Shown here one piece after another: positions 1 through 64,000 of a stretch of 64,000 nt of DNA (the stretch's first letter is position 1; each line of letters begins with the position of its first letter). The notes beneath the pieces were generated by a model. The model ran no database searches. It saw nothing but the letters and a program-made list of their open reading frames with translations, and was not told the origin of the DNA. Origin of the DNA: Trichoplax adhaerens (lineage: Eukaryota > Animalia > Placozoa); assembly GCF_000150275.1 (NCBI RefSeq), contig NW_002060943.1, positions 8,645,070-8,709,069 on the forward strand, in the 5' to 3' direction. A program made the translations under genes and the position numbers.

Positions 1-1472
1 TCATTTATTGCTGCATGCAGTTCTGATATTTGCTATAAAGTCGTGGCATTAGTTAAAGATTATTCTTTTAGTAATATTCTATTCTGTGTCTATTTAGCAT
101 TCCTACATTTTTAATAAAAAATTAGCAATATACAATTATTAACATATGTGTAACAGTAAGATAGCTATCATCAAATATTAAATTTGCATAGTCGAATAAA
201 ATTTTGAATAAAATTTGAATTAAAAAAGATATTAGCTCTTTCTTCATCGCTTTTATCTTTTTCATTTAATATTTCATTAATTCTTGTTTCAAATAACTGG
301 CGCTGGCTATTGAGTTCTTTTTTCAATTTTTCTCGATCTTCATTTATTTTTGCAAGTTCCTGTATCAACGGATTGATTTCAATGATTCATTATCTCTATT
401 ATCATATGCAATAATAACTACTATCATCAAGTTTGTGCGCTGCAATAACTTGTTTTGCTTTAGCAGTCTATTCAGACAATGTGATATAGAATGAATTTTT
501 TGATTCATCTGTGGTAGTTATAGGCGGAATAGTATATAATGATTTCCATTTAGGCAGTTTATTTATGTCTTAGGATGTAAGTCCTTCAAATTTGTCATTT
601 TAACAGCATACTGCTTGCAATATTACCTTTATAAGATCGGCAACCCTCTTTTTATCTTCTAAACGTAAATCTTTAATCGTTACACCTTCATTGAGACGCA
701 TTTGTTCGGTATCATTCATTATTTTATTAACATTAGATGCTGAAGCTTGCTTATTCGCCTTTCTTGAAATGGTTTTATTTTCTGATAAAATCATTATGAT
801 ATGAGTTGGTCAATTAAATCTATTTAGCGCCTATTAACTTCTAAGTTATAGACGATTTACGTAGTAATGCATACCGCATTTCGTATCAATGATGATTATC
901 ACATGCGATAATATCGATAATTAAGTAGTCAAACTTTTAGCTTGTAAAACAGCCTTAACTAATAACACTGCCTCTGGAAATCAGATCAGTATTTATTTAA
1001 TATAAACGTTAATTTGCGATATATAAGAATAGTTTAGCGTACATTTTCATTGCTAATCATTATCCCATGAATTAGTTAATGGGATAACGGGAAAGAAAAT
1101 TCTAGAAAGGTTTAATTCGGAAACAAATATTGACCTACCGCGCGTATCTAATGACATATTGGTAATCGCTTTTCCATCCTGTTTATGTTTATCCTGGCGA
1201 ACTTTTAATTTAATATTTAATGTTATGACTAGTTAATCCTTGCAAACCCGTTATGCCTTATAAACCTTCAGTAGCTATCCATTAAAACATTATATTTCAT
1301 AGCAAAGTAATCTATCTATAACAGAAATCAATTCATTTCTTGCTTCTTGATTAAGTTTTCGCTTAGTTTAAAACCTCTGATGTTTAAAATGTTTTTAATT
1401 AATTTCCTTTTAATCCTTACATTTACTCCAGAAGAAGTCGACTGGATGGCGGTCTTGCTCATTGAAGGCCAT
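1..1472 (-). CDS. KIAA1328: KIAA1328/hinderin-like coiled-coil protein, 5' part (3' end beyond the window)
   Basis: Splicing exon 781-627 to the exon starting at 359 (GT at 626-625, AG at 361-360) gives VTIKDLRLEDKKRVADLIK|ELAKINEDREKLKKEL, resembling the conserved hinderin motif LKDLxLEDKRRIANLIKELARV. Putative exon 1 1472-1421 (MAFNEQDRHPVDFFWSK) echoes the N-terminal FWS motif. Exon 2 ends at 1139, acceptor at 1201 or 1228. The donor of the 359 exon is unclear; a further exon begins near 32. Confidence 0.7.
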
Positions 1473-2840
1473 TGTTGCCTTGGTGACTGAGCATGTGCAG
1501 AAATTTGAAATCTTCCTCACACTTTCTTGCATCAGTTTCAGCAAAGATGATGAATAACTAATTCAGTTTATAGACACTTAAAGATGATATTAAGGAGTTT
1601 AAGAAAGGATAAATGTATCTAAGATTACAAAATCAAGAGAGAGTACTTGGTTAATTAAGTTAACTTAGTAAGGGATCCCAAGATGAGAGGCTACAATACT
1701 CCGTAAAGTACATACAGTATCCTGGTTCTTATTATTAGGGGTTTATTAAGAAAGAAGAAATGTGTCTACGAGCTCAACATGGAGACAGAGCACTTGGTTA
1801 ATTATGTTAGTAAGAGTACTGTACTATCTGACCTTGTGAATTTCGAAAGCCTGGGTGAAGAAATTACAAGAGAGTAGAGCAATTTCAGCGAGGTGCACGA
1901 AAAAATTATATTGGGGTGAATGGGTCCACACGAACCAATTCACTATTGCATACTGTTGACTCGATTCTGCAACACGCTAAACAGAAGTGACAGAGTTTAG
2001 TCGAGAAGTAAACTATCAGCTTGTAGAGTGTATAAAAGTGTTTCGCTACATACCAAGATGTGGCTTACTCGTAGAGCTGTTCGACTTTTCTTATCATTAC
2101 AACACAGCATTTTGCGTCCATAAGGTACACTAAATCGTGCTCATGTCGGCCAACGCTCCAATGATGGTTAAATAAATAATAATGATTTTGACTGACAAGA
2201 AGTGTTGTTCAAGTTCCAAAGCGTTGTTGATTGAACAGTGCTCAGTAAAAGAGGCATCCTTGAATTTTATTGATTTGATACGTCGAAAAATATCGATTTT
2301 AGTAACTGTCGAGCAGATTTTAATGATGGAAAATCATATCGTTAGTAGCATCATTTTTTTTATTACACAGCTGTAGTCATAGGAACACTGCAGAGTAACT
2401 ACTTTGCTGGCTAGAAACAATGAGAGCTGTAAATTGCGATTGCGAACTGGCATAGAGACAGTTTTTTTTTGCATTTTTGATCATGTTAGTAGGTCATTGC
2501 AGAGACTACCTAACAAACGATCATTTTCCCTTTAGCTTAATACTATAAGGAGATAGAAGAAATGTTTTGAGTGCTGCTGCACCCTATGTGCTGATCAATT
2601 TAGACGATACTGTCGTTGTATTAATCAGTTTAGCGGTTCAATATCCCCCGCGATTTTAATTTTATACTATACTAATTAAGAAATTAGGGTAATAAAAAAT
2701 ATCAAAAAATCGCTCCACACTGGTTCTCACTTGGCCTGTATACTCGCATATGGTTTCTATTTGTAAAAACAGCTCAAGAAATTGGTTGCTAATCATACCA
2801 ATTAATAATGCGTTTGAGTATTTTTGCTGGTCATTCTACC

Positions 2841-3827
2841 ATACGCTATCACTGAAACCGTATATCACTCTGTACATGGTACCTACTATAATCATTCAAG
2901 CATCTGATTTGGATGATTTGCAAGACTTTCGCGGACAGTATAGTCTATCGTTTCAGATATACAGTACTATAGACTTGAGATGACCAACAAAATCGTCAGT
3001 CTCGTCATTTTTACTCCAATTAACGGCTATTACCAATCGCCTCCCATTTCCTCTTTGAGAAAACTGTAGCAAACCCTGTGCAAAGCGAACTGTCGCCTCT
3101 TGTAGCTTTACCTTGGTCATATACCAAAGGGTCAAGACAAACAGTACGACAATGAATTTGCACATGATAGTAATCCTCTTACTTATACGCTATCAGTGAG
3201 ACTAACATGGTATATGATTAATCAATCATTCAGGCATCTGATTTAGATGATTTGCAAGACTATCGTGGACAGTATAGTCTATCGTTTCAGATATACTATA
3301 GACTTGAGATGACCAACAAAATCGTCAGTCTCATCATTTTTACTCCAATTAACGGCTGTTACCAATCGCCTCCCATTTCCTCTTTTTAAGAAAACTGTAG
3401 CAAACCCTGTGCAAAGCGAGCTGTCTCCTCTTGTAGCTTTACCTTGGTCATATACCAAAGGGTCAAGACAAACAGTATGACAATGAATTTGCACATGATA
3501 GTAATCCTCTTATACGCTATCAGTGAGGCTAACATGGTATATAATTAATCATTCAAGCATCTGATTTGGATGATTTGCAAGACCATCGTGGACAGTATAG
3601 TCTATCGTCTCAGATATACTATAGACTTGAGATGACCAACAAAATCGTCAGTCTCATCATTTTTACTCTAATAAGCGGCTGTTGCCAATCGTCTCCCTTT
3701 TCTAGTTGAAAAAAGTGTAGCAAAATCTGCGCAAAATGAACTGTCGCCTCTTGTAGCCTTGCCTTGGTCATATACCAACGGGTCAAGACAAACAGTATGA
3801 CAATAAATTTGCACACGATAGTAATCC
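2841..3827. repeat. Tandem repeat, about 3 copies of a ~325-335 bp unit
   Basis: ATCATTCA(A/G)GCATCTGATTT recurs at 2891, 3225 and 3548, followed by near-identical sequence. The similar short ORFs 2953-3165, 3279-3494 and 3619-3882 reflect this repeat. Confidence 0.95.
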
Positions 3828-4165
3828 TGCTAGAGACAGCCGTGATGTCAATCAATACTGGATTGCCATTGGCCATGACCAATGTGTACCGTACAGTCCA
3901 TACTCGTATAGTGATCTATAGAAGAAAAAAATACGACGTAGCTCGGATAGCAAGTAGGACCTAGAGAGCGTTATTGCACGCGAGCTTGATGATCAAGATA
4001 TCGAAATCCTAACGGAAAGGAATAGAAATGGTTGCAAAGTACAGCATATCACGTTATCACGTCTAAAAGGTTGCAATCTTTCTACTGCGATAGAGCTAAT
4101 CGGTTGGTATTGAGCCTTGAACTTGTTACTGTGGATAATCTAATTGTAGCATACCTGTATATTGA

Positions 4166-6461
4166 ATGCTTGCAACACTGCCCAAGGTAGTCCAGGTTAT
4201 CTCAAGGTGTAGCCGAAGGAGTTGGAATCGATTAATAGCTAATAGTAGTGTTCAATTATTTCTATCTACGAGTTGGTTGTGCCATTACACCATGAATAAA
4301 GCTATAGTCAGGATCCCTCCAGATAACAATATTGTTTGCATTGATTATGATATTGGATTTAAGATGCGTTACTTGCAACGCGACAAAGATGAAGTCGTCA
4401 GTCGTGCATTAGCCAGAATCAAGTTAAGTTATATCAAGGAAAAACAATCCCCAAAAAAGAAAGGAAAACGCAATCGACAACCACCACAACAAGATTCGGA
4501 TGTACTACAGGCTTTCTTACTCGATGGGAATGGAAATCGAATAGATGAAAATATCACCAACGGTATAGCATGGTCTCAAGCAAAACAACTCATTGTTGGT
4601 GATAAACAATATGCTATTGAAGTTAATCCACCCAAGATTTTATCCTTGCGCTTACCGGATACGATAATGGCTCAATTTCCTATGGTACCGATATTGACTG
4701 CGGAATTTACTGATACCATAAAGTACGATTGGTTTACCATAGCACCTGATAGTAATGAAGAGACATTAGTTGAATCTAAGATTGTCAATCACGATTCTAC
4801 GCAAATAACGGCCTTTATACCCCAAACTCAGCATGTTGGCTCCAAGTTAAAGGTAGTTTGCACACCTTATAATAGCCAACATACTCAAGGCTCCGATCCT
4901 TCATCTGTAACCGTAGCGGCAGCAATAACTGCTGGTCCAGGTACTTGCCCTTGCCAAATGACTCATCTCTACACCAAGAAACGTTTAACTCAACCTGATT
5001 CTTTCCGCATTGTCAGTTATAACGTGTTAGCTGATACTTATTCAAGTCAAGAGCATACACAAAAAGTCTTATTCCCTTATTGTCCTCCATACGCACTCAG
5101 TATTGATTATCGAAAGTTGTTAATCACACGAGAGCTATATGGATACAACGCCGACATTATTTGTTTACAAGAATGCGATAAAGATATATTTAACCAATTC
5201 TATGCTCCGTTTATGAAAGGGTTAGGCTACGATGGCATCCAAGATAGCAAAAGTATGCTCAATTTTACATGCATATAGCTCACACAAAGACTTGTAGATT
5301 ACAAAAGTTTCATGGATTTATTCTCTTCAATCCCCATATAGTCGATCATTCTCCTTTCTTATCCATCATAACTAGTGTTGAACATCACTTGCTCAAGATA
5401 TCGAACTTTTCTATTCTTGATATCTTTCATTGACTAACTCCATCTATTTTACCCTTATTAATCCTAGTTAACAATAGAGAAGGAGAAGCGACATTCTATC
5501 ATATGGATCGATTTAATATGATTGATCATCATTGTCAAAGTATTGGTAATACCTTGAAAAATGTGAGTTTAAAACTAAATGGAATATGGTCATCATTTTT
5601 ATTGATGATTGGCAGTAATATACCTGGATTGCTTTTTACCATACATAACATAGGATGAAATCTTTGAACAAATTTGTAAATGTCCCACATTGAAGTATAG
5701 GTTACTTAACAGGAATAGCATAGTACAGGTATACAGAAGTAAACATAGCCGTAGTTTTATTTAAAGTGCAATTTTATATTTTTTAGCGGGGATCCATTGA
5801 TAGATAATTGAGTTATTTCTACCTTTAGATTGTAACTTTACAACCCAAAGAACTGGAGAATATTAGATTGGTAGTAGTCAATACGCACTTTTATTTTAGA
5901 CCACAAGCTTCTCACATTAGAATTCTTCAGGGCTATTCCATGTTGAAATGTGTAGAGAAATACTGTGAAAAATTCATAGGTAAGTTATTTGTATTAAAAA
6001 TATCACTATTCCAAATGTAGTATACATACATATTCCGCATAGGCCTATTTGTATCTACTCTTAATGCTTCCATCCTTCATGTAGGTAATGATGTTCGAGT
6101 TTTATACTGTGGAGATTTTAATAGTCATCCTCGTACAGCTCTTGTTAAGTTAATGACAACTGGTAGTGTCCAATCCAATGATCCTGTATGGCATGAAGGC
6201 GGCGAGGAAGAATTCTGTGAGAATATTTCCCTACGAAATGACAAGAAATGTGTTAGTTTTACTGGATATCCTCAATTTACTAATTTCGTCAATGGATTCG
6301 TCGAATGTCTGGATTATATATTTGGTCAGCCGGAACATTTTCAAGTCGAACAAGTCTTTCCTTCTATGACAGAAGAAGTAGCTGCCGCATATACCGCTTT
6401 GCCTTCTGTTGTTTCACCGTCCGACCATGTTGCTATTGGCTGTGATTTGAGATTGAAGTAG
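4166..6461 (+). CDS. PDE12: 2',5'-phosphodiesterase 12 (CCR4/nocturin-like EEP deadenylase), about 594 aa
   Basis: Exons 4166-5252, 5468-5562, 5654-5728, 5829-5979 and 6085-6461 are all GT-AG and in frame (1785 nt). EEP motifs SYNVLAD, DIICLQE, NTHFYF, CGDFNS, LDYIF and PSDH are present, plus the PDE12-type N-terminal extension (VNPP, KVVCTP) and an Arg/Ser-rich N-terminus compatible with mitochondrial targeting. Confidence 0.92.
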
Positions 6462-8045
6462 TTGTTTGCCATGGTTCAGTTATGATCTTTTACGAAATTC
6501 TTAACTGCAGTTAATTTATTTTAATCAAAATTCTGTCTGCATTGCTTTCATTTATACTTCATCACGAATGGAAGCAACCAATCGAAGTAATATGCAAATT
6601 TTACTGCATTTTTCTTATTCTTTAGATCTTTCTTAACTCTTGTCGATGCAGTCATAATGATAGAATTAGCTAATGTTACAAAATTGCAGAATCAGTATTA
6701 GCATAGTATTTAGTTTGCGCAATGAATTGGCAATTATTCAGTTGACATACAGTACAGAATATATTTTACAAATATTTTTACATGGCTTTACGATTTATCA
6801 GCCTTGAGACATGAATTACTATTACATCGTGTACATGACAATGATAGAACTACTCCGCTGATATTGCGTTGTGATAAATCCTCTGTAAGATTTACATTCA
6901 CTGGATAATAATACTGTACGTTATACAATACTTTTTGATGATATTTGATCGCTACCAAATTATTCATCATAATATAACTTGAAAGTACCGAAATCTATAG
7001 TATCATACGTGCTAGCTAATTTCTGACGATGCGCACGATAACTAATGATTTTGCAGTTTGATTCCGTTGTACAGTTAAATTTATAATTTTAATACAATTG
7101 TTATTTTCAGCATCTTGGACCAAAGTAGATCTTAAACAGAGCACATAGAAATTACGCGTCTGATCGTTTAAATATTAATAAGTGTAATTGATATCAGTCT
7201 ACTGCTAATTGTTATTTCGGTCTGGTATAGTAAGCGTTGATCGATTCGATTATCTTAAGGACGAATATGAACGATAAAATCATGCAAACGGTGCTTGACG
7301 AAGTTATACGATATGTACAACTACCGTACGATAACCGTGGTAGTCAATATATATTTTCGTGATTCAAAAAAACTCTGAGGGGTACATGTTTCGTTTCGAT
7401 TTTAACTTAAATGAGCTCTATGAGGTGTCATTATTATGATAATATCAAATATTGATCATTTATCAGCTCTTAAAACACAACTTGACGAAATGCGACTTCG
7501 TATATTGTGTAATTTATGTATTTCAATTTTAACTACACGATATCAACTACTGAATATAAATTGACTCGCTATGACAATAAATGGCGAATTCTTCGCTGCT
7601 AAGATCATTTCTATTTTCGTACAACAATCAGATTACAATTTCATAATTAAAGATGGACTGGCCTATTATCATTTTGCTTTCGTAGATATGGGTGTATGCT
7701 TATAATGTCTGGTGATGTTTATCTTTCGCCCTAAACTAGTATCATGAATTTACAATGTCTGAATTGCTATAATCTTAGAGAGTGAGATCGTACCACATGA
7801 TCTACTCTAATAAGATCAAAACAAGTTTAATCTTATAAACTCAAACATATTTTCAATAGCACGAAGTATCTTTTACATTAAATGTTCCATTTCTTATAGA
7901 TGAATACTGGACAATTAAAAGCAAAAATATGTGAATGCATTTTTATATGATCGCCTTATCATTGGCCTGCCCAGATTATTATGATAGGATAGATTCATCT
8001 GGTGATATTTTTATGGTTATTATTAGCGTAAGCAGCGATTGGCAG

Positions 8046-8410
8046 ATTTGTGGAATCAGAAATGGGGCATTTTTGACCGATTAAGATAAACTATGAAAGG
8101 ATAGATAAAATAGAAAGTATTAATTTACAGAATCAGAAATGTGTCATTTTTAATCGATAAACTGAAAGGATAGAAGAAATAGAAGGCTTTAATTTACGGA
8201 ATCAGAAATGTGGCATTTTTGATCGATAAGTTATGAAAGAATAGATGAAACAGAAGGCATTAATTAATTTACGGAATCAGAAATATTGCAGTTTTAATCG
8301 ATAAACTATGAAAGGATAGATAAAATAGAGGGCTTTAATTTGTGGAATCAGAAATGTAGCAGTTTTGATCGATTAAGATAAGCTATGGAAGGATAGTAGG
8401 CATTAATGTA
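8046..8410. repeat. Minisatellite, 5 copies of a ~70-77 bp unit
   Basis: (G/A)GAATCAGAAAT...TTTT(A/G)ATCGAT...CTATGAAAGGATAGA units start at about 8052, 8129, 8198, 8273 and 8344. More degenerate related units continue to about 10000. Confidence 0.9.
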
Positions 8411-11245
8411 ACTCCATAGCGTAGTTTGCGAATTTTTCGATTCTAGAATTGTAGATATAGCGTTTGTATCGATTCGAGTATTTTACGATAGAATAAGATG
8501 ACCTAAATTAAATGACAATATATTACCATTATCATAAAATTTTAGATTTATAAAGCTGGAAACATAGCGTTCGTATCAATTAGGATAGACTCTGATAAGA
8601 TAAGAGGGGTTAGTTAGAATTTATTAAAAGATTAATATTCCAAATAAAATAATGAATAAAGTTGCATAAGGTTGTATCGATCAGAATAAACGATAATGAT
8701 AGGATAGCTTCTCCCAAAGTGATAATAGTAAAAGCATAGCAGAACTGATGCGTTGCTACCCATTAGTACAAAGCATCAGAGAATAAATTAAAAAGATGGC
8801 ATTAAAAGATTTTTCTAATATAAACAGGAATAAGACTGTTGAATCAGGCTTGTAAGATCTCTATCAATTAAAATGGATTCAATTTATAATATTATTGCAT
8901 CTATATCGAAAGTAAGAATAATACTAGTATCACAGACTTGAAATGATAGCCTTGTAACCGATTGGAACAGAGTGCGACAAAATAAGTTGAATAGATGACA
9001 GGACATATTTCTTCATTTAAAGTGGAAGAAATCGAAATAGGATTGTAAAGCTAGTGATTCATAAAGAAAGATTCGATAGAGAGAATAATAGAAAAATATA
9101 GAAACTTGAAATCATGACGCTGGTGCCGACTGGGATCGATTACAACGTAATAAATTGAATCGATGACATTAAAAATTTCCCTATTAAAACTGGAATAAAA
9201 TTATCAAATTATAATTATAGGAATCGTTGCCTATAAAGATGAATTTTAATAGTTAATGTTAATGTATCTCTAACGAAAATAGGGACAATAGTATCACTGA
9301 GGTAAATAATAGCATTTTTATCAATTATGATAGACCATGATGGAATAAATTCAATGAATGAAAATAGATATGAAGAATTTGAGCTAATTACAGTAGCAAC
9401 ATGAAGGACGGTGACGCTAGATTATATAACCCATTCACCACAAGAGGGTTTCGACCTAAAAACAAGGATAGAACTATTGAATTGCAATTATAGCCCTTAT
9501 TTCTTAATAAGATAGATTCAATAGACAGTATTGACGAATCTAGAATCTCTATCAAAAGTGAGAATAGCGGGTAGCATCGCAGACTTGAATGATTACTTTG
9601 TTGTTGACTTGGCTAGAACACGATAGAACAAACTAAATGCATGATATATAAAGACTTCCTTTTTATTTTTGATAGAATTGTTGAAGAGAATAACAGCATC
9701 GTTGACTAGAAACAATGGTGTTATTAGAGATTGAGACATAGCACGATAAAATAAACGATATTCAAGATTCCCTTTAGAATCTGACAGAACTGTTTTGAGT
9801 TAAAATTGTTGCACTTGTTAACAATCAAGAAAATTAAATTATTAAACATCAATATTTCTCTATCAAACATCTAACTGTAACTAGAGAATAAGATAGTGGT
9901 ATATGCCATGGATGAGGACGATTTAATTGACTCTCTGAACGGATGCATCTATTAGAGACAAAATGTTTATCAATTTTATCCATAATAATATTTAACGAAG
10001 AAATATTATTAAAAAGTAATAACTGATTTATATTGATTAGCCTAGATAGAAAAATAATAGAACAGTCAATTATTTATCATTTTTATTTTACTGATCAGAT
10101 TGAACTCTCCATGTGAAAAGTAACTATTATGAGCTTGATTTAAATGATTTATAATCATCAACAATTTATGTTAGGAATAGATCAAGGCTTAGTTAATAAT
10201 TTGGATAGATTAGGACTGCGGATTGGATTATTTTTTTGTCCTTATTAATGATATTGCTTCATTGTCAGCAGATTATTATATAGAATATATTGCTATATGT
10301 GTAATATGGATGGCAATGCTAACTTAAAGTTCATAACATAAATTTCATTTTTATAGTAATGATCTTCATTTTCGGATTAAACATGTCGATAATAATCAAT
10401 AATAAGCGTAATACATTCGGAGTTATCATATTCAAAATATAAAGATATTTCTGTAATATTAAAAATACCATACTTTGAAATGTTCTGCTTATGGCAGTGA
10501 AAATAGTAACATGTTTACTCGTTTACAAACAAGTGTAGAGCGGCAAGCAATTAAAATAAGTATCTTATGAAATGATCGCAAAAGAGAAATCCTCATCTGC
10601 TATGATTAAGTGGATTAGATAATTCATTTTCTGATTGTTTTGTAACAAGTTATAAATGATACACGGGATAAATTTTCCTCTTACTAAGTACGTATAAAAT
10701 CATCCTACCACGATTAACCGATTAAAAGATCGATATTCAAAAATTAAGCCATGGCAAGTTGTGTTAACACGATTTTTGACTTCAACTATATTTTAAAACT
10801 GACAATCAGACTTTTAGCATACTTTTAGCATTATCAATCTATCTATAAAAAAATAGCGAATGAAATTGCCGGTAATCATATGTAAAAGATTCTCCTGGCT
10901 GGAGCAGAGTTGAAATAAGATGCTCAGTTAGAGTATAAAATATAAAGATACCGTAAATGTTAACCATGCCTAGTAGTTAATAAACAATCAGAAGTGAAAT
11001 AGCATCATAATGAATTGATGCCTCCTAGATGAAGATGAGAATATGATTTTAGCTATAAAGATTCATTGTAATAACATCGTTAGGATAAATCAAATTCTGC
11101 TTAAAAAGGGAAAAATCAAAATCAACTTTCATTTTGACTACGATGAAATAATGGTCAAAGCGTAGGCAAGATAGTCGATTAAAAGAATATTTACCAACGA
11201 TCTATATAATAGCGTAGAATAGCCTTTCCTTCTTATCCAACAATG

Positions 11246-12292
11246 CTAAAACGACGAATTAGTACTTTTTCGACACTTATGACACGTCAAAATTCTTTCA
11301 AAACTATGCCGAAATGTCTTATTTAGAAAACCATAAATGAAACAGTTAATAGCACTGTTGCTATAGCCGACTATAAAGACTAAATTAAGGATAAATGGTG
11401 ATACCGGTTGGATAAAAAAAAAAAATTGTAAAATGAAAGCACCAGGAGACCAAGCTAACAAAAATGCCAGCAGGACAATAAACATCATACGGGTTACTTT
11501 GGCATCGTCTTTCAAGCGGGCTAAAGGCAATCGATTACCAAGTGCATCTTGACTTGGGCTTCGTTGAGATTTTTTATTCAACATGGGCACAACAACACTG
11601 GAGCCAACTTTCATAGCAACACGTATTACCATACTTCTGGTTCGTGGAATATGATTTTGAAAACTGCGATATTGCTTTCGTAGAATTAAGTAAATTTTAA
11701 TATAAGCAAAAATCATAATCGATAGAGGTAAGAGAATATTAATTAAGATCATTAAAAATTGGTGCTTAAATGGTATAGAATAATCAAACCAGCAATCGAA
11801 AATTTGTGGATGATAGTAATAGGGCGACCATAATTCAGCTGTTGCTGCACTAACAAATGACCAAATCCACAATAAGACTACAACCGCGTAAGCTTTTCGT
11901 TTGGTTAATAAGGTATGGCTACGATGTGGAAAAGCAACTAAGACATAGCGTATAATACTAATGACCACTAACATCCAAACCGATACGACTAGAATGGAAG
12001 CATTTAAGATACCAATAACTTTACACGAAGTAGCATCGCCAATCCATTCGCCTATGATGGTACTTGAAAGTACAGCAGGGATAATAACTATACCAACGAT
12101 TAGATCAGCAAGGGCTAAATTGAAAATCATGATATTTGTGACATTCTGTAGTTTGGAATACGTAACCATGCAAACTAATAAATTTCCAAAGATGGAAAAA
12201 AACATAATTATAGGTAAAGTTACATAACGTAAGATGTAGACATCAGAGGTGACAGTGAGATTGGAACTAAGAGGTGATGTAGTATTATCCAT
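11246..12292 (-). CDS. Intronless rhodopsin-family (class A) GPCR, 348 aa, with melatonin-receptor-like features
   Basis: Seven hydrophobic segments, N-terminal N-glycosylation sequons, TM1 GN, TM2 NLALADL, TM3 Cys, IRY at the DRY position, TM4 W, TM5 LP..IM..Y, TM6 FLLAWSP, TM7 NSAINCFIYG and helix 8 NKTFR. Confidence 0.93.
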   Translation of the reverse strand: MDNTTSPLSSNLTVTSDVYILRYVTLPIIMFFSIFGNLLVCMVTYSKLQNVTNIMIFNLALADLIVGIVIIPAVLSSTIIGEWIGDATSCKVIGILNASILVVSVWMLVVISIIRYVLVAFPHRSHTLLTKRKAYAVVVLLWIWSFVSAATAELWSPYYYHPQIFDCWFDYSIPFKHQFLMILINILLPLSIMIFAYIKIYLILRKQYRSFQNHIPRTRSMVIRVAMKVGSSVVVPMLNKKSQRSPSQDALGNRLPLARLKDDAKVTRMMFIVLLAFLLAWSPGAFILQFFFFIQPVSPFILNLVFIVGYSNSAINCFIYGFLNKTFRHSFERILTCHKCRKSTNSSF

Positions 12293-15200
12293 GATAATTT
12301 GAACAGATTACAGTATATCGATAATTCAACGGTTGAAAGCGAGTAAGATGCTAGAGATTTAAATATCAATAGTTATTCTAGGATGACCGAGATAGCATAG
12401 GGTAGATTACTGGTTTTGCATTAAGTACAACTCGAATATGGATGCTTTTTCCTTTACTCTTCGTCTTCTCCTAGATTTTAATAGGACAAGATCAATTAGC
12501 GTAGCGTCTTGATTTCATCTGTTTGAAAGTTACTCTTTATTCTCTTCGCTTGTTCAATTTTCTCCTGAAATCATAATATGATTGTCAGTAATTTTAAACG
12601 GAAAGAGTAGCGTCAAAATGAAGTAATCAATTAATCATCAATCACTTAAGCTAAAAAGGAAGTAGAAATCAATATCTATTGAAGTTTTTAACCTTGCTCG
12701 ACATGAATATTTTATTAAGATATAGTTGAACTCACTTATTGGATAATAACTCTTCGTGTTAAACGAAAAACAATAATCAACAGAAAGATGTTTTTTGTTG
12801 TTGTAACCTTTCAAGTTAACATCAATTCGTTTAGACACCATCAAATAGGGTTACATAATAAGTGATTACCATCCTTATAGTGGTTGATTAAGGCAATAAT
12901 GAGTTGGCATAACCGCGAGACGACCTCGATTGTCTACGTTTCATAACTTGATTCTAAATTAGCTATTATACTAGCTCAGCTTGAAATCTACCTTGCCATA
13001 GATAAATAAGAAAGCCTTTAAAATAAAAACAAGTGATTATCTCTATTAGCATATTTACAATAAATCTAATTAAACAAAAGCTCTTTTATATCTAGCCTAT
13101 TCAACACTCTGAGGCAATAATGAACTCCCATTAAAATAGCATTTTAATTCCAAATTGACTTGATAATCAATCTTAGCGCTATCATTCGTTATCCATTGAT
13201 TTTATTGCTCTTATCTTGAATTGAACGGTAGAATTAATCAAATGCTTATTACATAACTGTCAGATTGTATTGTCCCATGCAGTAGCGTTAATAGTAATAG
13301 TTAAATCTGTTATTGTAAACTAAATCTCTAACAACAATGAGAAGTATTTAAAATGAGGTCAGATTATGATTAATTCATAGCAATTCATTTTTACTGAAAT
13401 CATTATCCAATCCGAAACTCTGTCTGATTTTCCGATTGTATGTTATTCTTTACCTAGTAACGATATATTCAAAATTGATGACTAATTGTTTAGAGCAGAT
13501 TGATTGGGTATAGGGTGTACGTGATAGTGTCTACATATAACATCTTAATTCAATTTTTCATCAAATTTTAATTGTTTACTATTTCATGTGTTAACGTGCA
13601 AATGAATATACTGTCATAGAAGATAATGTATCACATTGCATTGCGATCATACAATTAGATATGACTTAAAAGTAGAATTATTCTAGATATTTTTGCAAAT
13701 TATTCGACTATAGCAAAGGGTGATTAAAACTGTTTTGTTATCTTTATTAATCAATAGTAATGATTTTAACCTAAAGAATAATATTCAGATTAGTTATCAA
13801 AGTAGGATTATTCTTACTATAAGGGAGTTATTAATAAACTTATTATGTGGAAGAATAATTATACCGGATTGGTTAATTACTGAACAAGTATCAATATTTC
13901 AAGCTATAAAGTACGGTACTATTTCAAAAATTGGCGATCGCAAATATTACTGTACATGTCGATGTACATTGAACGGTAGCTAAGAGATAGATAGATAAAA
14001 TTCAAAATCTTATTTAGAATGTTACCTAATGAAACAAGTCTAATTTCCACAGTAGAATAATAAAGAATGTAGTCCAATAGGTTAAAATTGAAATTTTTAA
14101 TAGCTTATTAATAATTTATAATAATGTGATAACAATAAAAATAGCTTTTTTATAATAAGGCAAAAGGTAATCAAAATATATCGTATGGACGTGAAAGCTA
14201 AATTCAATATCTGATTTATATTAAAAAAAATAAATAAAACTAGCTATTATGATACACGGTGACAAAATAGCAAACATAGCATTAATCATACAATACATAA
14301 AAACTTAAATCCAACAGCGGGTTAATTATTTATAATACTAGAAGATAAAAATGAGCTTAATTTTATAGAGAAAAAGGAGTAAGATTTCTAATTAACCAAT
14401 ATCATGCTAATGTTGAAAATCAGTAATAATTAATTAATTTAAAATGTTATAAAAGATTGAATCTATTGTATTAATGGATTTAATTCTTCTTTATTCAGTC
14501 TGAAATTTTAACTTCAAAGCAACGTCCTCCCCAATTTTAATAATTTTAAGTGAATAATGAGTCCGGCTAAAAATTTCATGGGCAATTAGATTTCGTATGT
14601 ATTCTATTTTTCTGGCAGTAAAATTCGTCTTGTTGTTGTTCTAGACTTAGCCTAATAAAGTAATTTTAATTGGTTGCTAGCTAAAAATTAGATTTTTTGA
14701 ACGTAGATAAATGTAGCCGTATATCGTATGATTATAATTTCAGGTACGTTTAACTACGATCATAAAACTTTCTTTTCGAGATCAATTTCTGGGATGAACT
14801 GATCAAAATTTAAATCAGTTTTAATTTTCTTATACTTACGTTTTATATTATAGTCACGGTACGAACTACTATGAAGAATGGAAAACTAAATTTAGTAAAC
14901 TTAACATACTTGTATAGTGATTACAATTAAATATCTACAGCAGCAGGAATTACCGTAGTTACTGTGGCATACTAGTTATATATTGTCACTGCATATCGAT
15001 ACGTATACGCTGGCAACCCTGTTAAAAGTATATAATTGATGTATATTCTATATTGTGTACTGTACACTATATAGATGAATGAGAATGGATGCGAAATCGG
15101 TCATTTTGCAAGCTGCCCTAATTGATCCATGTTATTCTGATATTCTCTAATATTTCTCAGACTCATTTATCTAACAAACTCTCTTGACATATCGGACGAT

Positions 15201-18200
15201 TATTCCTTAATCAAGCCACTATATATTACAGCTATAATTTGCTATAGTAAACTATATGTCTTAACATAAAATAAAAACTGTTATAGTAATTAAGATTAAT
15301 TGATTACAATATTAACTATCTACGGAACTTAGATACTCTTTGATAGCAGCTAGCATTGATAAATCATCTAGACATTCTTACTTGATTACTAAATTAATGC
15401 AACAATATTTATGGTCACGGACATCTACCGACTAAGGATTCTAGATAACTAAAACATAGTATGTCCATTTCCGAGATTTTTATAGCAAAATCTATAATCC
15501 GTTGTTAATCGAGATTAAATTATAAGGACTACTTTAATAAATCAGTTCTCTTGTCTTAACGTGTAAATGTAAAGGCTTTTGAATTCTTTCATAGAGTTAA
15601 AAGATATGAGAGCCAAGATATTTCTTAAACTCAGAGATTTTGTCGCTACGTAGCTCCGGTTACGAAGCTGGTTTCTGCCAATTAAAGAATGCATTAACTT
15701 TGTGATCAGCATGATCTATGGTAAAATTTAAGACACTGGCCTTCGTAAATTTTGATTGTCGAGGCTATGTTATTAGTATCGTTTGTGTTTAGCTAGGAAA
15801 TTATAAACGGGCAGGCATTGAGAGAGTAAATATCTGTTGTAATCACTATTTTAAAACATTAAAGTTGCACCTTTTATATTATGCTAGCGATTGATTACAA
15901 CTTTAAAGAAAATAGAGAGAAAATTTGCTAGAAAGATGTTATATATTTTGATTTTGTAGTATACAAGTATATCGTATTTGGGTAGTATTATGTAATTACT
16001 TACGAGATATACTCTAATTATAAATATACCTATTCTACTGCATTCAAAGCAGCAGTGATTAAAATCGTAAAATTGCATCATTAAAGCACTTTCATAATGC
16101 AAACCCACGGCATCAATTTATAATAGGAATAGCCTAGTATTAACAAATTCAGAATTTATCTAACAACAAAGGCTAGACTCATTATTATGCTAACTAGTAT
16201 CTGCGAGTTAAATGAATTAAATAGCATCTTATGTAAAGATTAAAATGAGCTAACCAGAGATTTCAACGCATAAAGTATTTATGATCTGAATAAAAAAGTT
16301 TTGTAACAACAGTTTAAAAGTATTCGAGATCTAATATAACTGTAAAGTAGAGATTATGATTTATTTCGATGTCGCTTGTACCTACACAATATTTTAGATA
16401 CGTAAATAAATACGGCGATTTTAGTATTTACAATTTACAAATCGAGCTTATATTAACGTCTTCTATTTTAGGACCATAATTAACTAATCTACAAAACATA
16501 GACCCAATTTTTGGTAATCCTTCATGCTTACGTTCAGATATTGGTTATCGTGCAATGCAAAAGTACATTTTTATTCTTAATCATAGTTGGCCAGTGACTT
16601 ACATTTATACATCGCGAACCAAGATCTTATGTTGTAAGTTACATTATGGTTTAAATCTATGGCTCTCTTGTATATCACATTGATTGTAAAAGCATAAATA
16701 CAGCTAAACTTTTAAAAGTATCCTGCGATAGTTGTAGTTGATGGTGTAACTTAGTTATATTCTTATGATTTTCATAGCAGTTTGCACAGTGGCCTATAGC
16801 AACCATCTTCTCCATCTCATACGATACTCAATCTGTATAGAAAGTTTATATTTTCTAACTCAAAATCTTATGATTTAGTCTTGCAGTTGTAGTACGTGTT
16901 ATAGCTCAAGCCCTCTGCTATACAATAAATTAGATCGTAGTTTTTAGCTTGAAAATAAATATTTTTCAATAGTGTTTCATCCTCGCATTATAGATTACAC
17001 ACATACAATAAATTATTATATCTTATTTTGATAATTGACCTATAAATCTTGCATCAAGATGAAGACTTCTTTCTGCTTCAGATCTCATTAGTTGTTGATT
17101 TTACCTACTTTGCTTATATTAACTTCACGGTAGCTTATACGCTAATTTAAAGTAACGATCTACTATCCGATATGAATTATAGCGCCTATTAGAGTCAGTT
17201 ATTTTCCTTGTGAAATATCTTGTTTCAATCTTAATAAGATTATTACAACAGATACATCAAACTTCTCATTACAAACAGCTGCACTTGCTCCCATACGGTA
17301 CAGACATTTATAGGCTATAATAACCATTTTAATTGTTACTGCATATCACGAAGTATAATAGAGAGTGTGATACTATGCTATCATGGATATTTTTAAGAAC
17401 TGCTGATAGATTAGCAAGAGAAAATCTATTATTATGGACAATATATGGAAAATATATCTACTTCTGCTCATCTTCTTTATAATACTTTAAATAAAGCCAA
17501 AGCCATAAGCAAATGTGGAAATTAAAAGTACTACTTGCCGTAAGCTGTATGTATCATCGGTACTTTAATTACAAACGAACTATATGCAGCAGATATGGTA
17601 TCTATATTATGGAATAGATTTTTTCTAGGTCGATAATAGATATTTTTTCTTTCATTTGACTCATTAATTATAAACTAACAACATATTAATATAATTTAAA
17701 AATTTTAATGGTTCTGTAATTGATGTAGCGTAAATTAATTATTGAAATACAAAAAAATAAAGCCAAATTACATGGAACTAACTGATCAGTAGACTTTAAT
17801 TTGATAGCTAAGATTAAAGCATAATGGGCATTACATACTTGCAAGGCAAAGAATTACAAGCTTTGTAATATGCATTTGTTTTCACTCTCATGCTCCCTAA
17901 CATACTTTAGAGTCTCTAGGATAGTAATGAAGATAGTGGCTGAATATTGTATTTATATTAATGCATATGTTGAATATTTAAACGACAGCATCAAACTGTG
18001 CTGATCTTTCAACATCATTGGCAATAAGGAGTACAGCTATAGTTACAGTCATGATGACTTCTACATGAAGATATTAGATTTACATTACAAAATTGATTGA
18101 AGATTGTAGAGTAGATGATCACATAACAATGCTTGAACTCAATCTTTAAGTTCATTTTGGCAGTATTAAACCTAAAGTTACCAAGTTATATTAGAAACTC

Positions 18201-18272
18201 TGTTGTTACATCCGCTTAAAATAGGAAAGGCTAACTAAAGCTTACACTAAAAAAGAATACAGAAATAAATTA

Positions 18273-21200
18273 CTAAAATACCCTGCTACTCGGTGCGAAG
18301 ACTTCTTCTTGGAGAGGCATATCATTTATAATTATGGAACTACTTCTAATTGAACCACCCCGTAAGGAACCACCTTGAACAGAATTACTTCGAACACTGT
18401 AAGTTCTATCAGATCCTTTCATTTCAGTATCAAGATCGCTATCTTTTAAATTTAATCCAACGGCTACAGGGGTGCTATCATCAATTTTACTCAATGAAAT
18501 CGTTTTTCCTTTCTGCATCTGTTAGTAAAGAGAAAAAAACGAAGTGATATTTAGATAACTGACTAAAAAATTAAGAAGTAACGATACTGACTAAACTATT
18601 GAAAGATATCCCAAATTATGCTATCGTAGTCAGTTATCGTGCTACAGCTTACTGTAAATCATAGTGATATAAATATCCTTAGCAATCATCGGAAGTAATC
18701 TTACCGCTTTAACTGTAATGTCATGGAAGGAATTTGCTTTCACGCGAGAAATCTTTACTGTATCAACTATTACGACCAAAGCAGTATAGATAAGAAAAGA
18801 AAGAATTAAAGATTCATTAACTTTTCCGTTATGACATCAAATTGAATAATTTCATTTTTCACAACAGATTAATTACATTTGATAGCCATAGCAGCTTGTG
18901 AAGTGTGCAAACACACGTGAAATCGAAAGCCAACCATCAGCGGGTGAGCAACCTGAAAGAAAATGCTTAGTGATGATGGAATCTTGCAAGAAGATTGAAA
19001 TCTACACGTGGGTAAGAAAGTTAGTTATTCATGAATGAGTTGATTGATAGATAGCACCATTATGTCTAGCTATTGCTGACTTATAGACAAAGTTGATCGC
19101 TCGTGAAAACGTAAACTACTGTACGGAATAAAAAAAATTAAGAAACTTAAAAGTTATGCGATTGTTCAGTGAATTATGCATTCATAGTTAATGTTGATCC
19201 TTAAATCTAATCATATACATTAACAGATCTAAATACTATATTCGAAATTGTTCACTGTCCATAAAGCCAAGGCAACAGTTATAAGATTTTAAGCAGTCAA
19301 TAAAAGGGCAGAGGCAGGATATACAACGTTAGCAGTGTCTAAAATTAATTTGTACTTACACGTGATCCAGGCTGACGGTTTCTTGATCCACTATTTCGGC
19401 AATAAATTGTGAAATGAACAGCCAAGTCATGAATATAAACAAGAAATTAAACCAAACAACCCTGCGGTAATGGTAAAAATTGGTAGGAACATGGATGAAG
19501 AATCCCATTTGCAAGAACAAGCTAATAACATGTATAATACTCTTGACACCAGAGTAATACAATTTGGACTCCATAGATTCATAATTTTTATCATTGTACA
19601 ATATAAGCGCTGCACCACCATATAAACCCCAAAATAATAAACCTACCCAGCCCATAACAAAGATCAGAATCTGGGTATATTCATGCTCTTCAGTATCAAT
19701 CTCTAGTTTATTATACCATAATAGAAATAACACAATTGCTATGCACATGATACCAACAGCGTCTAAGCTAATAGTTAGAATGGTATCGTTGGCAATGGCA
19801 GGTAATGCAAAGTAATTGCCGCTAATGTTAAGAATTTTCAATATAGGTATAACTGCTGTTAAAGGGCCCAATGAAAATGCTAGTAATCGACACCAGTTTT
19901 CTAAGCCCTGAAATGGTCGGCCACGCCGACGATGAGTATAACAGTTTGATAAATCATCTGTAGCTTGATGAATTTTTTCCAATCCCATAGCTTTTTCATA
20001 AAATACTGTGGCACATAATAATCGATAATCGACCACTAATGCATCGTAGACGACTACAAATAAACTGGCAGCGTTATGAATAGCGAAATCGATTCGTCGG
20101 CGCTGTAGATTTGCATGAATTTCAAGTAGTGAATCTAACCATTCAAATAAATTCCAGACTGCCATCAGCTTTAGAAACAAAATGGCCTGTAATCGGCGAC
20201 TTTCAATTGGTTGATGCCCACGCATACGATATCGAATCATACCGGCTTACGGAAATATAAGATAGTAAGAGAAAATAAAGGTTTATAAAGTTTTATAAGG
20301 TTTACTAATTATAATTAAAATAATTAATATTGATAGACTAGTTTATTCTTATAGCAAAATGTTTATATATTATAATGATCAATTATCTAAGGTAAAGTAT
20401 TTATTCAAAAAATAGTAAAAGAAATACATAAAACATTCTATACTACGATCGATTAAAGGTGTAATATTTTTATCTATAATGATTTATTGAGTGAGACTAC
20501 CCTAGATGTCTGTTTATATGACATGAGCTGTAATGTGGATAGTGCTATGGAGTAACTTTTGTGCAGCAACTGCAAGGTAGTTTTCATATTATAACTTATC
20601 TAGGAATGCATCGATCATGATTATCTTATATGTATTTTTTATAGATAATCACATAGCTTTATAATATTGTCCATGTGCCGATAATTAATTAATGTTTATG
20701 TAAATTCACTATAAATTGTATGATGTTTCTTTAAGATTTGGATTCAGTTTAGTTTAAGAGACGAATTATTAGCTGTAAATTCCTGGGAATAGGAAGATCG
20801 CCAATATTTATAATTGTAATATAGATAGTTATCGGGAAGGACGGACCTGACGATAGACTCGTAGTTTAATTATTTCTTGTTGTAGTTGTAATTTCCTCAT
20901 TACGGATTTTGATTTATAATATATAATCTATCAAATAGTATATTATTGCTCTCTAAAATAACAATTTATCATGTGAGACTATCGTAGACATACACCCTTT
21001 TAAAATATATTGTACTATATATAGTAAAAATTATATTATTTCTCGTAAATCAATGATTTGTTTCGTAAGGCTAAAATACTGTAAATATACATATATATAA
21101 AATATATTGCACAATAATCTATCAAATAGTACATTCTTTCCCTTTGAAATAACGATTTATTAAATGAGATTATTCTAAATATACATTCATTTTTAGTTAA

Positions 21201-23230
21201 TGAAATGCATGAATAAAATTTAGAAGACCAGAGCTAGAATGTGAATAAAGATTTCCTGTTATATTTAATAGGATCAAGTAGAAGGACGAGATTAAGATTA
21301 GATTATTTAAAGAATTATCTTACCTTGAATTAATTTCTGTACTGTAAATATAATGGCACCAGCATAAAATAACGGCAAATTTCGGATACATAGATCAGAA
21401 GGTGCGGTAGTTGCATGTACTTCAGCTGATGTAGGATGTACAGAATGAGGTACTTCAGAATGATTTACTGAACGCTCATGATGTCCTGGGGCAGCTGTAT
21501 GCGGTGCTGCAGTAGTTGTAACACTAGTTGAATTACAAGATCCAGTACTGTTCAGCAAGATAGGTAGGAATATAAAGACGCTATCAGCTACTGCTAATGG
21601 AATAGTTAGCCATGCAATGATATTGATCAAATAGCCTTCATCAGCTTCACGACTATTTCTTTCTGCTACTGCGTTAGTTTGTTCATGCTCAATTGATAGA
21701 ACATTCTGATGAGAGTGAAAGTGGGGATAACGCTTTCCTATTTCATGTGCTAACTTTTCGTTATTGGCTGTGGCCGATATAGTATCACCCTGAGAACTTT
21801 TAATATGTTCATCTTCACAGTCTCTTAATTGATTGACCATTATCAGGCCGTTAAGTAGCTTCCTCTTATCTGTAAATAAATATATTGTATATGCAACCAT
21901 ACCTACGCAACCAATTATAGCCACGCTGACGATACGGTAACCTCTCAAAATAGCGTTCGTGAAAATAGTGGTATTTAAGATAGCAGATCCACGAAAGATA
22001 AATGTTAAAACAATAAGTATCAACCAAAAAGCAAAGCTAACTGCCGGGATTTTAGTTACCCTATGAGATAGATATCCTAAGGGGGGAAAAAAATAGATCA
22101 GTTCTTGTATAAAGCAATATAGCACTGTATATTTCCTTTTATCTAGCCTGTATTTGTGTTAACCATTGCATCGTGGGTAACTCAATCATGATTTGTTATA
22201 AATCATAGAAGCTGTAGCAAAAGATATATTATGTACGAATCCTTATATATTTCTGTATTGAATAAGCAAGATATTTATATCTCAGTATATCATGTAATAG
22301 TAAAGACACTTGTTAGTTAATGAAACATTATAACTAACGCAGCAGCTTAGGAATAAGGGAATTATAAACGCTATATAAACTCTTAGATTCATCAATAAAA
22401 TTAGTCTTTCTTCTTCATCCTCAATAACTCTCGTTTAGTAACATCAGTAAACTAAATATATAATTAAAACTAATGAAGAAACTGTTATAATCTACCGATA
22501 TATTAGATATCTATATTTTGTAGAAGAAAACTTTTCACGCTAATTTGGTTTACTAACGTTTTGAATAACTGAAGTGCAATTAATGTACTGTATATTTAAA
22601 TATGTATTGAGATGCTTATCGATTTCTAATAAAAAAAAGGAGCTAATTTTTTCTTTTAGTTAGTTTCAGGCCTTAACTTATACTGTAGAATTTAGTATCA
22701 GGATGTCTGTTCTCTTCATTACAATCATCACAGTTCGTAATTTCTTGATTGGGGTTTGCTAGTATTACTTTGTGTTTATAATAAAATTATCAACTATCAA
22801 GATGATATTGTCGCTACCCTAACTTCATTAAATTTTCTAGCTAAATCAGCCATAATATGAGTAAGATCTTTATCAGGTTATCATTACAAATTATATATTT
22901 CTAAAATATTACTGTTGATATTTAAATGGCTATAATCATATAGGCAGCGATATTCTACTCTTAAAATAATATGATGATTAAATATAAAGGAAGATTTGAT
23001 GGTATAATTTCTTATTCGAAACTATGATAATTACTTGAACATGGGATAATGAAGGCAACAAGTAGAAATGCACCAGTCCAAGCGGCAAGTAAAATACTCG
23101 AAGCGTCAGTGTCTTCATTTGTACAATGCGCACGCGGACAGGCTTCGGATGATTGCCTACTCGTATGCTTTACTGCTGCTCCAATTAAGTGAAATTCTCC
23201 ACCATGATTTGGATCGTAAAGATGCGCCAT
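18273..23230 (-). CDS. Otopetrin-family (OTOP-like) multi-pass membrane protein, putative proton channel, about 755 aa
   Basis: Exons 23230-23035, 22076-21324, 20245-19360, 19001-18877, 18766-18705 and 18518-18273 are GT-AG and phase-consistent (2268 nt). About 12 TM segments in two halves. Motifs QKLIQ, WNLFEWL, VDYRLLC, HVISLFLQMGFFI and the terminal HPLMVGFRFHVC match the otopetrin PLxIF(Y/F)R(F/M)H signature. Exon 4 is not in the ORF track and was read manually. Confidence 0.72.
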
Positions 23231-26200
23231 TTTCTGTTAATTATATGATTTCACGACTCTTGTTATGGAAGAAATAAAGGTCTTATATCACTATATATAA
23301 TTTAGTAACATGATTTTGCAATAGTATTTGCGCCATAAATCTAGAAATTATCAACTCCTACAATATACGTGCTTAAAGGTAAATATCTTCCTTAGAAATT
23401 TAATTTACCAACAATTATGTTATTTAGCTATCAAGATTAAAATACTGTGCAGCATATATGTATAGGATTATCAGAGTAATATGTGTAAATTGAAAATCGG
23501 CTTTAGATATACTATGCAATGTCTTAATTATATAAGGCTCCACATGATCAGAATTAAGATTATTCTATTTGATTCTGCCATCGAAATTTGTAGGACAAAG
23601 ATTAATCAGGTCTTCGTGAATTTTACAAGTATATCAGATGGTTAATACATTTCTAGATTATAGCTACTTTCTTTAGACTATCAAATGTAGCATGCTTTGC
23701 AATGAAATCTGTATATACTCTAATCTTTATATAATAATGCCATAAAAATATTTCAGCACTGGCAAATTTTCGGACCCATTTACTTTAGACGTAAAAAGTC
23801 TCGCATTTGAAGTACAAATTTCCATGTGCGTAGTGATTCAATACTGGTAAACGCCTCCAGTGAATCAGTGTAAGGCATATACTTAGAATAAGTATCAATA
23901 TTTCTACTAGTCAGAATTATATTGTCGGTAAAGGTATATTTAGTAACTATGACATGAGCGTAGCTAACTTATAAATTGATTGACTTTTATGAGCTTATTG
24001 ATAGTGTAAAATGTAAGTTCTGTACCTTAATGTTGCAACAGAAATGCAGTGTTTGCTAATTTGGAATCTAATTTATGGATAAAAGTAAACACATTTTACG
24101 TTGCTAACAATTTGTGGGAGGTATTTTATGCAGATAATTTATGTATCTATCATGAGTGATGTGCTTTTGTAGGTTCTAGAGCAAGCTTGGATAAAAGTTA
24201 TGTTTAAAGATTGTAATTACAAGTTTTGCTAAATCACTAAAACCAGAATGATATTCCGGATAGTAATTCTATTAAACTCATCCCTTAATCTGCATTATGT
24301 TCAAATCAATCTTAAATAGACTAAGTTAGAATGTAAAATTTCATTACGGCTACAAATTTCAGGAAAAAATGTGGCTATTTTACGAAAATCAGAATGGATA
24401 TATATGATTTATTCTAAGCCTCTTCTTTAACAATCTAGGTATTCAAACTATAGATTGTAATAATCTTTATATTCAAAATTTGACTACATTTATTTAATTA
24501 ATACATTTAGACAACATCTAAATGTTAGAGCTAACAATATTGCTTGCGACTCACGTATGGATATTATACAGCAACTCCACCCTGAACACACCTTGGACAC
24601 ATGTTATCTCCGCATACAAATTATTAATTTATTTTCAGTCAAAAATTCCATTGACATAACCTTCAATTTTGACATTTACGATGGAAAATATTTTTGTGTT
24701 GAATATGGAAACATGGTTACAGAATAATTGACTTATAACGATTACGGCTGATTAAGGAAATTTTCGATGTCGACAACTCTTAATCCTAACTTTTTTTCCG
24801 TTAAGCAACAATGTATTTTATACTATAACCTGAAATCACTAAACAATGATTCTGATTTATTTTAAAGATCGCGTAAGCGACCAGCAACTAATAAAGTAAT
24901 CAAATCGTCTAGTTAATCTTCAATATCCAACTAATTTCTTAATGAGTGTCTAATAGTTGTTAATTATTTTAATTATGGTTATTTCGTACCTATTACGAAA
25001 TTTAGTTATAAATATCGAATGCTTTATTTTACATTTGATTGTTGTTTGCTAAAAACAATAAGATTCGTTAAAAGTTTGATCGATCTACCCTAATTGATGG
25101 CATAAAACCAATTAAACTTAGCGAAATGAAGGTACGATATGCTTGGTTCTATCAATCTTAATTCTAATAAATATATGTAGACTTACTTTCTTGTCGATAT
25201 GAATAAAAGAAGTTGGCGGATCAGAACTAAAACTATTTATCACTATTTTAATAACTTGTGCATGATGTGATCACTGCTTTTTCGTATTTTGAACAAATTA
25301 GCCAACATACTATTAGCAGTATTTGAGTTAATTGATTTTGAATTTACAAATTAAAAATAATTACATCACAAAATGCGATTATCAGAATATTTCTATTCTT
25401 TTAAATAACTGTTAGCTTATCCTTCCTGTAACTGTCAATATAGTATTGGTTAGGATTAATAAAATCATCCAACTATTATTGGCTGATTGAAAATCATTTA
25501 AAAATCAAAGGTGTAGCAGTGGGCATGCAATATAAATAATTTTATAATTATGCCCCTACTAATGTTAATTTAAGATCGCCATAGCTTGTCAACAAGTTAA
25601 TAAGTTGAAAAGATCATGGATAAACATCAGAGCTACATCCAGTTATGCAACAGGATTGAAATTTTCGAATAATCCTCAGCAATTTTCGATTTTATCAATC
25701 ATCTCGAACTCTCAAAGAATAAAGTAGATTAGTCAATGGGATGAAAATGAGATAATTTTATGAAGAGGGTGATCTTTGTGTGCCATCAACAATATAAATA
25801 GATATTTCCTATATATGTGGGTAAAAGTGATGAGCAAAATCACTATGTAAAATCCTACGGGTATCAATCCAATCTGAGGTTGGCCATCTATATATGGTTA
25901 AATATCACGATGTTATTATCACGTCATGTGTATATAGATGTAGTTATGGTACTATATTAAGCTTATCTATATATGTATTCTCATGTTGCCATACTCGGCA
26001 TGATATTCTATTTGTAATGTCTAAACTAGGGAAACCTTTCTCTTAGTGATGATCTTGTGATCTACGCCAGTAGATCAAAGGTCACAATAAAGAAAGTATA
26101 TAAACTCATTATTTTAACAATAAAGTCAGTTCTTCAACTTAATTACTGGGTCTCCTTGCTGAGTGCAGATCTAGTACTTGTTACAAAATTTGGAAGTTGT

Positions 26201-27957
26201 AACAGGCTTATATAATTTATAATTACTATAATTTATGATAGACTACAGAATGAAGAAGAACCAACATAACAATTAATTTGAGGGTGTCATGCAATCTAAC
26301 CTATAGGTTAATTCATGCGAACCATATATTTTAGAGACAGTATACCTTAGGAAGGTTAATTTAAAAACTTTGAGATCAGAATTTATCAATTCCGTAGTAT
26401 TTTAAATCAAGTATCATAATTTAAGATAAATTGGGTAAAAAGGGTGTTTATAAACTCGCTTTAATGATTTAATATTTCTAGGACGTCAAAATCTGAATTA
26501 GTATGCGCAATAATGTTACTGTATAGATACAAGCATTCCAAGTAAAATAGAAGAACTAATTAAGCAATTTTATAGCCCTTAAAGTATTGCATTCTAGACT
26601 ATATCTCTAAGCAAAATTGTTAAGATACTAGAGGTTACGGATACTGAACAGAATAAGGAAAGTACATGATTTAATGCTATGGGAGGGGAAGCAGGTTTAC
26701 CTAATGATCACTAAAACTCATTGGCTAACCTCTGTTTCATTACCAAAATATCCTTGCTAGCTTAAAAGTATTGCTAGTGGTCTAAGCAGAAAATTAAATC
26801 GCGATATGCGATACATCAAAGAACACTGGCAAAATTTTTAAGGGAATTTAGTTTTGTGTTGAAATCGAATTTTAACCTAATTGAGTCATAAATTTAATGG
26901 CAGTCATTTTTTTCTATACCTCCAGAAGGACTCTAGTCGAATCTCAATAGATTTTTATATAAATGTCAATTTCCTATTGAGAAATACCCGTATTGAGTAT
27001 GATCTATTAGCGATTATTCTACCAAGTCTTGATGCAATGAATTGATTAGTAATGTTCTGTTTCATAAAATGACAGTTTAAGGATTTTATATCGTATTAAA
27101 TGCTTGCTTTTATTCTTCGATTATGAAAATAAGAAAAATTTAACGAAACTTGCAAATTATTTGCCTTATTGACTAAGACGTAATGATGCAAAAAAAAATT
27201 GGCGTACTCACGCTATTGTTACCTTCGGGAATAACTAATATCCCGGATATTCGAGAGACGATGTAGTGTGAAAAATAAAATTACGGTATCACTACAGCCC
27301 AGGCGAGTAATTGACTGTAGAAAATAGATCACGAAGCTGATCCTGCTGTAAAGGAATACATAGGAATTTTCGAAACCTTTCTTTTTACAAATATCATGGG
27401 ATCGACTTAATGCTTTGGTTGCTGATTGCTCATAAAGGAATAAAGTACTGTAAACTTCAAAGATGCTACGTCACTCTTGGTTAACACAATTTTCTCAGTT
27501 ATCATCGCAGAGATGCTAGAAAATTGTGGAAATTAAGGTAATGGTTAGAGAATTTGGTCTGAAATATCATTTGTCATAAGAAAAAGTAGGAATCTCCATA
27601 ATCTTAACAGTATTTTAAAATTTGCCAGTCATCTTGTCAATTTATTTTCAGCATATTAAATTAAACAATTTGCGAGAATAACTCTACAAATTAAGTATTT
27701 GTCAACGTCATGCCGTATGGCTTATTTCCCATGTCATAGAAAGGACAGAGGTCAAAGGCGTTGAAATACATCAAACAACTTGATATTAGTATGAGTAAGA
27801 TTTAAAGTTACAGAATTGCTAACTTAAAGTAACATTTCATTTCATTTCTAGATGAAGCATTGATCATTGTACTCATAAATTGTACTTGATGTAGTTTAGC
27901 AATAACTAGATTAATCCAGTTATATCAAGATCGGCCGATAATATAGAAATGACTTAC

Positions 27958-28195
27958 TTTTTTAAGGTTGATGTTTAAACCAGAATAGAATGAATTTAGC
28001 AGATAGACATCTATTGATAAGCGGTAGGAAAGAGGGCAGATAGGTATAGTAATAAGGTTGGTAAAAATGGACTCTTTGCTTTCGCTGCTTTTTATTAATA
28101 TTCGTCGCCTTACACCGCACCGCGGAACAAGCAATAACGTCTGCTATGTCTTTGGACTGCAAGCGCAAGCAACTATATATATATGTATATAAATT
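27958..28195 (-). promoter_or_regulatory. Candidate promoter and non-coding first exon of the otopetrin-like gene
   Basis: An acceptor (TTAACAG) sits 3 nt before the ATG at 23230, so an upstream exon is likely. Here a TATA-like run (28174-28193) precedes a GC-richer stretch that ends in a strong donor AAA|GTAAGT at 27958/27957. Confidence 0.4.
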
Positions 28196-31100
28196 ATTGA
28201 TAAAGTAAGTAATTCATACAATCTGATCAACAAGTTATTTCATCCAATTGAAATAAAATCTACTTTAAACAAGTGCATAATATCAACATAATTTGTCCCA
28301 CCCTTATGTCAACGATATTGACCTTATAATAGCTAAGGATATTATGATCGAGTGGGGCGTTATTTTCAATTAATCAAATTGTCCGTTAAGATGTTGTTAC
28401 TCGAATGAAGGATGTACAAATCTCTTTGTGAAACAATTGCAGTATTTGCATATGATAGGCATATTTTATAATCAGTGTACCATCGAAACAAAGCGTAGGC
28501 AAGCTGAATCGATAATAAATGCTATTTTCTCCTGTTTTTCCTCAAATGCAATCATTTTCCAACATGTTTGTTTGCATTGTCTTGAGGCAGACAATGTTAT
28601 GACGTGAACTATCGGTACCATCTCTTATTTAATAATGATAATTCCTTTTTTTACCATGAAATGGATCTCCGATAGCTAATTCCGATACGGTAGAATGGTT
28701 GTAACATACAATTTCTTGTCATTGCCGTTTATGGCGGCGTGATGGATCTGCGCATTGTTGCTTTTACATTATAAAAGGAAGATGAAAGTTGGCTTCTGTT
28801 GCAGCACTTTACCAATCTACGAAAGTTTGCGTGATTTTTGGATGAAATTCAGTCTTTAACACTAACCAAGTAGTTTAATATTATAATATGTCTTTTTACT
28901 GCTATTTTAAAACGTTGATGTCATGACGATTGCTTGAAACAGACTTATAGTCATAATTTTCACTTTATTACATATAACTTGGTGATGATCATGTATTTCA
29001 ATGTGCTTCAGATCTATAGAACATCAGCCAGGACTATATTGGCTATGCAGAGTAATAGATTCTTTAAATGCCTACATGCAACCCCTAAAAATTACATTGA
29101 TAAATGTTACCTACAGTAAAAGGTTTATTTTCATTGACTTAATTTGTAAAGATAAGTTTTATCCGGTGATCAAGGAATATTTAATTACTTAGCAATAATC
29201 CCTTGCTTTGTGCAAGAGCGATTTCTATTTTTCTTTAAAATGATAGATACGAGTACATTCAATATTGATTTAGTTTAGATCAAAACAACCAATCAATTAT
29301 TATTTAATGATTATGTACTCATTCTATATTAATTAAATAGATGGAAAGTTACATTAGTATGCCCAATAATTAGGCTATTTTAATGGCAACAGTACTTCTT
29401 TTCAAGATAGACTGTTAACGGTGATTATCATGATTTAACCAGTGATAATTTGACCGCTTAAAATAAATTTCTAATCATTTAATTAACGTTAAGAATAGAG
29501 TCAAAATGCTCCTTATATTTTTAAGCCTTACTTAAATATTCTATTTGCGTCACGAAAGGATGTTGCGGAATAGCTATAAGGTACCCTGCTGCATCTAAAC
29601 AACTATATGAAATTTTATCGAAGGAAATATTGCCTGATATAGATTATAAATTATTATTGGCATCGAGACAATAAGTTAGTCAATAATTTATTCTAAGATA
29701 ACTATTTTAGAAAAAATTTTACAATCCAGTGATCACTGCAGGGTGGCATTTTATGGTGGTGCAAGACATATAGTTCTGCTATCTTACAAGTACATATTTG
29801 CTGAGCGATTAAGTACTATTCGCTTAAAATCATTATACCATTTTTAAGCAGCTTTAATCAGCTTGTCAGAATGGCCAGCATGTGACTATTGATAAATGAA
29901 TATCTTTATCAGGTTTAAGAAACTTCAGGGATTTTTAAAATTCAATTTTAAAATAGTTTGCAGAATTAAATGAAGCTTTTGTAAGGTTAGAATTTTCAAT
30001 TCGATAGACTAAAAACTTTGTCAAGGATGTAAATCACGTCGAAGCTTGCTAGAGGTTGCTTTTTGGTCGAATTAGAATAATCTAACGTTAAATACCTTAT
30101 AGCATAAATGATTCGCTCATCAATGCAGTTGTAGTATAGTTGCATGATTTCAGTTAATTATGCAGGGAAGCGTTAAATATTTGATAGTGTAATAGCTATT
30201 GCTAGTAAAAATAGTCCTATTAGCTGTTGATTGAAGTTGCCGATAGTAGCTACATTGTAAAACGATCTTAGCAATACATTTCGTCCTCACTTTTGCAACA
30301 ATATGCTTACAAAGGCTATTATTTACTGTTCATTGCTTGATAATATTGCACTAGTGACCTTTGAACATTGAACTTCGATCTGTAAACTTAAGTATTAACT
30401 AATCAATTATTGTATCGTTTACGTTAACAAGCACTTAAGTAACGTGCTATGCTAAAACAAGTTGAATTTATGTACATGTTTTCTTTAGTATTATAGTTGA
30501 ACTTGATAAGATTTGACTTGTTTTCCGCTAAATAAAGATATAAATAAAAAGCAGGAAGAATTTTTTTTCAATCTATACAAAATTAAAGCGATACTAGTAA
30601 TGTTAGGCTATACAACTTGGTCTTATGAATACACAGTATGATTTGATGTCTGCATATCATTATAAATGGGAATAATAGGATCAAACACTAAGACAAGATT
30701 GATGATGGTCCTAATAAGCGAAAAAAGGCATTTTGGATTATGGCACTAAAGTTATACTTAGTAAAGAATTTAAGTTACATCTCAATATCATATCATCATT
30801 TAATGCTGGAAATTTACCGGATATATGCAAGTAATTAAGTAGAGTGCAATATCTTTTAACTTCTGTTTTAACGTTCAAATGCTATGCAGCCATAATTGAT
30901 TACTGGCAGTGTAGTGCAACTGAAAGTAATAATACTATCACGCCAGTAGTTGCTGATTTACGGTAGTAAGTTTCAAATAAACCATCGATAGTAGTAAACT
31001 TGCTAAGCTTCTGATAACTATCACGTATGTTTTATTAAAACGCTATTTTTTAAGCCATGATGCACTACAGTTTCTTTGGCAACCTGATTTAAGACATACC

Positions 31101-33132
31101 GTCGTATAACTGACACTTATATTAATTAGATAAACGGACATACCGGTTAATAGCTAATTACTTGAGAAACATGGTGTAAGGTTTTTTATCGTATTACGAT
31201 TTACATAAATTAGATAAATGGCCATCCGACGGGTTAGTATTAACATAATGTAACATTAACTGCTTTCATATATCATCACTGACTTTGTATATATCATAAT
31301 TTGGATGCATTACTAGCAAAGTAGTTTGCTTATTTCTAACAAGACTAATTTAAATACTGGACATTAATACTGTGAGATAGCTAGCATTCATCATTTCCTA
31401 GCGATTAAAGGAGCATCAGTAGGACTTAAAGCACTATCGGCTTACTACGATAATCGAAATAAAATTAGTTTATACCCTGGTCGCTGACTACTATGATTGG
31501 AGTAAATTAGCTTTACATGCTGTACTATATATCTATTTTACTCGCTATTTCTAGCATTTTAAATAACATGCTGATATCAGAGTTCTTACATTAATTTTTT
31601 AATTTTTTAATATAATAAAGTAAATTAGATCACGATACCTAGCGTGGGTACGACTTGGGCTACGATTTTAGAATTAGTCTTACGAGTAGATCTGTCCTTG
31701 TGTGCTGTAAAGCATACTACAACGACTTCGCTGATATTTATCCATAAATCATAACTACGGCTTACTTAGTCCAGAAGTATCAGTCTAAACAGTGAAAGTT
31801 GTAATTGAAAATTTGTTAAAGTAAAATGATTTACAGTATATACTCATAAAATAAAGAATTTACTGATATTTACCCACCGATAATGAGTTATGCTTAGGTT
31901 GAAAGTTGCTTAGGCTATGTATGTTGAAGGAATTACAAAATGTGAGTTAAAATTTTCCAACTTGATAATGTAAAGTAAAAGGCACTTATTGAATAGGGTT
32001 GAATTATTTAGATATTCCATCTACTCTCTCATAGATGAAAATCGTGCACCAATGGCGTTGATGGTGACTACATCACATGAAAACCTTGTAATATTTCAAG
32101 TCTATGTTGTCGAGGTCATTTTATATAATTACACTTACTTAATATTATGGTTCTGAAAATTTACTATGTAATGGTAGCAAAAAGAGTAACTACTTCCTAA
32201 TACATAGTTTTTTGATTCAATCTAGTCACATGAAATAAAATTACTTATTCAGTAACTGAGTGAATCCTACTGTCTATTAAATTGGAAATATCTGCTTCTA
32301 TTTTTGATTTTCTTTCATAACATATCTCCAGCATACGGTTAGCAAAGCATTCGAGTACCAGTAAGAAAGCAGTACTAAATTAGGGATAATTATAGCTTCC
32401 GAAATCAGTAAAATATATATATGAACGTGACCGTATGCGAAGTCGGTCATTTTGCAAACATCACAGAAAATCAACCGTATAGAATGATTGATATTGATAA
32501 TTATACATTAACAATTTTAATCATATATTCAATGTAGGACTTTAACTATTCAAGCCGATTGCCTGTACTGATGATCGATATACAGTATAGGAGTTAGAAA
32601 CAAGCCTATAATTGTATAGTCTGAAATTATTTCTGTAGTAATATATTTAATATACTTGCTATAGGGTAGAGAATGCCTTCGTATATAAACTTTGATTACC
32701 TTATACAACGTAAATACTGAAGTCTTAATTGCTTAAATTATTCGTTACTCTACAACATGAGTAAGTGCGAAATACAATGGATGCTCTAGCAGCAAAATTT
32801 CAAAACATATACCAAAAAGCTGCCTAAGGAATAAATTATTGTAATTAAACCTTTCTAGCTCGAGTGTTACTGTATACTTAGATCAGTTTTAGGGCTGAGA
32901 TCATTACTACGCAAACGTACATGATGTATGCTATACGCATTCGTGATTTATTTAGATATCCAAGATATTGATTTAAAGAAAAGTGGACGAAACATTTATA
33001 CCAATTCTTGTCACAAACACTGTAGCTTTAACGGATTGACAAATTTTTCCAAAATAAGTTACGTAGAACTTTATTACATTACATTAAAAATTAAAAAAAT
33101 CGTAAATAATAGCAGTAGCAATTACTCCTGTT

Positions 33133-33653
33133 TGCGACACAAGAAAACAACACAGTACTTATCATAAATTTTACTTTAATCCGCAGATCTACTTCCCTAG
33201 CCTATGGTATTGTTGCTGGAATCCTTACGAAGCACTAACTCGCTCAACACAATAAACGATATAAAGCTATCACACAACTTAGCCTTAACCTGGATCACTT
33301 TTTATAGATCACAGTCCTTCTTATACACTCTTTCGGTACTTACAAGCATATTTATTATACTACTAACATATTTCAATAACAAACATGTTATTACGATTAA
33401 ATTATCAAATACGGGCATTCGAGGTAATAAACAATTTCATACGTAAATCTGTTTCGACTGTAAGAACTGTAAGCTCCTATCTTCTCGATGGATACTTGTA
33501 ACATATTACTATATCATCATAATATCATAATAACTTAGATTATTACTAACAATAACAATTCCTAAAGTAGTAGCTCATACTTCTAAAAAGTTCAAAACAA
33601 AATGTAATCATAAACTACACTTCCATATCTAAGTTATTTTGATGACTGTGACA
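33133..33653. mobile_element. ~520 bp dispersed repeat, copy 1 (TG...CA ends; solo-LTR-like or non-autonomous element)
   Basis: Colinear with and highly similar to 51606-52127 from TGCGACAC to TGTGACA; the flanks are unrelated. No coding capacity and no clear target-site duplication. Confidence 0.7.
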
Positions 33654-36600
33654 AGCAAGTATAAGCCATACGATCAGATTTATTCATTTTCACCAAGTAC
33701 GCCATTTTAAAATATAAACCGAAGGGATATAGATAGTTAGATACTGCATCGCAATCACTGTCATTCCAATATAGCCGTTGAGGGATCTGACAGCGCAATA
33801 TTTCCTGGATTCGATATTAAAAATTACATAATATTGCACTTTTCCATTCAAGATGAAGAGTATCGAAGCAACTTCATGGAATAGTTAGATACGTTCGATC
33901 TGTACTAGAATTGTAATTTATGATCACTATAACCGTTTTAGATTCTGTACATTCCCTGTATAATGATAGATATATAGCATTATAACGACTTATAGATAAA
34001 TTACTTTAAAAGTAAATATTCATCGTTGTTATAGTGTTCCGAAGCTATAAAATTGATATCAACCACCACTTTAAAATGAGCTTTATATCTGCACATAATG
34101 TAATACTGCGACTAGCTGTCTAGCTATCGAAACTGTTTATTATTTATGACATTTTTCTTTAATAATATTTGTTCTGCCTAAACATTGATCTTTTACGTTA
34201 TCTTAATTAATGGAAATAAACAAGTTATTATTTCTAGTCTCGATGCGTTTTTAATGGTATCAGTGATCGTTATTGCATTGTAAATAGATTCGTAACCATA
34301 AAGCAAATTTCATTATCAGCTCTATCATCAAAAGTTAATGTACTATTATATATTAGTTGAGTACCATACAGCAATAATATAATGAGCAGAGATGTAGCTG
34401 AATTTGCTAGAATAAGGTTGATTAAGCTTTATTATGGAGTAATTTGCCCTAACGAAGATAACAGCTTTCACGTATTGGATAGATTGAAATAAATCCGTAG
34501 GTTATATCTCTTAATTAATCAGTTCATTATCATAATTGCGATACTAGCCACCTTCAGCGCAATGTGATACCTAAATAATGATAGTAGCAAAAGAATAATT
34601 CATTTATTATATATTATAATTGCAATTGATTGTAAGAATTCATCAAATTTAATGTATTTGATTACATTATTTTTTAATTATCGCGATTTTATCTCAGAAA
34701 ATATTAATTAGAGGCGTACGTCATAGTCTGCCGATGTAACTTTGGGTATTATTGCGAAACGGATAATAGACAATGATGGTCCCCGGATGATATCGCACAG
34801 ATATGATTATAACCACAATTATGTATACATTTTACTCCTAAGAAGTGTTCAGAGCTGATTATTACAAGGATTATATATTTATATGTGCTTCATATCCTGG
34901 AATCTAGCTCAATCGTTAAAATAATGCCTATTTCATGGAATAAGACATTATTTAAATTCGTTTGTATGAGAACCATGATATTACTATTAAATGAGATTCA
35001 GATTAGAAAAGGTTAGGATTAAAATCCGTCATGGTTTGTAACAGATTAAATAATTTAATATGATGATATTTAACAAGAAAATTATTCATCATTTCATCAA
35101 TAGTCATGATCATAAATTACAAGCCATACTAATTCTATTTGATTAATATATCGCTTACATTGAAAGAGAAATAGTAGCAGTTTCTGTACGAAGTTAATAT
35201 AATATTAAAATCGATTATTAATTATAGATTTACCTGTAAGTAGTGCAAATTTTATCCTCATAATTGCTGATCAATATCGCTCATGTGTATACCTGTTCAA
35301 TCATTAATGTGGAAATTTTCCATTTAATCAATCTAAATGTAGGCATGCAATGAGATAATTACTTTAAAGTCCTTAGGTAATTCCTATGCCATTACATTTT
35401 CTCATGTAGACTTTTTTAGTCAAGATATCAACTTTCTTGACGTCATTAAAATATCGAAAGGAAGGAACGCTATCAACAATTGTTGAAAGACTGTTTAAAT
35501 TCTAAATTGTCTCCGTACGAAGAAAATCAATAAATATCATGAAAGCATAATAGTTAGATAAATAAAGATATAAAATTACATCAATAGGTTTAGCTACCGG
35601 TATTAAATGATATAACAATAATAATTCATCTAATGGAAGAATTAAAATAATAAGGAAATTTTAGATTATAGTAAAAAACAAAAGTATTTATCATCAAGTA
35701 GATTGTTTATTATTAACGATTAAGATTTTAAAGACAAAGGAAGCTGAGAAATATGTGACAAAATTATCGCTTCATTTCTTTCTGTTCTATATGGCGATAA
35801 ATTCCTTTAACCTGGCAGCAGAATACTGTTGCCATGCAATATGTATATGCGGGTAAATATACAGAATCTATGTACAGCATTTATAAGCCTCTCTATTTCC
35901 TTCCTGATATAGTAAATTGATTCAAGCCATGCATAGTCGAAGCACCATTTTTATATAGTTCTTTTTGCTAAATATTTTTGTATAAGTTGGATTTTAACAT
36001 TAACGAAGAAATATAGAGCTGTGTATTAACTTGTCATCCATATTGGATTTATATCATGGATATAAAAAGAAAATTCAGATATTATTACACTACGCTAAAT
36101 TACTACTTTTGAGGATAGATTGGATAGCTTTAATGATAGATAGTAAAATTTCTGAAGAGAGTATTTAATTCAAATATATAATATGGTGTTTTATAAAATT
36201 CTTTGTATGTTAAAATTTTAAAGTTGAAATGTTGCTTACTGCCTTAGAATACCAAGGAATATTAGTTAAGTTAAGGCGGGATTATCCTAATGATAATCTG
36301 TGAAGGTTAAACCTTTTTCTTGCTATAAAATCACGTAAGATCATTTTTAAGCTGACATTTCAAGTTTTCATTTTTTTATTAAGAAAGGTAATGACGCTTG
36401 AATATTTAGTTATTATAAAAGTTTAATTATAACAGCTTCTGTACATTTTCGAAATAAAAAGCTGCTAGTGCTAGGATACGGTTGTCAAATCGAACTGCAA
36501 GAAAAATAGGTCCCTTCATATCCTTTCTGTAGTATTATAATTGGAGTTATGTCATAGTTTAAATATTATTTTTATTATCACGAAATGAAAACAAATTGTA

Positions 36601-37739
36601 CTGTTTCATTAGTATCAGATTAAAATCACAGCAGGAAAGTACGAGACCAATAACCAGCAGCCATATGTGAACCTGATGCAATGATTACCGATACGGTACA
36701 TCCATCAGTGGTATTTCTATGTAATAATTAGACGTGTTTATTTTTCACCTTACCCCTTCAATTCATTGTAGATGGTACGAAATGATCGGACTACATTATA
36801 ACTTATTAAATAAAATAGTACTTACTTACATCTTTTATTGAGATTTTAATTAATGATATCAATAGCGAAAAAGGAAAAGGAAGCAACAAAAAGTAATTGT
36901 TCCGCTAGCGTACTATTCCTTTTTACTGAAATCATCCTTATAATTGTTAGCAAAAGATTTCAATTTTCTTACGTCTTTGTTTGGTAGCGCATTGACATTA
37001 AACGGAAATTTAAGTCACGTTGCAAATTTTCGAATAAAATACAATTATTATTAATATTTTACAGAAGCAAACAGTTTACAGTAATTCAAGGGTCTATTGT
37101 AGACAATTACTGTAAGAATGTACAGTATTTGTAGCATAGATATAATAGCTGTGTCAGAATGATGAAATTTGGTCTAATTAGTCATGAATAACATAATGAA
37201 TCGCGATTAATAACAGTATAACGTTAACCGCTTTAAAAATGAGGTCATAAATTTGAACTTTTATGAAGATATCTATTTGACTTGTTTATATTATTATTTA
37301 AGTGTTGATTTTGAATATAAAAATTTCTCTCGAACTATAGCCGTCTACCAATCAACATGATGCTAATCTGTGTCGGCCATTATGAATAAGTAGATTCTTT
37401 CCAATCAAAAATAGTAGAGCAATATAAAAAGTATTCGATATAGAACTACGTCAACATCAATTGTTAACTGTTGACTAATTTTTTTTTACACGTATAGCCG
37501 TAGGAATTTGTTGCCATTTTAACTTGGTAAGTAAAATGTAGTGGATGATGCAGGAAGAATTTCAGGTCCATTTTATGCAATAAAAACTGGAATATTCAAG
37601 AAGAGTATTAATAATACAGTCTTGCCTCCTTCCTACTAATTATAATAGTTGCCATTGACGAAGACAAGACGTGCTATAGGCGTCTAGATGGTGTCGTGGG
37701 TGCTAAACAAAATCGCGTTGCGAAATAGCACTACTGCAA

Positions 37740-37950
37740 CACCACAATGTGTTCAACAGGATTTGTTGTCTGCCAATTTCTAGCTACATTTCGAGTTCGT
37801 CTATGAATTTATAGCTCAAAGGGTTGATTCATATCGATGACGGACACCACAATAACGTCAACGCGATTTGTTGTCTGTCAATTTGGAGTTCAATTTGGAG
37901 TTCATGGATGAACTTGTAAGTCAAGGAATGGCTCAAATAGATGACGGTTG
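37740..37950. repeat. Degenerate direct duplication, 2 x ~105 bp
   Basis: ACCACAAT...GATTTGTTGTCTG(C/T)CAATTT...GAGTTC...GATGACGG occurs twice in tandem. Confidence 0.7.
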
Positions 37951-38779
37951 GAGTTCCGTTACTTTTGTTCGTTATATCAACAATGTTAGTAGCGTAGGTG
38001 ATATGCTAATGACCACAAAAGAGAAAATACGTTGATATAATGGTTGATTTTGGTATTAAAATTGAATTCTTCTGATTGACGTCTACTAATTATAATCAAC
38101 AGTCAAGTGGATGTTGTATTTATCTATTATATTTCAAAATCAACGGTGATTCAAAATTGAGTATTGAAAATGGAAGGAAGGAAAAAATAAAAAATTAGTC
38201 TAGCTTGCCACTAACTATAGACATCGTCTTGAAAATTTAGTTATTTTATTATTGATTTGCTGTTTGGTTACTGTTGGATACGATGATGAACAAAGGGGGA
38301 AAAAAATAATAATCATCATAATAAAAGAAAAAATAGAGATTCGTTTGAATTCACGAAATCGGTGATGTTCCTTTGCTTATTGAAATGAAATTACTTTTAA
38401 TGAATGACTGATTTTCAAATTGACTGACTGTTTGAATTGAGGGATAAAATTAATTGATATTCTTATCCCATTGAGTAGATGATCAAAGTAGCGTTTCAGT
38501 ATAGTGTTGATATTATGATTATTCACTTAATCATCAAGTTGATGTGGTAACAACTCGACTGATGATTGGAAAGTGTTAAACTACTTGTTTGCTACTTTAG
38601 CGTGTGCTTGCAAAAGGTAGCTCATTTCAATAGGACACTATTTGGGGTAGAATGGAGTGATTGTTCAACATTGGCAAAAGGTAAGAGAAAAAAAATACTA
38701 AAGCGATACAAGCCATGCATTATTACGGATATCCTAGTGGATTTTTCCTCACTGTAAAATGAATTTTGACACTTGTCCA

Positions 38780-39200
38780 TGGTTGTCACTGAAATGGTCG
38801 TCTCATAGCGACCCCCTACTGTTTTCAACCGCTGCTTCATTGCACCCCTCGACGCTTTGGTCGACCATGCTTGGTCTACTCACTCTACTGTAATCAAAAC
38901 TAAAAGTAAATATGGCGTGTGACGCATGCCCGTGGTTAGAATAGAAAGCCAACCTTCTAGGCAATTCCATTGAGCTTGATTGGTGGATGATTGTTGTGTC
39001 GCTCCACCTATCAACTCGCCTTATTTACTATCTTCAACTGCTATATTACGCCAAGTGTCACGTGCTATTCAAACTAGACTCTCATTAATTGGTCAATTAG
39101 ATGAAGAATCAGCGTAAATAATTAACTGCCAATCATTGTTCTTGTCATTACTCTTGTCGCGTGCCTTCATAACGGCTTGCAGTTTTATAGTCTAATGCCG
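38780..39200 (+). promoter_or_regulatory. Probable promoter region of the E-protein gene
   Basis: Locally GC/CpG-richer island 0.6-1 kb upstream of the first coding exon, with CCAAT/ATTGG boxes, TGACGC and GTCACGTG (about 39057) motifs. Confidence 0.45.
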
Positions 39201-39798
39201 TAACAAAAGATTTGAAAAAAAAATTTTTTTTTAAACTAAAAGGACGTAGCTAGAATCAGTCCAAGTCTGTCCGATTCGGTTGTGATTCTTTCTGACTCAA
39301 TTAATTACCCAACAGCAAGAACGCTTTTTGAACTAGAAGGTGATACATTGTAATTGAATTGTAGATTTTTTTCCCCTATCGACATTGATAGGGCCTAAAC
39401 TAAGTCATCTTGCTGTAAATGAACTCCGTTGATTTTTCTTTTTAACGCTTCTCTTTTCCGAATAACGTGTACAATATTATATTTATTTATTTCGTTGGAG
39501 AATAGTTGTGAAATTGATCATCGTCACCGTTTGCTTGGAAGTAACTTATCGATTAATTCCTGATATTATGATTATTATTAATTAAATATATATATACGGT
39601 ATAGAGGTGTCGAGATAGAGCTATACTTTTTTCCTGGTAATTTATACAGTATATCTATCTATCTGGTGAAAGTTCTACTGTGCTGCCGACGATAGCGTTA
39701 TTTATTTATTATTATTATTGTATTTTTATATTATTGCCATCGTGTTATCTCAAAACGTCACTTGAATGGTGCGATTCAAGTTGGAAGTTGACTACAGC

Positions 39799-42700
39799 AT
39801 GTCGCGTCAAGAGGCGTCTGCAGATTGGCTTCACTGGGATCATCATTCCACTCCTGGGTGAGTAATTTAGTCATCACAACTTATTTATACAATTTACTTG
39901 ATTCGATCGACATGATTAAGACCGCACAGGCAATGACTTTACAAGGACGTTATACTCTAGTTGAAAGGTTACTTTTCCAAATCACTGATGCTTCATCAGC
40001 GTCATATTAGTGTTGCTTGATGACGATAACTGTAATCTATATGCGATTACTAGCGTAGTCTTTATGGTGGTTGAGTATGTATCTAACAAATATAATAAAA
40101 GTAAAACTTGGCAACAACTTGACCTGCGTTTTATACATTAGTTGGAAATAAAAATAAGAAGAATGTTTACTGTCTATTATCTCTTACTTTCTTTCTATTT
40201 TATTTTACGTCGTTTTTTTTTGGTGGGGGACTGAAACGATAGCTAAGATGATGAAAACTAAAATAACAAATTGACGAAATAACATCGCATCTAGATAAAG
40301 CGTCTTGCTATCGTAATACAGTACGATGTAGTGTGGGAAATATGCGTTGATGATAATTCATTCAAACACTACAAATTGATCGGATCCAGTTAGACTCTGT
40401 GTCGACGGCAATCAATTTTATAATTTGTTACTAGTTAACAAATTTGCTAACTTAATATCGTCGATTCGCGTAGATTTTACCTTCCATTTTTACGTAATCG
40501 ATAACATCATGGCCAATTCCGTCTAATATTGCCATTAGAATACGCTACAGCATTTAAATGATTGCTTTGCAATCGATAACATTGTGCTCTACTGGGTGCC
40601 TTTGAAAATGAAATTGTGTACCTGTAGTGCTTGATGTGACAGTTTTGATTATTTCGTTCCAAGTCATCATACTCTTCCTTTCTATCACTTTGTTGAATAA
40701 TATAATCAAACGATCGAACCACTTGTATACCGTTACCAAATCATATAGTCATTTCTGTATGATATACGTATACTAAACTTGAATTCGTACAGCTAGCGCG
40801 TCAGTGAGCTAATTCAGGAAAAATTACCCAAGTCTTTTGCTAAAACATGAAGATTTCAATTTTGTATTAGGCCAAATCAGAGCATTTAATGAATGCCGAA
40901 GAAAAGTGATACGCGAAATTCAGTAATAATAACAAACATTATGTACTGTAATGTACTGTATGTTCATATACAGTATTCTATACTGTACACTAGTGTACAG
41001 TATAGTACAACAGATAGTGGTGATCCCATGGCGGAATACTATTTCGATTGATAAACGCAAATCCAGTTTATGAGCTTGCTGCTTGATTATGAAGAGTAAA
41101 TTAAATCATTAACTATTGTACTGCATAGATCATGGCGACGAGATATACTCATATTTTGTTATTATCTCGTGGTACTTTTGAATTTATGCATGAGTGCAAT
41201 GATTGGTCACGATTACACTGCTATCGAATTTAAGTTGCTAATAAAGTCGCTCTAAGACATGTTATTAAAATAACATTTCTTTCCAATCGCTTTTGGTTGA
41301 TAGAACTACTGATTTACTACGTTCCCGAGAGACATTCCATGATCAACATCGCATGGTTATGAATGGTGAAAAGGATTCAAGTTCCTATTTTGAAATAGGA
41401 GAGGTATGGTTAGCTGTATTTACAACAGTAATTGATAAAATTTATACCTGTCATAGCCAATCGTCACGATTACTGCTATTATAGCGTTAAGATCGTATAT
41501 TGTAAAAATTCAATTATTCGTTTATTAGTAGTATACTTAACTTTGGAATATTAAAGCGAGTTTTACATCACGAAGTAGCTACAACCACTAGCACGACTAA
41601 TGTTAGTCTGCGATGAAAGTTCGTATTCTATACAGTACAGTAAACCGTAAACATGTAGTGTTATGAGTGAATTCCATTGCGAACATCCGAGAAGTACAAT
41701 ACATCTACTATGTGCTTACGTCAAGATGGTTGCCATCAAGTGCAGATGAATAAACTATGTTGTTGTACAAATAGAAGTAAAAATTATATGATAATATTAT
41801 TAATTAATTTGAATGCATTGGCATCCTTGCTTACAGTATTGAACAGGAAATTATGATTACGTTGTAACTTTATCGTAAGACTCTCCTAGCTGCAACGCCA
41901 TCATTCACCTAAAAAAATAGGGAATAAAATGAATATCATTTTCGCTTCATTATGATTCAATTCATCAGAATAACAACATGATAGCACAATTACATTTTAT
42001 AATAATTTGTACGCAACTGCAGGGTCCCAGTGGAAATATCAATTATTGTAGTATTAACATCCGAGATATTTATAATAATAAATATCATATTGCTAAAGAC
42101 TGAGGCCGTAATTTTTTGTTGTTACAGTTAAATATTATTCTATTTATTATAATCTTATCCAATGCCCATGCACATTTTCACGCGTGTTTACGACGATATT
42201 TTACTTATTTCGCTAATTAACCTACTGTAGACTCGGCGTACAGGGTGTTAAGATTTAGAAATCACTACTAATTTATTTCCGCCTATGCATTCAAAGTAGG
42301 AATGATCAACGTATAAGATTGTTACTTTAGTTTATCGCCTTGCAGTTTCTTGTTATGACATTCAAAAATTTTTTGCAAATACAGTTGTTGGACCGTATAT
42401 AATGTAAATTTATTGATTTAATTTGGAATTATTGCAATTTCTTGATCTGTGTGTAAGTGAAATCTTAACTATCGTCGCCCATAACAAAATCGTATTATAT
42501 CATTTATAGATGTTTCCTGAATCATCTAATAACGTCAGTAATCAGAAAACAGGTAAGCAAGTGGATATGAAATATTCGATGTACAAATAGCTATTGATTT
42601 TGTATGTATCGTCAAGTCTTTGCTATAAATTACTATAGTGTTGTAATAGGTGAAATAAGACTTGAAAGAAATTGTAATTCGTGTTTTAACGGTTTTCCTT

Positions 42701-45700
42701 ACTATACCCCACGCTTTTTGAAGTTGTATTGACTACCGCCTGACATTGCATTATGACGTTACTAAACCCTAGTCTATATACTGTACAAGTTAGATACAGT
42801 ATATTTTCTTCACGTATAGCGACGGTATGCAGTCCTATGGGTACAGGACTTTATGTACTGTACTCATCATTATTGTACGATCAGTTCGGAGTTGCCTGTA
42901 TCTTAACCTTCAATCCTTCACCCGAATTGATTTGATGTCTAGCACCACTATGTACATACTGAAAAGTGTAGGGAATCTTCAAAACTAGAAATCGTCAGAC
43001 CGTCCTACACTACCCTACAAGTACTGTACTATCTACAGTATGTATCAATAGCTCTAAAATTCCCCTTATGTGCTTTCTATGTACGAACGGGACACACTGG
43101 TTGTGAAATTCTCTTTTTGGCGTTCGATACGTCCACTGAGTGCCTAAATAACAGTAAATTCAATTTCATTGCGTGAAATAGTCGTCAGTGAATGTATTCA
43201 AATGGCCAATACACAACCTATATTAGAGTCAGACAAGATTGGAAAGTATGTCTGGTTCAAGTTTTTAAGTTTTTAAACTCTAAATCGGCAATTATAATAA
43301 TTTATAAGAGCATTAACATTTTTTCTTGTATTATTCTATATTGTGCCAATGTATTGTGATCTGCCGTCATTCTTTGCCGTCTTTTACTTTGTATGCCGTG
43401 ATTGTACTATATTGAATATTTGTGTAGCAAGCTCGCCTACTGTTTAGTCTTGTTGAGAGGATAGACTTCGCACAGGTGTTTTTTTGTTTGTTTGAATAAG
43501 GAACTATTGTTGGAAGAAATGCTTTTTGTTCGTGGAAAAAAGTGCACTATCATTTAGTGCCACTCTACGTTCTATTAAGTCAAGTCAATAACCCAGGGAC
43601 ACTAAATTTATTAGACGGCAAACTGAACTAGTCGACGACTAGGTGTAGGTCTAGATCTATTAAGTCAAGTCAATAACCCAGGGACACTACATTTATTTAT
43701 TAGACGGCAAACTGGACTAGTCGATGACTAGGTGTAGGTCTAGATCTATTAAGTCAAGTCAATAACCCAGGGACACTACTGTACACTGTACAGTACATTT
43801 ATTAGACTGCAAACTGGACTAGTTGACGACTAGGTGTACTGTACAGTACAGTAAAGTACTGTAGGTCTAGGTCTAATCCTGTGCTGTACAGTACATTGTA
43901 CAAGATTATTACAGTACATACTCTACGACCTACAGTACAGTACTGTATATTTTACAGTACAGTATTGTACAGTACAGTACGTTGTACTGTACAGTGTACA
44001 GTATCTTTGCATACGTACTGTACGGAAGTGGATTGATCCTGCATAATGAAAGTCAGCCTATTGATAATAGTTGATGGCCCACAGAGTGCCCATGTTTACT
44101 TTTAAAAAATCCATGGACGTATGTATTAGAATCTTAACAAGGAAGAAATCAATTCAGTCGGAGTAGCAATTGAAGTTGCTCTGTTTCACCTTGAACTAAT
44201 GTCCATTTTTATCGGTTCGATATAGAATCTGTTTTATGCGGCTAATTTACTGATCATGTCGCCACTATCGTATCAGTATGATTAAAAAAAAAAATGGAGG
44301 AATCAATACGTATACCGTTAGTATTTTGATATTAATAAGCCTATGTGCGACACTACTTTTCACGATACCAGATTAATAAGTTTGTCATGATTGTCTTTCT
44401 CTCAATAAATCTACTGTAATATCCTTCAACTACTCTGATGTTTTAATAATAATAATACTGTAATTATATAATCAATCAATGTGATAAAACCGCTATAACT
44501 AGAGTTGGTGGTATTCATTCTGCTGTACATACGTGGCAGTATTGATGTATTTTGAGATTGACGTTGAATTGAGTTATGTTTATGAGCGAAAATAAAGTAC
44601 CAGTTAACAGGTATACAGCCATCATCTTGATGCTAATCATGGTTGCTTGATAGTTCTCTACATATTCATATGGTGGTTCATTAGTCCAAGGTCAATAGCA
44701 GCTTCAACCGATGTCATATTCGACTTTCATAACTGGAATAGCCTACGCTTATGATACTCCTACGCAATAGAGTCGTCTAAAAAGGTTTTACACTTAGAGA
44801 TCGTGTAAAAGCACCTTTATTATTATTTATAAATTAAAATAATATTATTAGGCTGGGGTTAGTAGCGCTGCTTTATATCTTTTAGCCTATATGAGTTTCA
44901 CCATTTTTTTTATCATCCCTCAGCGGTATTTGACCTGATCCTTTTAAGAATGGTTTATTATAATGACACAAAGTTACGAGTAGATCTTGCGATATTGGTC
45001 ACTGAGATTGTTTCAATGCTTGGCTTTAGTTCTGTAAGCTCAACTATAAAATGCAGTCCAACCATGATTTATACATAGTAACATTTTGTTTTTCCTCATC
45101 ATTTGACCTTAACTATAGTAGTCTTTTTTATAAGATAAAATATCAAGTATTTATCCAGCTAAGGTTGCAAGATCATCACAGTATTGACATGAATTACTAG
45201 ATGTACCTAAGTGGTATTGCTATCCTTTAGAATTAGTTTTATCCTTGATAGCAGCATTTATCTGCTCCTTGATTCGTATGTGTAGAATTACATATTGCTT
45301 GTCTATATTAATGTTGCTTATCGGTTCTCCCTTTACTTGGAGGCTGCATCACTTATTCGCGTTAATTTTTTTCTTTTTGGGCCAATAATACCTAATACTA
45401 GGTGAAGGTTCGCGTGAAATATGGCGCCATAACAATCAAGTAACCGTAGCGACAGCAGTACCGACAACATCAACTGCCATGAACGTTTTATATGACGGCA
45501 GGGTAATGACTGTATTTGATATATTTATTAATCGTAAAATGACGTAAATAACGTTTTAGATTTATGGCAATTAGTTCAGGTATACTCGTAGATTACATGT
45601 TATGCAACGGAAACTCACCATTGCAAATCCGTATCGGAGTTTGTGTCTTTTCAATTTGAACAGAACTGATGACTGACTATATGATGTAATATCTAATACA

Positions 45701-48700
45701 AATGGAAATATAACGGTATTTGTTAATGATTGCAATTCTATTTGTAACATTCAAAATAGCCGTGCCAATAGTGCTTGGTGTCCGTGATGATCGACAGCTA
45801 ATTATAATTAGACTAAATTACTGATTTGCCACTTTATAATTTCATAATTACCATTATGCCATTGCAAATTTCAGTTATAATTATAATTGTCATAAAACGC
45901 AGATTAGACTAATTCTAAATCCCTTTGACCTACGCATAGCTTCATAAGATATAAATTTGTGCAATACTTTTTATAATTCATCAAATCACAGATATATCTA
46001 TTTTACGAGATAAAACCTCATTTTCTTAGAGTTGATTTTAATTTTTAACATTAATCCAATACTAGCTTGGATTGATTACATTACTCATCATTTGCCAGTC
46101 TGTTGTCTCGTCGCTAATTTTTTAAGTTATCTACTTGAAAAGTTCATGACAGTCTGGTATTTTTGTTTTATCCTTGCCATTCTTATCCTTTCTCACATAT
46201 AAACCATAAACAAGTAACCCCCTTGTTGTTTAAATTCTCACGTTGATGTTACTTACTTTATACTTCTTTCATCAATACGAATGTCTTTCATTTCCAATCA
46301 GCGAAAGTGAAAACAATAACAATTGCCCGAAGCAATCATTTTCTTGTTTTATAGTCATTGTTTTTGACTCTCAACTAATTTTTTGTACTATCTGATCTGA
46401 TCAATTGTATTTTACTCGCCATCACTTAGTGAAAATAGCTTTGATAGTGCCGCAGTGATCTATGTATATATACAGTATATATAGATATGTATATGATAGC
46501 GATGTCGGGAGCCAGTGAGTCGTTATCGATAAGAATGCAAAATAATTTCAACTATGTCAGCCATTCCTTCTATTTTTGAATAGCTCAGATGTTCCGTAGT
46601 TGTGGTATTTTGTATATATCAGACGATAGTCAGCATTGAATTAGATTGTATACTGCACAATCGGTACGATGCTGCACTCCATCACTTAACTGTTACAGCT
46701 AATGTTGGTGTTCAAATAGCATTATAATAATCCGATAGTAAAGTTGGAATCACCATATGAGATGGAGTGACATCGTTATATTATAATAATATAGTGCCTT
46801 TGTATTGTATTTAAGCCCTCTCATGCTTCGAATGACGTACTTTACCTATATCATATTACGATTTATACATCATAATACATGATATTTCGTAGCTTTGCTT
46901 CTTACTAATAAATACGACTGAAGAATGATCATTATTACGATTCAGACCGTCATAATTTTAAACGTCCTATAACTTTTACTGCTATATGTACCTTACTTGC
47001 TTATTATTATCAATACCACTATGACATGATAAAAATTTACGGGTTAAATGCAAAATGTTACTTATAGAGGTCTTGGTATGGTAACTGATAGTGAATATTT
47101 AAATTGTTTTACGCGTTTTAATGCTGTTACTATAGTTGAAGGAGAATTGTCCATCTATAATTTATAATCAATAGAAGCAACAGTTTACCCTTTTCTTTTT
47201 CACTGTCTATGCTAATGAGATAAACTAAAATGAGCTTTGAGCTAGAGAAGGCAAAAGTTTCTTGTAGCCATACTGTGCTTGTTAGCTATACCGTTAGATC
47301 TCAGTGAAGTAACCCACATTGGTCGTCAATTTAATGCAAGTATATGGCTTACAGATTATAGACGATAACTGGAAACAAAGAAGCTATGTTGTATCATAGA
47401 AGTTTAACATGAGTTAACATCGCACAAATTCGTTGTTAATGTGCATTGATAACATCCAGTTAATAGCGTTTTTTACTAGTAACAAACCGAAATTTTTTAA
47501 CTCTTGGAAGAAGAAATGGATCACAAAAAATCGATTGTATGGCATCGAATTATATATAATTATACATAATTTTTCTTTGACTTATTTTAATTCGCGTATA
47601 CAATTTGAAAGTAATGAAATTGTGTATGCAGATGTGTATAGAATAGTACAAGTATATTATTACATACGAGATTGGGAAAACCATTACACTATTAGCGATG
47701 CTGTTATTGATTAATGTGATCGATGTAGTTAAGAGTGCATTAAATACCTCGCTTATAACTGCGCTCTGCGTATGCCGAAGTTTACAACTGCTTACGTCTT
47801 CTTTTAGGGTTATCCTCATGATTTATCTACGACCGGCCACCGTTCACACCCTCCACCGCCACCGCCACCAGCACCACCAGTTACACAGGCGTCACAGCAA
47901 TCAAATGATTTTAATAATAATGGAAGAGATGTAGTAGTAGGAGTTGATTCAATGGAAGAACATTCAATGCATGATCTATCAACAAATTATCATGATGGTT
48001 ACATCGCCAATACTACAGCAGCCGTAAACATTGATCCAATGGGTAAGTAAGAACATTCTGATACTGTAACACGGTATATTAATATAAGAAATTAGTAAAA
48101 TTTTGTTTACAAGTTATACTAGAATTTAATGGAAGTGGAATATTTATTTTGTTCGATGCCTACAATTTAAAATTGATTTAATTTCTAGTATATGAAATTA
48201 TTACTTTACGAGATATGATCAGAACACAATCTTTCATTCGAGAAATTTTTTTTTACGCTAATTATTTTAAAACCTAACATATAATCAAATCTCGGAAAAG
48301 GAATCATAAAATGAATATTGCAAGCCTATTCTATTTTCTCAAGCTATGACTGCTATGTAAATTTGAACGACATACAATCATGATTGACACTTATCTATGC
48401 ATATGAAATCATCGGGATATAACATTACAACTATTTTACCACATAATTCATAGTATTCCTTTGGTTTCATCATCCAATGCATAATCGACGTTATTAGGGA
48501 TCACAGCTAGTAACGTTCTATACTATATTACTATAAGAATGCGATAGATTCTAAAATGGTCAATTACTATGCTTGCTTTGCCTAGGATAATGCAATTATG
48601 AATTTGTACTGTTCATCGTCATTTAACCATACATTATTATTATCGTGATCAATTTCAGTTTATAACTCTAGACAAAGTCGTCTTTATATCTGGTGAAGAT

Positions 48701-50044
48701 TGCACTCTACAATATATTCTTTGGTAAAGAACTTTGATTATATTGCTACTGTCAGTCATCACTATAATTTCACGTTTATTCATAATTTGAAAATTTAAAT
48801 CGAGTTATTTCCTGAGGGAATCTGATTATTTATTTACAATGCAGGCAAAGATGATGTCATCAATATATCTTATTGAAATTTTATAGCATAAAAGCCGTTA
48901 TATTCGTCTGCTGCAGCTTTTCCTTCTACTAATTGATTTAAACACTGGTTTAATGGCAGAAACTATTAGCAGATGACGTAATTCCCTACAGATCGAATTA
49001 TGAGACGTAGAAAATTACTATATTTTTTCATACATGCGATTGAAACTTACCAGTTGTTTAATTCTGTGAGAAGTATTGTATCAAAGAGACCTGAACTGAC
49101 AGTATTTCCTTAGTAAATTTCTATCCTCTTATTGTAGTTATATAGTAATACTTTATAACAATGTGGCCGGTACATCGTAATCAATATTCACGTTATAACT
49201 TTCGTCGCTACCGATACAAGATTGATTTCAGTTGTCGAAATTTAAATGAATTTTTGCCAAATACTGGCTGGGAAATATGATTTTTTACTGGTCATGCGAC
49301 CTTTACTATTTAAGGGTAATGAGTATGATAGTATAAATTTTAGTAATATTATGTATCGATAGTTCCTAATTACTATGCCAATAACAACGTTATTATCATG
49401 TATTCTTTCGAACGTTAAGTCCTTGTAACTGAGCACAAGTTGTGATTCCATGCCTGAAATATAGCAAGTATTGAACAATTTTATGATGGGTGTATTTTCG
49501 TTAAGTGATTACGTCAATGACTATTAAATTTTCATAAAAAAATGTTGCTACGAGAGATCGATAGCGACAGTAATGCGCGTACGTTTTATTCCCTACTTCA
49601 TAATAGAGCTGAATTAAACATTAATTATTTTAGAGCTTAGCTTGCTGAAGCAAATGCGTACGATAATTGTGGTAGCAAATATCGATGACTGCATTATTTG
49701 AAATAACATATGGTAATTAGAGCAACAGTGTAAGCACAACGCCATGAGTTTTTAGCTGCTTACTGTCATATTCGTCTAATTAAAAATCTAGGCACAAGTT
49801 TTATGGTTATTTTGTGAGTGACAAATTTACCATTAAATTATGAATTGCAGAGCTATCAAGCTAGTCGCAAAGTAAATACGAAGGTAGAGGTAATTATATT
49901 TCAAAATCTGGTCAGAATAGGAAGCAATGTCAGCTTTTTTACGATTCAGGTGATCGTACCTGAAAGGTAGTGAAGTTCTACTAGTTAAAATGGCATTGGT
50001 TTGCATTGATGAAGTTCCATTGAAATTCGGGATTTTTATAATTG

Positions 50045-50084
<40 letters not shown>

Positions 50085-53000
50085 TATATACTTAATTATT
50101 CGATAAAATGGATCATAGTTTTCTACTAGCAGATGTCCCATGAGATTTAGAAAAACATTTTAATTGTGTTCATTTGCGTAATAATTTAGTAATTTGATAC
50201 ATTTAGCAAAGAAATCAATCAGAGGACTGATAGATTACGAGATCATTTCGGACATGATGATGTCCCTTGGGATTTATTTGTGTAACTATTCATTGGTAAC
50301 TTACTTTATTCAATAATATATTGATTAGTGTGGAAGTCCAAAGATCATAGTTTCACATTAAGTACCGTAGTTTCCCTGAAACTAAGAAAGATTTAATTTA
50401 ATTTATGTCTATTCACTTAATAGATATAGCAAATTACTATATTTAGGAGACGAGTTAAACAGAAGCTCACAGGCTAAAGCATGGACCACTAGAAGCATAT
50501 TTCTAGTAATCCATGACCTCAGGTTCTTACCAGAAAAGGTCTCTTGGGAGTTAGAGAAAGAAAGGCTTCGATTGCTTATGTATATGAACTTACATTAAAG
50601 CATAATAGTTATATTAAATTAACAGTGGAATTGATTGCAAACTTATTGGGTCATATTGTTGCTTTAATTTAAGTCCCTTGGGACTGCAAAGGATTTGAAC
50701 CACGCTTGTTACGTAATTACTGAGTAAGATACTATATTTGGCAATGGGCTAGAGTTACTTGAATGTAGTATGCACCAGCTGAAGTCCCTCGGGATTAGGA
50801 AGGATTTTAATCACAAATATTTTATTTATTCATAGTTTGTTGCATGTACAATGAAGTTGATCAAAGACTTGTTAGATTGCACTATTGTAACGGCCTATGT
50901 CCCTTGGGAACAAAAACATTTACAGTTAATTGTGCCTGTGTACGTAACATTTAAGTAGTTTATTATATGCCTATTCATGGTAAATCGATCAGAGAACTAG
51001 TTGATTATAGCTTGTACTGCCTAATGTCCCTTGGGACTCAGAATAATTTAATTGTAATTGCATATCTATTGCGTTAGTAGCGTATTGTCTATTTAACCTG
51101 AGAGTTAATGTCTGACCAGATAGGCTATACTGTCGTGCTAGTTAGTGTCCCTGAGGACTGGGAGATTTTCTTCACGCTCATATATATGTTTTGGCTTGAT
51201 ACTGTATATTTCGACATTTCTTGAAAAGCTTAAGGAGTTATAATTGGTACTGTCAAATGTTCCTTAGGACTCAAACTAATTATAGTAGTTACTCCTGTGT
51301 ATTCGTTTAATAGCTTACCAATCTATCATACTGCATGTCTTAACGATAAAATTGATCAAGATTTAATAAACTATACTCTTGTACTAGCTTATGTCCCCTG
51401 GAAGAAAGAAGATGCAATTACAATTATTTACGTAATAGTTTACTACTTACTATTAGAAACAGTGGATTGGATAACGAAATGATAGGTTATGTAGTTTTAC
51501 TGTAGCTAGTATCCCTTGGGATTAAGACTGATTTAGTCATATCTATCTGTTTAATAGATTAATCGGTGAGCAGATGAGTGACTGACTCATTGCCACAACT
51601 ACCCTTGCGACACAGGAAAACAACACAGTACTTATAATAAAACTTTACGTTAATTCGCAGAACTACTTCCCTAGCCTACGGTATAGTAACTGGAATCGTT
51701 GCGAAGTACTAACTCGCTTAACTCAATATACAATATAAAACTATCACGCAACTTAGCCTTAACCTAGATCACTTTTTATTGATCACAGTCCTTCTTATAC
51801 ACTCTTTCAGTAGTTATAAACATATCTACTATGCTACCAACATATTTCAATAACAAACATGTTATTACGTTGAATTATCAAATATGGGCATTCGAGGTAA
51901 TAAACAATTTCATACGTAAATCTACTTCGACTGTAAGCCCTGTCAAACTCCTATGTTCTCGATACTTACTTGTAACATATTACTATATCATCATAATATC
52001 ATAATAACTTAGGTTATTACTAACAATAACAACTCCTAAAGTAGTAGTTCATACTTCTAAAAAGTTTAAAACAAAATGTAATCATAAACTACACATCCAA
52101 ATCTAAGTTATTTTGATGACTGTGACACTCGTACACTTGATACGTTTTTATTTCTTTGTTAGCTTTTGTAAGCTGTAATATTTGAACTAAAGCGCGAATT
52201 AATGACCGGCACTAGTTGATGTCCCTTGGGACTAGAAAAGATTGTAGTTACACTTATTAGCGTAACAGTTTAGTAATTATCTATTTAACAGAGAAATAAA
52301 CAAAGGAGCTAAAGTTAATGAATTGTACTTCGCGCTAGTTAATGTCCCTTGGGATTTGGAACAATTTTAATTACAGACACTTCTTTAACCGGTGATATGT
52401 CCGTTTATCTATTACTGTATCAACGGTTAAGCCAACGAATGACCTGATTGATCACATTGTATCATCTAAGTTCCTTGGGACTAGAATAAATTTTAATGCA
52501 CTCTGTAAATTGTTACCGGTAAATTGCCATATTTTATAGTGAAGTCTTTCAGTGCAGTTAATCAATGATCTGATAGTTACATTGTCATACTGGTTGATGT
52601 CTCTTGGGACTAAGAAAGATTTAATATAATATATTTGAATATTATTACTGATCTGATACTTTACGTTGCCGCACTAGTTGATGTCCCTTGGGACTAAAAA
52701 TTGCTTCAATTATATCTTTTTGTTTTAATGTTTACATAATAGTTCAGTAATTACTATATTTAGTAACGAAATGGGTTACAATAGCTGGTAGATTATAGTT
52801 TACTATCGCTAATATCCCTTGGGACTAAACTTTAATTACATGCCTTTATTTAATAGGTTAGTAAAATTATTATCTGCTATATGGTAAATTGATGAATTAC
52901 CGGATTGATTGCATGNNNNNNNNNNNNNNNNNNNNNNNNNNNNNNNNNNNNNNNNNNNNNNNNNNNNNNNNNNNNNNNNNNNNNNNNNNNNNNNNNNNNN

Positions 53001-56000
53001 NNNNNNNNNNNNNNNNNNNNNNNNNNNNNNNNNNNNNNNNNNNNNNNNNNNNNNNNNNNNNNNNNNNNNNNNNNNNNNNNNNNNNNNNNNNNNNNNNNNN
53101 NNNNNNNNNNNNNNNNNNNNNNNNNNNNNNNNNNNTCACGGGTTGATTAACAATAACTAGCATCAGCGATGTCTCTTAGGACTGATGAGGAATGTTTCGA
53201 CTACATTCACTTATCCGTTAGCTTTTAGTATTTGAACAGTAAGTTAATTTATGACCTTAAGATTACACTATCATACTAGTTGATTTCCCTTGGGACGGAA
53301 GAAGTTGCAATTACACTTATCTACCTAGTAGATTATGGCTCATGGTAGGTGGTGTCCCTTGGGACTGAGAGAGAGATATTGTATTTATACTTATTTAAAT
53401 AATAGATTATGGTTCGTGCTAGGTGGTGTCCCTTGGGACTGAAAGAAATTGTAATTATACTTATTTATGTAGTAGATTATGGTTCGTGCTAAGGCATGTC
53501 TTTTGAGACTGGAAGAGATTGTAATTATACTTATTTACGTAATAGATTATGATTCGTGATAGATGATGTCCCTTGGGACTGGAAGAGATTGTAACTTATT
53601 TATGTAATAGATTATACATAGTTCGTACTAGGCGATGTTCCTTAGGACTGAAAGAGATTATGGTTGCACTTATTTATATGATAGTGTAGAAATAACATTT
53701 TTAACAATGGAATAAATAAACAATAGATTATAGTTTCAGCTAACTGGTGTCCCTTGGGACTTATTATAGTTTTAACTATATTTTTATGTTTAATAGTGTA
53801 GTAGCTATCTTATCTAAAACCTTTAATTTAATGAATAACCTGATTTATTACATGGTTGAATTAACTGATGTCTCTTGGGGATAAGAATGGCTATTGTTGC
53901 ATTTAATTATGCATTAGCTAGCTAATTGATGTCCCTTGGGACTAGAAGAAATTGCAATTACCCTTATTTACGCAATAGCTAAGTACTGTAGCTGATATAT
54001 ATCAGAAGTGATTGAGATAGATAGTGGAGTTGATAGATTATGGTTTCTACTAGCTTAATAATTTTATTTTGAAGCTAATGGCTTTTATTTAACCTTAAAT
54101 TGATACTTAGTGATAGGTCGTTTGCTGTCATGCTCTTGACCTATTGAGGAAAGTGTAGTAATTGTTTATTAAAAACTATGCTAATAATATCTAAATAATT
54201 ATACATCTTGTCAATCAATCATTCGAAATAGAGAGGAATAGTACTTGTAGCTACAACTTGCATGTATAATGTCATTTATAAATAGTAAATTGCTATAATT
54301 AAATCTTAAATTGTTACCAAACGAGGGAGATCTTTATTTGACAGTAAATTAATATTTTAGAATGATTTGCAGCGGTCAGTATCTTCCAACTGATTTGTTA
54401 TACTCCTATTCTATTAAGTGCTGCACTCTCTTTGTTGAGATTATACTCACTAACGCACTGCATACTGTCACGTTATTGAAATGTCTATCTATATATACAA
54501 GCTAGGGAAAAGTATGGGTTCCTTATCAACACTGCCAGTTAGATAATACACTCATCATGAATGGATGTCCCTTGGGAATAACAGCAACCATAAAACAAAT
54601 TGCTGTTACTCCCTAGGGAATTACCTTTATTATCAAGAATTATTAACCAAGATGATGAAGTCCCTTGAGAATTGAATCGAGTTTTATCAGTAAAATGAAT
54701 AAATTATTATAGCCACAACAACCAAAGCACCAGTTATGACAGATCCGAAGTAGGCCAATGCGATTTACCTTTTGAGACTAACTTTTAATCTTTATCGCTA
54801 TATAACTTCGTGTTAAGCTATTGCCGAGCAGAGAACTTAAATTAGCTGCTTTTCATTAGTGTTGACATAATTACTGTCCCTTGGGAATAAAACTATTCTT
54901 TTGGAGGTCCCTTGGGAATAACCAATTCATCTTCCGGTTTCTATAACTACCAGTTTCGTCGTCCAGCTGTCCAGTGTCCACCTGAGTATACCCTTATGAT
55001 ATTATGCATACTAGTCAATTTGTAACAGTATCTATTAAGTAGCAGGAAAATAGATGAGAATAAATGTTACAGCAGTTTTCGGTGTATTAGAGTTGTACGA
55101 AGTTCTATAAATGATCGATTATGGTTCTTTTTGAATCATACTGGATGAAGACAAACTTCACAACGTCGAGCTACTTCTACTTTATTCCGACTAATACGAT
55201 CAACGCTATGTTCTCGTGAAAGCTATAAAATCAATTATTAACGAGCTGCATTCGCAATAACGAGTCAATCGCAAAAGCTTAGTCGACCTAACCTATATAA
55301 GCAGAAATATACTGCGACACAAATACTTAATCTATATTACTGTTCAAGGTGCATTTGCACCCTGACAAATTCTTATAGTCCGTGTATGTGTCCAATTGTA
55401 TAGTGCATGCTTATGTGTGTGCGTGTGATATATACAGGTTGTGATATCGCTCGAATCATAGTATTGCCTACGAATTATTTAGTATCTGTGGTGATTTTTA
55501 TACGGGTTATTTTGTTTCAGTTAAGTCGCACTTTCTAGTGGGACTGAGTTTGTAAATGTAATTTGGTGCCAGAAATAATAATGCATCAAAGTGGATTATA
55601 CGGTGCATAACAACTTATTATTGGGACCCTTTCCATGTAATCAGTTAAACTAGGTAGTTTTATGTGCTGGAGCTGAAGTAAATAATGCTTTAAATATCTA
55701 AAATTATGTAGAAGTTATTTTTATACTGCTGATATCGAAAATTTTCAATCTCCGATAAATTAGCGAAAGGTTTCACTACATTTTGAACGCTTTCAGAGTA
55801 CTTTCTACTTTATGATCTATGACTTGCCCGCATGAATTAGCAATAAGTAACTAATATTAGCGATAGTTGCGTTTAATTTTAAAAAGTTGCTAAATTTCGT
55901 AAGGGATAGTCTGTTTCTATATCAAATGCAGTTGATATATATTTGCAATTTTGATTATTGTGAAACTGATAATTTTCTAAGCCTTTTGACCTATAATCGT

Positions 56001-59000
56001 CATCCAGTCTTAGTTTATGTATCTACTATAATCCAGGGACTATGAGTTGGAATTAAAATCATTCCAAAGTTATTATACCGTACAATATATTTTATACTGG
56101 CTGTTAATTTAAGCATTTCTAGCCAATTTTATATATATGAGTATGTTCCAGCGCTAATCCAGTATAGCTATAAGTACAGTTCTCTGAACTTTTAGCTAGT
56201 CTAACGTAATTTTTTCCCAACTTACGAAAGAAGTAAACTCAACAGCAGATATCCCACTATATCTTAAAGTTAGATATTACTTTTTGATAATTCAATTTAT
56301 TTTAAAATCAACTTGTAATGGCTGTGGTATGGACTACGCTCATACCTGTATATTTTAGAAATTGTTATTGTCCGTAATACTTGGGCATTTTTTCTTTTAG
56401 AGGAGTTAATTTTGCAGTCCCATTTATTATTATAAATACTGATCTCAATCACCATGATCACCCACCATTCAATTTTATGATAAAATAATTATGAGTTATT
56501 CTCTATTCTAAAATTCTCGAAAGAGTTAAACTCACTAATTATTAAGTAATTGTATGTGATTTTTTTAAACTGCGAAACCTCACTTTATGTGTATTACTTA
56601 ATTATTTAACTCGATTATTCACAGGCTTAATCTGATTTAATATGTACGTTTCTTATATCTCCTTCACCGTTAAATTATTCAATACGATAATAATGGATTC
56701 TTACACTCTTAATGAATTTAATTGATACAATTGATACCATTGATCTCTTTGTTAATGAAAAATATTTTTAAATTTAATAAAGTTAGTATTATCGCTTTTT
56801 TTAAATAATTTAACAAAGTTTTTAAGATATTGCCTGCATATTTGACTTACTAGTAAGGTGTATTGATAGATAATTACAATTATTTGTAGGGTCATATTGA
56901 TTTATTATTCTTTTTCAATAGGCCATACAGGTAAAGGTAAAGACATTTACTCAATCTATGGAGTTGAGAATCAGGTAGAATTGTTCGGCCTTAAATTTTT
57001 ATTATGTAATTGTATAACTTATTAACGATTGCTTTCCGTTGCTATATTAGATTGGTAGCATACCTCCATACAATCATCAACCAGTTGTTGATGTTAACCT
57101 TCATCAGAGTATACCAGCAGCAGCTAATCCAGAGAATGAAATCAACGTCTCTGAGGATTCCCAAATGTCTATGACTACATCAGCATTAAGTGCGGAGAGA
57201 GCAAGAAAAACTAAACGCAAAATGGCCGAACCAATAACTCCGCAGCAGGTACCTTGATAACAAAGATAAATTTGATAATACTCAAGTTAATGCATCTGTT
57301 TAGCAGATTATTTACGAATGATTTTGATAACTTGAGTCAAAATTGTTAATCCAATTTTATTACTTATAGATTTATCCAGATTCAGCAAATGATTCTATAC
57401 CTCGTGTTGTGCCTAATCATGGTAGTAATTCATGTCCTGATCAATTCTTTCCTCGTAAGTTAATGGGATTAATTTGTCAACTAAAAATTAAATACCTTAG
57501 CTCTAATCATATACGTGCTTTGTTGGTCATACGTTTCATCTTTCTTTTAGACTCTGACAGTAGTAGCGAACTATGGCAAGCAAATCACGTACAACATCAT
57601 AACCAGAATAATTTCCCTCCAACTGTTCCTACAAATCAGGACTCTATAACGCCTAGTCCGGTATATTGACATCAACAATCATGAAATAGTATAGTTAATC
57701 TTAAATTATATGTTGTGGTTATAAGAGCATTAAGCAATCTATTTTTTTAGCGGCTGTTTAGCTCTTATGCAGAAATTATTATATTATTATTTAATAAAGT
57801 TTATAAATTCTTTTACATTGAAATTGCGTAGCATTACAGCAACTTACCTTTGGACCACAACTCGATAACGTCAGAACAGATTAATTCAAATTACTCTGGA
57901 ATTTCTAATTATCAACATCTTAATCAACATCAGCCTATGATAGTAAATAATACAGCCTTTGGATCTACACCTGGTCATGTTAATAGTCCAAGTGGGTATT
58001 TACTACAAACATATTTCTGATGCTTTAAATTTAGACGCTACAATTTTATTTTTCGGCTTTCTTTAGAAGCCCGAAGGTTAAGAAGTAATTATACATAGAT
58101 TATTTGTAAAATTTTTTAATAAAATGCGCTGTTTTTTCTTAAAATTGCAAATTATTCAAAATTCAAGATTTACCCCATGCAGGCGCTAGCGGGGTATGTT
58201 TACTATTTAGACTTATTACATAATCACACTTAAATTGAAGTCATTCCATCAAATTTGAATATTGATTACTTTGACAATTTAAATACTATATTTCAGGTAT
58301 ATCAATCAGATAATGCCACTTCTACTTATTCTTCGACTCCATCAACTCCATTAACTACAGAAGCACCTATCACAGTTGACAGACAAATGTCAGGTATGGG
58401 ATAATCAAGTAAATCAATTTACATTTAATTTTGGTTAGCATTACTTCGAAATTTGAATGATTAACGTAACATGATTATGATCAAATAAGGAACGCCTAAT
58501 ACTACAATGTCATCATGGCATCGTCCTCAAATCAATGGAACAACAAATCAATTTAACAATGTTATGACTGGAGTAAGATTTGTTTCTAAAATCAAAATCC
58601 TTGTTAATTATAATATTTCAGTCATTTGAGTCTACTGTCTTACAATAATAATATGTAAGTAGAGTACAATTTTATACACTTGCTAAGTTTGACATTGATG
58701 CAACGGAATTAGAAGTATTATGAAACAGTGATGACGTTATCGCTTGTTAGATATAATATAATAATTTCTACATTATAGCAACCGGTGAGAGTTAACGATC
58801 GCTTGGATGATGCCATCACGGTTTTAAGAAATCACGCAGAATTTAATGCTCCTAACTATCAAAGTCAACATAGCAGTGTTGTTTACAACTCTAATGCTTT
58901 CACTAGTATGCCCATAACTGTTAGTGAAACAAATACGATGGATACAATGGTAAACAAAATAGGGTAGATTCTAATGTAACATTCAATACATATTTTATTT

Positions 59001-60533
59001 ATTACTGTCAATATGAATTCGTTCGTTCTTAGGTAACTCATGCGGTTGACGTTGGTGAATCATCAAGTAATCCAATTGATCGAAGTACTAGCTCGAGTAC
59101 TCCACATACTTCAGGCAGCAGTAGTAAGTCTATTATTTGCTTTTTACACTTAAGATTATTTTAAGCATTGTCCATAATTTTACTTATCTGTATAATCTTA
59201 AGGAAGTTTGGTGATTCTTTTTTTTTATATTATTATTCTATTTAGCATCGACTTTGAGTATTGCAGTTGCATGCAATGAATTTGATGATCCATGTCTATT
59301 TAAATGCGTATGTAGCGTGCTAAATGTATGTTGTGTTTACAATATATTTGTGTAATAGGAAATTTAAAATTAAATAAGCGTGATAGGCAACAACGTCATA
59401 AGACTGAAGATGTAAAAGATGAAGGTGATGAATCTACAGAACGAATACAACGCGAACACGATAGAAGACACGCAAATAATGCTCGAGAGAGGTATGGTCT
59501 ACATAAAATTAATTAATGCCGGAAATAAAGATGATCGATGGATTGATGTCGAATTGCTAACACTTATGGTTTCAATAGTTATTTAAATACTTCTCGAATT
59601 CATTTCTAATGTAGAATTCGTGTCAGAGATATTAACGAGGCATTTAAGGAGTTAGGGCGAATGTGTGTTATTCATGCACCATCAGAGAAGGCCCAAACTA
59701 AGGTAACAGACATATCCTACACGTTTTATGTTAGGTTAAATAATTAAATATTCGCAGTGACATGCTTAAGTTGATTTTAATACAAGCAATGTAAAATCTG
59801 AGATTCTAATGAAATAAATATTAAATATACGTATATATTTAAAAGAACCATAAAATAGATGGTATTACTATATCACCGTTAACCGTAACATCGTAATTGT
59901 CAGAATATTTCAAAATTGAAATCGTAACCTTACTTGAGTTTTTTATGACAATATTAGTTATCTATTTTACATCAATCGGTTCAAGTAATAACGCAGTTGG
60001 AAGCCCAAGTTCGAGGTAAATAGCATTATATTGCTGTGGTAGTGATACTAATAATTCTATATATGCGGTACCATTTGATTACGGATGAAGAAACAAATTA
60101 CTATTATTTCAACTTCTGTTATTCAAAATCGGATTGATAATTTGTTTGTAAAGTGATATACTAATCATTGATTTTGGTATATATTTTAGAACGGAATCTC
60201 AACCCTAAAGCAGCTTGCTTAAAACATCGTGAAGAAGAGAAAGTGTCTAGCGATAGTTACAGTCCATCATTTAAGAACTGTAACGATGACGATAATGAAC
60301 TAGATGATAAATTCTTTCTTAATCTAAATAAAGTAGGACATCGTGGTAGTACTGATGATGATGATGATGCTATTGATAGTATCAATGCAAGTTGTGGTGG
60401 CAATAATAGACACCATGTTAATCAATTATTTGGATCCAATTCAAATTGTCTAGCTAGTAACGATAATAACGATATTCCAAACGGAGATTTTAGCGAAATA
60501 ACTAAGCGATCTGACAGTGGTACCAATATGTAA
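39799..60533 (+). CDS. TCF12: Class I bHLH E-protein (TCF3/TCF4/TCF12, daughterless orthologue)
   Basis: Spliced bHLH reads [10 protein letters not shown]|[17 protein letters not shown]...KAQTK|[19 protein letters not shown]|[12 protein letters not shown]; AD2-region motif [13 protein letters not shown]. Inferred exons: 39799-39857, 41304-41403, 42510-42552, 45402-45502, 47808-48042, 56922-56974, 57051-57248, 57370-57454, 57551-57660, 57832-~57995, unresolved micro-exon(s) in 58067-58193, 58297-58393, 58490-58572, 58779-58949, 59033-59123, 59359-59491, 59615-59702, 59958-60015, 60190-60533. The symbol denotes the family (pro-orthologue of TCF3/4/12). The 5' exons are less certain than the bHLH exons. 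Confidence 0.9.
43571..43875. repeat. Tandem repeat, 3 x ~85-90 bp, in E-protein intron 3
   Basis: TCTATTAAGTCAAGTCAATAACCCAGGGACACTA...ATTAGAC(G/T)GCAAACTG(A/G)ACTAGT(C/T)GA(C/T)GACTAGGTGTA occurs three times. Confidence 0.92.
43778..44025. repeat. Low-complexity TACAG/CTGTA (GTACTGTACAGTAC) tract
   Basis: Dense interleaved TACAGTAC and GTACTGTA words; smaller patches at about 40940-41010 and 43020-43040. Confidence 0.8.
50051..50090. repeat. (TA)n microsatellite
   Basis: About 20 TA units with one CA interruption, immediately 5' of the palindrome array. Confidence 0.95.
51606..52127. mobile_element. ~520 bp dispersed repeat, copy 2, inserted into the palindrome array
   Basis: Same orientation and length as 33133-33653; breaks the ~125 bp periodicity of the array. 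Confidence 0.72.
52916..53135. other. Assembly gap (220 N)
   Basis: Run of N inside the tandem array. Confidence 1.
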
Positions 60534-63500
60534 GATTTTGTATCGGTGATAGTATTAGCGAAATATTATCTGTTGTAGATTGATAATGAATATTAATGAG
60601 TAGATGTAATGTGCTTAGATAGGATGTTTAAGTAGCCCATTGGTGAATGAAGTAATGCTATCCAAAAAAATTAGCAGAAAGCAGTTATTTTCTCCAATTT
60701 AAATTTTAGATGTAGTGATTCTAAATGATCCTGATTAACTTCTATATAGCTACTATTTTAAAATGCTTAATGTTACATTTTTTAATAATGTTTGGCACTT
60801 CTACATTGATGTTGATCATGAATTGAGAATGTTTATAGAATTTTTCCCTTTTATTACTGCTGTGGTTCATGATTTGATATAATATACACACAATTTCAAT
60901 GTCCATGTGTCGTATTTCAGTAGTGAAATCAGTTTTCAACATTATTGTTGTCTCGATTATCAAATTTTTAATTATTCGTTTATTAAAATTTGTATTAATA
61001 ATAGATCATTGTTTTAACGATATCATTAACTAATCGTAGTTTCGGTATGAGAAATTGATTATTTTAGTTAGCGCTATTTGGTCTTTGGCGATATTCATAA
61101 CAAGTAAATATGTTGTATGTGTTGAGAGAGGAATGGACGAATAGATAAATTACTAGATTTCTTTCATTGATTTACTTTGATTAACTGACTGTATATTTAG
61201 CTTTCATTTTATGATTGCGCTTGATCTCCTTTCTGCTAACAATAGCTGTTGTAATTAACTTATAGCTTGATATGCACTCTGACCAATACAGTGCCGTGGC
61301 AATGACCAATGCATATGCATGATATAAATAATAACGGTACTTTCGTTATAATAAATTTTGTTAGTAATTTATTGACATTGTATGTTCAAAGTAAATTTTC
61401 ATCTACCTCTTATCTTATAGCTCGTTATTGTCTTGCTTAAATTAGGTTGTCAATGATTATAATCCGTGATTTATAATAACGGAAATTATTAATTATTGAT
61501 GCCAAATTCATGAGTACTTACTATTATAAACTATCATCCTTAAATCCGCCTAGCATATTGCATACTAATCTCGATTTTATCAATTGATGGTAACTGAATA
61601 GCTTGACCTACTGCCAGTACGTAGATCATTTTCCATGGAAGAATTGACTATAGTTCACTAAAAAAGTCTTACGATACAGTTAGAATATTGCTCAAGATAT
61701 ACGACGTATTAATGTACTTAAGCAGTAAGTGAGTATTCAGTTTTGTCGGTACAGTACGATTCGGGTAATACTTATAGTAGATAAATACCTGTAAGTACTG
61801 ACAAGATTGGAGTAATTCAAGTACATGCACTGATCATAGCAACAATTTTCTACTGATTCCATGATATCAATTGGATGAAATAGAACATAAAAGATTTTAC
61901 AGACCACCATGACCTCATAGATTGAAAGAAGAAATTTAGAAATAGTTTTATTTTCGATCATGTGTTTATGTTACTTGGAATTTGAAAATTTATATGTGTA
62001 CGTCAATACTACCTGTAAAGACTTGATTTATGTAAAATCGTATTCTTATTTACATCTTGACATGTTAGTTATAAGCCTTCCACGTAGTCTACAAAAGGTG
62101 TTGTTTATACAAATTGATTATTCTAACTCTTTCAATAGAAACTATTTTATAGCTAGCCTTTACTGATTACTTATGACTATGACTAGATTTTTGTCTTTTC
62201 TGCGCTTATTTGTTTTATTGGCAATACAGATAAATTATTCTCTCAATCGATACTATTTTAATCGAAAATCTTAGCGATAAGATTAGTATTTTTATTGGTA
62301 GACTTCATAAATTTCATCATCTGGTTTTTGTCTTATAAGTGCACTATCCAATTTCCCTATTAATTGCTTAGGATAGATTGTAGTAATTATAATGATTATG
62401 ATACGACTCTAAGTTGATCTTAGATTACACTACATTCATAAAATTTTAATTCATGCCTTGGTCTACTAAGCATCTTATGGTATACATTAGACCTAATTAA
62501 AGAGGTATAATATTTATTAATAGAAAATTAATAGTTTTAGGCTATACATCTTACAATTAAGATAATTTTATAAAGCGATGCGTACAATAACTGTAATATC
62601 GACAATTTTTACTCTGTTTCTGTATAATTGGAATACAGTAAGAAATTAACTAGCAAGTTTTATTAACTAAGACAATGTGATGACATATACTAAATCGATA
62701 TAAAATTAATGTTCAGTTACGTATGACAATGAATGATTTTGCCAAGCTTTGATATATGCATGACTTATAATGTAATAATGATTGTATCTGATGCCATGTG
62801 GTTATACTTTATGCTTATCAATATGGTCCATTAATCGTATAAATTAATATACTGCTGTAAATTTCTCATCTGAAATTAGACAGGATACAAAAATTACAAA
62901 TCATCTGGCCGATCTATCCAGTTAATTCTTACCCTTATTCCGAGCATAGATATCCAATCTTGATAGGAAAAAATTCGGAATTGAGTAATTCATTTTAACA
63001 TTATGAGAAATCTCTATTGATTATTACTTATCAATACTGATGATCAGTTTAGCCAAAAACAAAAGCTAATGCGTAGCTATTTTATGATTAGCTAAAGATC
63101 GTGTTTTGAGATTGAGAACGAATAAGGTCAATCGGTTATTGTGAGGACTTAAAAAAATCTAAATAATTTTAACGCATAGTCTTATGTTCATGGCGGCAAT
63201 ACGAGTATTATGAATTAAAACTGAGAAGGAACACAAATAATAGGATTAACGATGAGAATTATTTAGATATCCTTATATTACTATCACTACAGAATTTGAT
63301 GGAACAAGCTGTAAGTCACATAAAATATAAATACTTCCTTTGCGAATTTCGAATAAATACCAAATTTTATTAATGTATAGTTCCGTAAATAACCAAGATT
63401 AATTAATCTTTTACATAGATCGTATTACTTGCAATTCAAACATTTAAATTAGATTGCCAGAGATAATTTTTCAGCTAAATATTATGCATCGTTAATGATT

Positions 63501-64000
63501 AATTTATAATTATAATTGAGCTACGTTCAAGAATATTGATTCGTATTATTTATGCAGTGCAAGTAGTCATGAGGTAAGAATAAAATAAAAGTATCCCGAT
63601 AGTGATGCATTCAGTTTGTTGTGTTTCTAAAGGATTAAAATGACTCAAAATTTCATTACTGAAATGTTTCTTATTACATAATCACAAATGCTCGCGCTTT
63701 ATTCTTAATTTTACAGCATTTATCAAAATTATCTGCAAAAGGAACATTATTTAATTGACAAATCGTGCATTGCTTTCGTTAAGCTATTTTCAGTGGCAAC
63801 ATTATTTACATATTTAAAATTAGTGACTGAAATTTTATCCCGAAAAAATTAAATGCAAGAAACTATTAGTACTAATGTGTCATTTTATAAATATGTTCAT
63901 TGACTTATCATATGTCTTGATTTTATCAACCTGATATATACCATTGGCATACATATACTCTTATTCCATAATTTGCTCTATTAGTTATGCTCTATTCGAT

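Follow-up and report, generated by a model that had tools for sequence, protein, structure and literature searches.

A single-locus tandem array with a conserved COE-type palindrome beside the E-protein gene of Trichoplax adhaerens, a candidate cis-regulatory module

The E-protein locus and its tandem array

The window analyzed here, a stretch of 64,000 nucleotides of Trichoplax adhaerens DNA, contains what, judged by its sequence, is the genome's only E-protein gene (TCF3/4/12, daughterless). The exon at 59610-59702 matches the bHLH structures of E2A/TCF4 (E 3e-11), and only one such bHLH locus was found in the whole genome, which bears out the sequence-only reading of the host gene. Exons were searched one by one, and the split bHLH exons, taken singly, were not recognized by Pfam. 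Upstream of the bHLH region, an exon stretch carries a motif that we take to be like the E-protein AD2 motif, and no convincing candidate for an AD1 motif was found upstream. Table S3d of PMC10580291 lists the orthogroup of the host gene among the transcription factors that mark placozoan peptidergic progenitor cells; therefore, the gene is under cell-type-specific control. Its counterparts are Hhon_g02873 in Hoilungia hongkongensis and HoiH23_PlH23_009657 in Cladtertia.

The array spans 4.8 kb (50.1-54.9 kb; Table 1). A candidate coding exon precedes it by 2 kb, and the recognizable E-protein exons follow 2-5 kb downstream. It had been placed in an intron of 8.9 kb (48043-56921). This assignment is plausible because the upstream candidate exon has good splice signals, and if that exon is real, the array is intronic; it is a prediction from such signals, and a reading-phase check of the joined exons singled out no definite exon on the downstream side of the array.

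Table 1. Features of the array and of the host gene (positions within the window)
Feature	Position	Strand	Remarks
Candidate upstream coding exon	47808..48042	+	open frame; acceptor ttttag, donor G/gtaagt
Minisatellite, left block	50120..51589	+	12 units of ~108-135 bp, all carrying a GTCCCTTGGGAC-type core
538-bp dispersed repeat inserted in the array	51590..52127	.	non-autonomous transposon-like; not unit
Middle block	52179..52915	+	6 units, one of them 84 bp
Assembly gap	52916..53135	.	true length ~98 letters
Right block	53136..53987	+	10 units, including the 70-bp sub-array and a 61-bp unit
Single-copy spacer	53988..54561	.	no unit homology, no cores; single-copy depth
Tail cluster	54562..54921	+	5 GTCCCTTGGGAAT-type sites, 4 perfect; irregular spacing
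Exon stretch with AD2-like motif	58788..58847	+	
bHLH region, four exons	59448..60245	+	59448-59492, 59610-59702, 59958-60014, 60189-60245

The palindrome TCCCNNGGGA occurs perfectly at 20 sites of the window (18 TCCCTTGGGA, 1 TCCCTCGGGA, and 1 TCCCTAGGGA), all of them on the + strand and within 50263-54917, while shuffled sequence yielded 0.02 sites on average and never more than 1. When up to 3 mismatches to the 12-mer GTCCCTTGGGAC were allowed, 33 + strand matches were found inside the array region, one of which (51600) sits in the transposon insert and is probably due to chance; an extra degenerate core is present at 50370 in the left block, which holds 6 perfect 10-mers. The cores of the middle block are located at 52221, 52344, 52470, 52599, 52683, and 52814. 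At up to 2 mismatches, the remaining 59 kb of the window contain no match to GTCCCTTGGGAC. The total amounts to approximately 33 cores, 13 of which are variants with one to three changed bases, mainly C>T and G>A. Thus, the roughly 34 copies with 20 perfect ones that the sequence-only reading had counted, the predominance of transitions among the variants, and the lack of perfect sites elsewhere in the window were all recovered, with one of the cores probably hidden in the assembly gap. A second unit motif, TTACGTAA, has 3 perfect copies in the array and a count in the window that is no higher than chance, and E-boxes are not enriched within the window.

Overall, the array is a minisatellite with units of ~108-135 bp, arranged head-to-tail at one locus, and with sub-arrays of 70 bp and shorter. 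Core spacing in the main array is 111-134 bp, which agrees with the 120-130 bp described before, but the 70-bp sub-array, the single units of 84 bp and 61 bp, and the tail, with core spacings of 42/51/216/31 bp, depart from this value. The 70-bp sub-array (53271-53614, 5.4 copies, 78% matches; also placed at 53276-53657) is younger. A profile built from the flanks only, with the core left out, detected ~28 units, and since the flanks of these units are homologous, the array has its origin in tandem amplification, as had been proposed. However, the accompanying statement that the DNA between cores has diverged almost beyond recognition was too strong, as a whole-unit consensus can still be recovered (mean majority fraction 0.65).

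The assembly gap is bridged by single contigs of three DNA runs (X2, X3, and X7, representing two organisms and three studies). These contigs join 52914 to 53138, with 98 letters replacing the 223 skipped positions (52915-53137), so that the gap is not 220 letters long and the array is continuous across it. With this correction, the cores on either side lie 232 bp apart, i.e., two units, and therefore one further core and unit is probably hidden in the gap. The borders of the 538-bp insert are marked by loose ends (51589/51590 and 52127/52128), its read depth is 20-40x that of the flanks, and at least 40 full-length copies with 81-92% identity were found elsewhere in the genome.

Constraint on the core and its genomic distribution

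Within the units, the core reaches a majority fraction of 0.89, compared to 0.65 for the other columns. For G/C columns only, which are expected to decay fastest in a genome of 31% GC, the corresponding values are 0.86 and 0.52. Tree-aware site rates determined with IQ-TREE were 0.42 for the core and 1.11 for the rest of the unit (Mann-Whitney p 1e-7), i.e., the core evolves at least 2.6x slower, and when 12-column windows along the unit are ranked by these rates, the slowest one coincides exactly with the core. The length of the unit tree, 11 substitutions per site, indicates that the array is old. Furthermore, 15 of 28 units retain an intact motif, whereas no other 10-column window off the core is intact in more than 3 of 28. 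The conserved block comprises 13-15 bp, with edges that are sharp within a few bases, and the core is common to sub-arrays with periods of 120, 84, 70, and 61 bp as well as to the five tail sites, where the surrounding DNA is non-unit and agrees with the unit profile over the core only. The excess constraint on the core is real, and the concentration of conservation on the core that had been suspected holds against the other unit columns. We infer that the sharp edges of the block are better explained by a protein footprint than by conversion tracts.

Across the genome (105.6 Mb), 120 perfect TCCCNNGGGA sites were found, and one sixth of these, 20 sites, are in this 4.8-kb array. As the 96 sites outside the array compare with 86 genome-wide for a reversed-pattern control, the rest of the genome is at background, and the density in the array (20 in 4.8 kb versus 96 in the remaining 105.6 Mb) lies far above it. 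The 12-mer GTCCCTTGGGAC occurs 10 times in the 105.6 Mb, with 9 occurrences in this array, no copy of the unit DNA was found elsewhere in the genome, and no terminal inverted repeats were found around the array. A genome-wide satellite or transposon subrepeat, which would have undermined the earlier reading, is thereby ruled out: both the 12-mer and the unit DNA are restricted to the locus, and only the 538-bp insert is dispersed. The genome does contain a second small array, which has GATGT plus TCCCTTGGGA in common with the present one, and the ATG prefix is missing at all 32 single TCCCTTGGGA sites elsewhere in the genome.

Two organisms (strains or species) are nearly identical over the array, and 1 of the approximately 33 differences listed between them falls in a core versus 3 expected, a deviation that is not significant. 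None of the array words was found in the run of a third organism, and protein searches with the last exon, directed at the orthologous intron of other placozoans, returned a single fragment of 102 aa on a 636-bp contig. Among metagenome contigs, 29 loci have two cores 110-139 bp apart, none with flank homology to the array; they are taken as unrelated satellites and, probably, coding repeats.

Shape of the conserved block and alternative explanations

The conserved block has the asymmetric form AT-GTCCCTTGGGA-c-T and contains the palindromic core of a COE/EBF site. The palindrome TCCCNNGGGA is identical to the mouse COE site (PMC4312928), and 97% of the ChIP peaks of fly Collier are centred on CCCnnGGGA (PMC4512700), so that the match to COE sites pointed out in the sequence-only reading is upheld. 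The optimum determined in vitro is the 14-bp sequence ATTCCC...GGGAAT, ATTCCCNNGGGAAT (PMC4512700). Compared to this optimum, the main-array flanks (TG...cT) mismatch at positions 1, 2, and 13 and match with T at position 14; the T after GGGAc, the equivalent of position 14 in the 14-bp EBF site, deviates in 1 of 26 units. Tail sites show GTCCC as their left and GGGAAT as their right side. While the central NN of a COE site is free to vary, the central TT of the array is conserved like the contact bases: it deviates in 5 of 56 cells (8.9%), the contact bases in 20 of 224 (8.9%), and the A/T columns of the flanks in 31% (P 7e-5). In addition, the 5' AT-G is kept and the symmetric 3' position is not. 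The conserved TT together with the one-sided 5' AT-G therefore implies a constraint that exceeds a plain COE homodimer site in width and differs from it in shape.

Several explanations other than a COE-bound cluster have to be weighed against these properties. It is unlikely, though deserving of serious consideration, that the array is a neutral minisatellite without regulatory role, with the core homogenized by unequal exchange or by short gene conversion starting at the core. Conversion at the core has been proposed for minisatellite core sequences, the units of 70, 84, and 61 bp point to repeated local re-amplification, and the double-variant core GTTCCTTAGGAC, identical at two distant places (51259 and 53637), could reflect conversion. 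However, conversion tracts usually extend over tens to hundreds of bases, which would fit poorly with the sharp block edges, and GC-biased conversion across units is not seen, because G/C columns off the core are the least conserved (0.52). Moreover, in-register exchange is impossible for the five tail sites, which have kept the core although the DNA around them does not belong to the repeat unit, and we know of no mechanism that would make this core word a hotspot.

It also seems quite improbable that the array is a selected platform for a factor other than COE (e.g., a lineage-specific zinc-finger or architectural protein) whose recognition sequence, the longer and asymmetric ATGTCCCTTGGGAcT, would overlap with the COE palindrome only incidentally. 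The asymmetry of the 13-15-bp block and the inclusion of the central TT would be accounted for, as would the otherwise unenriched perfect COE palindromes of the genome (96 versus 86 in the control) and the recurrence of GATGT plus TCCCTTGGGA in the second small array. Yet to our knowledge no factor for ATGTCCCTTGGGAcT has been described, the ATG prefix is missing at the 32 single sites mentioned above, and the core is a perfect COE site in a genome that encodes COE. An architectural candidate, the placozoan loop-anchor motif, is reported at thousands of promoters, with no sequence given (PMC12221973); due to the mismatch with the 10 occurrences of GTCCCTTGGGAC, the word is not this motif.

An intronic array of small RNA genes (C/D snoRNA-like or hairpin), with the core as guide or stem element, is very improbable. 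Some units have TGATG before and CTGA after the core, loosely resembling C and D' boxes, and contigs of an RNA library cover most of the array. However, only ATGT of the C-box-like word is conserved and not its TGA, and no Rfam family reached E 0.1 over 48000-57000, the only match being one to mir-194 (E 0.3) at a hairpin of the tail. Consensus folding of 10 units yielded only the trivial 4-pair palindrome (-3 kcal/mol) without compensatory change. The RNA contigs were rejected as a sign of array transcription, as they are collinear with the DNA and of low depth, consistent with pre-mRNA or DNA carry-over; on the grounds of the Rfam result and the lack of a conserved fold, the RNA gene array was discarded. 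Finally, an assembly artefact, or a dispersed repeat as the unit, is scarcely credible, since despite the gap and a contig-breaking (TA)n tract within the region, the array was recovered at single-copy depth, and its gap spanned, in independent contigs of three DNA runs from three studies, and the unit DNA was not found elsewhere in the genome.

A candidate COE-bound cluster and its relation to known systems

Against these alternatives, we tentatively favor, with a confidence just short of an even chance, that the array is a homotypic cluster of ~34 sites with the core under purifying selection, and a candidate COE-bound cis-regulatory module of the E-protein gene. An old single-locus minisatellite would have grown by tandem amplification beside this gene, after which purifying selection would have held the 13-15-bp block AT-GTCCCTTGGGA-c-T while the other ~110 bp per unit drifted. 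The block may be bound by a dimeric sequence-specific factor, most likely COE/EBF, and the bound cluster would then act as a cis-regulatory module for the E-protein gene. COE is the leading candidate binder because the conserved block contains its palindrome TCCCNNGGGA; protein binding as such, the identity of the protein, and regulation of the E-protein gene are each predicted from the sequence.

Consistent with this proposal, the animal encodes a single COE/EBF protein with an intact, EBF1-like DNA-binding domain, annotated as TriadG28406 in PMC10580291. The corresponding gene (C1407:1286830-1290587) has PF16422 exons, one exon of the DNA-binding domain matches EBF1 structures (E 2e-14), and all residues of the zinc knuckle H-x3-C-x2-C-x5-C are in place. 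Within the portion of the progenitor marker list of PMC10580291 considered here, EBF is absent. Trichoplax ATAC-seq, H3K4me1/3 ChIP, and Micro-C datasets have been published (PMC10580291 and PMC12221973).

A further-reaching version, which we regard as doubtful, is that selection holds the ~34 redundant COE sites as a very-high-capacity COE input to the E-protein gene, either a super-enhancer or a titrating sink; if true, the partnership of COE and E proteins seen in vertebrate lymphocytes and in neuronal differentiation would be older than neurons. The number of sites is itself a point to be considered, as ~34 redundant sites would be hard to maintain by selection on each, which counts against the favored homotypic cluster.

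Distal regulatory DNA of placozoans is only starting to be mapped. If COE does bind the array, two ancient neurogenic regulators would be connected, in an animal devoid of neurons, by a cis-regulatory link that is concrete and simple to test and that involves a marker gene of peptidergic progenitor cells. Binding would also make the array a clean natural case of a tandem-duplicated element that selection has pruned to the binding word. If it is not bound, the array would still be a rare minisatellite with a sharply bounded conserved core, for which a mechanism is needed.

The array shares with Jeffreys-type minisatellites the variable units around a short conserved core, the single locus, and the irregular sizes from local re-amplification. 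However, classic minisatellite cores are G-rich, found at many loci, and linked to recombination, while the present core is palindromic, restricted to a single locus, and agrees with a known transcription factor site. The array resembles the sites of COE/EBF/Collier/UNC-3 in its 20 exact copies of the 10-bp palindrome, in the retained T of position 14, and in the complete right half GGGAAT of the tail sites, and the cognate factor, with a conserved DNA-binding domain, is encoded in the genome. On the other hand, known targets have one or few sites per element and not ~34 in tandem, and the array additionally conserves the central dinucleotide and the 5' AT-G, with main-array flanks that are off the optimum. 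The E2A-EBF1 circuit of B cells likewise pairs an E protein with a COE protein, but in vertebrate lymphocytes, while the placozoan locus offers a hint of COE input. Binding of proteins to long tandem repeats is exemplified by the macrosatellite DXZ4, which is bound by CTCF. Homotypic clusters and enhancers derived from tandem repeats differ from the array, known so far as sequence, in that one sixth of the perfect sites of a placozoan genome are gathered here in 4.8 kb, an unusual scale; they resemble it in the many tandem-duplicated copies near a regulatory gene and in a site that is better kept than the unit around it.

Repeat anatomy of the array

An exact search of the window recovered 20 TCCCNNGGGA sites, all of which lie within 50263-54917 in a single orientation (18 TCCCTTGGGA, one TCCCTCGGGA and one TCCCTAGGGA), with a mean of 0.02 expected by chance from dinucleotide shuffles. 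With as many as 3 mismatches to GTCCCTTGGGAC tolerated, 33 plus-strand matches were found in the array region, and the other 59 kb of the window contained none at up to 2 mismatches. The match at 51600, inside a transposon insert, is probably due to chance, and a double-length interval between cores is filled by a degenerate core at 50370. Variant cores mostly carry C>T and G>A changes (TCTC, TTCC, AGGA, GAGA), in agreement with the sequence-only reading.

Tandem Repeats Finder detected only the youngest part of the array, a 70-bp sub-array (53276-53657, 5.4 copies), and the alignment of core-anchored segments yielded a consensus across the whole ~120-bp unit, in which the words ACTAG, ATT, TAATTAC, TATTTAYGTAATAG and TTAGTA recur. 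With a flank-only profile (76 downstream columns, core excluded), nearly every core between 50152 and 53987 was found to be followed by a unit. The array is therefore a true minisatellite of ~28 units, with a census that is independent of the core. The earlier statement that divergence has left the flanks almost unrecognisable was overstated, as the off-core majority fraction averages 0.65. The assembly gap at 52916-53135 is spanned by single contigs of three DNA runs, which come from two organisms and three studies, and the array is therefore continuous across it. In these contigs, 98 letters replace 223 skipped positions (52915-53137); after length correction, the flanking cores are 232 bp apart, corresponding to two units, and one further core is probably hidden within the gap.

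The 538-bp element has a read depth 20-40x that of its flanks, loose ends mark both of its borders, and at least 40 full-length copies with 81-92% identity occur in the genome. It was inserted into the already existing array, and its family probably represents a non-autonomous transposon. A second copy lies 17 kb upstream (33132-33653). Among the tail sites, three of the five share GTCCCTTGGGAATAA. The first two sit at either end of an inverted repeat (54567-54620; GGGAATAACAGCAA / TTGCTGTTACTCCC), which could fold as a ~14-bp hairpin with a weak mir-194 match (E 0.3, far under the gathering score). Two class-A E-boxes (CAGCTG and CACCTG, 15 bp apart, 54964-54984) sit in a threefold GTCCAGCT micro-repeat, 46-61 bp past the final site of COE type. 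The window as a whole shows no E-box enrichment. On its 5' side, the array is bordered by a (TA)20 microsatellite (50051-50090), at which the contigs of every run break.

Features of the array, its host gene and related loci (window coordinates unless a contig is given)
Feature	Location	Strand	Remarks
Candidate upstream exon	47808-48042		acceptor ttttag, donor G/gtaagt
Dispersed 538-bp element	51590-52127		not unit DNA, from copy number, depth and loose ends
Single-copy spacer	570 bp		between minisatellite and tail sites
Tail sites	54562-54921		five sites; unit-profile match over core only
AD2-like exon stretch	58788-58847	+	downstream of array
bHLH over four exons	59448-60245	+	downstream of array
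Second small array	G000:C1391:419697-420009 (L014 5697-6009)		25-bp period, 12.5 copies, higher-order 75 bp
COE/EBF gene	G000:C1407:1286830-1290587 (L015-L018)	-	exons match PF16422

Conservation and distribution of the core

That the core is conserved above the rest of the unit was borne out by four measures. The majority fraction is 0.89 in the 12 core columns compared to 0.65 in the other columns, and 0.86 compared to 0.52 for columns with a G/C consensus, where the fastest decay is expected in an AT-rich genome; these values are unchanged without the young 70-bp units. An alignment-free, ungapped profile at raw offsets revealed the same conserved block. Tree-aware site rates (IQ-TREE, HKY+G) are 0.42 in the core and 1.11 elsewhere. 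Of all 12-column windows in the unit, the one that evolves most slowly is exactly GTCCCTTGGGAC (Mann-Whitney p 1e-7). Summed over the tree, the branches amount to 11 substitutions per site, showing that the array is old. Furthermore, the TCCCTTGGGA stretch is identical to the consensus in 15 of 28 units, compared to 3 of 28 for the best off-core window. Core anchoring could inflate this contrast, a concern that is limited by the census based on flanks alone and by the profile at raw offsets. The observation is real, and there is good support for the core being conserved in excess of the rest.

The array is nearly unchanged in runs of organisms A and B. Of the ~33 differences listed beyond the insert, a single one hits a core, where ~3 would be expected (not significant); this change, 51398 C>T, affects an already degenerate core and leads towards the consensus. 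None of the array words was found in the run of a third organism, and a protein-based search for other placozoan contigs returned only a 636-bp fragment. When metagenomes were scanned for pairs of cores one unit apart, 29 loci were identified, none with flank homology to the array.

Across the genome (105.6 Mb, 1414 contigs, ~31% GC; window, G000:C1414:8645070-8709069), 9 of the 10 occurrences of the core 12-mer are in the array. TCCCNNGGGA occurs 120 times, compared to 86 for a reversed-pattern control; 20 of these sites are in the array and 4 in the second small array, and the remaining 96 are at background level. This second array, the sole other TCCCTTGGGA cluster in the genome, is built of GATGTATTCCCTWGRGA units that, like the main array, contain GATGT plus the core; no gene could be recognised up to 10 kb away from it. 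In eight metagenome contigs (L057, L070, L075, L077, L078, L082, L084 and L085), a 128-bp satellite with ~90% unit identity, 42-44% GC and flanks unrelated to the array has one copy of the array 12-mer TGTCCCTTGGGA in each unit; given the large number of tandem repeats in the scan, this is probably coincidental.

Host gene and COE/EBF gene

Single-exon searches provided the matches to E-protein exons: exon 59610-59702 matches the bHLH structures of E2A and TCF4 (E 3e-11) at the only E-protein bHLH locus in the genome, and the exon stretch at 58788-58847 resembles E-protein AD2. The candidate upstream exon, together with the lack of another sizeable open frame between 22 kb and 47 kb, suggests that the array is probably intronic in the E-protein gene. 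RNA-library contigs over the array are of low depth and collinear with the DNA and do not prove transcription. Labels read off the translation were assigned to three upstream long open frames: endonuclease/exonuclease/phosphatase-like (4166-6461, +), seven-transmembrane receptor-like (11246-12292, -) and multi-pass membrane protein (19356-22125, -). Approximately 25 kb without long open frames separates these neighbours from the E-protein exons. The placozoan atlas gives a single TCF3/TCF4/TCF12 orthologue per species and includes this orthogroup among the peptidergic progenitor marker transcription factors of its Table S3d; EBF is annotated there and was not among the marker entries examined (PMC10580291).

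The genome encodes a COE protein; a COE gene in Trichoplax had already been described (PMC2990012, PMC3117877). At the locus found here, one exon matches EBF1 residues 26-71 (E 2e-14) with a stretch of 20 identical residues, the zinc knuckle (H-x3-C-x2-C-x5-C) is intact, and the DNA-binding domain is spread over at least 5 exons. One matched stretch has stop codons, presumably from intron read-through. As in the array, GTCCC often opens in vivo EBF1 motifs. The dimeric EBF1 site is TCCCNNGGGA (PMC4312928). In vitro, the optimal COE site is ATTCCCNNGGGAAT; for Drosophila Collier, CCCnnGGGA lies at the centre of 97% of ChIP peaks, with positions 13 and 14 enriched for A and T (PMC4512700). COE is the best known candidate binder of the core, but its known properties leave the conserved TT and 5' ATG unexplained.

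Shape of the constraint and possible explanations

The conserved block reads AT-GTCCCTTGGGA-c-T. At its central TT, 5 of 56 cells deviate, a rate equal to that of the eight COE contact bases (20 of 224) and below the 31% of flank A/T columns (P 7e-5). The 5' AT and G are retained in 82-86% of the units. Constraint is loose at the 3' C (deviating in 8 of 27 units), and the next T is near invariant (1 of 26). From these counts, the constraint exceeds TCCCNNGGGA in width and is asymmetric. The edges of the block are sharp, with background reached within a few bases, from which we infer a better fit with a protein footprint than with tracts of gene conversion. A functionless minisatellite, in which the repeat's own recombination dynamics would keep the cores uniform, seems unlikely. 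A different factor recognising the longer, asymmetric word is another rival reading, which we consider rather improbable. An RNA structure was rejected because variant cores show no compensatory changes across the palindrome, the consensus fold of ten units has only a trivial four-pair stem and no Rfam match was found; likewise, a genome-wide satellite or transposon subrepeat was rejected, since no copy of unit DNA was found elsewhere in the genome and the array is not bordered by terminal inverted repeats.

A cluster of predicted binding sites, built by repeats and selected, with COE as the leading candidate, is tentatively the best explanation. As such, the array would belong with the homotypic site clusters derived from tandem repeats, among which it would be unusual in scale and host.
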